DNA from: Lepidodermella squamata
Lineage: Eukaryota; Animalia; Gastrotricha
Assembly: GCA_047495785.1 (NCBI GenBank)
Contig: JBLDXI010000024.1
Coordinates: 3,534,001 to 3,598,000, forward strand
Direction: 5' to 3'
Length of the DNA stretch: 64,000 nt
Shown here: positions 1 through 64,000 of the stretch, piece by piece
How positions within the stretch are numbered: position 1 is the stretch's first letter
Layout: the number at the start of each line of letters is the position of its first letter
Program-made: the position numbers and the translations under genes
The notes under the pieces: generated by a model
The model's database searches: none
What the model was told of the DNA's origin: nothing
Seen by the model: the letters and a program-made list of their open reading frames with translations, nothing else

Positions 1-1397
1 GCTGACGAAGAAATTGATTTGCTTGCCGGTGCAACAACTGCCGACGAAGGCCCGGCTGTTGTCGACGACGACGACGTGCCACTCGCCCGTCTCCGCCGCG
101 TTGATGACAACCCCGATCGTTCAAGCGAAATCGCCGAAGCTCTGGCCGCTGACGTTTCCGGCTTCGACACGACCAAGAAGACGCCCGCGGACTCGACGGC
201 CAACAAGCGGGTAACCCGGTATTTGCCGGACGTTTGTCACTGCTCGTCTTTGGCACTGCGCTACGGCATCAAGCACTCGGCTGCCGCCCGCTCGTTGCTG
301 GCTAAGCTTCAGCGGTTCAACACCGCGCTTCGCTGCGAAAAATGGAGCAACGCCATTCGCGAGGCTGGCCACAACCAAGCTGTTCTCGACTTCGCAGTTC
401 GCTGGTCGACGCTGCGTTCGCTGCTGCTGTCTGCGATCAAGCTGCTGCCTGTCGTCGAACAATTGCAGACCAGCCAGGCCGGCTTGCCGCCGCTCGGCGT
501 CACCATCACCGCCGGCGATGTCACCAACGCAACGCAGCTGCTGGCGATCGTCACGGTCATCACCGACCTAATTCTCAACTTTCAGGTAATTTTTACCTCT
601 TTTCTATGTTCCTGGCTCTCTTTCCATCTACATTTTGAATTAGTCCGAGGAATAATCGATGTTTTTGTTATTTTTAGGTTCGTGATGCTCATTGTGGCAT
701 CGTGCCAGTCGCGGTCCGCAACGCCATGCTGACGCTTCGAGACGACGCTGCCTTCCAGTTTTACTTCAAGACGCTGCGCGGCGACATCCACGACCAGCTG
801 GAGAAGCGCTTCAAGGTGTTCTTCGACGACGAGCTCGTCACGTTAGCGAGTTTCCTCGATCTGCGCCTGCGCCACATGTCGACGGTGCCTTCCGAGCAGG
901 CGAAGGCTATCATGGCGTCACACCTCGACCTCGTCGCCTCGCCTCTGGACGTAGCGCCAACCGCCGCCGTCGCCGATCAGCACCGAAAGCGTTTCAAGGT
1001 GGCCACCATCGCCGAACCTGTCCAGCGCTCTTCATCGCCGATTGAAGCCGAGATGGCCGCGTTCATGGCCGTGGAGCCGCTCGCTGAACCGACGGCGCCC
1101 GAGGACGACTTCTCGCCCAATCGCGTCTCGTGGGGCGACTGCGCGCCCGTCTACGCCTGGTTCCGTAAGCATCGCACAACTTTCCCCCTTTTTTTTCGTT
1201 TTGCGATTTTAGCATTTTCCATTCCGGCGTCGTTTTCGGAGATTGAACGCGTTTTTTCGTGTTCATCTTACGCCGACGCCGCTCGAAAGAGCGCCCAAAA
1301 TCCTACTAAAATTCGGCGTGACGTTCTTCTCAATCGGAATTTCGCCTACCTTCAGAAGGCTGGAAAATTGCCATTTTCGCAGTGGCGATTCCATTGA
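1..1397 (+). CDS. hAT-superfamily transposase, C-terminal part (5' end outside window); exons 1-585 and 678-1397
   Basis: Frame is open from base 1. A GT-AG intron at 586-677 joins ORF 19..732 to ORF 702..1397 in frame. hAT motifs in order: DxxH (DVCH), RW (VRWST), FLDLR (LDPR-like), then the dimerisation domain WF..FP..F..A...SIPASFSEIERVFS containing the catalytic E. Confidence 0.85.
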
Positions 1398-1898
1398 GGA
1401 GAACGTCTCGCTCGGTTTTCTGTTTTTTCGTTTTGTGGCTAAATTTTAAGCATTTTTCCGCCAAATTTTTCCATTTTTAGTCCGTGTTGTGCGATGCTTG
1501 CGTATCAGTAACGGATCAGTGTTATTAATCGTTGCGCTTCTTATGTTATATTCTATTGTATTCTATGATATTGTTATATAAGCGCTGGATTCGCGAAGCC
1601 GCGGCTTGTTTTGCATTAAAATAAAAATCGGCGGTTTTCTAAATGTTGTGTTTTGATTTGTTTTGAGGTTTGAGTTTTGTTTTGGTTTTCAGCTTTGTTT
1701 TGTTTTGAATCAAAACAAAAACAAAAGCATATTTCCGAATTTGTTTTGAATTTTCAAAACATTCCAAAACTTGCTTTGAAAATTTCCCGTTTTGGTTTGA
1801 AAAGTTTTGATTTCAAAAGTTGAAGTTTTGTTTTGACCAAGTTTTATTTGAGCAAGCCGTGTTTTGCTTTGAGGAATCAAATCAAACCAAATCCCTTA
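1..1898 (+). mobile_element. hAT DNA transposon, right part, with TTTG/CAAA-rich subterminal repeats and a putative right end ...AAATCCCTTA at 1898
   Basis: GC-rich transposase, AATAAA near 1620, dense TTTTG/CAAAA repeats at about 1645-1890, then an abrupt return to host-like sequence. The left end is not visible, so TIR and TSD are unverified. Confidence 0.65.
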
Positions 1899-1985
1899 CA
1901 CTGTTAACTGAGGTTTTGTGCCATTCTCTTTAGGTTTGCACTTAAATAGCCATTGAATAAGTAGCTGATCAGCTGACAATACAAG

Positions 1986-4900
1986 ATGTCGTCGCCTAGC
2001 CCTGGCAAGCGACGCATGGATACTGATGTGATAAAACTGTAAGTTGAGCTTTCAACCTTGGCCTCTTTTGATTGAACACTTCATTGATGGATTCAACTGT
2101 GGTTGTGATCTGATTTGCTCTAACTTGGTGCACGCATCACATGAAAGGTCTTGCCCATCACTTGATTTTCTTCTCGATTGACTTGTGTGCTGTGACATGA
2201 TCTGGTGAATTATTCCTGATCGGTCTTGATGGCATTTCGACTAACCTTACTCGTGTACAGACCTGCCAGTCATTATGCAAGATGCTATGCAGAGTTGACT
2301 TTCGCAATCTTAAGGGTCACTTTGATCTGGGGATCTTCAAATCTCCTTAGCGTTTATTGGGCGGCGTATAAAGCTGCTTGTTTTTGCATAAAAGAAGATG
2401 ACTCTGGACCAGAGATACCTGGTTTCGTTTTGCACAGCTGTCATGGTATCACTTGCGACTATTAGAGTGTAAATGCGATGGTGGAAGTTACTTGGGAAGT
2501 TACTGTTGATGTTTAGGGGGCTTATTTCCTTCATCCGGACCATCATTTGCCTTGTTTCATTGATGTTTTACTTGGTTGCTAATCAAAGCAATGAATTATT
2601 ATGCCAGATTTAACGCAACCATGCGCGTTTCTGGCATTTAAACTTAATCCGATTTCACTTCATCGTCCAGAAACCGAGATCCTAGAGTACATGAGTTGGG
2701 CTTTCCATTTCGAAGGATTTAGCCGCTGCGCTCGGTGTGAAGAGATAGGGACAAGCTAGACCTATGACCAATCCGAGCTACCGACCGCTGGGGAAGCGTC
2801 TGGCCACGTTTGCACCTTTCGGGTTCATCCGTGTCGATAGCTGTTGATCATCGCCTCTCCAACACACTTAGATTGGCATTGACGTCTCGTGAATGAGCTC
2901 TGTTCTTTTCTCTCAAACTATCTTAAGAAATGAGGCTTTTTGGCGTGAATTTTTATAGTAGCGTCTGATAGAGGGAGATCAGTAGCATCTGATACAAGCT
3001 GCGTTTCTGCGAAAAATTTTATTGCTTCTCTGATTTTTTAATTGCCTTTGTTGATAATTTCTATCTGTATTTCAGCATCGAAACAAACCATGAAGTCACT
3101 CTACTCGGTGGTCTTAACGAATTTCTGGTGAAATTTCACGGTCCAAAAGGCAGTATGTTTACTCGATATCAATTTGCACCGCCGTATTTACTTAATTTTT
3201 TCGTCTCTTAATTCCAGCTGCCTATGAACACGGCGTGTGGCGTGTTCGCGTTGATCTACCTGAAAAATATCCTTTCAAATCTCCCTCGATCGGTAAGTTG
3301 TTTTAGCGACCTGTCAAGTCACGTAGCCTCATGATTATTTAAGGCAGTGGCAGCGAGTAATATGTAACAGTTTTATTGTTATTGAAAGTGTTATTTATTC
3401 GCCAAGTAGGTGTCCGTGTCAGCCAGTTTAGGCTAGTTCGCATTATACTTTTCGTTATTACTGCGACTATTATTATTATTCCAGTTAGTTTGTATACAAG
3501 TACGAGGCAATGTGCTTCTCTCGGCGCACATTATTCTTCTCTCTCAGAGAACGAGAACGAGAGGAATAGATAGACAGCTTGTGTGTATGTTCTATACACG
3601 CAGCGCTGGTCTATTTTTAATAACAATATTTCGCAATAAACTAGCCTCATTCGTCGCCACTTACAAAATACATAGAAGCTGCGCTGTGCAAAATATATTA
3701 GTAGAAAGTGCGTGTACATTCAGTAAAAATTGCGCTTGCTCATCGCGTGCCTGTTGAAGCCCGAGAAGTGACTCGAAATTTGACATAATGACATCAAATT
3801 TGAAGTGAATTAAAAACGGAAATGTTTCAATTAAATTTTTCTGTTTCAGGTTTTGTAAATCGAATCTACCATCCCAACATCGACGAAGCCTCTGGCACCG
3901 TCTGCCTCGACGTAATCAACCAGTCTTGGACTGCTTTATATGGTTAGTTTTTCATCACAATTTTCTAAAAAATTATCGGTAGTTTTCGATTGATGAGGAA
4001 ACTTGATTCCGGAATTTTTCGGCAAAAATCATGGGAATATTTGTACAAGTTTTCAGTGCGTTGAATTGAATTTTCTGCCTCGGTTGATTAAATGCGTAAA
4101 AAATCGATTTTCATATATATATCCGCGACCCTTGATTGCTTTTTGTGTCACGCTCGCCTCATTAATACATCGGAATAGCGCATTTCATGGTAGACAAAAA
4201 ATTCGCAAATAAAGATTCTTGCCACAAGAAAAACGCAAAATCTGGTTGAAAATCACGTGACTTTTTATCGACATTTTTAACACGGAAAGAATATTAAGGA
4301 GGGTTTTTTATTTTTTGCCTAAAATTGCCAATTTTATTTTGAGCTAATCGGATTTTTACGCCCACCGTGCACTTGTTAGGCCAAGAAAGCGAGCCGACCA
4401 GCGGCCATTCATACGAATAGCCTGAAATATTCATAACTAAGCGGCGGCGAAAATATTCGCATCTCGCATAAGGTAGATAGATGGATATATTGTATACCCA
4501 AGTATTGACTCTTTCTAGGATGGGCGCGTACAGGTGTATAAGACCTAGCGCATAAATGGGCGGATGGCACGGCAGCATTCATGTTTGCCTGCTTCTACCA
4601 ACCCATCTACGCAGCAGCAGCAGCAGCACCAGATAGATAAAAGGTGGTACCCTTTATATATCTATAGGAATTATGTGATGATGAATGCCTAGTGCGTGTA
4701 TTCGCTGGTAAATGGCGTCGGAGCATCGATTTGGCTGGCCCACAAGAGCTTCAGTGTATATGCGAGTGTGTATATGCATGCATACGCGTTTTACTGGCGG
4801 AACAAGCGCGTGTTGAAAATATCATCATCATCATCATCACAACTGGTTTGGTATCGTCTTACGCTGTGAAGATGATGATGATGTGAAACAAACGCACAGG

Positions 4901-6857
4901 GGCGGGTTGTTAGCCGCCATCAGCTGTCCGTAATTTACTTCATAATGCGATCGAATATGAGGAAAAAAATTGATCAATGATGAAATGAAGAAAATTCAGA
5001 GTTTACATAATGTTCGTCGATTCACGATAAATCTGTGTATATCGAGACCATTCGCTAGGATTAGGGAAATTCTTTGATTTTACAATTTTTTTGAAATTTG
5101 GCGTTATTGTTGTTAATGTTTTGGTTTTTTATTTCAGACCTAGTGAATGTATTCGAATCGTTTCTTCCACAACTTCTCACTTATCCAAACCCGGCCGACC
5201 CCTTGAACGGTGACGCTGCTGCGCTTTATCTGCACAAACCGGAGGAATTCGCCAAAAAAGTCAAAGGTAAATAGCTTCAATATCAATTTTTCTAATGTTT
5301 CTCTCAAAGCAGTCTAGATGAAACCTTATTTTAACTTGAATATAGAAATTTATTGGGAATTCGCATTACATTTTGGGAATTTTCGAGCTAATTCAACCTG
5401 ATTGCTGAAACCTATTCATTCCCACCTTGATATTGTGGCTAATTGTTCGGATTTTTCTTTTAGGGTCGAAGTACTAATTAAGGAGAAAATTAAGGCGTTT
5501 TATCTTGAATTTTAAGCCTATATATGCCAGAATGGACTCGAGCTAAACTGCAGTGGCCAATGTTCCAAAATGTATTCATCCAAACATCGGTGCAGCGTGT
5601 CTTATAAGCTGTTCAAATAAATTCTTATTTGAAAATTGCCACGCTTTTTCTCATGGGACACGCCTCTAAGTGAAAATTGTCTAAACCGGCTTAAGGTCGC
5701 GCCTGGGGAGATGGTCTGGCTTAGAGCGAGTCGGGATTATTTTAAACCGGACTAGGAATTATGACGTTAAAATGTAGGATTTTACACTTTCTACTGGCTG
5801 TCATTTTTTTCTGGTATGAAATTTATGCCTTTTCATACATGCAATCAAAATACTTGAATAGATCCGGAATGATGGGCCGGGTCAAAAATTTGAAAATTTG
5901 TGGGATGACTCTTTTCAGGTACCTGCTTGGATTTTTCTCCGAATCCTCTATTAGTTTGAACTTTTAAGGCCTAAATTTGTCTAATATCTAGCGATTACTT
6001 TTTACCTTTTCATGATCGATGATGAATTTTCCTAGGACCCTGAGATTTTTATTTTAGCTAGGTAGGAACATTTTCGCAGTTTTCAAGACTTCGAATGAAA
6101 TTTAAAGATCACTAAATCGTGAAATCGATATCGAATCTGCAGGCTATATTGTAACTCGTGAACCAATGTCGCAAAATACGCCTAATATGTGCTTGAAAAA
6201 TTGAGATTCTAGGAAAAACGTGAAACTCGAAAAGTATTTTTTTGGAAAATGTTCAGTTCCGGAACCCTAAATTTAGAGTGCCCACTTAGCACACCCTGTA
6301 TTATTTGCCATTGTTCATTGCTGTAATCCCGAGTTGAGATTTCCTGTCCTAATACAGGAATTTTTCCGAACAATCTGAATTTTTATTCGAGCTACTCACA
6401 TCTGTAAAATTCTTATGACCCTACTTCGGCTCATGAATAAGCAGTTTGAAACTTGATTGAACGGAAAATATAAATTTATTACAAATTAATCATTTTTTTC
6501 CACTTTTGCTTAGATTACGTGCAACGATATGCAACGGAGGAGGCGTTGCGGGATATGGAGCGGCGGGACCAGGCTTGCGCCGGTGGCCGAAACGGCAGTG
6601 CAGCAAGCAACGGTCATACGAACGGCCACGCGACGAACGGCTCAGCGTCGTCGCACCCCGCCTCGTCGACGGCGTCGCTGCCGCCGCCGTTGACGCCGCC
6701 CTTCCACGCCACAAACGGCACGAACGGCACGAGTAGTAGTAGTGGCAGCAACGGCAACGGCCATGCGAACGGCAATGGCACGTCGCGGTACGACGACGAT
6801 GACGAGAGCTCGCTGTCTTCCGCCTCCGACGACGAGACGCGCGACATGGAACTGTAG
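1986..6857 (+). CDS. UBE2H: Ubiquitin-conjugating enzyme E2 H (Ubc8 orthologue); exons 1986-2038, 3076-3152, 3218-3292, 3850-3942, 5138-5266, 6514-6857
   Basis: Spliced translation [18 protein letters not shown]...[21 protein letters not shown]...YATEEAL...[10 protein letters not shown] matches UBE2H. All introns are GT-AG and in phase. Confidence 0.97.
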
Positions 6858-9379
6858 CAGCACCCGGCCGTTGTCATTATGCTCTTCAAATTCTTAATTA
6901 CCTACGATTTACCTACGTATATGCCTATAGCATCTTACTAATCTGTTGCTAATTTGAAAATTCACGTTGAATAGCTGGGAAAATGCGAGATATTTCAATA
7001 ACTTGAAAGTCCATGATAAATTTTTTAAATTTTCAAAATTGTAGTTTGAAATTGAAACGAAATTTGAAAAGTTATCTCAAAATCTTGGATTTTTTTGTAA
7101 TTTTTCGAAATTTTTTGCAATATCTCGCTTTTTCGTGGTCTGAAGGCTTTGTTTCAATTTGACCTGAGAAAAAGCATCTAGTTTTGCGGTAGCTTCAGTT
7201 GTAGAGTGATCACAAATTTTAGTTATTATCGAAACAGAAAACAAACAACAAGGTGATGGTGGCGGCTCTGCTCCCAACTCGCGAAACCGGACAATAAATT
7301 AAGGTCGCAAGAGAAGAAGCGTAGCGGCGATGAGGCGATCGATTCTAATTTGTTTCTTCATTCTCTCTCTTTCTTTTTTTCTTTCTTTGTACTGAAATCA
7401 GCTCTTCGTATTATCTCCATCGCTCGCTGCTTCTTCTTCTTCTTCGCCTATACGTTGCGATTTATATCTATATTATATAAATATTGTACATAAAAAGAAG
7501 GAAATTCAGGGACTAATCTAGCGCTAATTTCTAAGGATGATATAAATCGGTTTTTTCTCGAATAATATTTTCGTATTACTAATATTACAAAGAGCTACAA
7601 AATAATCCTGGTTCTAATATTGAATGAAAGATGGTTATAATAATTCGTAATCGAAATTGCGCCAAAATGTGCCTCCGTTTTACACATTTACAAAAACAAA
7701 TATGACGTCTTAATATCTGTCGAAATCTCGGGTACTGTTGATGGATGGAAAAGATGATTGTCCCTATTATGCACTGCAAACATTCTCAAACGGAAAAGAA
7801 AGAAAGAAATGGTGGACGAAAATCGAGGGAGAAAAAGTTGAGCTCTTCTACTCGTCTGGCTTTCATCGTAATAAAACACCTATCTTGTTTTTACACCTGA
7901 AAGAAAAAAGAAATATGATGAAAAAATTGTGCAAATTTCTAAGGCTGAAGCGTAAAAAAATTCCCGTCGAATAATAAATTATAAAATCTATATTTTCAAA
8001 TCAGGATTGAGAACACAGAAAAATATGATAATTTTACTTGTTTCTATTCGCACCGGAAAAATTGTAATTAATTAATTTTTTTGTAAATAAATACCTTGTG
8101 TTAATTAACTCGCGAGTAATATTTACACCTCTTTCTATATTTAACTACTTGTAATTGTTCTCGTTTTCATGTTTCTCTCTCTTATCTCTCGCTCTCTCGT
8201 TTCGCTCCGATGATTCTGATATTCTATTGTTGGGCAGGAAAAGAAAATTGCAAAAATGTGGCAGCCTCTTTGGACGAATAATGCAAAACAAATATGATGA
8301 CGATGATTTGCAAAAATGAATAATCGGTCGCTCACCTGTTGACAAAAAATATGAAAATGTGCCTCCTTGAAAAAAACCGAGAGAAAAAAGTCGGCTCACT
8401 TGTCATTCTCTGTCTCACGCGCTCTTTCTAGCCCTTAATTACAACCTGAAATAAAAACAAAGTATATGATTATGAAAAAAATTAACCGATTGCAACTGCC
8501 TCGTTCGGCCAATGATAATTTCTTACTATGTGTTGATCTATCGAAAGAAAATCACGATACAAATAGCCTATAATAATATTGAAAACCAATCAGAAATAAT
8601 TGTTGATTTTTCTTGTGCTAACAAATTAGTCATAAAAGAAAGCGCTAATTTTTCTTCTTCGTCGACGATCAAATGATAATTTTAATGAGAAACGAGTGAT
8701 TGGTGGCGGTTTTGTTTTCTTTGCCTGGTGTGGTTTGAAGATTGAGGGCGCCGCTCTGCTTTTTTGCTTCTGGTAAGATTGAAGATACTTCTGGAAAATT
8801 GCAGTAATGTTGGATGATTTATCGTTTTTTTCTATGTAAATATTACAATAATATTTATTAATTACTATCGATAAATATGTTATTTACCTTATAAATGATA
8901 AACGTGTCTATGGCGCTGTAAAAAAATTGGAATTATAAAATAAAGATATAAAATTATCATTGAAACCTTGCGTGGCCTTGTGCTGGTTTTCATATCCGGA
9001 AATTTGCGGAGAAACCGCGGAAAATATTGAGTGGAAAAGGCGAAGGGCAATTTCGGACAGAGCCTGTTTTCGATGAAGTACTGTAAAGCAGGGTGACTTC
9101 GAACGGTTATATCAAAAACCATACATTGCTTTGATTGTAATTTCAATGTTTATAAGGCGGGTTCGGTTGAGCAGCCACGGCAATTCAACAACAACAAACA
9201 AAAAGTTATTAGCCTTGTGAAAACTGCAACGCATGTTGATTAAAGCCTACATCAAGGCAAAGAACAAGTGGTCGCTAATTTAGGGGGAAGAGAGACATGC
9301 AGATCCAAATATTTCAACGGTGAATGAGTCAACAAAACATCTAAGGCTGTGAGACTTTTATAGCAGGCTCAGAAATCAG

Positions 9380-9730
9380 ATGTCAGAGAGAATTCTTGAA
9401 ACGAGATTCATCAATCTGGTTTCAATTATTCCTTTCGCACTCAGCAAAACAACCAGAGAAGGTTGGATTCTCGATCCCGCTATCCGATATGAGAAAAACG
9501 CCGAACAACCAGTGGAAGTCGACTTGAAAAGCATGCTCATTGTGAACCTGGCACCGAGTACTTGAAACAAAACTGCAACCTAGTCTTAATCGAATTGATT
9601 GGTCTTCCCGTGGCGGAATTCCGAGATTGTTCCGGGAATTTATCAATAAATTCAACCTGCCCCAGTCAATCTTACCTGAAATTGGCATTTTCATTGAAAT
9701 TGTCATTTCAGACACGTGTCAGTTGACAAT
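9380..9730 (+). pseudogene. Degenerate fragment of a restriction-like-endonuclease (RLE) non-LTR retrotransposon ORF
   Basis: GWILDPAIRYEKNAEQPVEVD and, after a frameshift, LIG/SRGGIPRLFREFINKFNLP resemble the ILDPTIRFE..QP.EV and IGARGTIP motifs at the C-terminus of RLE-type LINE ORFs. Confidence 0.5.
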
Positions 9731-10905
9731 CTAATTCTGAATACAAGTATTGGACGTAACATTGATTTTTTCAGTCAACTACTAGGATTTGTTGTAACTT
9801 TCAAGGAAATTCCCAACAGAGTTTCTCACTCACAATTTCGCAAGTGATCATTGAAATTGCTGCGCTATACGAGTAAGTTCTCACTCCGACGGGAATCCGC
9901 AATTTGAACGCCAAAATCACGTCGATATTCGTTCACGATGCGAGGTGGTGAAGTTAATGGGAATAGGCTGGGTTGAAAGCTAGAAACAGTAGGTCCAATC
10001 AAGCCTCACCTCAAAAAACGTGCTCATATCTGGCGATTATATCAGGACTATCTGGCTAACGTCAAAATATGTGACGACTCGATTTCTTACCCTGTAGCGC
10101 GAGCCATATCGCAGTTTTACCAAAATCGGTAACAGGGGGTCTATCGAATTTTGGACTAAACACGTGAATCTAACTATTGATATTCCGCGTAAAACAATGA
10201 CGATTTGTAATAAAAATGATCTTTTATTTTATCGTGCATCTTTTTATGATCAACATATTCAGTTGGTAATTTTCTGTTTTACGTTACGTCGAACAGCATT
10301 AGGCAAGCCAAACACAAATGTACCACACGAGTTCTGCAGAGCTAACAGACACGAAATAATTCTATCGATTCTACGTGAAAATTTTAAAGATTTTTCAGTT
10401 AACAATCAATTATAAGCAAAAAATTCCGTCGAGAACAGATAGCTGACAAAGTTTCTACGAATAGGGGGAGAAAGCGAGCGCAAAATTGGAAATTATCGTA
10501 ATATCATCGATTATATTATAAGAAATCTTCCTTATGCTTATTCACACACCCAAATTGTCATAATTTTTCTCATTTTCGAATCGAGCAGCACCATATTTGC
10601 ACTTATTTACCAGAAAAAATGAGAAAAGTGCGCTTACATCAATTTTTATCAATAATTGATTAGATAAATATTAATTATGGAAAAAACACGCGGCCAAAAA
10701 TCGTCGGGAATATAAGTTGTGGCTTTTGTTAAGCCCATAAGAAAAAGAAACACAATATATAATTCTTTATATCAACAATTTTTGTAGCAGTTTTCTCACG
10801 TATAAATCAGGTATCAAGATGATTTTATCAAGGCGGTTAAATGAATAGCTCGCAAAGCAGATAATAATAATAAATCGAAAGTCGCACAAATCGTTGTATC
10901 AAGTT

Positions 10906-11940
10906 TTAGAGAGGAACGGATTTAGTCAGCTCAGTGCCGACTTTGTAACTCGTCAGCTTGGCCCAGTCGATTTTCGACTTGGTAACCGGGAGTGTTCTCC
11001 GCAGCGCTTTGAAAGTCGAATCTGACATTGTTTGGTAAGAAGAATTTATCGCGGTTTGATACTCGTCCTCCGCATCTTCGACGATTTTCGCCAAATCTTT
11101 GGCAAGCTTTTCTTCGGTCTATAACAAAAATAAGTCACAAAGATCCGCAATAAATCACCGAAATTTACCGAGAGAGTGATGGTATGCTTGACTTCCTTGT
11201 TGCTGATCAGCTGGATATTTCCCTCTTCGAAGTAGTGAACTTGGATGTGGAAAGTTCCGGTAGCCTCAATAGTAGAGCCGGACTGGAAACTTTGGCCGTC
11301 GGCTGGGACTAGTTCCCAACTTGAACGCCACTTGCCGTTCCAGAAGTTTTTCGGCTGATACAAGTGGCTTTCGATGCAAACGACCAATTTAGGACCCGCT
11401 GAGGTAGCTGCCGGATCGGGCGTTGCGCTGGTCAACGAGCCCGATCGATTCCCAGCCACCGCGAATGTGGAGGCGATGCCTTGTTGATAGCGATTGTGGA
11501 CAGAGGCTTGCATCGCAGTTTCAACGGCATGACGCCATGATTCGATGGCCTTTTGCGCGGAGTTGATTTCATGAGGTTCGAGATCGGACGGTTCGCGTTT
11601 CAAATGATCATATCTGAACGCTTGTTTTGATTTCGGATCGTAAAAACGGCCAGAGCCGAGGTCGTTGAATTCTGTGATCAACACCATGTCTTCATGACCA
11701 GGTAATTTACACGCAGTAAACATCTGCTTGTTGTATTGGGCAAAAATTTCGGAGTTCTGCTTTAGCAGCTGGTCATTCTGGATGAGTTCTCGGACATCTA
11801 ATCACTCCAGGTTATAAAAAAGCGATAGAAATGCAATGTTACGTACCATTAGCAACCTCGTTGAATTCACCGGGAGGAGCATTCAGCAGGAATCCACGTA
11901 CTGTCTCTACCTTGGCATCATCAGATGGCTCGGTGGGCAT
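10906..11940 (-). CDS. CAPZA: F-actin capping protein alpha subunit; exons 11940-11847, 11797-11169, 11118-10906
   Basis: Motifs [53 protein letters not shown]. Confidence 0.96.
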
Positions 11941-13094
11941 TTTAGTTGTATAGCGTATTAAAAGCCTAAATGATTCTATAAATCGGAAAATAGTCATATA
12001 AAAGAAGTTATACATCAGATGCTGATTTGAAAACAGTGTCTATAGATAGTCTTAGATAGGTATTATTGCGATTCGTATTTTGGACTTGAAATTTTATGTA
12101 GAGAGTGAATTAACTATACTTATATCCGATTATCACAACGATATTCTGCATTCTTGGCAAAAGAATCAGCCAATGAAGACTTTTTACATTTATTATCAAA
12201 TACGTAATGTAAGCGTCAGAATTATGATGATACCGTGATATCTCTGATTGTAGCGTAAAATCGTGCCTCTAGAACCTCTAAACTTCAAAGCAAACATACT
12301 CTAGTTAGGCTCCCATGCTTTCGCATTTCTTAAGGTATGAATTATTCATCTGCCCATAGATCATTAAAAGTACAAAGAATACGAGGAAAACTACTACCAT
12401 ATATGGTCAAAACCACCTGTGCTAAAGTTTTAGCCATTCCAAAACGCTGCATGCGTAATCCCTCAGGATCTAAAAACTTGAAAATAAGTAAACTGGGCCT
12501 ACCGTAAATGTGCGAAGACAGAAGCTGGATTCAGTCTATGTTGAACGCTGAATGGGTCGATCGACAAAACCAAAGAAGCCGCGTTCGATCGTTTCATGTT
12601 TTTTCCTAGGATTTTTTGAAGACTTTGATTATTGCCGCTAAAATGGTTTAGACATATAAAATTTTAAAATTGCCATTGATGTCATTATTTCAGACTTTGT
12701 TTTTCAAACGTATATTATGCAATATAATTTTTGGAAAATATTTATCAATAGTTGTAAGGGGCTAGAAACTTGAAAGATTGAACACGTTGGGGAATCCCGA
12801 TTCGTTTCCTTCGAAGTTTAATTGATCGTTCCACGTTCTACGTTCTACGTCGAAACTGGGTGGTTTATGAGAGACCAGTGACTGTGTCGCGCTGAAGGAG
12901 CAAGCCTGGGTAAAATGTTTGAACTTTCTAAAGTTTCTTCACTAGACGGTGGAGTTTGTAGTTTGTTTCCCTTCATTTTTTTAAGGCTTAAGGCCGTCAT
13001 CGATCATGTTTGCAACGGGAAAAACTTGTTGTATAATTTATTCATTATGGTAACTTTGTTTTTGCTAAAATTTCCAGTCTAGGCTTTATCATAA

Positions 13095-14096
<1,002 letters not shown>

Positions 14097-14188
14097 ATAA
14101 TTTTAATAAAATTGTTTTGTTTCAGCATTTATTTTTAGATTATACGTTAATCACCTTCTAATTCCCTAGATTATTTACGCGAATAAGA

Positions 14189-15489
<1,301 letters not shown>

Positions 15490-15643
15490 GGTGGTTTTTG
15501 GTGCTGATAAATCTTCCGAAAAGCTCATTGTTTAAGCTATATTTTTGTATAAAATACCAAAATCTGCAACATTTTTACACTAGCAACTTTGCTGATATTT
15601 TTGCTGAATTTTCTGTTTAGAATTTAACATCTGACTGGTTCTA

Positions 15644-17647
<2,004 letters not shown>

Positions 17648-18101
17648 GCGAATAATTGCATCAATATATTCCATCTTATTTTCTTCATCACCAAGTGTTG
17701 AAATATATGCGAAAAATTACCATCTCCAGTGATATATTGTCTCATTAGACTCCAGCTTAATTAAAGAAAAATATTCCTGTGAAAAGGTGCATCCACCTTG
17801 AGAAAAATCACGTTTTTAGCGCCTGTGGGAAGCAAAAATTGCGCACCCTTTCAGTCGCTTGGCTAGTTACTAAAGCGGCGTTTGAAAAGCGTTGTTCCAT
17901 TGTCCTTTACTTTCTTCAATGTGTGTCTCTTAAAAATCGTGTGAATAAAATTGCGCGACTCGTGAATAATAGTAATGACGGCGGAGATGATGATTTTGTT
18001 TTTCTAATAAAAACAAAGAAAACTTTGATTGAAGACTCGCTGTTGCTATTTCTATAGTTATTTTTAATTGAGCGGTTTGTTCGAGCGAGACAAACCACGC
18101 C

Positions 18102-19064
18102 ATGACGTCGCCGCACAATGCAACGAATTCAGTGCCAATAATACCGCAGTCTCCGCCGACTAAATTGTTAACAGCAGATCGAGCAGCTTGCATTTACACG
18201 GCTTGCTACTGCGAGGAGAATGTTTGGCAGCTGTGCGCGCAGTTGTGCGCGAAACCGAAGCCGAAACCGGGCGAGGACGAGGATATCGACGAGCTGCAAC
18301 CGCCGCCTGATCCGAAAATTGTCCTCGAGCCGTACTACGCCGTGTTCATCTCGAATCCGAATCAACAGGTTGTGTTGTTCAGGCAAAAGGCTGGCCATCC
18401 GCCAGACGGCCGCTGTATCTGGGACTATCACGTCATTCTAGTCGGAAAGCTATTAAGTATGTCTGCTTTAATTTAATTTCATAAATCATTAAAAATCATT
18501 AAAAACCATAAATCATTAAATGTAAATATTTAAAATTGAGGTCTTTCAGCGTGGGTTACCACCGAGAACCCAAGCAGGGCTAAGGAATACTGCATTTTTC
18601 CTTAAAATGATTGAATTGATAATCGTATTTTATGAAATCACCGAAATTAAAAAAATGGATTTTTGGTTTTAGATCCAGCAAAACGCAGCCTAGTCTACGA
18701 TCTGGATACGACCCTCGATTTCCCATGCGTGATCGATAAATATTTCGAAGAAGCCATAAAATCAGACGTGAATCTGCCGAAATTATACCGCCGCAATTTC
18801 CGCGTCGTTCCCGCGGCTCAGTTCTACCTGGAATTCGCCTCAGATCGGCGGCACATGCGCCGACCTGATGGTTCATGGAACAGCCCGCCGCCGAGTTACG
18901 ACCCTATCAAAGGCGCCGATGCGTTGACGGACTTTAATTTGGACCGATTCATTGACATGACTACGCCGAGTGAGGATCAAAACGAGCCGCATTCGCCGCG
19001 TCAATTCGGCACGGTTTTGCACGATTCTTACGAATTTCTGACCTTCTTCTCGAGAAGCTGTTAG
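18102..19064 (+). CDS. NTAQ1: Protein N-terminal glutamine amidohydrolase (NTAQ1/WDYHV1); exons 18102-18456, 18673-19064
   Basis: YTACYCEENVW (catalytic Cys), WDYHVI, YDLDTTL.FP, FASDRRHM. Confidence 0.95.
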
Positions 19065-19419
19065 TCTGTAACAAATGAAAATTAGACCGGATAGATTTTT
19101 TATTTTTTTGTTCATTTTTGTTTATATTTTTTGTTTTTGTAGGAAACCAAAAACGGCCCGTTCTGTTTTTGTTCGAATTTATACGCACGTGAATCGCAAG
19201 TTTTTCAGTTCATTGCCTTGTGCAATAATGTGGTGATAAAAATTATGGAATCATGCAATTTCGAGTCATTTTAGCAATATTTTTTCCCCAATAAAAAAAT
19301 AGTATTTGAATGGAAAAATCAGTCGAGAAATTAACATTTCAATCAAAATTTTCAATTAAATACTATTTTATAGATTTTATATCAATTTATTTTATTTCTG
19401 CGAAAAAATTGTAATCAAA

Positions 19420-20829
19420 ATGGATGAATCCTCGCCTGAAAATGAAACAGCACCCCTAACTACTGCAGAGCCGAAAGCTGTAGCAGAATCCGTTCCGGAA
19501 CCCGTTAAATCGGAACCTTCAAAGCCTCAAGTTCAGCGTGCTAACAATGCAGCTCAACCGCGGCCGCAGCCTCAAATGGTCGTTGGCGGTCAATACCGCA
19601 TGTGGCAGTACAGAGCTGGCAAACGTCGGCTCAACTCGACTGATCCACCTGAAAAATTGGCCGTGCCTAATCCGGATACTTACGTTGAGTTGGAGTCGAG
19701 AAATGGCGAACGGGTCTACGTGCTGGGAACGGCTCATTTCAGCATTGAAAGCCAAAAGGATGTCGAAGCTATGGTCGAAGTTCTTCAGCCTGATGGTAAA
19801 TCATTTTCAAATTTTTAATAAATTCTTCGATATTTTAAGGACATTTTTAGATTTTATAAAATTCAAATTTTTGATGATATATATTTTAATAAAAATTCCT
19901 AATGACGATAGGAATTTTTCAAAAAAGATTTTGAAAAATGATTTTTGAAAATGATTTTGAAGATTTGAAAAGATGGGCTTGTAGAATTTTTCTAATTTTT
20001 TTTTGTTATTTTCAGTTATAATGGTTGAGCTGTGCCCTCAGCGCGAGGCTATCATGCGTGTCGATGAGCAGACCCTCCTTAAAGAAGCTAAATCCATTAG
20101 TCTGGAGAAAACCCAGCTCCTTGTCAAGCAATACGGCCTTGTACAGGGTATGACGCACGTGTTACTGCTCAAAGTCTCAGCCTACGTCACAGAACAACTC
20201 GGCGTTGCGCCGGGTGGCGAATTTCGAGCAGCCTACCGCCAAGCTGGTACAGTCCCAGGCTGCCAGTTGTACCTAGGCGACCGGCCGATGACAATCACCC
20301 TGCGCCGGGCGATGGGCAAACTTTCGTTCCTCTCGAAAATGTCCCTACTATGGAATCTTTTGTTCTCAACAATGGATAAAATTACGATGGAAGACGTTGA
20401 GCGGATGAAGAAAACTGATTTGTTGGAAGAATTGCTGGCCCAATTTGCCGGGTCGTTCCCCGACCTTAGCGAGGTTATCGTGAGCGAGCGAGATACGTAT
20501 TTATGCTATTCACTGGAAAACTGCGTTCGCGAGTCGCGGAAAAATCTACCCGAAAACGCCAATCCGGTCGTTGTGGGTATTGTTGGTGCCGGGCACATGC
20601 GAGGTATAGCTGAGCGGTGGGCGAAAGGCACCGTTTCAAACGAGCAGCTTCGAGAGGTTCTCACGTGAGTTTTAAGGCGGATTTTTTTGATAATTTAATT
20701 TTTTTTAATTTTTCCAGTATTCCGCCTCCTTCGCTAGCGTCAAAAGTGATTTCATGGACCATTCGCGGTACCTTGCTAGGTCTGGTCGGGTTTGGCGTGT
20801 ATAAAATTGCATGCCGGATAAAGGCGTAA
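19420..20829 (+). CDS. TRABD: TraB domain-containing protein with C-terminal TM anchor; exons 19420-19795, 20016-20664, 20718-20829
   Basis: VYVLGTAHFS, MVELC..R, PGGEFR.A, LGDRP..ITL.RA, ERD, GIVGAGH..GI, and a hydrophobic C-terminal tail. Confidence 0.93.
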
Positions 20830-21850
20830 AGTTAACCTTTCAGTATTTTGAGTGCCACACCTCTTTTTCGAGAAAAATCATTGCTACTGCTGCTCTAAAG
20901 GTCTGTATTCCTATGAAAAGTGCTATATATCCTTTGCCGGACGTGTTGTGATGGCTATATAATTATTATTGTATTCGAGGTTAACGTGTTGTTTTTGTGG
21001 TTTTGCGGTTATACGTCGTTTGCCGAAGAAACGGACTGCAGTGTGTATATAAATGAAGATATACTGAGCGTTTTTCGACTACGCTGCTTTATATTATATA
21101 AAAAATGTAACAATGCGAAATATATATATCATTTTATGTGACGGTGAATTCGACTTGATCGTCTTGAAGATATGAAAATAAAAAATGGGTTAATTTGGTA
21201 ATCGAGTGTTGCGTTAGTGGACTGGTCCTTTAATCAAAAACTCAGTGATCTGTGTTCTGAATCCAGTACAAAAAGCTGCAGTGGAACAAACAGTCATGAA
21301 TTGAGACACGCAGTTTGAAAAGTGGACTTATCCAAGCCAGATAAGGGCGATTGCTCAAGTACATTTATCAGTACGTAGTCACCCCACTGTGTGACGTAAG
21401 AGTACGAACTACTTTTTCTTGCGGTGTGTCTCTATCGTTTAGATATGTATGTCCTACTTCTAGGGTTAATTTTCACACCGTGGCAGCCTATCGCAACTGA
21501 GGCCGCATAGGGAAGCGTACAGCTCTTATACCACCAAGCTTTTTTCCTTACTGCTTTCTGGCTCGTTACTCCGCTCTTATCACATATAAAGCATAGCTTT
21601 CAGGCAATATACAATTTGTAGGTTCACCTAGCTGTGTCGCCTTCGCACTTCTACGTCTGGCGAGGTGACAATAGGCTCCATTTCGAGCTATTTTGCATTT
21701 CGCAAATGCCACAAGGAATGCCGCAAATGCATTTCAGAAAAGGCATTTGAAAATGCTGCTGCTACTTTTGGTTTGCCAATACAAAATTAACCAGTCTCTG
21801 ATTACTTATGAAAGATAGGGAAAACTCGGGATTCAAGGTAGTGTTTTTGC

Positions 21851-21946
21851 AAGGCGGATATTTTTAAATTGATTATGAAAACTGAAGAACGAGATAATTT
21901 CGGCTAATTTTTCAGTTTTCATAATCAATTCAAAAATATCCGCCTT
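21851..21946. repeat. Inverted repeat, 36-bp arms (1 mismatch), 24-nt spacer
   Basis: aaggcggatatttttaaattgattatgaaaactgaa pairs with ttcagttttcataatcaattcaaaaatatccgcctt. Confidence 0.85.
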
Positions 21947-21990
21947 AAGATTTTAATTATGATTTTGCGCCTAAACTATTCAACTTCATC

Positions 21991-22029
21991 TCCCTGAAGA
22001 TGATTTCTGTTAGAAATCGAAACGTCGGA
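21991..22029 (+). ncRNA. Minimal type I hammerhead ribozyme motif (Penelope-like-element type)
   Basis: tcc-CTGAAGA-t-gatttct(gtt)agaaatc-GAAA-CG-TC-gga: complete catalytic core, 7-bp helix II, palindromic ACGT helix III, 3-bp helix I, followed by AATAAA. Confidence 0.7.
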
Positions 22030-22080
22030 AATAAACTGTTAGCGCTAAATTTGATCAAAACTCATGAATTTAATCGAGCT

Positions 22081-22439
22081 CTGATAAGTTGAAATAACAG
22101 ACCCACTCATGACACTGATAAGCTGCTTGCTGCGGTTAGCACTTTTTAGACGCCCTGCTATGCGATATCCTTCAACGCGCAACAAAAAAGGGCAAAACCC
22201 GTAATATCATATCTTACACTTAACATTATAGTACGACACGTCGATTCGCTTTATGATTAATGATTCATACTTGCCATATAAGGCTTAACCTGAAAAACAG
22301 CATTACATATTACAAAAAGTGGTCCTCAAATGTTACCAAATATGGATAGAAAAGATGGATAGAGCAGATAAGCAGTCTCCTTAAAAACATGATGTATCTC
22401 AATATGAAGATATTTTCATTTTAACTAATATAATTCAAG
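22081..22439 (+). promoter_or_regulatory. Upstream region of CYP copy a with GATA sites (CTGATAAG 22081 and 22115, AGATAAG 22366)
   Basis: Aligns by eye with 26701-27038 upstream of CYP copy b, where GATA sites persist (26701, 26957). Confidence 0.45.
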
Positions 22440-24084
22440 ATGGATATTATTACGAGCGAAAGTTTTCTCTACTACGTTGGTGTTCCCGTTGCAGCGCTCG
22501 GAACACTGTCACTTGGGTTGTACTGGGCGGCATATCGATATGTCCACAAGTATAGAAATATGTTTCGAGACGCAGGTATGCCGTATGTACAACCAACGGG
22601 TTGGACTGGGTCTTGGGAGTTGTATTTGGACGCGGAGGACTTTTTCGAGGTCGAACAGACGCTGGTCGATAAGTACGGAACATTGTTCGGCATTTTTGAG
22701 GGTCGCCAGCCGATAATTATGGTATTTAGACCGTAGTTATTATGCACTTGAAACTTATTGACTAATTCTACTCCATTAGGTTTCGGAGCCTGATCTGATT
22801 CGTCAAGTCTTGCTAAAAGATGGCGATTCCTATGTAGATCGGCGCGTGATTGCCAAAGTGCGAAGCCGAACATTCGACCTCGTTCTATCTTCCTTGACCG
22901 GAAAAAGATGGAAGCATGTCCGCCAGATGATCACACCGGCATTCACTCCAAATGCGTTGCGTCGCATGACCCCATTGATCAAGCAAACGACTGAACAGCT
23001 CTATTTGAATATCGCTAAGAAATGCGACAGCAAGGAGCCGTTCGATATGAAGCTTTTCTGCGGCTGTTTCACTATGGATGTTATTGCATCAGTGGCTTTT
23101 GGCATGGAACTGGATTCGTTAAATAACCCTGATAGTCCGTTTGTAAAATACGCTCGCCAAGCCTTCGCTCTAGAGATCAACAAGGGAGCTATGCGAAAAA
23201 TCGTAACTACTATTTTCATGTTCCCGTGTCTTCTGCCTATTGTCGCAAAGCTGACTCCTAACAGTTCCGATATGATGAAGCCTTTTATTTTCTTCCAAAA
23301 CGTTGTTGAGGAGGAAATGAAGCGAAGGCGGCAGAGCAACAACAAGGTCGAACGGCCTGATTTTCTGCAGATGGTGATGGCATTGGAGAAGGACCCGAAA
23401 GACCCCGCGAACAAAGAATTCCTTGAATACGACGAGTACAACCTGCCATGGCTACGTAATGGCTTGACTCATGACGAAATCGTAGCACAAGCGGTTCTGT
23501 TTTTCGTTGCGGGATACGAGAGTACAGCCAACATGCTTTCGTTGGTTCTCTTCGCTCTTGCCTCAAATCCCGAATGTCAAGAGAAGTTATTCCAGGAGAT
23601 CAGCGAAGCTTGCCCTGCTGATGTAAAGGACTTGACCATGGACATGGTATACGAGTTGAAGTATCTCGAAATGTGCATCAACGAAACACTACGCCTGTTC
23701 TGCCCGGTAACGAGGCTTGAAAGATCCTGCACTCAGGACACTCAACTTGGAGGTTATCATATTGCCAAAGATACAGTTGTCGTAATACCAGTGAATACGC
23801 TACATCACGATTCTAATCTGTGGCATGAACCGGATAGATTTGACCCGGAGAGATTCCGAGATCCTGAAAGTATTGCGCCGTTCAGCTTCATGCCATTCGG
23901 CCTTGGAAACCGTAATTGCATCGGAATGCGGCTTGCGCAGTTGGAGCTGAAAATGGCTCTGGCTACTCTTGTTCGAAAGTTACGCTTCTCAGTGTCTGAA
24001 ACAATGGAATTACCAATAAGATGGCGCCCGAATGCCTTGCGAATGAATGCTTCTCCGATAATGCTGAGAGCGGAACGGCGTTGA
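22440..24084 (+). CDS. Cytochrome P450, CYP3 clan, copy a; intron 22722-22779
   Basis: N-terminal TM anchor, WKHVR, AGYEST (I-helix), ETLR (K-helix), PERF, heme motif FGLGNRNCIG. Confidence 0.96.
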
Positions 24085-25198
24085 TGATGATTGTTGGAGC
24101 TTGAAATTGCAAAAATCGGTGATTTTATGACATGATTTGACAGGAATGATTATTAATATTCAAGTACGAGTAAAACGCATGGCGATTTAATAGGCTACAA
24201 GCTTAATAAATATTAAGTTTTGCTTTTTTCGAAATGTTTTGCGTCAATACCAGTTGCATACACGCAATACCCAGTACCAAATGAAATTATAACTCCTTTA
24301 ACGGATATTCCGCCTTGGCGCGCATGTCAACAGCATTTACGCAGCTAGAAGGGCTTTGACGATCCTCTTGCGAAGAATTTCGGTATGAAAACCAACTTTT
24401 CAACTTTGAATCGATCCACCGCGATCCACTACATTGATGAAACTCGAGTACATCCATTCTTTCACAAATTCAATGAGCTATATGAACGTTATGCTATAGC
24501 CATTGCTATAGCCATACTATAGCGGCTATAGTTAGCTATATGTAGTACAGCGTTTATGGTACTTAGTACTCTGTATAGAATTGTTTTCTTCCCCGTCCGC
24601 GCATTTTAGCGTAAAACCATCGATATTCAGGGCAAATAGCATTTGTGCTCGCAGTGGAGAATGCCCTTAGACGAGAGCGATCGATTCTTTTGGACTATGG
24701 TATATTTGCGTATTTTTTTCGCTTTATATTCCGCTTTTAAATCTTTCTTTATTCTCAGATCTCTCGTATCATGGACTAAAATAGATGGAACATTCAACGC
24801 TTTTTTCAAAGTGACAGACAGTATTAGCAATTTAAACTGCTTTTAGAACAGTGTAGATACTTGGCTTGTTTAGAGCCTCCGATAGCTAAATATCGACAGG
24901 CTCTCAGCCTTTTAGGGAGATCTAAAAGTTTAATATGTAACTCCTGAATATTGAAATCCATTACTCACTTAGCTGAACTACTCACTTAATTGAACAATCC
25001 TCCCTCCTAGGCTAAAGAAGTTGAAATCGTGGGTCATACAATCTCAAACCAAAAGAAGGGCTTTTCTCAGATTCGGGTTCATGCAGTAAATCCTCTGTTT
25101 GTTATTCTCGTCCAAATGTTAGCCGATAATACTTGCACAGACTTGTAGGGCTGTGCTTAAATCATTCAGAGTTTCAATTTAAACAGCGATTTGAGCTG

Positions 25199-26131
25199 AT
25201 GGCTGAAAACGACAGTTCGCCGAAGCAGTTTCCTCCGAGAGTGGTGGATTCTAGACCTCGTCCTTCCAGACAAGCGATGGAAAGAAAACTCAAGCGCAAC
25301 TCCGGGAAACCCTACCGCCAATCGGATAAAGGTGTTAATGCCAAGTTCAATTCTGGTCGCAAGCCTGTTTACTTCAAGTGTGGCTGTTGGCGTAAATGCT
25401 TCTTGAAATTCGATGAAAACTCAATCCAGCAATGCTTTAACACTTACTGGTCCCGAGCATCTATCGACGCTAGACGAGCATTCATCAACTGCTACGTGAG
25501 TTATAAAAAGAAGCGAGAGAATGGTCCTCGAAGATTTGACTATCACTTACCCGGCAACTTCTTGGCAAATCCGTCGCCATCCCAACCTCGGGACTCCGTC
25601 GAAGTCTGCATGTCTTTTTTTCTGAAGGCGCTTAACGAAACCCGCGCTTTCATAAACACTACTCTTGAGAAAAAGGTCGAAGACGGCTTCTACATCTTAC
25701 CAGATCAACGTGGCCGGCATAAACCGCCGAATTGCATCAGCGACGATGCATACAAATTTGTCTGCAAGCACATTAATTCGTTCGAGCGATTAGACGGCCA
25801 TCAAAGTGGCAAGCAATTTCTCGCGTCCGCGCTCAATCTGAGAGAAATGCATAGACTGTACTGCATAGCACACCGAAACTGGTCTCAACGCTCCAAAGAG
25901 GAACCAGTCAAATACGCTACTTATCGATCTATTTTCAAAAGATCTTTTCCCAATCTCGCTTTCAGTCCTCCCATTAAGGGTGCATGCAAGAAATGCCCAC
26001 AGCTTAAGCCTTTACAGGATGAACTAACCCCCAACGAAGTGATGGTGGGAAAACGGAACCACAAATCCAATAAAGACTCTACACGAATTGCCAAGAATGC
26101 TGACGAAATTCTCGCTAAACAGTCGAAATGA
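25199..26131 (+). CDS. Sola1-like transposase N-terminal region only (no catalytic domain)
   Basis: Motifs RNSGKPY, CGC.RKC..F, VC..FFL..L, DQRGRH, V.KHI.SF, LN...M..LY, Y..Y..IF...F..L.F.PP...C..C occur in the order I recall for Sola1-type transposases. The ORF is intact and ends before the FDLQ-type first Asp. Confidence 0.6.
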   Translation: MAENDSSPKQFPPRVVDSRPRPSRQAMERKLKRNSGKPYRQSDKGVNAKFNSGRKPVYFKCGCWRKCFLKFDENSIQQCFNTYWSRASIDARRAFINCYVSYKKKRENGPRRFDYHLPGNFLANPSPSQPRDSVEVCMSFFLKALNETRAFINTTLEKKVEDGFYILPDQRGRHKPPNCISDDAYKFVCKHINSFERLDGHQSGKQFLASALNLREMHRLYCIAHRNWSQRSKEEPVKYATYRSIFKRSFPNLAFSPPIKGACKKCPQLKPLQDELTPNEVMVGKRNHKSNKDSTRIAKNADEILAKQSK

Positions 26132-27038
26132 TCGATTCTGTTGCGAATAATGTTTAAACATTGCGAAAGTTGAAAAGTTATCGAATAAAAGCGCTATCAA
26201 TGAAGTGATGTGTCACCCAATAACAATAATAATTGAATAAATGGATCTAAACATTTTTTCGAAGTCGTGAGACTTGGATACCGCTTTCAAGGTGTGAAGA
26301 AGATTATTTGAAAGATCATGTGAAGAAAGAATGCTGATGATCTGCGGAAATAAACGTCATCTGTGGCGAGGCGCCTTACCAATTGCTATAAACGTAGAAA
26401 AACAAAATGCAACAATAAATACAGTGAACAGTGAACAGGTTGTAAATATTAGATGATGAAAAATAAGGGAAATCTAAGCGAAAGCAGTTGTGACGGGGGC
26501 AGTAATGTTTGATGCCAACCGCTTTATCCTTAATCATTTCAGCTATACACACTGGGCCCGATTACGAAACGCAAGCAAATTCGGTATATCTCAGATGGAT
26601 CGTTTAGTGCCCAACACTCACAGCCCTACCTCATCTCCTACCGCCCCCCGCTATACCGCCAACAAAAGCAGCTTTGCCAACAAAAGACCCATTCTCGATG
26701 CTGATAAGCTGCATGCTGCGGTTAGCAACTTTTTTAGACGCAATATCTTGAAGAACAAGAAGGGCAAAAACCGCCGTGAATAAGCCAGCTAACATCTCAA
26801 CACTTGCAAAACATGTCGATTCACACGTTTGATTCATCGTTGTCATGTAAGACCAAACTCGTTGAAACAGCATTGCGTATTACTGAATAGACTAAACGTG
26901 CTCCTCAAATTAAGAATCAAATGAGGAAAGAGGGGGTTAATTGGCAACTTGAGCCCAGATAAGGGGTGTTCATATATAAAGCTTCCATTTATATCATTGC
27001 GCCACGTCAATCTTGCATTTCAACTTCTATAATTCAAG

Positions 27039-28685
27039 ATGGATATTTTAACGAGCGATAGTTTTCTTTACTACGTTGGCATTCCCCTTGGAGTCATCGG
27101 GGCATTTTCAGCTGGACTGTACTGGGCAGCGTATCGATATGTCCACGTATATAGAAACATGTTCCGAGACGCAGGAATGCCGTACGTCAAACCGACTGGC
27201 TGGAAAGGTTCATGGGATCTGTATTTAGATGCGGAGGACTTTTTCGAAGTCGAACAGAAGCTGGTCGATAAGTACGGAACATTGTTCGGCATTTTTGAGG
27301 GTCGCCAGCCAATAATTATGGTAACTTATCATTTAAAACTTGTTTTCATTCAAATGTCTTTATTGGCAAATGCTCTGCAGGTTTCTGAGCCTGATTTGAT
27401 TCGGCAAGTCCTGCTAAAAGATGGCGATTCATATGTGGATCGGCGGGTAATGGCGAAGGTGCGGTGTCGCACGTTTGATCTCATTCTGTCGTCCCTGACT
27501 GGGAAGAGATGGAAGCATGTCCGCCAGATGATCACACCGGCATTCACTCCAAATGCGTTGCGTCGCATGACCCCATTGATCAAGCAAACGACTGAACAGC
27601 TCTATTTGAATATCGCTAAGAAATGCGACAGTGAAGAGGCGTTCGACGCAAAGCTTTTCTGTGGCTGTTTCACCATGGATGTGATTGCTTCGGTTGCTTT
27701 TGGCATGGAACTTGATTCGTTAAATAATCCTGATAGTCCGTTCGTAAAATATGCTCGCAAAGCTTTTGATCTGGACTTGAACAAGGGCATTTTGCGAAAA
27801 ATAATTACTGCAATTCTATTGTTTCCGTTCGTATTTCCTCTTATCGCAAAGGTGACTCCTAACAGTTCCGAAATGATGAAGCCTTACATTTTCTTCCAAA
27901 ACGTTGTCGAGGAGGAAATGAAGCGAAGGCGGCAGAGCAACAACAAGGTCGAACGGCCTGATTTTCTGCAGATGGTTATGGCATTGGAGAAGGACCCTAA
28001 AGACCCAGCGAACAAAGAATTCCTTGAATACGACGAGTACAACCTGCCATGGCTACGTAATGGCTTGACTCATGACGAAATCGTAGCACAAGCGGTTCTG
28101 TTTTTCGTTGCTGGTTACGAAAGCACGGCTAACACGCTTTCGCTGGTTCTCTTCGCTCTTGCTTCGAATCCTGAATGCCAGGAGAAGCTATTCCAGGAAA
28201 TCAGCGAGTCTTGCTCTGGTGACGCGAAGGACTTGACCATGGACATGGTATACGAGTTGAAATATCTCGAAATGTGCATCAACGAAACGCTACGCCTGTT
28301 CTGCCCGGTGACAAGACTTGAAAGAACTTGCACTCAGGACACTCAGCTTGGAGGTTATCACATTGCCAAAGACATGACTGTCGTAATACCAGTGAACCCC
28401 TTACACCAAGATCCAAATTTATGGCATGAACCGGATAGATTTGACCCGGAGAGGTTCAGAGATCCAGAAAGCATTGCGCCGTTCAGCTTCATGCCATTCG
28501 GCCTTGGAAACCGGAATTGCGTAGGCATGCGACTTGCGCAGTTGGAGCTGAAGTTAGCTCTGGCTACTCTTGTTCGAAAATTGCGCTTTTATGTGTCCGA
28601 TACAATGGAATTACCCATCAAATGGCGTCCATTTGCCTTACGAATGAATGCATCTCCGATTTTACTTAGAGCAGAACGCCGTTGA
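27039..28685 (+). CDS. Cytochrome P450, CYP3 clan, copy b; in-frame 60-nt intron 27321-27380
   Basis: Same motifs as copy a (FGLGNRNCVG); the intron sits at the same position as in copy a. Confidence 0.96.
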   Translation: MDILTSDSFLYYVGIPLGVIGAFSAGLYWAAYRYVHVYRNMFRDAGMPYVKPTGWKGSWDLYLDAEDFFEVEQKLVDKYGTLFGIFEGRQPIIMVTYHLKLVFIQMSLLANALQVSEPDLIRQVLLKDGDSYVDRRVMAKVRCRTFDLILSSLTGKRWKHVRQMITPAFTPNALRRMTPLIKQTTEQLYLNIAKKCDSEEAFDAKLFCGCFTMDVIASVAFGMELDSLNNPDSPFVKYARKAFDLDLNKGILRKIITAILLFPFVFPLIAKVTPNSSEMMKPYIFFQNVVEEEMKRRRQSNNKVERPDFLQMVMALEKDPKDPANKEFLEYDEYNLPWLRNGLTHDEIVAQAVLFFVAGYESTANTLSLVLFALASNPECQEKLFQEISESCSGDAKDLTMDMVYELKYLEMCINETLRLFCPVTRLERTCTQDTQLGGYHIAKDMTVVIPVNPLHQDPNLWHEPDRFDPERFRDPESIAPFSFMPFGLGNRNCVGMRLAQLELKLALATLVRKLRFYVSDTMELPIKWRPFALRMNASPILLRAERR

Positions 28686-28868
28686 ATCGTGACAAATTTA
28701 TATGACTTGTCAAATTTATTGATATCAAGAACATGTAAATACTACGTACCTAGAATATTTAAAGACGGAGAACTTGTTGAATAAATCAGATTTGTATCAC
28801 TTGCCGAATTATTTTGTCAGCTAGAATGATATTTAAAATTCTTTCACGAATTGGAAATGGGTGGCAGA

Positions 28869-29008
28869 CCTGTATCAGCAATTTTCAGTATTCCGGTGGA
28901 TGAAATATGTTAATGAGCTTTTTTCATTGTGACGGCACGCTGAACAATGAAAAGTGCTCATTAGCATATTTCATCCTATTACGGAATACTGAAAATTGTT
29001 GATACGGG
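28869..29008. repeat. 140-nt foldback hairpin (about 60-bp imperfect stem, 13-nt loop)
   Basis: cctgtatcagcaattttcagtattccg...ttttcattgt pairs with acaatgaaaa...cggaatactgaaaattgttgatacggg. Confidence 0.85.
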
Positions 29009-29021
29009 GAGTCACTGGAAA

Positions 29022-29098
29022 GTGAGTGAACGTCGCAAAAAATGAATGTGTTCCGTTGGGTTGTAGCATAATATTTAAAGTTTGCGACGTTCATTCAC
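29022..29098. repeat. Second hairpin, 18-bp arms
   Basis: gtgagtgaacgtcgcaaa pairs with tttgcgacgttcattcac. Confidence 0.75.
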
Positions 29099-29502
29099 AT
29101 CTTTCACTAAGAGCTTGCCATTAAACTTATTGGAAAGTCAACGGCAAATTTAAACTTTCGCGTGCAATCGAAATTGATGGATATGTTGCGCGCAGTGATT
29201 TACCATCACCACCTGGGCTCTCGAAAAAGGACGTACGATAAATCCGCGGTGCGAGTGACCACATTTATAGAATGAAACTAAAACAAGTTTTTCCGAGATT
29301 TTCTTGATATTTCTATTTCTGGTAATGGCCCAAGGTAATGACCCTAATCATTATTTCGCTACTGACATGACATTATGCTGAGAATAATTGATAAGCAATT
29401 TTTATCTATGAAATATTGTTATCGTATGGCTGTAGAATAACCATGAATGCATAAGACCCAGAATTTTCAAGCGACACAGAGGAATTTTTTATATTGCATA
29501 CA

Positions 29503-30441
29503 ATGACAGAGAGTTACAGCGGTAAGTTTCCATTTCGCGAAGTCATCAATCATCCCTTACTTCCCTTAGATTTCGAATGCGTGACCTGTTATGAAATAGC
29601 GGACGCAGCTCTCGAGTCAAAATGTTGTCACAAACTATTCTGCGACATATGTTTCGAGCAAGTAAAGCTCAAGCGATGCCCAATTTGTCGCAACGAGCAA
29701 TTATTCGCGGAGAAGAACGTATTCGTGGCTAGGCTGATCGGAAATCTACCGACTACTTGCACCATCGCCGGATGTGGGGCAGCAATGACTCGAAGCGACC
29801 TGGTGGGACACATGGCTAAGAATCATAAAACTTACAATTGTCCAGCTCGTGATTGCTCGGCTCGAGAGCTAACAAAAACCGATTATCTACAGGTTACATT
29901 TTCAATTATAAAGTCGTCAGATACTACATAAACATCCGTCTTCCAGCATTTGACTACGGCACATGAGTCAACTTTGATTGACAATGCTGGCATGTTATTC
30001 ACAATGCAAGCTCAACCCACGATTTCTTTACAAAATGGGCTAGCGCCGCAGTTTCTTGATCCAATTCAAACGGTTTCCTTGCCACGAGGCTCGGCTAGAC
30101 TCGGAATAACTGGTAAATATTACTGCGGACGTGGAGGATTGCTGACCTGTCGATGCTGTAACGGCGTCTGTGGCCCGGACAATGGCTGCAACTGTCTCGA
30201 ATGCATGAGACTTGACATCACACGACGTCGCTTGCCACCGGGTTACTTCGTCAACCGTGATGGATTTACTTCAAGACGGGGAACAAATGGCTCCACATTC
30301 TACTGCGGTAGAATGGTGATGACGCACGACCGGAATACAGATGGTTACTGCGGGCCGAATAACGGAAACAATTGCTATGCCTGCCAGCAACTTGGAATCC
30401 AAGTCAGGACAATTTACTCTGCCCTTTTGGGAATGAGCTGA
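29503..30441 (+). CDS. RING finger + TRAF/SIAH-type zinc finger(s) + two Cys-rich YCGR...CGPxNGxNC modules (putative E3 ligase); exons 29503-29521, 29570-29892, 29947-30441
   Basis: CVTC..CCH..CDIC..CPIC RING; C.IAGC...H and CPARDC...H..H fingers; YYCGR..CRCCNGVCGPDNGCNCLEC and FYCGR..DGYCGPNNGNNCYAC. Confidence 0.8.
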
Positions 30442-30643
30442 GCTTAAATCAATTCGCTTTCCTATGTAACATGCATGTAACAACAAGTACGCATTCTCTC
30501 CCAATGATTTGAATTTGATGACTTGAATAGCCTTCGCATCAATGAATTACTCCGAATAGTAATAAGCCATCTTTTATTTGTCTTTATTCAGCACAAGCTA
30601 TAATTTGAGTAAACAGTATAGTATTATTGATTACTATCAACCT

Positions 30644-33600
30644 TCACGACAAAGAAACTAGGCGACAAAGTCCATCTTGAGGGGTATAGCCATCGAATTT
30701 GATGGGTGCCGAGCCGCTAGCTGCATCCCCAGCTACATCCGTCGGGCATCGATGACATACAGCCGCATAATTCGAGTCTCGTGGCTGGAAGCAAAGCTTA
30801 ACTCGCGGGCTATCACTAAACAGAATCGGCCGAGTGGTGCACCGCTCCTGAGTTGGAGTTTGCAAATTCGCAAAACGGTTCACGCAAATTGTTTTCGTTT
30901 TCACGGTGGCACTGTTGTCGACGAGTAAGCTAAACGTGGCATTCTTGTAGCCATCTGCACACCCGCAGAAGCCGTCGATACATTTTCCACCACTGTAGGT
31001 GTAGCCTGGCGAATTCAACTCAGGGAAAGTAACGCAATCATCATCAGTGGTACAATTGTCTCCGAATTCGAGATGGCGAGGACCAGGCGTTGCTGGAGTA
31101 GGGGCGCACACCTTTACCCTAGGTCGATTTACGGCGTCAGTCGGCTGAAAACCGGCCTTGCCTAGAGGACAAATTAAGGCGGAATATGAATGCCAAGGGA
31201 TACTTACAAACACAAGTTCCAGCAGAGCCGCACCTGGGCTTCATGGATTTGGTAATATTGGTCCAGTTGCATTCTTCCAACGGACCACAGTCTTCGTTTT
31301 GCGAACAAGCTGCAAGGAATAGCATTAGCTATAAGGTTGTCACCAGTTGTAACCTCAAATCTTACCTTGACCTAGCACTGAAGACGTCGGTCGAGTTGGA
31401 GGCGCTGGTACCGTGGCTATAGGCAGTCTGGTCGTGGTACCGGTTCTCTGCCTGACGATAGCCTGGAAACGCTCGCAGATTTCAGCCGTAGGTTCGAGCC
31501 TTCGACGAGGTATTCTACATTTTGCGTCAACAGCGTCTTCCGCACATTTCATGCAAACTGCGCTTCCAGCACAAACTGACCCAGAAGGTTTCAACGAATG
31601 GAATCGCTTCTCAGACTCAGTCAACGGTTTTATAGAACAGCGCCCGCCGATTGAGACCTCAGTTAGAATATCGATTGACCTATCCGGTACACAGAAGGAC
31701 TTTTTGGTCAAACCATCCCTGCTTGGGGTTGGGATCCTGCGATAGAAGGAAGATGATATTGCCGTGTAATTCGCTCCGCATGAGCACGTTCCATTATCGC
31801 AAACTGCCCCTCTCGGCGATGAAGCTACGCCACGTTCAAGGTAGACTCCGGAACAGTCAGTATCATTCGAGCAAGGACTACCCAACTCCCGGGGTAAGCA
31901 CTGCCCCTCGTTTTCATCGTAGATGTCCGAAACGGCGGCACATTGGCACCGCTTCGCAGTTGAATCACAGGAATCAGCTCGGTCATTTACAAGAAGGCAA
32001 TCATCATCTCGGGAGCAACGCGTTGAAGAATGACGACGAGTTGGGTCTCGAAGCTCGCAACGTTTCGAAGACCCGTCCCATCGGAAAGTTTGATCAGCGC
32101 AATCGCAGAAACCTTGGCCACTGGCGAAGACGTTGCACCTTAGCCCAGCAAGGGACGAGCATTCGCAGTCCCGTTTACACCGCGATCCGAACGAGTTACC
32201 AGGCAAAGGGGCGCATTGTCCACCCGGCACGGATGTGAAGCATTCAGCACATTGAACTGTATTATTAATACAATTCGAGTTCTTGGTTGCGTAGAATTCG
32301 GTTCCAGCCCCAGTGCATTGCTCGCCCATCGACTTTTTAACCGAGAATTGGCAAGATCCGTCTTCTGATATACCATAGCATGGCTTACAAACACAAGTTT
32401 TGTTACCACATGCCGGTTCAAAATCCGCGAAGCATTCCTCATTCAGGCCACAATCTTCATCAACCAAGCAGTTGTAGCCAACCCTGCTAGTCATTGTTTG
32501 AGCGGTGGTTGGAATTGCGATTAATGAGCCTGTACTGGTCTCGTTTGTAATTACTACTTCTCTGACCGCTGAACTGATTAACTGATCAGCAATCGAACAG
32601 TTGAGATATTGAGTTAAGTAACTGGGATCAAAATCGTCTCCTGGTTGCCACTGAGCTTGTTTAGCTGTGAGATTCGGGTTAGAAAATGACGAGTTAGCGC
32701 AAGATGGTGGGGTGTAAACACGAGCGTTGGATTTTGTAGATGGCACGAAGTTTGGATCACACTGGCAAATCGTTGAGTTGCAAACTCGTCCTGACGGCAG
32801 AACTTGGCGATTTGAGTTCTCATCGCAATCGATGTCGTAGTTGCAGCTGTCCCCGGCAACGCGAGTTATGCAACGCCCTGTCTCTTCATCAAATCGCTGG
32901 TTAGTGAGGGGGCATTCGCAAGACATTGCTCCACAGGTCATATCTCCAGCACAATTCAGGTAAGGAGGTGAGCAAGTTGCGCCGTAGCCGACGTAGCTGT
33001 AAGTATCGGCCTGACATTGGCCGTCAACTGACCGATAGCCGCGAAGACAGCGCACAGTGCCCAGGCTACACTCTGCATTAGCTGGGTAGATCTCATTTGC
33101 AGAACCGAGGCACTTCTCGCCATATTTGAGGAACTTGTCTAGAAAAGCAGTATTATTACATTGAGAATCTCGACCTATCATTTTCAACTTACTAGAACTG
33201 CATATGCCATTTTCATCTGGGGAATAACAATCCTTGCAGATACATCTGCCCATGAGGCAAGGTGGGTCAACAGGTGCATGAAGGCACATCTCATGAAGAC
33301 CGCAATCCGTATCTACCTTGCAACCTTGGTTCACTCTGGACTCAAAGATCAGCTCATTAGGAAAACTGTCAAGCAGCATTGTTTCATTAAGAGCGGTGTC
33401 GTCGACTGCAGCTGCCTCTTCAGGCTTCAGAGTGGTTTCCTCCGCAGCTGTGGTAGTTGCTTCGCCATTATCTTGCGACAAAATGCATTCTATCGAAATA
33501 AAAAAAAGCTATGGACAAAATGCAAAATCTTGCAAAATTACTTGGCTGAGCCGTTGCAACAGTGCCATTGTAAATTCCTAATTGGAAGAAACATATCTTA

Positions 33601-34629
33601 AAAATTGAAACATTACAATTTGACTTACGGCACTTCCCGCGACCAGGCTGTTTATCTTCAGGGCAATGAAAGCAAACGCTTGTGTCACTACAAACAGCTG
33701 CGAGTGGCGTGTCAGATGCGAAAATGGGTTCGACATCACACGAGGAGGTCAAGTTCTGATTAGCCCTCGTCCCATTCGCAATGCAAATCTTCTTGGAGTA
33801 TACTGACCCGTCAAGGGGGTCGATGAAAGAGGCGGATGTTTGCTGATAACCCGCGGCACAGACGCACCGTTTAGTTGTGGGAGAGCAAGCTCCGCCACGA
33901 TAGGTAAAACCTGCCCGGCGACCAGATAAACCGAACGAATTGCAATCAACATCTGCCGAGCAGACCTCCCCTAATTCGGGCTTTTCGCACTTTTGATTAG
34001 CGCTGTTCCACGTAAAACCGGGCGCGCATTTACAATGGGACAGACACTTGAGGCCGTAAGCACAGTCACATTCTCCGCTGCAAGTTAATCCATGCGATTT
34101 TCTCTGTTTCGGCAAAACACATGTTCCATTGCGTGCCTGAGAGAGCGTGACGTAACAAATGAGAGTATATTAAATTTCAGTTTCTCACGATGTAACACGA
34201 AGAACAGAGCACTCGTTTGCTTCTAAGGCTGCAAAAAGCATGCTCGGGATAGACTTCGTTTTTGGCACCAGTGCAGGCGTCATCGCAAGCTGCTAAATCT
34301 GCAGCGGTTACGATAATACCGCTATCGGCAAGCAATCGAGCGTTGTTGCGAGCATCGCATGGCTTTCGAAATTCAATTGCGGAACAGTTGCCAGTTGCGT
34401 TTCGGGCGAAACAAGAAGAACAAACACATGTTTTCGTACTTGCTTCACAAATTTCATTGCCACCACACGCAGCATCGCTTTCACAACCTGGGAAAAGTAA
34501 GTAATGACTTCGAAGTCCGCCAAATAGTTGCTAAATACCTTTGGATTTCGATGACTCATCAACTGCTTCATCCTCAGCGGTTACTACAGCTGCTAAGATC
34601 AACAGGAAAAGCCCAACGCTAGGCTTCAT
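30644..34629 (-). CDS. Secreted multi-exon Cys-rich protein with EB-module/EGF-like repeats
   Basis: Signal peptide MKPSVGLFLLILAAVVTA from ATG 34629; repeated C..D.DCG..E.C and G..C..D.DC...C....C.C..G(Y/F) modules across ORFs 33468-34115, 31355-33481 and 30644-31213; no TM segment seen. Confidence 0.75.
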
Positions 34630-35339
34630 GAGCTGCGTCAAACCTCTGGAGGGATGTTTTTAATGGTGAAAGAATTATTTTAGATTTGTCCAGCCGACAA
34701 GATGAAACGTAGCGGGCGTAATTTCGTTGCGATGATTAACAACCGCGTTGATAGTACTGCGCTATGATGATATATCATGACGCATCACGAGTGACTTTGT
34801 ACTGGGCTTTATCAGCGCGTTCATCTCATATACCGGCTCATGTTTATGCACGCTTAATTGACATGCCCCGAGAAATGTTGAGAATAAGCTTATGCTAAAC
34901 ATTAAATCCTGGGCTCAATTGCGGATTTTGCAGCAATTAGCATTGGTTTAACTCTTTAGACGAAAAGTGGGGTTTTGATTCATTTTTTGGATGATGAAGC
35001 CGAAAATTCAAATTATTAAATTTTAAAAGTTTTCCTTCAAAATTCAGAGTATTTTAATTAACCCTCTGACGCGTCATTCCATTTTCGAAGGATTTCAAGG
35101 TCGATAAAAAAGCACAATGTTTTGAGAAAATAAGAAATGTGGAAGCTTCCAGAATAAGTGATTAGAAAGCGATTGGCAACGCGCGTCACCGATCGATGTG
35201 CGGCGTCTTTATACTTGGAGAGCGATACGAACCGAGTTACTGTTGAAAAATTAATGACCCTTTCTTTCTGCAAGCTGGCTGGCTATATGCAGCATACGTA
35301 GCATTTTTTAGCGATCTGTCAAGAAATGAAACCTGCAAC

Positions 35340-38300
35340 ATGATACAAACGAATATGCTTAACAAGGCTGATTTTCTGAGACTTATGTTAGCCTCAATTT
35401 TTGTTCTCACGGCAGTGATTTTCCGAAGAGGCGATGCGTTTTGCAACACAGTTCCGAATCCGCCGTTATTCGCTTTGCCCACACATTACGACACACAATC
35501 GAAAACAAAGATAAACTACTACTGTCCCGCGCATTTTGTGTCGTCTTACAACAATTTGTACACGCGTTGGGCGGGTTATGTGGAGTGCATGGCGAACGGG
35601 ACGAATGATTACTGGAAAACTGATCAAGTGGCTAATTGCGAAGGTATTCACGTGCGGACCAGGATCCCAGAAATTAAATGATAAATTTTTGATTCGACAG
35701 CTGCTTCCTGCTATCCACCCTGTAAATCCGGTAAGGGAGAGTGTGTATGCGGACTTTTGAGCTGTCGATGTGAATGCTTATACCCTTACACTGGCGCCGA
35801 TTGCAGCGTCAGTAAGTTTTCAAGCTAAAATTCAAAATTCTCGTTACGTTCAAATATTTCTGCGTAGATCCGACAGTCACATTGCCAAATAACAATAGTG
35901 TCTTCTTTCTGTATTCTTTCGCTGATCCGCACTACATTGCGCAGCCTGAGAAAGATGCAAAACAGCCTTGGGTAATGGACGTGTCAGGAAATGACCGCCA
36001 TGGAAAAATAATTGATGCTGGGCCTGGGAAGCGGCCATTTATTCATCCTACTGCACTAACTGGGATGACATCAAACTCGCGTAAATACCTGTCCATGGCA
36101 TTTTCAAACGACCCCTATTCCTACAACAGCGGGGTTAGTGCTTTATTCAATTTCAATTTCAAGCGACAGCTTATGATCTTTTCTTAATATAGAATAACTG
36201 GTACGGGACGCGGTCACTTGGCTGGATTGAAGTCTCAGAGCCTGAATACAACGTTGCGGCTGCCTCGATCACAGCTTCAACGCAACATTCCTTGATGACA
36301 TTTTTCAACAAGCTGGCCGGCTGCTGGCAGCGAGGTGGCTGCCATAATGCCGATAACGATGATGTGAGTTTTGCTCTCCATCTTCAACAACTCTGACGCC
36401 AAGCTCTTTATATTGCTATTTAGTATCCCTTTCTCGCATACAAGCCAACTTCAGGCCAGGGCCCTATGTTGACATCTGATTGGTCAAGGGGTTGTCTTTA
36501 TTATACACCTTCTTCCGGGGCTTACACTAAAACCTGCACACAACACTTTGACCCAAGCTGTTGGGAGTGGAAATTCTTCGGGTATTATTGCTGCGACAAG
36601 CCACTGTGCCTTGACTGGTCCTGCGAAGATTGGGATTGGAACTTCAAATGTGGCGGACAATCCAGCAATTTCATGCTCATGCATTTTCAATTTAACAACC
36701 CTACAAGTGACTACGTAAAAGTTACCTTCGATGGCGATACAGCAACCTCACAGGCTCTACCAGGGACAACTCAGTATCAAACAACTCAGTCTTTATTTGT
36801 AGGCACTAGAATAACAACAACAGGAACAGCCCCTGCTTACGGTTATATGCCGGTAAATTTCAAATACTAAATTTTGATATTGTTTTCATGCACGCATCTT
36901 TGCCAGGGTTACTTGGCTTCGACGGCATTCTACGTGAACAAGGTGGGGATGAGCGGAAGCGATGAGGACGACTTTAAAGCCTGGGCTAATACCAACTTCG
37001 CGACGGGGAGCTCTATGCTTCCAAATGGCTACATTACCGGGAATGCTTGCAACGTGCCGCCTACGAACATCCAATATGGCGTGCCAACAGACATGCCGAT
37101 CGGATCTGCGGTTAACGACGATGTGTTTTACATATCACTGCCCTTCTTCAATACTGGCGGCTACTATCGGCTGCGGAAAGCTACATGCACCGCAACTGGG
37201 TGGACGAAACAGGGTGATTTCGACCAAAATACGCGTAAGCTCCTTCAATTTTGCATTGGCCAACCCGCGATCGAACTAATTAAGCAAGAACAAATCTCTA
37301 AGTTACTTGAAACTTCAAGCTTTCTTAAAAGCCTATATTACAATTGTCCTTTTTCAGTCTCAACTTGCATCCCATACTGTCATCACCTTGGCTGGTGTGA
37401 TTGTACTGGAAATGTTTGCACCTGTCAGTGCCCGACTGGCTATTCTGGTCCCGATTGCACTATAGCACAAGCTGATTTGCCGACAGGCGCTATTGCATTC
37501 TGGCCGCTCAGTATCGATAGCATGGAGCACAATGGCAATGCCTGGTCAAGAAAAGCCGATGACATGACGGCTAATGCCAATCCGATAGTCCTTGGAAATA
37601 TTGGTATGGTTTTAGGCTGTAGTATCGAATTTCTAAATTTGTGAACAAATTCACAGCTGTGGTTGATGGACCTTTTGGTGCACCGTATACAGCAATCTAC
37701 TTGAAGTAAGATACGGACTATCATTTAGTAAATTTGATAAATTTTGCTCTCCAGCGAACGCCGAGCTGGAGCTTACGGGAAAGTCACGCCACCCCCTTCG
37801 ATTTCGGGGACAACTTCTTTCTCAATTCTATTCTACTTCAAATTCACCCATGCGCTATACAGCCCGCCTCGCACTGTTCCCCTATTCCTCTTTTCATCGC
37901 CATCAAGTTCGCCACTCACCGCTCCTTCATGGTTTATCGACGAAGCGACCGGCCAGATCCGCTACAACCCAGGCAACGTTTTACTGAACAACGTCGGTAC
38001 TAATACGTTCATTTATAACGTTAAAACTGCTTGGATTCCGGGTAAAATTGTTTACGACGCAACCAGCGGCAATATGGGGACAGCAACTTTCGATGCTGTG
38101 CCGAACCCGAACACAGCCGTCACCATTGATACAACAGGATCAACGGATTTTTACGTCGGGTACCGAGATGACATCAACAGAGTTTCGGATCTTGCAGTGT
38201 CCTGTGTTGGGATATACACCGGGGCGTACACAGCTACTTTGGCTGAACAACATGGCCAAAGGTGTCAATTGTTTTCAAAATTGACGTGCAGTTCAGCACC

Positions 38301-41300
38301 TGGACCATTAACTAACGCGGTTCAATCTGCCCTTGAGACTAACTCGACAAAAACAGTCTCATATTGGTGTTTCAGCGGTTACAGGTACGTTGTCAGTCTT
38401 ATGAGGGCCCGAGAAAGATACTGATTGTTGTTTTCTCAGATGGAGTTCAAATTCCCAGCAAGCCCAATCAATAAAATGCACTCAAACGACGGGGACAATG
38501 CTACCGACTATGTCTTGGGTTCCGGCGACTCCGCCAGGATCATGCGCAGCTTCAACGACTGTTTGTACTCCGAGTTGTGCGAACTCAGGTAAATTTGCCG
38601 GTTTTTAATCCTCATCAACGGGAATACCTTTCTAACTGTCACTAAAAGGTACTTGCGTTGCTGGTACTCCGACAGCTTCTTGTAAGTGTGCCACTGGTTA
38701 CGCTGGGATCGATTGCTCTATTCGTGAGTTTATGGTTGTTTTTTTTATATTCTCGGATTATTTTCAAATATTTTAGCTCTCAACATCTTCCCGACAAATT
38801 GTAATCTCGTTGCCTTATGGACAATGATGTCGACGCATGTATCGAGCACAGGAAAAATATCTGATATTTTCAATCGGACCTACGATATGACTGTGGACCG
38901 AAACACGGTATTCTTCCCAGATAATGGTCCATTCTCTGCTCCAACTGGCCTCGGTTTCGGTCTTGCCCAACAAACGTCAACGTCAATCGTCGGCGCTCTC
39001 CAGGTCGGAGAAATTTTGTTTTAGCTATCTCGCTTACTTAATTGCTATTCAATTCTTTAGGTGACTTTTCCAGTAGTACCGTTTCAGCTAAACGCGCCTT
39101 GGACGATTTCAGCCTATGTCCGTTTTAATCCTACTGCGGACTGGGCCGTCGAGTATCCCTTCGTTACTTTCCTAAATGATGGCATCGCTGGGAATTCACC
39201 TTCCATCGCTATGGACCCGAAAGGAAATGCTAAATTTAAGTACACCGCGCTTGGATCTAGTACGAGTGTCCCGATCAGCACGCCACCTAACAACTGGATC
39301 GGTGTTGGATTTCAATGGAGATGGGTTTCGTTCCGTTATGACCCAGCTACGTTAAGAGTAACATACGTTATGGACACAACTTTTGGAACTAACATAACTC
39401 TTGCGAATGCGCCTGTGTTTAAATCTATTAAAATGTACGTCGGATCTTCGGATGTGGCTCTCGCCCCGATTTGGGATGGCTCCATCTCCTGCCTCTCAAT
39501 TTACAACTGGGCACTAAGTGACGCAGAGACTACTCAGTTGAGGCTAGCCTGCAAACAGATTTTAGGCGGAGGAGCTGCTCCCGCTGCTTCACCGACGACC
39601 TGCAGAGCGTGCCAAGGCGCCTCCTTACCTTATGGCTATTTAGCTATGCCTGACTCAAATGACTACATGTATGCGGCTGGGTCGGTTGTAACTTTCGATT
39701 CCGTTGCTTTCACTTGGTTTGATGTTGCGGCACCTCCTCTTCGTACAGTTAGTGTCACCTGCTCGGCTACAACTGGATTGTGGGATACAACACCCATCAC
39801 TGCTAATACTTATGGTAGGCCCGCTGAAAATATTATATTTTTGGGAATATATAACAATAATTTGATTGTACAGCATTTGGATGTTATCCTGAGTGTCACA
39901 ACGAGTAAGTGTTAATTGATTCATATATGCATTTATTTTAACTAATTTTGAAAATTAAATTAGCGGTCTTTGTACCTGCACAACCACATCCTGCTCTTGC
40001 ACTTGTATGACTGGATTTTCTGGTATCGACTGCTCGATTCAAAGCGACATGGCCACTCACATCACGAAGGCCAGCGTTTTCTATCCTCTAACCCTGGACC
40101 AAACTATAGCTCAAGGCTCGAATCCTACTAACACACAGCCCTACGCGGTCGATGTTTCGCCGAATAAGTTTCATCTGCAAGTCGGGAAAATAGTTGCTCT
40201 TCAAACTGGACCATGGAATACGCCGGATAGCTCTTATAGATTCAGAAATGGTTTCGACTACTGGTTGAATGGCAATGGAAATCTGTTTGGTACTGTTACT
40301 GGTTCATCAGTCATGTCTGGCAGCCAACCAGTTACCCTTCTTTTCTACATGCGCTTTAACGCTAAAACTGGAGATCAGCCAATTCTCGCCTTTCAAACGC
40401 CCAATGCATCTCCGCAGTGCACCTCATTTGTTGTCGATGAAGTGAACGACAACTTGCTGTATTATCCAACGAATGTTTCCGTTCCTAAGAGTGGCGCTTC
40501 GTCGATATTGACCACTACAGCTTGGATTCCTATGAAAGTTACCTACACAGCTGGGCAGAAGGTCGGTATTTCTACATTTGACAACACGTACTCGACTTAC
40601 ACGGCTTCAACTGTTACCGTGCGGACTTCAAGCACTCTCTTGATTGGCTACGATAATTTCCTAAAATTGGCGACCGATTTGACGCTCTCATGCCTCGCCG
40701 TTTTCCCTAACACAGTTACAAGTTCAACTCTCGAAACTAACCACGGTATGTTCATGGTTCATATTAGAGCTTAATAGAGAAATCCGTAATTATTTGCAGA
40801 AAAAGCTTGTCAAGTGTTTGCAAAGCAGTTCTGTCCGCTTCCGCCATCCAACATTGCAAATACCATGTCGCCAACTTACAAGAACGTTTTCGTTGACACC
40901 GAAGCCTGGTATTTCTGCTTTTCTGGCTTTTCGATAAACGGAGGCACTCCGAGGTCAACCTCGATAACATGCAAGCACCCGCATACATCGTTCTACACTC
41001 CTGCTGCTCCTACCTGGAACCCATCGACACCCAGTCCTTGCACGGCTACGACAGCTAGCTGTATTCAGCCGTGTCTCAACGGTGGGACATGTTTCAGTGG
41101 ATTGCCGACTGCAATTTGCGAGTGTCCTTCTCCCTACTCCGGTCCTGATTGCAGCATAGGTATGTTAAGTCGAGCATTCCATAAAAATTTCTGATTTTTC
41201 CGCTTCTAGATCTTCGGATATTCCCGGACCGGTGCCATTTGGTCTCTGCGTTTCCATTGACCAGCTTTTTCATTAACAACTGGGGAAAGGCTATTGATTT

Positions 41301-44300
41301 GATGTCTTCATCAAGAACTGCGATAATTCCAACGGGGGCGAATATTGAATGGCACACTTCAATTCCATTTCCGGCCTATCCACCCCCACTAGCGGTAGCT
41401 AACTTGGCTTACTCAACTGCTGGTCAAGTAAAGGTCGTGTACGGTACAACTGCTCCAGCTTTTGAAGCATCGTCTTCATTCACCATTTCCGCCTACATCC
41501 GCTTCGATCAAGTGAAAACTGTTTACAAAACTTTATACCCACTCGTATCATTCACTAACCTATGGGGTAGCAACTCTCCCGCTATTTTCATCTCCCCGGA
41601 TGGGAAGGCGGTTCTTCTCTATAAATACGGGTCTAATACATACACCCTAAACATCCCGTTCACTCGATTGATCGGCATTGGACCTTGGGCGTTTGTTTCA
41701 TTCAATTACGATTCGGCGAATAATCGAATTACTACTTCGATGAATAACGCGTTGTTCTCGACGCCTGTATCGGTAACTCAATATCCAATGTGGGCAACTT
41801 CCACGCTTTGGATTGGGTCTACTGATACAACTATATCAGGGGGTGCAACAGTCTTCACTGGAACAATATCTTGCTTAACAATCTACGAGAAATCTTTAAG
41901 CTCGGCAGAGTTGACCCAACTTAAACTGGTCTGCGATTCCTTCCTCGGCGGGTCGACGGCAAATAACACGGCTACAGATTGCACAACATGTTTGCTGCCG
42001 CCAACTGGGGGGTTGCCCATTGTTACGGAAAATGATGTCGACCTGCCTGTTGGAAAGACATTGACTTATGTCACCCCACCTTATTGGCGATATCCGAATA
42101 TCAACTTCAATCAACGCACTCTGTCTACAACATGCCAGGCTTCGGGCACTGCTCCCGTATGGAGTACCCCTCTAATTCCTGTTATCGACAGCCCTCCTTG
42201 TAAGACCTGCACTACTTTATTTTCGAGTTTAAATATTTGACTTTTTTATAAGCTTACACGGTTTATTGCGACCCACCGTGCGTTAATGGCTGGTGCGAAT
42301 GCTTATCTGGTTCGTCATGCAAATGTAACTGTCTCGCTGGCTACACTGGACCTGATTGCTTGGTACTGGCTACGACTATTACCAGCGTTGCATCATCATT
42401 TTGGCCAATGACTCTTGACTCTGGAATGGCGAGACATCCAACGCTAGCACGCCTTGTTGCCTTGGACTTTGGTACAAACAACAACCCTCTGAATCTGTAC
42501 CTTGGAATTGGTTTGGACAACGGGCCGTTTAGCAACACCCCAAACAGCGCTGTTCGAGTGAGATCACTCAGGACGCTTCCTAGAATTATCGGAGCGGCGT
42601 CGAGTACAACTTTCCCAGCAACATGGACGATCACGTTTTTCCTAAAATATAACCCAAAAGCGTTTGATCACCAGCCAATTATAACTTTCGGCTCAACTGC
42701 TGCTTTCTCGCAATTTTGGCTGAATGTTCAAAGCGGGCAACTTGTTTACCAACCTGGTAATAAAGTGATTCCTTTGAATGGGCCTTCTCCGATATCGAGC
42801 CCTGGAACTTGGTTCCTGATGATAATAACGTACTCAGGGGGTTTGATGGCTTCGTCTTCAAACGGGGCAAACCCTAATGTTGCAAGTAGCGGAATCGCGG
42901 TTACTGGACTTAATGGTGCGTCGATTATGTACGTTGGCCTTAGCAACTACCCGACCAGCTGGTTTTACTCGGACCTGTCGGTCACTTGCATGGCTCTCTA
43001 CCCAGCTGTATATTCATCTGCTCTAGCGAATCAGCACGGTCAACTTTGCCATCTATTCACGAAAATGCAGTGCTCGACAACGGCTCCGCGACCACCTGGT
43101 ACTAAGTTTGTGGCGACGGATACCAATGCGATAGCCAGTCAAGGTGTCACCTACACATGTATCGGGGGTTACTTATGGGCTGCTCCCGTCAATGCCAAAA
43201 CTCGAAGTGTCTCGTGCATACAGAGCTTGTCTCTAAACCCTACGGTTTCCTGGTCTCCAACGTCTCTAACAGGGTCATGCGTTGGTAGGTTATTTGCATC
43301 CTTAGGCTATATATAACTGAATGATAATTTATCAAGCTTCTACATCAACCTGCTCTCCAGCTTGTGCAAGCGGAGCTACCTGTGTTGCTGCTACAGACTT
43401 CGCACGTTGCAAATGCCCGACGGGTGTAACAGGGCTCGATTGTTCGATAAGTGAGTTTCGAATCTTTTTTACTGGAGATAGTTTGGATTCCAAAATACCT
43501 ATGTTACAGATACCTTGAAACTTCCGGCCTTATGCAGAATCGTCTCTCTGTGGCCGCTCAATATCCAAAACTTGAACAACCTCGGGAAGGCTGTAGACGT
43601 CATACAAGGGCAAGATGCAGATGTCGCTACTACCCTTTTGTGGCCTGATAACGGACCATACCCACAAAGCGGCAAGGCTGTTCCTAATTTAGTGGGATCC
43701 TCAGTCGGAGCGATCCTAGTCAACGCCCAGGCTCCATTGCTACAACTTGAATCGTGGACCATCTCTGCGTTTCTCCAGTTCGATTTCACAGCTGTTGGCA
43801 ACTCAAATTTCGACAAATTTTACGCATTTTTCTCGTTTGCAAATAACACGAACATCGTCAATTCACCCGCCATTTTCATGTCTCCGGCTGGGCAAATTCG
43901 GATGTACTACGTTGCAGAAGGTGCTTCACGCTTCTATGATTTGAATGGCCCGAGCTATATAGGCGTTGGCCAGTGGGCTTTCGTGTCCATCACATATAAC
44001 AGCGTTACGCAAAGACTTTATCTGGCTATGCGGCTGCGGGGCGGTTATACTGGTTTGACGACTAGCAACATGTTGCAGCCGCCTCCAGTTTTCTCAGCAA
44101 CCAATACGAACTTCTACATCGGGTCAACAGATATGGGACCTCAACCTGGGACCTATACCACAGTTTTCCCTGGTCGCATAGCTTGCATGTCAATCTATAA
44201 AACAGCATTAGCGGCAGCTGAGATCAGCCAACTTTTCGCAGCATGCAGTGAGATTTTGGGTTCGACCGTCCCTGCGCCGCTAACTTCCCAAACTACTTGC

Positions 44301-47300
44301 GACGTTTGTGTAAACCTCACAACAGCCTATCTAGCTTTGCCATCTCCTAATGACGCTAACATCCCGGTCACCGCGGCTAACATTCGTCATACCTGCCCTG
44401 TCAATACCCGACTAGTTTCAGACAAATTCGCCCGTACTCAAGACACGCAATGTATAGCGACAAATACCTGGTTCCCGGATCCTTTGTCGGATTGCGACGA
44501 TCAAGCTACACCGGTTCAATGCAATCCGACCTGCATGAATGGAGGCCAATGCATTTGCGACAGTTCTATCAACCAATGCTATTGCCAGTGTCAGCCGGAC
44601 TTCACAGGGCCTGAATGTATGATCAGTATCTCAAACTATCCGGTTGATAGTTCTGCAATAGCTTTCTGGCCGCTAACAGCTGATACGACTGTGCGAGACC
44701 CTGCGACCAAATGGACATCTGTCATTGCATTGGATTACTCGTTCGACAAACAACATTTGAGCGTGGGAGATGGGGCTGGGCTCACGTCTGGTGTATTCAC
44801 AAGTTCCGAGCAGAGTAACAATGCCTACAAATTCAGATCTTTAAGAAGCGATTCTTACCTTTGGCTCGAGAATGGAGATCTTAACTTGGGCGGTCGGTCT
44901 TGGGACGGCTCTGCCTGGGTTAATTGGAACAGCCCACCGAGCCCAATTTTGCCATTTGTTATTATGTTCTATGTCAACTACAACACGCAAGCCGGTGGCA
45001 ATCAGCCAGTGTTCAGTTTCGGAGAAGGTGGAACAGCACTGTGGATTGATCAAATAACAGGCCAGTTTCGCTATTACCCGGACAATGTTCTACTCCCTCA
45101 CACCGGGGCGAAGTTCAGCGTGAATATTTCAACTGTATGGATGCCGGTAACTATTGTTTACGATGACACTGGTAAGATGGGTGCAGCGGTGGGAGCAACC
45201 GTGGGGGCGCCTTCATCGATGGCGTCTGTTTCCATCTACGCCAATGGAACGAATAAATTCTACCTTGGCTACTCAGATTTCCCAACTCCCACGTTTTCGG
45301 ACCTTGGCATCGCCTGCTTCGCTATTTATCAAAATGTCACCTATTCGACAAATCTGGCTTATAAGCATGGCAAGGCATGTGCTCAATTCGAAAAAGCGGC
45401 TTGCGCTAATCCTGCATCGGATTCCAAAGCTATCAAACCTTCGACAACAGCTTTGGCTGGGCAGAGCTATACTTACACTTGCCGAGGATCTGGTTTGGCA
45501 TTCCAGCCTTCGATTAGTTACCAGGAAACTATAAGCTGCTCGGTTTTCTCGAGTAGTATGGTTCCGACTTTAAGCTGGACTACTAAGTCTAACAACTGCA
45601 ATAGTAAGTGATAAAACCCTTCCAAAATTTAGCGTCTGATATGGTATTCTTTCTATTAGCTTATACCGCAGCTTGTTCACCACCGTGTCAAAACGGCGGT
45701 ACTTGTAACAAAACTGGAGCTTTCCCTGTTTGCCAATGCACCTCTGGATATCTCGGGGTGGATTGCTCTATTCGTAAGCTTTTCCCTGTGTTTTCTTCAT
45801 CTTATAGCGGTAATTCGCTTATATTTCAGCTGCGGAGATATTCACCTGCCAGAGCTATTTGCAGGGCTATTGGCCGATGCTTGCGACCCAAGCTACTAAC
45901 AACGGCTATTTGATTGACCTGTTCAACTCTTCCCAGAGCATCGTGACTAGTACTAGCGGCCTTAATGCACGCTATGACTCGCCATTTTACCCAAATGGCT
46001 CGGCTATCATTGCTCTGACCGGAAATGTATTCGGTGCTGCTTATGTGGACAAACCTAAATGGCCTCAAGCCGGCAGTTTGAACCAGTCATTCGTAATTGC
46101 TGGATATGTTCGATTCGACCCCAGAGCCACAGCGACGACTTTGTACCCATTAATATCATTCAACGATGGAACGGGGACCGGCAATTCACCGACAATCTTC
46201 GTGGCTAAAACTGGGCGCGTCGTGATGCAATACATAGCGAATAATGTGATGACTTCCGTCGAGTTCTGGGCACCTAGTGTAATTGGCGTTGGTACCCCCA
46301 AGTCCTTCCTAATTATCCAGTTTAATAAAACGAGCGGAAATATCACTGCTGGGACGTTGCATTTCCAGACCATGGAATACTTAGTTGGCACGCCTGTCTC
46401 CGTTTGGCCGATTGCTGACACAGTGTCTGTGAATGGGAGGATGTACATTGGAACAGTAGTTATGAACCCAGTGCCCACTGGCTATGCGCAACTATTCAGT
46501 GGCGAAATCGCTTGCCTTTCCATCCACAACCACACTCTGCCAGAACAACAGACGCAACAGCTTTTGCTGGCCTGTGACTACTTACTGGGTGGTCCTAGGC
46601 TACCGACTGCTCTGCAGATATGTTTCGTCCTGCCACAGTGTGAGTACTTGCCATATGTGACAAGGGCAACGAGGGTGAGCGAGTACTACGCTCCGAAGGT
46701 AATTGGTGAGGTGGTTGCCGAGGGGAGCTATACTAACTCAACTCAATTAACCTTCCTGTGTGACTATGGTACTGCTTACAACAACTCGCCTATCATCGAG
46801 CAATTGGTATATTGTAGCTGGGGCAAGTGGATCAAGCCCTACAACGAGTGCTCACGTAATATTTCGTCATAGGTATATTTTAATATGAAATAAAAAATTT
46901 TGATTGCAGCGTATTCGTGGCAAAACATGATAACCGACATAAAGTTTTTTGATTCCTTTTCGGATATCGCCTTCTTCTACTACGTTAACAATGCGAGTGC
47001 GGTAATTTCTCAGGCAGGAATTGCGATCCCAGCGATAGCTGACCAACAAAAGCTCAACAACTCGGTGGTAAACTAAAAAGTACTTGGATTCAATCTGATT
47101 CATTCATCTTTCTTTTTAGTTCTCCGCTGTTTCAACGATCAGCAGTCTTTATTCCAAACTCATACGAATCAATCAGAATTTAACCGTTGAAACTCTGATG
47201 GATGCAACAAGAGGTATGCTATTAGTTTAATATCGCAAGTGTTACCATATTTATAATATCTCAGCCTATTCATCTGCAATGGGAAGAATCATCTTTTCAC

Positions 47301-50300
47301 TCACAAATTACACGTTGAGAGATCTCGGATTGACATCATTAACTGCTTATGACAATCTCTGGATTTGCGAAGAAACCATTACTCTCGAGCCTATTCCCCC
47401 ACCTTTGGTCACTCAACAACAAATACAATGGCTGTATGACAGTTTCTTGAATCTGGTGAACGATATGACGCGTCTTGTCACCAACAAATTACCCGTTGGT
47501 GGAACGTTTAGACAAGACGAGTTGTTTTACTCGGTCTCCATTTCGAAAATGTTATTGCCGCAGCTCTCAGCCAAGAGAATCTACACGAATTATGCGAACG
47601 TATACTTCCCTGGCATGCGAGAGAATGGTTACTTCACTCATCTATTGGCTGACGAATTCTACCCAAATACCACCTTAAATGTCAACTCAGTCATCACTGT
47701 TGTGGTTAGTTATTAATAGGCCGTATAGTTTTGGATAATGCTCTCATTTCATCCCAGGTGTACTCGTTTCTGAACAACATTCTCAGTCCGCAACAGCCAT
47801 TTAACTACTTGACCGTGTCCGTGAATGTGTATCAGGGATCGAAAAAGCTGACGTTAAATCCTGATAAACCTATTACCATCGTCAGTCGAGCTTACCAACC
47901 AAAAGCCAAACAATTCGGTCAACAGAAAGCCTTGGCCCAATGTAATGTGAACAAAATAAAGTGCAAGGTGAACGAAAATTCAGACCGGCTCGGTACTTTG
48001 GTTGTTTTTCCTCTAATATTTGGCGCCGGGTCTTACATGCTCGTGATTCCTAACCAAGACATGGGCTACTGGGCATTCATTCACTTCAACACAAACCCGT
48101 CAACAAGTAACTACATTTGGAAGCTTACGGTGACCAAGAAAGACGATGGTACGAAATCTGCCCAACTGGTTGGAGGGGGTGATGTCGAACGGCCGAAGCT
48201 ATACTTTGACGGATCAAGTGAAACTCGCCTTCTCATTCCGTTATCTGCGATCACTACATTCTCCGGACTTTCTCCAGCAATGCCTAAGGCTTCAGTTCAA
48301 GTATTATTCCGCCGTGATTACTCTGCCTACAGCAATGTGGATGATATGCCTGAAATTGCGTGCTCTTTCATCTATGCTTACGGGTATCATTTATCCATTA
48401 AGCCAACAGCAGACAGCTTATCAAACGGGAATCTAAGATATCGGCGTCAAGCGTCATTCGATTCGTCAGTTGTTGCCGATGCGAGTACTTCAGAAGACTC
48501 GGTAATTCTCACAACCTCGCGACTTGGCGATTTTGGCATTCAAATCACGATTCCACCCAGTCGGATCGCGTTTTCCGATGTTTTTGCCCAGTTTTCAAAG
48601 CTGGAGTCCAATAATATACCAGTCATCCTCTTCATAGCCGGAGCAATCTTCTTCCTCCTGATAGGCCTTGTTATTTTCTACTACCAAGACAAGAAAGATC
48701 TGAAGCGGTGGAGTTTCTATCCAGTCCAGAGCAACCTCTACTTCCAGAATTACAACTATCTGGTAACCATCTACTACAGCCGAGTCCGTCATCCGAAGCT
48801 CAGGCCCTTCGTATCAATCAGCCTGCTCGGTGATATTCAAGACACTACCCTTCGGGAACTGAAAAATGGCAGTCGGAGGAACTTCGAATCGGGGATGGCT
48901 GAAAACTTTATCGTTAACACATTCATCCCAGTAGGAAATGTCACAGGAATCGAACTGAAACTTGACAGCGAGATGCATAGCGCTTTCTTAGCCGAACTCT
49001 ACATTGATAAAATAGTCGTTGTCAACCCAGAGAGATTGACCAAACACATCTTCACCGTCGAAGAGAAGTTAGTGGTCGGTGAACCACCGCGTAGATTCAA
49101 AGAAACAATCGTTGATTTCGACAACCTTGGCGGTTTGGTCGCACAGCACATCAAAGCAGAGATTGCCGAAGATCATACTTGGTTTTCGATAGCGAAGAGA
49201 CCTTACGCAAGTTCATGGACTCGTTGCGAAAGATTGGGCTGCCTCATTGCTGGGATGTTCTTAGTTATGATGGCGGAGACACTCTTTTTTGGGAAAGGCT
49301 ATTCCGCTCCTCGATCTGGGCTGATCTTGACCAAGTACCTTCGAGTTTCATGGTACACTTGCTGGACCGTCGCGGCTTGCACAGCAGCCGTCATTATCCC
49401 GACTAGCCTGATTGCTTTTATTTTCCGAAACACTCCTCGCAAATCTGCTGAGAAGAACCATTCACTGACAATCTTCAACATGAAAGTCCGAATGAGTCGA
49501 AAAGCTGAAGATGGTAAGAACGATACGGCGAAGAGGCTGCCATTCTATGCTGTCTATTTCGGCTGGGCGTTGGTGGTTTTGTGCGTTCTGTCTTCGATTC
49601 TTTTCGTGATTCTCTACAGCTTGCAGTGGAGTTTGGAAAAATCGCTGCATTGGGCTAGTGGCATGGCAATTCACATAGTAATCGACATTATGGTCATCCA
49701 AATAGCGAAGGTAGTCAATTCCGCCGTCATTTTCGGAAAATGTTCATGGTTTATTTTACAGATTTTCGTAGTATCAGTGGTGTACGCTTTGTCTATGAGG
49801 TACCCTGAAGATGGTATCGATATGTTTATGCCCGCGCAATTCACAAGTACGTCGTTTTTATTTAAAAACAGCTTTTACGAGTCATCATCTGCAGAGAATG
49901 ACCATCGAGCTGAAATGTTCACCAAGTTCCGAAGCTACATCTTCGCGATGATTCATCACATCGTGTACCTGGCTTCATTCGTGCTCGTTTTGTTGATGAC
50001 ATGGAACAGCGAAGCATACCTGCAGCACCGATCGGTAGAGCAAGCCATCAACGTATCCGGGATAACCCCTTTCAAAGGCGTGATCGTCGATCAAGGGCAA
50101 ATTTTTGACTGGCTCCAGTTGCAGCTGATGCCTAGACTCCTGTCGACTCACCATTGGCGGCCTGGTTACTCCTACAAGTTCGTTCCGCGAAGTGCGAAAC
50201 AATTTTACGCTTTGCCCAATCAAGAGTTGGCCTACTTATCGCCTTTGCGCTTGAGGCAACATCGTGCCATGCCAGACACTTGCGCCCTACAGCGAGCTCT

Positions 50301-52134
50301 CATACCAAGCGTAGTCAACAGATACGGAACTTTAATGAACACGCTTGAAACCATGAAATGCCGGTATCCGTTCAGAGATTGGAAAGGCGTGGTGACGTCA
50401 ACAGAGCGGCGCTTTTTTGACATGTCCTGGTTCGACCCGATTAACAACCCTCAAGATCCAAGCACAAACGTTGATAGTTCTAGCTTGACTGCGAACTACT
50501 CTTGCTGGTACTATCGGGATTCATCTGATTCAGTGTACGAAGGCTGGGTGGCCACGTACCAACCAGGAGGTTACTATACTGACCTCCTGATCGATTCAAT
50601 TAAGTATGATCCTCTGAAGGAGCTGGGCAAACTGAGAGCCGCAAGATGGCTTGACGAATTTACAGCCGTCTTTTTCGTTGATTTCACTATGCTTTTCCCT
50701 CAATCTGGCACTTTCTTACCGGTGAAAGTCGTTTTCGAAGCTACTGAGACTGGGGGATTTGTTTACCATTCTCGAATCCACCCGATCAATATGTATCAAT
50801 ACAGAAGTGATGGCTCAGCTTTAGTCATTATCATCCAGGGCGCTTGGGCTCTGTTGGTCCTAACTCAAGTCATCAAACTGATTCACAAACTCTTCATTCA
50901 GCGAACTAAATTCTTCAGAGATGGCTGGAATTGGTTTGACCTTGCTCACATTGCCGTTGCTTTTGGGGCAGTTGGCATGTGCGTGATACGTCTGTTCACT
51001 ATGAACGCGATAATTGCGCGTGTGACGGATAACATCGATGAAAATTTCATCTCCTGGGATCGCCTCGTCACAATTGACTCCATTCTGACAGACCTATTTG
51101 GGACAGCATTCTTTATGGCTATCATCCTTTTCTTCCCTGTTGCAAAGACCGTCTCCTCTTGGTCGACGGTTCTTGAAACTTTAGGCCACGCTAAATGGAT
51201 GCTGACGTACTTCGCCGTTATTTTCGCAATTCTTACCACCATGTTTGCATCAGTCGGGCTGGCAATCTTTGGCGATAAGTTTGATTCATTCAGTACGATG
51301 GCTCGGTCATATCTTACCATGGTTCGCGCGTTCCCAAGGGTTAGCTCAAAGCTACTGGGAAATGACTCGCCTCGAGATACGCGATTACCCATGTTTTATT
51401 GCATGGTCTTCGCCGCCGGAACATTCTACATTGTCTACAATTTGTTCAGACCTGTTCTTGTCCTGGCCTACTATAAAGTTTCGGCTTCGATGGGAACAGG
51501 ACCTGTTGGATTTTTCGGCAGGAAGAAGTCCAAGAAGCAGTTGCCACCTCCGCGGAGGAAAGCAAAGTGTCCAAATGCCAGATGTAAGTTGTTATAGCTG
51601 ATATATTTTATCTAATAGCTTCTTTTTCGTCTAGTTGAAAGAGCAATGAATCGCTTTGTATACTTCGCCAACAAAAAAGCTGTAGAGCTTGATGATTCAA
51701 GCCGAGACAAGAGTCTCTTGCACTGGTTTGCAGAGACAATTCGACATTGGCGAGCGTGGCGTCAAGCAGAGCGGCTTCTTGAAGTTGGTTGGGTGCCAAT
51801 TGGTGACGCTGCTAATCGAGCTCAGTCTCGTCAACGTACAAGGCTCAGCACTGCTTTGTCAACATCAGGAATCTCTTTGACATCGGAATCGCCCCCACCA
51901 TCAGCTGTTTCACGCCGGCCGTTAGATAACGACGAAAAAGAGCAGATGGATAAGTGGAAGCAGCACATTTTTGCTGAGGATGTCAGCCTACGGCCTCATT
52001 CAACGGCTATACGAGATGCGTACCTGCGAATCGAAAGCGTGCAACGCCAAAAGATCGTGAAGAGTGGTAGAGAGAAGACGACAACAGACGTTCACCATCT
52101 AAGCCCTCTTTCGGCTAGTGGTGATCATTCGTAA
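35340..52134 (+). CDS. Giant polycystin-1-like protein: signal peptide, 9 x (Sushi/CCP-EGF-LamG), Sushi, GAIN/GPS-like region, TM1, PLAT, TM2-5, TOP domain, 6-TM channel domain; about 5,000 aa (estimate)
   Basis: ORFs join in phase through short GT-AG introns, including the ectodomain-to-GAIN junction at about 46856-47758 and the last intron ending at 51634. Polycystin motifs: EDHTWFSI..RP..S.WTR.ERL.C, LYSLQW..EKS..W, PLRLRQHR...TC, Y.PGGY..DL, WLDEFT.VF.DF, FF.D.WNW.D. Confidence 0.85.
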
Positions 52135-52348
52135 CATAGTTATGAAAAATGAAGCTTGAATTTTCCCTGTGATGATGTGTGCTCGAATTTTTCAACGACC
52201 ATGCAGTTTTTGCGTGACAGCTTTCTGACAAGCATCGCTTTGAAACCGCGTGAAAAATAAACCAACTTTACTAAATAAAAAATAATGTTATCAAATCGCT
52301 GCAGAGTTAAAATTTAAAAAATGTTCATGTTATGAATGTTTATAAATC

Positions 52349-54581
52349 TTAAAACAATTTCTTCCCATCGAAGCGCAGGTAGAAAACATTAATGAAACCA
52401 AAGGCAAATAATGCGAGTATTAAGGCGGCGATATCGATGATTCTGATAATTCCGATACGCTTGCGACAAAATCGCTTTCCCGTAGAGTCTGCCGTAACAA
52501 ACACGCTGCACGTTAGCCAAAGGGTGACTAGTTGGTAAATGCAACAGGTCGTAGAAAGAAAAACCATCGCCTTCACATACTGACCTAACAGACATTCAAA
52601 GGGCCTTTTCGGGAGCTCTGAGATGACCTGGCCTTGTGCGACGGCTAAAGCTAGAAGCAGTGTTACCGTAAAGACAGGTCGGTCTCCTGAAGATGGGGGC
52701 ATAAGTAGGACAGCTATGTTCAAGAACCCAATAAAAGCAGTGGGCAAAACGTAATTCTGAATGTAGTAAGCTGGGTTGCGCTGAACTTCTAGCTGAAAGC
52801 TGACTGTAGCAACGTTGTACCCTCCGTACCGCTCCTCGCCGAACAATTGCTTTTGCGAGACGATACTCCATTCCGTTCCATCAGCAGCTAAATCATCGAC
52901 TATAAACAATTTCATATCGCGTTTGAAGTCAATCAGATTCAAAGCTCGCTGCAGAGCGAAATCGAAGCTGCAGGTCTGCCTGTCGAAAGGGAAATCATTC
53001 AGATTAAGCTGGCAATCTGCTCTATATTCGCCTTCTTGCGTCCAATAGAACTTGAAAGTTCGATTCTGCCCTGTTGTTGGTACAGTAGTAATCACTATAT
53101 CATTTCCTATTAGCATGCCTTTCATATTGATGTCAGAGTCGGCTCCTGAGATGAAACGAAGATGTGGCAGCCATATTTTCGAACTATCCGCGGTACCAAT
53201 TTGCTCTTCCTTTGTGTATACAGGTAGCTGAGGGAACTGATCTATTGGGCAAGTTGTGACTTGCCAAGTTTGAAAAAGCATCCCATTTACAGAAATCTGT
53301 TCGTCAACAGTTGAAATCGACTGAAGAGCTAGCAGGCGGAACGCAATGATGATAGGGTCAAAATTAGCTGGCGGAGCTGCCTTCTCTGAGCTGAAATCGT
53401 CACAAAAGTTGAGAATGGTCGATGAGGTCTCTTTGTATGATGAAGACTGGTTTCCTAGAAAAGGCACGAAATGCTTCCCATTCATTTTGTAAGGCTCCGC
53501 CTTATAGTTGGAAACTGGAGCAGGCATTGGTCTTGAGGTGGAAATCAATGAAAAAGCTATTTCATTCAAAGTGCGTAACCTACTTCGTCTGAGGCTGCTC
53601 GGTTGCAGCTTCGGTGGAAGTAGCTGCCTCTGTCTCCGCGGTGGAATCGGTTTTGATTGGTGGTAATTTTGTAGCAGTAGCTACGGTTGCAGCATCGGTG
53701 GAAGTGGCTGTCTCTGGGGTGGAATCTGTTTTGATTGTTGGTAAGTTTGTAGAAGTAGCTACCGAACGGCTTGTAGAGGGCTTGACAGTTGACGTGGCCG
53801 CTTCAAGAGGGTCACCGCCGCATGCGTTCGGTAGTGAAGCGATTTCATCGATTGTCAAAACTGTTGACCAGTACATGACACAACTCAGCTCGTCCTTCTT
53901 GGGCTGCATGCCAGAAAAGCCATTGTCGTGGTCCCAAAAGCCGAAATCAACCGGCGAAGTTGTCCCTGCCCTAGCAATTTTCACCTTCGTGCTTGAAAAC
54001 TTGGCCAAGCCGCCGGATGTTGCTGTCTGGCCGTGGGTGACTAATTCCTGAGTTGTAGCGTTGTAAGTAATAGCCACGAACATCCATCCATCGATATCAC
54101 GGCCTTGATAAGGCGCAAGATTGATTGCAGACGTTGCGTACTTACTGACCGAGTAAAACCGCATAACTAACGACCCCATTTGGCAAATCACAGCAAAATT
54201 TTCATCCTGAGCCACGAGCTCGTGCCCGTCGATGAAATCGCAAGGCGATGCGAAGTAGAAAGCTAGAGTGAATGTCACGCTGTTAGGGACGTAGAAATAG
54301 TAAGCTAGGTAAGTTCGGCTCTGAGAGACCGTGAACGATCCTATACCAAACGGGCCTGACGTCGCGTTCAATACGCCAACACCGGCATAAGTCGGGTCGA
54401 AGCTTTTACCTTTAGAGTCATACCGATCTTTCCCGGATTTCGCGGTCAAAGGCCAAAATCCGTTCAAGCTAGACAGTTGGGGTAGCTGACTGAAACCTGG
54501 TGCCAACGTAGTAGTTGCAGCTGCTGTTACGCCTGCTTGAATAAGGCTCAGAAACGCCAAAGTTAATACTTCTAATACCAT
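52349..54581 (-). CDS. Orphan Cys-loop (pentameric) ligand-gated ion channel subunit with N-terminal LamG/pentraxin-like domain and Thr-rich stalk; exons 54581-53584 and 53531-52349
   Basis: A 52-nt GT-AG intron at 53583-53532 joins ORF 53580..54581 to ORF 52349..53569 in phase. Cys-loop CQLNLNDFPFDRQTC, IWLP, R.P.YY...LP in M1, GDR..FTVTLLLA in M2, four TM segments. Confidence 0.85.
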
Positions 54582-55137
54582 CTTTTTATCAAATCTGATC
54601 TCTGCCCGAGTTTCAAGCTTTGGAAATACGCAACAGGAAATTTGAAATGTGCTGACTTTTGATCTCCTGTGAGCTGTTCAAATTGGCAAAACATTTAATA
54701 AAAATTAATCCAGGGTTTTTTAATTTAGAGGTCTATTCTGGAGTGATGTTTACACGCGTCGTCAAGCCGAGTGATTTCTGCGATCGTTCGCGAATAAAAA
54801 TTGATCACATCGAAACTTATATAGCTCATAAATATTGCGAGGTAAAATCGATGGGCGTGTTTAACCTTGCGTTGCACATTGCCAATGGCTGCGGCGGCTT
54901 CGAACCGAACAGCCTATCGATTTGTGGATGAGAATAAAGACGCAAATGAATTAGCAATGCAAAGCGTAAAGAAAAGAATAAGAGCTTTCAAGCATATAGA
55001 ACGATACCAACTAGTCCGATCATCTGAAAGAGTGTAACTTACACTTCGAATGCCAAAAGATATACTCAAATTAAAGCTGGGAATCCTTTCTTAAATCTAG
55101 AACCATTGGTTGATAATAAGGTGCGACTAAATCAGTC

Positions 55138-58100
55138 ATGGAGCCCTATTCCTTGGGCTTGGTGATAACATTCCTGATCCTTGGTAAGCTGTGCGATATT
55201 TTCATAGGAAAATCGGCGAATTTATATATTTTCCCAGATTTTAGCCCAGGTGTAAAGACCCAGTGTCCGTCTACTTTCCCAACGCCACCGAACTACGCGC
55301 TACCGGATACGTACGACGTCACTAATGGAGCTGTTATCAACTATTACTGCCCAGCGCATTTCGTCAGGTTGCAATTTCATTATTTCAAAATTTTAACTTT
55401 GGACTTCACTGTAACAGCTCGTATAAGGACAAGTTTACCCGTAGCGCTGGGAAACTCACCTGCACTGGAACGACTTGGAAACCTGATTTTAATAATTGCG
55501 AGCGTGAGCTTATCTTGTGTCCTTTGAAAAAAAATTCCATATTTAATTTGATTGATGGACGAGTTTCAGCGTGGTCATTTATTGCTTTGACCTAGATTCG
55601 AAGGTCTTGTGATTTAATTTAGGTCACGCACAACTCTTCTGCGCACTATAATTATTTCTTTTTCTAGCTGCTTCATGTTACCCGCCGTGCACTGATGAGG
55701 GTGTGTGTAAATGCGGTCGTTACAGTTGCCGCTGCGAGTGCAACCCACCCTACACCGGAGCCGATTGCAGCATCGATTTCTCGCAGCTGCCGAAATACCA
55801 GAACGCAGCGCTTTTCTACGCATTCGGCGACCCGCATTGGATAGCGCAGCCGGACAAGAGCCTAACCGAGCCTTTCGTCATGGATTTGACCGGCCAGGGC
55901 AGGCACGGCCAGATAAAGAGCAACCAGAATCGCAGGCCGCATCTTACTTCATACGCGCTGGGCTGCACCGCCGCCTCGGCCGGCGGCCGTGGTTACATGG
56001 CGATGTCATTTACCGAAAACCCAACCCCGCTACCTATCAACGGCTGGGTTGAATGCGTAGATCCGACTTACTCATTCGCAAACATCTCAATAACCTCATC
56101 GTCCAAGCTGACATACATGTGGTTTTACGATAAACACGTAAATGCCGAATCGTTGTTTCTCAATTACAAGTCTTCAGCGTCAAGCGCTGGAGTCACGCTG
56201 TCGACAACCAACGCCCAGCCGTTATTGTACTATACGAGTGGTGGAACTTATGCCTCGAAGTCAGTGCCATCGGGCTATGCCACATCCATGGGGATTGGTT
56301 ACTGCTACAGTTTGTTGCACTTCGAAATTGACATGACAACTCCGGCGTTCCAAGCTGAAATTGATAGTGCAGCATTGAAAAGCGCATCGATAACTGGTAT
56401 AAGCAATTCGAATACGAACGGGTTTTACCTGGGTTACAACAGTAACGCTGCCTCGCTGGCTGCTCCAACAAATGCTTTTATTTCGGGCGGAATTTCTGGG
56501 TTCGCAATTTACAACACAGTTGGCCTAACCTTGACAGACCGCAGCGACTACGACAATTTCGTCCGAGATGCTTACGGAAGTGCGTTTCATTAGTTTTCGA
56601 TATTTTTTACTACTTTTACAGCGTGTCCCACAAGTTGCGCAATAATTTTTTTTATTTTGACACAATATTTTGAATTTTTCTAGAAATTTGAACTAATTTT
56701 GTGAAATTAAGCCCATTTGGGGAATCTTCTATTCTTTATCCACTCATAATTTACCGAAGAAATAAAAAATTTACTAGAGAAAACCCTGAAAGCCTTGATA
56801 GTCACTGGTTCGGTAATATTCGGGTTTTACATGGTTGGATCAAATTTCTTCGGATTTTTTTTAATCCTATTAGCAAAAGACGTACTTAAATACTATTTTA
56901 TATGGCATTTACGATTTTTCTAAGATTTTCCGCTCTCATTTTAGACGTCTCATGGATCCTTTCCTTTTGGGTTACTTATGGGACATGTTGAATTCATGTT
57001 TTGTTTCCTATTTTTCGAATTTTAGAAAATTTTAATCTCTCTAATTTTTATTTTTTCATCATAATTATTCGAATTTTTTATTTAGCGGGAAGTGCTTATT
57101 TGCCGAATAACCTCGCTACAATGGTGCCGTGTAATGTCCCACCTACGAACATGCTCTACGGCATTCCTCTCCAAATGTTGATCAATCTAGCAACCGGGCA
57201 AAAGATCGACTACTACAGCCTGGGTTTTTACATGTCCGGAGTGAGTCAAATTCATCAGGATTTTAATTTAGAGGATTAACGTTTTCCCGAATTAGACTTC
57301 TCGGTCGCTGAGCGCAACCTGCTCCGCCACAGGCTGGACGAAAGCAGCAACTGGATTCGATCAGGCGGCATGTAAATTTGAACATTTTATTTTTCGATTA
57401 TTTTGTAAGAAATTTTAGTGTCAACATGCAACCCTCTTTGCCAAAATGTGGGCACTTGCGATTGCCTTGCTTCTGGGAAATGTTGGTGTACTTGCCCGAC
57501 GAATTATGCCGGGCAAGATTGTTCAATCAGTCGCGGTAATTTGATGATATTTTCTCCGAAATTGGAAATTATTTATTGATCCGAAATTATAAAGCAAACC
57601 TCGGCACGGGAGTCATTGCATTTTGGCCGATGATGAGCGACGCTATTAAGCCGCAGTCGAGCACGGTATTCGCAGCAGAGGACATGTCCAGTTCTGCGAA
57701 TGATCTTGTCCTTGGAAATATTGGTAGAAAATTTCAAATGTATTCTTCTATTCATTGATTCTCAAATTTTGAATAGCCCTGACTTCTGGACCTTTCACTG
57801 GAGGTGACACTGCTTACACTGGAATTTATTTGAAGTGAGTTCGAATATTTACTCCGTTAATTTTTATATGATTTATAATTTAAATCTTAATTTAATTTTA
57901 ATTTTTCAATTTTTCAACTTCGAAATTTTTAATTTGTTGTTAATTTATTATATTTTTAATTGTTTTAATTTTTAATTTTTCAATTTTTTGCAATTTTAGT
58001 GAGCTTCGAGCCGTCGCACTTGGCCAGGCGTTGAATCCTCCCCCGATTGTAGCTACCACATCCTTTACGATTTTATTCTACTTCAAATACACGGAAGCTC

Positions 58101-61100
58101 CATCGAATAAACAACGGCCGCTATTTTTCTACACCAGCCCAGCCAATTCGCCGCTGTCGTCCGTTTCTTTCATCCTCGACGATACAACCGGGGCGATTCA
58201 ATTCCAGCCCGACCAGGTCGTTTTGCATCACGAAGGCGTGACATTTTCCGATAATTGGGGCACGTGGATTCCGGCTAAAATTGCATATAATGCCACCGCC
58301 CAAATGATGGGAACCGCGTCGTTCGACGACCATCCACTGACGACAACGCCGGTTACGGTTGCTTCGGTGACTGGGACGACGTTTTTCGTCGGTTACCGCG
58401 ACGATACGGATACGGTGGCTGAGATTGCGATATCGTGTGTTGGCATCTATAACACGATTTACTCGTCAACTCTAGCGCAACAACACGGGCAAAGCTGCGG
58501 CTTATTTGCAAAGCGAAGTAATATTTAGCTTGAGAGACTTAAAATTAGCATAAATGGAAAATCATTGGAAAATTTCAAAAAATCTCAAAAAATTATAGGT
58601 GAAGTTCTTGAAGTTGACCTCTGACGAAAGCTTACGAGACTGGTCATTTTTCATTAAAAATGACTAAAATTACCCTACGTCGCGGTATACAGCGTGTTCT
58701 ATAAGTAACACAAACAGAAAAATTACCCGGAAATTGGTTCAGAAACTTTAAAATGAGAGAAAACGTCACATCTCATAGCCAGAGAAATCTTGGAGAAATC
58801 TTGGAAAGTTTCAACATTTGAAAAATCCGGAGAAATTCGGTCTAACCGGCTAAAATACCGAAAAATACCGAATCAGTTACCATGAGAGTTTTTCGGGTTT
58901 TCCCAGTAAATTTTTAATTTTATCGGGGTGAAATCTCGGATGAAGAATGAAAAATTCTCCAGGTATGTTTAATTTAAAAGATAGCTGAATTTCCAGCAAA
59001 AATATGCAAAATTTGAAAATGGTTGCGCAATTATGGCGCATGCTTTATAGTCTGGAAAATAATTCGATATTATTGTCTCAATTTTTCTAGAATGCCCGGC
59101 TCTAGCGGCGGTTTCAACGCTGCCAAACGCTGTTACGACTGGTATAACAAACTACGGTGGGTAGAAATTTTCACGAACAATTGAATTTTATAAATTTTCC
59201 TATAATTCATAGCAAATCAAGCTGTTACTTATACATGCTATAACGGCTACAAATGGAGCCTGTCAGGATACGTAACTCAGAAAGCGAGAATGAACTGTTA
59301 TCAAACAACCGCATCAATGCTACCAACTCTGTAAATCATCTAGAACTACAGGGACCGGCAGAAGTTATTCTACAGACGCATTACTTATTATCATTATTGT
59401 CATCATTAGGAGTCATGTGACCGTCAATTTCTTCAACTTCTTCAACCCCATACGCGAAATTTCGGCACGAAATTGAAGAAGTTGAAGAAATTGACGGTCA
59501 CATGACTCCTAATGATGACAATAATGATAATAAGTAATGCGTCTGTAGAATAACTTCTGCCGGTCCCTGTAAATGAATTAAATATTATGTCATCTATATT
59601 TTTTTTTAGTTACTGGAATGAGGGCACCGCTAGCGGTTATTACGGTTCTTGTACAGGTAACTCTTGCTAGGGCATCTTTTAGACTTACATTATGGAAAAT
59701 TTCAAAATAGCCCACACGACTTGCTTTCCAACATGCGTAGCCGGCCAGGGAAGTAAGTTGCAAATATTCGTGGCTTGAAATGGGGTTTCAAAACAATATT
59801 TCAGCGTGTTCCTCGTCTGGATCGCCCAAGACTTGTACCTGTAATTCAGGATTCGCTGGTGTAGATTGTTCGATATGTATGTTTGGATTGAAATTTTAAT
59901 TTTAATAAATAAATAAATAAATAAATTTAATTTAATTAATTTTAATTTAATTGCTTTTTAATTAAAATATTTGTTTCAGCTCTAAATTTATTCCCGACGA
60001 GATGCAACCTGGTCTCGCTGTGGCCTTTGACCTCGAACCAAATCGATTCCTCAGGCCGTTTAGTCGATATCATGTCCCCGACCAACTTCGCTATCTTCGA
60101 CCGAACCGCCGTTTATTTCCCGGACAACGGACCCTTCTCAGCCCCGAGCGGCCTCGGCTGGGGCCCCCTTGAAATTCAACCAACCACCCCGGCTGGTTCG
60201 GTGAAAGTTCAGTCAACCGCAGCGCCGTTCCAGCTCGATGCGCCTTGGACGATTTCGGCCTACGTTCGATTCAGCCCGACCGCGACGTGGTCAGCTTCCT
60301 ACCCTTTCATCGCGTACAAAAACGACGGAGTTGCCTCGAACTCGCCGATAATCTACCTTGACCCTAATGGCAACGCAATGCTGAAATACACATCTGGAGG
60401 CGTTCAAAGATCGGTAACCTTCCCGAAACCGGGCGCAAGTTGGATTGGCGTTGGTCTAGCCTGGCGATTCGTTTCGTTCGTCTACGATTCGGCAAATCTT
60501 CAAATTATGATGTATATCGATGGAAATAACGGTGGCTGGAGCGCCGCGTTAGCTAACAAACCTGTTTTTCGAGCTGATGAGCTTTGGATTGGGACTTCAG
60601 ATGTTGCGAGTGATTCACCCTTCGAAGGTTCAATCGCGTGTTTATCGATTTATAACTGGGCCTTGACCGCGGCCCAAATCACGCAGCTCGGCCTGGCTTG
60701 CTCGAAGGTTCTAGGATCGACTGCAGTTGTAGCCGCGGCTTCAACGGCTTGTATGGCCTGTACTGCGGCGTCGCTACCCTCGCCGGGTATGTCGATGATC
60801 GATACTAATCAGTATATGATAGCGGCTGGGTCAACTGTTAATTACAAGTCAGTGCCTTTCACGCAATTCGCATCTTCGACGAACCCGGTTCGAACGGCTA
60901 CTGTCACATGTTTAGGTACTACTGGAACTTGGACGGCTTTGACGACTATTAATTCCTTCAGTAAGCTACTCTATTAATTTTGAGTTGCTCTGTTGAATTT
61001 TACCTATTTATTTTTAGGCCGAGCGTGCGATCCGCCGTGTGAAAATGAGTAAGTCTAGAATTAATTGAATATTCCCTAAGCTTGAACTTAGACAAGAATT

Positions 61101-62971
61101 CATTAATTTTAAGGTTATATGAAAGAACTGTATTGAATCTCCTGCTTCAAGCTCAAAGCCGAAAAATTAGTTTGAAATTTATTTAAAATTTAAATTAACT
61201 TTGAAATAACATATCTGATAATAATCTTTTTACTATTATTTTTTAACCCTGTTCAAAATAATAATCATATTGAATAAACACCATGTTTAAATTAATCAAT
61301 TTTAATTTTAATTTTTTTTTCAAATTGAAATGCTGCTGTGGATCCGAAATGGATACCTAGCGCCGCTAGTGTAACGGTATCATACAAGATTCCCATTCTT
61401 GTGACCCGGGTTCGACTCCCGGGCGGCGCAACACGCTTTTTGGAGATTGATTCAACTAGATTAGGTATAATGTAATCGACTTCGGAATCGATTCAATAAT
61501 CGAATCAAAGCAGGGTGCTTCAAGCAGCCCTTGTGGCCTAATGGCAAGGCGTCGGCCTCCTAAGCCGAAGATTGCGGGTTCGAGTCCCGCCGGGGGTGCA
61601 ATATTTTTGAGGACTTGGCTCCTTGGTAATATCAATAATTTTACGCGAGATAGGGTGCGCAAAAAGTATTTCGCCCCCGGTGGGACTCGAACCCACAATC
61701 TTTGAATTAGAAGTCCAACGCCTTGCCATTAGGCCACGAGGGCTGTTGAGAAACCCTGGTCTCAATTCAATCTTCAACCGATCGTGACTGAATCTAATCT
61801 TTAAAAATTCAAAAGATGATGCGCCGCCCGGGAGTCGAACCCGGGTCACAAGAATGGGAATCTTGTATGATGCCGTTACACTAGCGGCGCTTGGTGAATA
61901 AATTCTGCTAGGCGATAGGAAAGGAATTTTTCGCTTTTTAATCAATTTTCTTTTCTAGGGGGAAATGCGTCTGCACCTCTGCGACTTGCTCTTGTGTATG
62001 CAGAGCTGCTTTCACCGGAATCGACTGTGCCTACCCCGTGAGCCTGAACTCAATTCTAACCACCGCAACCGCTTTCTGGCCTCTAACCCTCGATACGACA
62101 GCTTTCATCTCCGGCCAATCAACAGCGATGGCACTGGACGTTTCCGGCAAAAACAACCATTTAGCCGTTGGAACCGGGGTAGCCCGCGATGTGGGCCCTT
62201 GGAGCACCCAGGACAGCGCCGTGCGGCTCCGAAACACAATTCTAACCGGCAGCTCTAACTACCTGGTCTCGAACCTAACAACCACCCTAATGACAGCTGG
62301 AACTAACGCCGCAATCCTATTCTACGTTAAATGGAACGCAAATACTTACAACCAGCCAATTTTCGCGTTTCAAACCCCGGCAGCTTCAACTCAGATGTCG
62401 ATATTAGCCATCGAAGAGTCGAGTGGCCAGTTGCTCCACTCATCCTCCGCAACAGCTAGTTTAATGCCGAATAACGGCGCGGTTTTCACCTCTGGATCTT
62501 GGGTATCAGGCCGGATAAGCTACAGCCCGTCCGGATCTTCGAATAAGTTCGGCTCAGCGACTGGTAGCAACGACCCGTCCAGCTTTTCCACCACTGTAAC
62601 CCTTGCGACTTCGACCAGTTTCGCCCTAGGGTTCGATTCTTGGGCGAAAAGGGGTGCCGATGTTTCGCTGGCTTGTGTAGCAGTTTACGGCGCCTCGGCT
62701 TACGCTACCCCGACTATGGCCCAAAATCACGAACAGGCGTGTCAGATTTTTGCGAAGAAGCGATGTTCGACTGCGCCGTCGCCCGGGACCTTTCAGGTGG
62801 GTCCGGCCACTCTGGCGCCGCTGGCGAACAGCCGCGCTTATTACTGGTGTTATTCGAGTTACCACGTGTCGAATGCGAGGGGTACGACGCTGACTTGCCA
62901 GCATGGCGCAATGTCGTATACGCCGACTAATCCGAGCTGGAGTTCAGCATCGCCTACAAATTGCGTTGCAG
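55138..62971 (+). CDS. Second Sushi-EGF-LamG repeat protein, paralog of 35340..52134 (probably polycystin-1-like); partial, first four units only, expected to continue beyond the window
   Basis: Signal peptide, then P.PP..ALP..YD......INYYCPAHFV, F.DPH.IAQP.K, FTILFYFK, FQLDAPWTISAYVRF, collinear with the first gene; last visible donor at 62972. Confidence 0.85.
56619..56990 (+). mobile_element. Degenerate Tc1/mariner-type MITE (TA-CAGCGTGTCCC end), intronic
   Basis: Imperfect TIRs; internal sequence is homologous to the reverse complement of 58690-59046. Confidence 0.55.
58690..59046 (-). mobile_element. Second, inverted copy of the same degenerate MITE family
   Basis: Left end TA-CAGCGTGTTCTATAAGTAAC; internal aaaaatttact..gaaaacc...ttcggta block shared with 56619-56990. 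Confidence 0.55.
59349..59569. mobile_element. Foldback MITE: perfect 97-bp TIRs starting CAGGG, 27-nt spacer, TA target duplication
   Basis: 59347-59445 is the exact reverse complement of 59473-59571, including the flanking TA. Confidence 0.9.
61360..61430 (+). tRNA. tRNA-Gly (CCC)
   Basis: GCGCCGC acceptor stem, CAAGA-TTCCCAT-TCTTG anticodon arm, GGTTCGACTCC T-arm, downstream T-run. Confidence 0.96.
61527..61598 (+). tRNA. tRNA-Arg (CCT)
   Basis: TGGCCTAATGG A-box, TCGGC-CTCCTAA-GCCGA anticodon arm, GGTTCGAGTCC, downstream T-run. Confidence 0.93.
61672..61743 (-). tRNA. tRNA-Arg (TCT), intronless
   Basis: Reverse strand reads GCCCTCGTGGCCTAATGG...TTGGA-CTTCTAA-TTCAA...GGTTCGAGTCCCACCGGGGGCG, then a T-run. 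Confidence 0.93.
61820..61890 (-). tRNA. tRNA-Gly (CCC)
   Basis: Reverse complement of 61360-61430 with one D-loop substitution. Confidence 0.96.
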
Positions 62972-62990
62972 GTGGGGATTTTCTAAATTA

Positions 62991-63328
62991 CCGTAATTTT
63001 CAGTATAAAGGCCGCGGCGAGTAATTTTCCTGTTTTCCGAGAAATGGGTCAAAATTGCGGCGATTAATCGGGTGCGGTCTTTATTCGAGTGCGGCCCTTA
63101 TTTTTCCCAAGTTTCGATTTTGATAGGCAGCATTGTATTTCCCCTGGAAGTCTATAAAGGGTGTCAGCGTGCGGCTTAAGGTCGCTGAGACCTAATCGCT
63201 TGAACAGTGCGGTGATTAAACGAGTGCGGCCTTTATTAACATCCAAAGTTGGTTTTAAGGGTGATTTTTCAGCGATTATTCACGTGCGGCCTTTATTCGG
63301 GTAGCGGCCTTTATACTGAAAATTACGG
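62991..63328. mobile_element. pogo/Tc2-like MITE, 25-bp TIR CCGTAATTTTCAGTATAAAGGCCGC, TA target duplication, subterminal GTGCGGCC repeats
   Basis: TIRs at 62991-63015 and 63304-63328, each flanked by TA. Confidence 0.85.
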
Positions 63329-63920
63329 TATTCTCCAACAAACATCAAGTCTGAATTTGCTTATATTAATCCTTGAAATCGAAAATATTTTCCAAAATTT
63401 AATGTTCAGGAATTTTTTTATTTCGGCTTCTAGTAAATTTTTTAAAGCTTGAATTTGCAATTATTTTTTACTACATAATTATTAAGACGAAGGTGCGGTC
63501 AAAGTATTTTTTGTATTTTTCAAGGGGAATTTACGGCAAAAAACTTGAAACTATTGTTGAGTTGTCATTTCAAATTTGCTTTTCAACTTCAAAAAGCAAG
63601 GCGGGCTGATGTAGTCGATTTTCTCAAAGAAGCACGTTTAAGATCAAAAATTCAGTTGTACTAAAACACCCTGAAAATACGAATATCAGGGTTAATAGCT
63701 TTTATCAAAACATATGATTTTTTATCACTCAAATTCCCTATTGTACCAACAAAATTTAACTTCGAATGCTGTTGTTTCTTTAGAAGGCTATGGGCAAAAA
63801 TTGTTGGGGTAATGTTAGCAAATACAAGAAAGTGTATGTCCTATGGTTGGGAAGTTTGATTGGTACATTTTCAAACTTTAATTGAGACAGTATTATAATA
63901 CTTTTCCTTGTAAACACGAA

Positions 63921-63991
63921 GCGCCGCTAGTGTAACGGTATCATACAAGATTCCCATTCTTGTGAACCGGGTTCGACTCCCGGGCGGCGCA
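63921..63991 (+). tRNA. tRNA-Gly (CCC)
   Basis: Near-identical to the other two copies; 3' trailer TCATCTTTT is identical to that of 61820-61890. Confidence 0.95.
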
Positions 63992-64000
63992 TCATCTTTT

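Follow-up and report, generated by a model that had tools for sequence, protein, structure and literature searches.

A polycystin-1-like gene of Lepidodermella squamata with a predicted ectodomain of nine EGF-LamG-Sushi units

Our analysis points to one intact plus-strand gene, running from an ATG at 35340 to a stop at 52134 of the window (the 64,000-nucleotide stretch of Lepidodermella squamata DNA that was analyzed), which is predicted to encode a polycystin-1-like protein of approximately 5,000 residues in approximately 30 exons. The gene and its architecture, taken jointly, are very likely to be as described. For the full explanation that we favor, in which a single PKD1-like gene encodes a nine-unit ectodomain on a ligand-linked channel subunit, we estimate a probability of roughly 0.8. 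A polycystin-1-like protein with array and channel in one gene had been proposed in the first-pass annotation, and Pfam and PDB matches together with the read-through seen in relatives bear it out. All features given below lie on the plus strand.

The ectodomain begins in exon 1 (35340..35643), which holds the start methionine, a signal-peptide-like stretch (residues 10-28 by hydropathy) and an N-terminal four-cysteine 'Sushi-like' module (35442-35642) with homologous N-termini in gene 2, L002, L003 and L005. Profile searches using the window and its relatives placed nine EGF modules, each opening a unit, and nine LamG-like domains. The latter had been read from the letters as starting near 35880, 37480, 38790, 40060, 41220, 42380, 43520, 44650 and 45850, and the profiles agree within 16 bases. 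Unit 1 (35694..37300) consists of an EGF module (35694-35813), a divergent LamG-like domain found by iterated profile in four pieces (35882-36118, 36214-36312, 36424-36546 and 36643-36831) and a module containing cysteine and tryptophan. Units 2, 4, 6 and 8 are of one type (A) and units 3, 5, 7 and 9 of another (B). Unit 2 (37360..38527) has its EGF at 37360-37464, an intron-split LamG at 37477-38280 and a Sushi at 38290-38527, and unit 3 (38645..39798) has its EGF at 38645-38725, LamG at 38791-39570 and a Sushi-like module at 39577-39798; the splice model over-splits long exons, and several junctions in units 1-3 are provisional. Unit 4 (39965..41044) comprises a short EGF (39965-40042), LamG (40064-40750) and Sushi (40832-41044); unit 5 (41045..42150), EGF (41045-41158), LamG (41224-41952) and Sushi-like (41962-42150); and unit 6 (42252..43265), EGF (42252-42365), LamG (42375-43064) and Sushi (43083-43265). 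Unit 7 (43333..44501) carries its EGF, which by profile starts at 43333, on a separate symmetric exon of 114 bases (43337-43450), followed by LamG (43524-44264) and Sushi-like (44268-44501) modules, and it shares exon 43510-45603 with unit 8 (44502..45608; EGF 44502-44633, LamG 44634-45401, Sushi 45396-45608). Unit 9 (45659..46855) again has its EGF (45659-45775) on a 114-base exon (45660-45773), with LamG at 45856-46593 and a Sushi-like module at approximately 46600-46855.

The LamG-like domains of all nine units can be assigned to the Laminin_G_3/ConA-like superfamily, on evidence that differs between types: Pfam for type B, hhalign and fold for type A, and the iterated profile only for unit 1. 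Pfam Laminin_G_3 (PF13385) matched type B only, at 25.5, 37.7 and 54.3 bits; the 25.5 bits of unit 3 fall just below the cut-off of 27.6, and the E values were 2.9e-9 for unit 5 and 2.2e-14 for unit 7. Type A was aligned to type B by hhalign with a probability of 97.9% (E 4e-13, 213 columns). An AlphaFold model of unit 8 (m841ca6556cfa; pLDDT 72, pTM 0.76) folds residues 46-300 as a ConA-like/LamG jelly roll, and the type A model matched AbnA domain 4 (Z 16.4), the thrombospondin-1 N-terminal domain (13.7) and pentraxins (approximately 11). The iterated unit 1 profile recovered B units at approximately 1e-35 and A units at approximately 1e-8; Pfam found no match to unit 1, nor to its uninterrupted copy in gene 2. 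Pfam Laminin_G_1/2 matched none of the units. The two types are nevertheless distinct, as exon-versus-exon BLASTP matched A only with A and B only with B (E 1e-15 to 1e-78). This agrees with the proposed arrangement of unit 1 followed by four A-B pairs, and the consensus motifs originally quoted for the two subtypes recur in alignments A4 and A5.

The smaller modules fared less evenly. A Sushi and an EGF module had been claimed ahead of each LamG domain; the nine EGF modules stand, the Sushi call is solid after type A units and weak after type B units, and the profile of the N-terminal four-cysteine module found no PDB match. Pfam EGF matched two of the nine EGF modules, with a Pfam EGF match of 1e-6 in unit 5 and an EGF_2/EGF match in unit 9. 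The profile of the module after type A units matched the Sushi domains of factor XIII B (6e-8), CR1 (9e-8) and factor H (1e-5) in the PDB. The module that follows type B units matched CR1 at 0.04, and hhalign related it to the A-type module at 85%. Pfam Sushi matched no exon of the gene.

The C-terminal part, as judged from its domain matches, is of the polycystin-1 type and belongs to the PKD1-like 11-helix TRPP family. TM1 (48622-48678, from hydropathy) precedes a cytoplasmic PLAT/LH2 domain (48751-49110), TM2-TM6 (approximately 49234-49995, from hydropathy), the Polycystin_dom/TOP domain (50090-50793) and the six-helix PKD_channel part (50800-51471), with the rest of the 11-helix body within 49234..51583 by Pfam and PDB matches. 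Pfam gave E 2.1e-18 for Polycystin_dom (67 bits, cut-off 23.6), E 1.6e-18 for PKD_channel (67.5 bits, cut-off 22.4) and 2.1e-6 for Ion_trans. The PDB matches were to PKD2L1/PKD2 (1e-20), PKD1L3 (6e-14) and polycystin-1, whose chain 6a70_B aligns with channel residues 274-579 (E 3e-8). Hydropathy peaks and the alignment with rotifer proteins give approximately 11 membrane helices (1 + 5 + 5-6), collinear with those of polycystin-1. Pfam PLAT gave no direct match, and the PLAT assignment comes from a model and an alignment. Residues 332-451 of model mb47eaf16b66e matched the 5-lipoxygenase PLAT domain (Z 14.3, rmsd 1.9 Å) and polycystin-1 PLAT 3117-3229 (Z 6.4), the model's own alignment having contained PLAT-bearing relatives that favor such a fold; by BLASTP, the region aligns with the Pfam-annotated PLAT domain of a protein of the rotifer Adineta vaga. 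An intron with consensus ends (51584-51634) leads to the last exon (51635..52134), which encodes the cytoplasmic tail, has no Pfam match and ends in the stop codon at 52132-52134. The convergent neighboring gene ends 215 bases farther on, in what is a compact genome.

Approximately 500 residues lie between the array and TM1. Their extracellular part at 47758..48610 was aligned with PKD1-like proteins of rotifers and with the relatives L007 and L008. Its GPS-like last strand (48514-48546) is alignable with the rotifer proteins and has the triad Arg-Leu-Gly, with no His-Leu-Thr/Ser and no GPS cysteines, as is also the case in L007 and L008. Approximately 25 residues upstream is a polybasic furin-type motif, RYRR (48436-48447), that is conserved in three relatives. 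AlphaFold pLDDT for the region was below 50, no PDB sequence matched it, and Pfam GPS matched no exon; its nearest Atlas clusters carry GPS/GAIN-B (0.87-0.89), which is a lead only. Pfam found neither PKD nor REJ domains on any exon, with the region before TM1 searched to E 10, in keeping with the original reading that such domains are lacking. A very divergent REJ may lie within these approximately 500 residues.

The history of the array bears directly on what it might do. When the phylogeny of the repeats suggested earlier was built, the members of each of the eight A/B positions, drawn from two paralogues and several organisms, grouped in a separate clade (support 87-100), so the units are ancient, fixed and non-equivalent, and not interchangeable repeats. 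By this tree, every array position arose before the paralogues and species diverged. The shapes of the two subtrees, B:(B9,(B7,(B5,B3))) and A:(A8,A6,(A4,A2)), run parallel and fit a duplication of A-B pairs as units. Metagenomic relatives retain the unit order at approximately 30-55% protein identity, with B9 orthologues in L001, L007 and L008 at 38-40%.

We propose that the ectodomain would extend as a long stalk in which Sushi-EGF spacers separate nine predicted binding modules, lectin-like and non-equivalent. It would bind an endogenous extracellular partner, probably one that bears glycans, and the binding or pull would be passed to a channel complex with PKD2-type subunits. Polycystin-1/PKD2 and PKD1L3/PKD2L1 form such complexes. 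We give a sensory, ligand-binding role of the ectodomain-channel protein an even chance. Because the residues for GPS self-cleavage are gone, the ectodomain would remain covalently attached, the exception being cleavage by a furin-type convertase at the conserved polybasic motif.

The first-pass annotation had instead inferred a long, periodic multivalent tether. As an alternative, this would make the ectodomain a mechanical or adhesion stalk on matrix or cuticle that gates the channel under pull, in place of heads that bind specific ligands. It is rather unlikely, and it differs from our main reading in emphasis only. The long beads-on-a-string layout of approximately 29 modules would suit a tether, as would an ectodomain that is not shed by GPS cleavage and the link of polycystin-1 family members to mechanosensing. 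However, the units are not equivalent, and each position has persisted through long divergence as a separate clade, which points to position-specific roles; the ConA-like/LamG_3 folds also best match carbohydrate-binding modules. The tether as first worded is therefore unsupported, and specific ligand binding by the array remains the reading that we prefer.

That array and channel form one gene (approximately 35340-52134) is concluded from the metagenomic relatives. Three linker exons (46910-47067, 47120-47213 and 47265-47704) lead from the array to the channel exon, and four introns (46856-46909, 47068-47119, 47214-47264 and 47705-47757) were read directly from the sequence. Three of the four are missing in relatives, which read through, and the fourth is conserved in position and phase in L001, as read directly, and in the matching place in L007. 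L001 is collinear with units 2-9 (35-53% identity) and then with the 'pre' exon. Two products are conceivable here, either a secreted LamG-array protein ending at 46870-46872 with a separate channel gene from approximately 47.2 kb, or secreted and membrane isoforms produced by alternative polyadenylation. An in-frame stop at 46870-46872, 14 bases past the candidate donor at 46856 and followed by AATAAA approximately 15 bases later, would allow for this, as would a genome compact enough to leave only 215 bases between convergent genes. Nevertheless, two products are improbable. The introns of this gene are mostly approximately 50 bases long, and a stop soon after the donor is the rule for them. 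In L001, the intron that follows the last Sushi and the one that separates the two small exons are retained at identical place and phase, and the next two are absent, so that linker and channel start form one frame. L007 has neither intron nor stop at the end of the B9 Sushi, which runs into the first small exon, and its 'pre' and channel parts form a single open frame of 1195 residues that is 37% identical along 1108 residues and in which Pfam recognizes Polycystin_dom. The order is the same in L008. L007 also overlaps L006 (99% over 1808 bases), so that the sequence of this relative extends from unit 3 to the channel. The two small linker exons show weak conservation as coding sequence (5 and 2 of 1000 shuffles), and the 'pre' exon was found in relatives by tblastn at E 1e-24, 5e-26 and 7e-21. 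No membrane segment was found in the ectodomain exons. The channel part, moreover, lacks a separate signal peptide, with no clear hydrophobic stretch after the first methionine of the 'pre' frame by hydropathy. A single gene thus accounts best for the junction.

We take this single gene to be a working one, since every exon is open and most allelic differences are synonymous: the 37 differences in the channel region comprise 26 synonymous and 11 non-synonymous changes, with 27 at third codon positions. The sole run that was possibly RNA resembled low-depth DNA. A decaying or chimeric locus, that is, a pseudogene or an assembly artefact resembling a long gene, is the least credible alternative and highly improbable, since its great length, many exons and a 1-base insertion at 49862 within the channel exon of the other haplotype's contig are outweighed by a frame unbroken from ATG to stop across consensus introns, the excess of synonymous allelic changes, even coverage of the region by the source DNA run and collinear orthologues in independent metagenome assemblies.

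The protein resembles the polycystin-1 family (PKD1, PKD1L1-3, PKDREJ, the sea urchin REJ proteins and C. elegans LOV-1) in its TM1, PLAT domain, approximately 11 helices, TOP/Polycystin_dom and C-terminal PKD channel, and in having a large, modular, lectin-rich ectodomain. It differs in its nine EGF-LamG-Sushi units, with PKD repeats, REJ and C-type lectin domains not detected, and in lacking the GPS His-Leu-Thr triad and cysteines, with a polybasic motif upstream. Identity to the nearest named family member is only approximately 20%. For the channel body, the closest named relative is a PKD1-like protein of the bdelloid rotifer A. vaga (I4U23_004503; BLASTP over 962 columns, E 2e-32, collinear), part of a large lineage-specific expansion of 'PLAT domain-containing proteins' with varied ectodomains. 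Unlike this gene, the members of this expansion have REJ, NHL, PKD or WSC modules and a GPS motif that retains His-Leu-Thr, and Laminin_G_3 occurs in 0 of 120 of them among the matches listed.

Alpha-neurexins have alternating LamG subtypes with EGF between them, LNS(A)-EGF-LNS(B), and the likeness to our array is one of layout only, in that both repeat a pair of alternating LamG subtypes with EGF in between. The domains here are Laminin_G_3/ConA-like jelly rolls and not Laminin_G_1/2 (LNS), both EGF and Sushi lie between neighboring units, and the anchor is a polycystin body and not a single-pass segment with a PDZ-binding tail. The novelty first suspected holds insofar as no annotated protein among 1.84 billion representatives has the array units. 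It is more modest in that PKD1 family ectodomains are known to vary, with C-type lectin, SUEL lectin, WSC, PKD repeats or a single EGF (PMC1934368). As predicted from its sequence, this protein combines a polycystin-1-type body with an unusual outer part, in a receptor family whose exchange of outer domains is already established.

Based on the collinearity of related contigs, a comparison of the linker introns, and the make-up of the two parts themselves (no membrane segment was found in the ectodomain exons and no signal peptide of its own in the channel part), we conclude that the array of nine units and the polycystin channel of gene 1 would be read as one coding unit. The gene is a chain of open frames on the + strand; its ATG is at 35340, its stop codon at 52132-52134, and all of its exons are open. 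The window is eukaryotic DNA, with a G+C content of about 45% in this part, where most introns are close to 50 bases long. A splice model built by dynamic programming has 4,953 codons, a figure usable as a rough length only; it breaks up the long channel exon, continuous in the related contig L007, with false in-frame introns, and omits the EGF at 38645-38725. Single exons were used as queries in the database and fold searches. The identity and architecture of the gene are well supported, and its function could only be inferred.

Gene 1 is preceded by a divergent EB-module gene (30644-34115, - strand), which ends about 1.2 kb upstream of it, and the window also holds a KRR1 homologue and two cytochrome P450 genes (13095-14096, 22810-24084 and 27039-28685, all + strand). 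In the source DNA run, the channel exon of a second haplotype has 37 listed differences from the window, 26 of them synonymous and 27 in third codon positions; the open exons and these mostly synonymous differences speak for a working gene. This haplotype is approximately 6% divergent in places (48975-49320 and 49827-49920) and lacks one intronic base, at 45780. It also has an extra base at 49862, in the channel exon, where many differences lie close together; this may reflect a shift that is compensated nearby, or else the alignment itself.

The repeat units of the ectodomain were examined using Pfam, iterated profiles and a structure model. Pfam recognized Laminin_G_3 on three units and EGF on two exons of gene 1, with no Sushi, PLAT, GPS, REJ or PKD domain on its exons; PLAT, GPS, REJ and Sushi remained without a match at E values up to 10. 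Profiles iterated over the window and the related contigs recovered nine EGFs and nine LamG-like domains where the first-pass annotation had placed them, unit 1 being a divergent LamG reached in this way only. The proposed division into two alternating classes was also borne out, since in a BLASTP comparison of every exon against every other each class matched its own kind only; types A and B are nevertheless homologous (hhalign 97.9%, E 4e-13). The Sushi module that had been assigned to every unit was recovered by profile after the type A units and weakly so after the type B units, and the N-terminal module of the gene is putatively Sushi-like only. Exons with a single EGF measure 111 or 114 bases and are thus symmetric, as expected of shuffled modules.

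In an AlphaFold model of EGF, LamG unit A8 and Sushi (pLDDT 72), residues 46-300 form a ConA-like/LamG jelly roll. Its fold matches include carbohydrate-binding domain 4 of AbnA (Z 16.4), clostridial neurotoxins in their lectin-like subdomain (Z about 15, a match in fold only), the N-terminal domain of thrombospondin-1 (Z 13.7), the pentraxins (Z about 11) and the LG domain of PAPP-A (Z 10.7). A toxin reading of the Foldseek matches to the neurotoxin binding domains was dropped, because these matches are confined to the lectin-like jelly roll, which arabinanase, sialidase, pentraxin and thrombospondin domains share.

The membrane part lies in a 1295-residue exon, on which Pfam placed Polycystin_dom and PKD_channel. 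The exon aligns with a PKD1-like protein of Adineta vaga over 962 columns (E 2e-32), from the strand of the GPS, the self-cleavage site, through the first membrane helix (TM1) and the PLAT region to all later helices, and its residues 274-579 can also be aligned to polycystin-1. A model of its first 464 residues shows TM1 as a helix and the PLAT region as a sandwich (Z 14.3 to the PLAT domain of 5-lipoxygenase), and the PLAT segment alone had no sequence match in the PDB. The 270 residues before TM1 were modeled at a pLDDT under 50. This region had no PDB profile match; an Atlas search gave a weak pointer to GPS/GAIN-B, and one with the last linker exon (47265-47704) returned nothing informative. 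In place of the GPS triad gene 1 has Arg-Leu-Gly, and it lacks the GPS cysteines; the related contigs L007 and L008 agree with it. Approximately 25 residues before this dead GPS-like strand there is a polybasic furin-type motif, RYRR (48436-48447, + strand), which reads RRKKR and KRRRR in two relatives. The LamG-array polycystins clearly combine a dead GPS with a conserved polybasic motif, and bear on the debate as to whether cleavage is needed for polycystin signaling.

The close relatives of gene 1 were found in metagenomes. When HMMER was run in full against 1.84 billion representatives, with the 709-residue B7-A8 exon as the query and E values up to 0.001, only 26 proteins were returned; the close ones were all ORFs of ENA metagenome assemblies, and the remaining matches were Notch EGFs or bacterial Laminin_G_3 proteins of a generic kind. 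With the channel exon as the query, word-based protein searches yielded no more than two proteins, both distant, and scans of JGI metagenome contigs for relatives gave no match. Since the close relatives are all on unannotated contigs, the annotated databases that were searched do not cover this branch of animal receptors. One contig, L002, carries the N-terminus through unit 4 and adjoins a plexin gene (positions 1-4270, upstream, with TIG, Plexin_cytopl and Plexin_RBD), which argues that the uncultured relatives are animals or their close kin.

The same contigs provide the comparison for the joint between array and channel. Units 2-9 have collinear counterparts in L001 (35-53% identity), which continues into the exon that follows the array in gene 1. 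In L005 and L006 collinearity extends over the N-terminus and all units up to unit 9, with units 3-6 in one 1457-residue open frame, and L007 and L008 contain A8, B9, the linker and the channel. L007 has a Polycystin_dom and is 37% identical to gene 1 over 1108 residues; its overlap with L006 is 99% identical, so that the relative represented by these two contigs spans unit 3 to the channel. Within the linker, the intron at 46856-46909 is present in L001, with position and phase unchanged, and absent in L007, which reads straight through; the one at 47068-47119 is likewise unchanged in position and phase in L001 by direct reading and has a matching place in L007. The intron at 47214-47264 is absent in L001, and the one at 47705-47757 is absent in both L001 and L007 (all + strand). 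Conservation of the two small linker exons is weak but significant. This comparison was used in place of GT-AG chains, which carry no evidential weight because 1,978 solutions exist between 46.8 and 47.3 kb. A possibly-RNA run, X2, was set aside as expression evidence: its coverage of introns and its joints, which are strand switches only, show that it behaves like DNA. Among the runs on record as RNA, none contains this stretch of DNA.

The first intron after the array holds an in-frame stop and an AATAAA (46870-46895). A secreted, array-only isoform could arise by intronic polyadenylation and end at this stop; AT-rich introns often contain AATAAA hexamers by chance.

To trace the history of the array, 33 LamG units from gene 1, its tandem paralog gene 2 and four contigs were placed in a maximum-likelihood tree. 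Types A and B split with a support of 100/100, and there is one clade per array position for all eight positions (support 87-100). Both types branch in parallel, as (B9,(B7,(B5,B3))) and (A8,A6,(A4,A2)). Position clades and parallel branching together fit a history in which A-B pairs would have been duplicated and then kept in long stasis, without concerted evolution.

Gene 2 begins at 55138 on the + strand and runs off the window beyond 64000. It shares the N-terminus of gene 1 and is collinear with its units 1-4 (39%, 51%, 53% and 35% identity), and it probably ends in a channel, as do the relatives of its lineage (L005 and L006/L007). Four tRNA genes in mirror order (Gly-CCC +, Arg-CCT +, Arg-TCT - and Gly-CCC -, 61360-61890) lie inside its intron between the unit 3 and unit 4 exons, and a fifth tRNA gene, Gly-CCC, lies at 63921-63991. 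Between the two polycystin-1-like genes is a convergent Cys-loop channel gene (52349-54581, - strand), ending 215 bases downstream of gene 1. The encoded protein combines a Cys-loop channel (Pfam Neur_chan_LBD, 3e-11) with a signal peptide, a single LamG-like domain and a mucin-like stalk rich in Thr, Ser and Ala; in a single-sequence search its LamG domain was matched by the array's type B profile (E 2e-9) and not by that of type A. One reading, which we consider unlikely, is that a lineage-specific LamG_3-type module was exon-shuffled onto two adjacent, unrelated channel classes, giving two tandem polycystin-1-like genes of nine units each and, between them, a Cys-loop gene with one B-like unit on a mucin stalk. 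In that case this animal lineage would possess a modular set of receptors, each a lectin head plus a channel, and different channel types would read the same kind of extracellular ligand.

The ligands of the giant outer parts of polycystin-1-type proteins, and the coupling of these parts to the channel, are poorly understood. In the LamG-array polycystins the outer part consists only of recognizable binding modules in a fixed order, which is conserved across species at approximately 30-55% identity; since each unit can be expressed separately, ligand screens are feasible. Known PKD1-family ectodomains vary, with C-type lectin, SUEL, WSC, PKD repeats, REJ and one EGF (PMC1934368). Rotifers have hundreds of PKD1-like proteins, whose heads are REJ, NHL, PKD or WSC; Laminin_G_3 was present in none of the 120 rotifer PKD1-like proteins among the matches listed, and a full-text literature search found no paper on a LamG array attached to a polycystin. 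Alternating LamG subtypes with EGFs between them are a feature of the alpha-neurexins, which the layout of the gene 1 array recalls, although its domains are of another LamG type.
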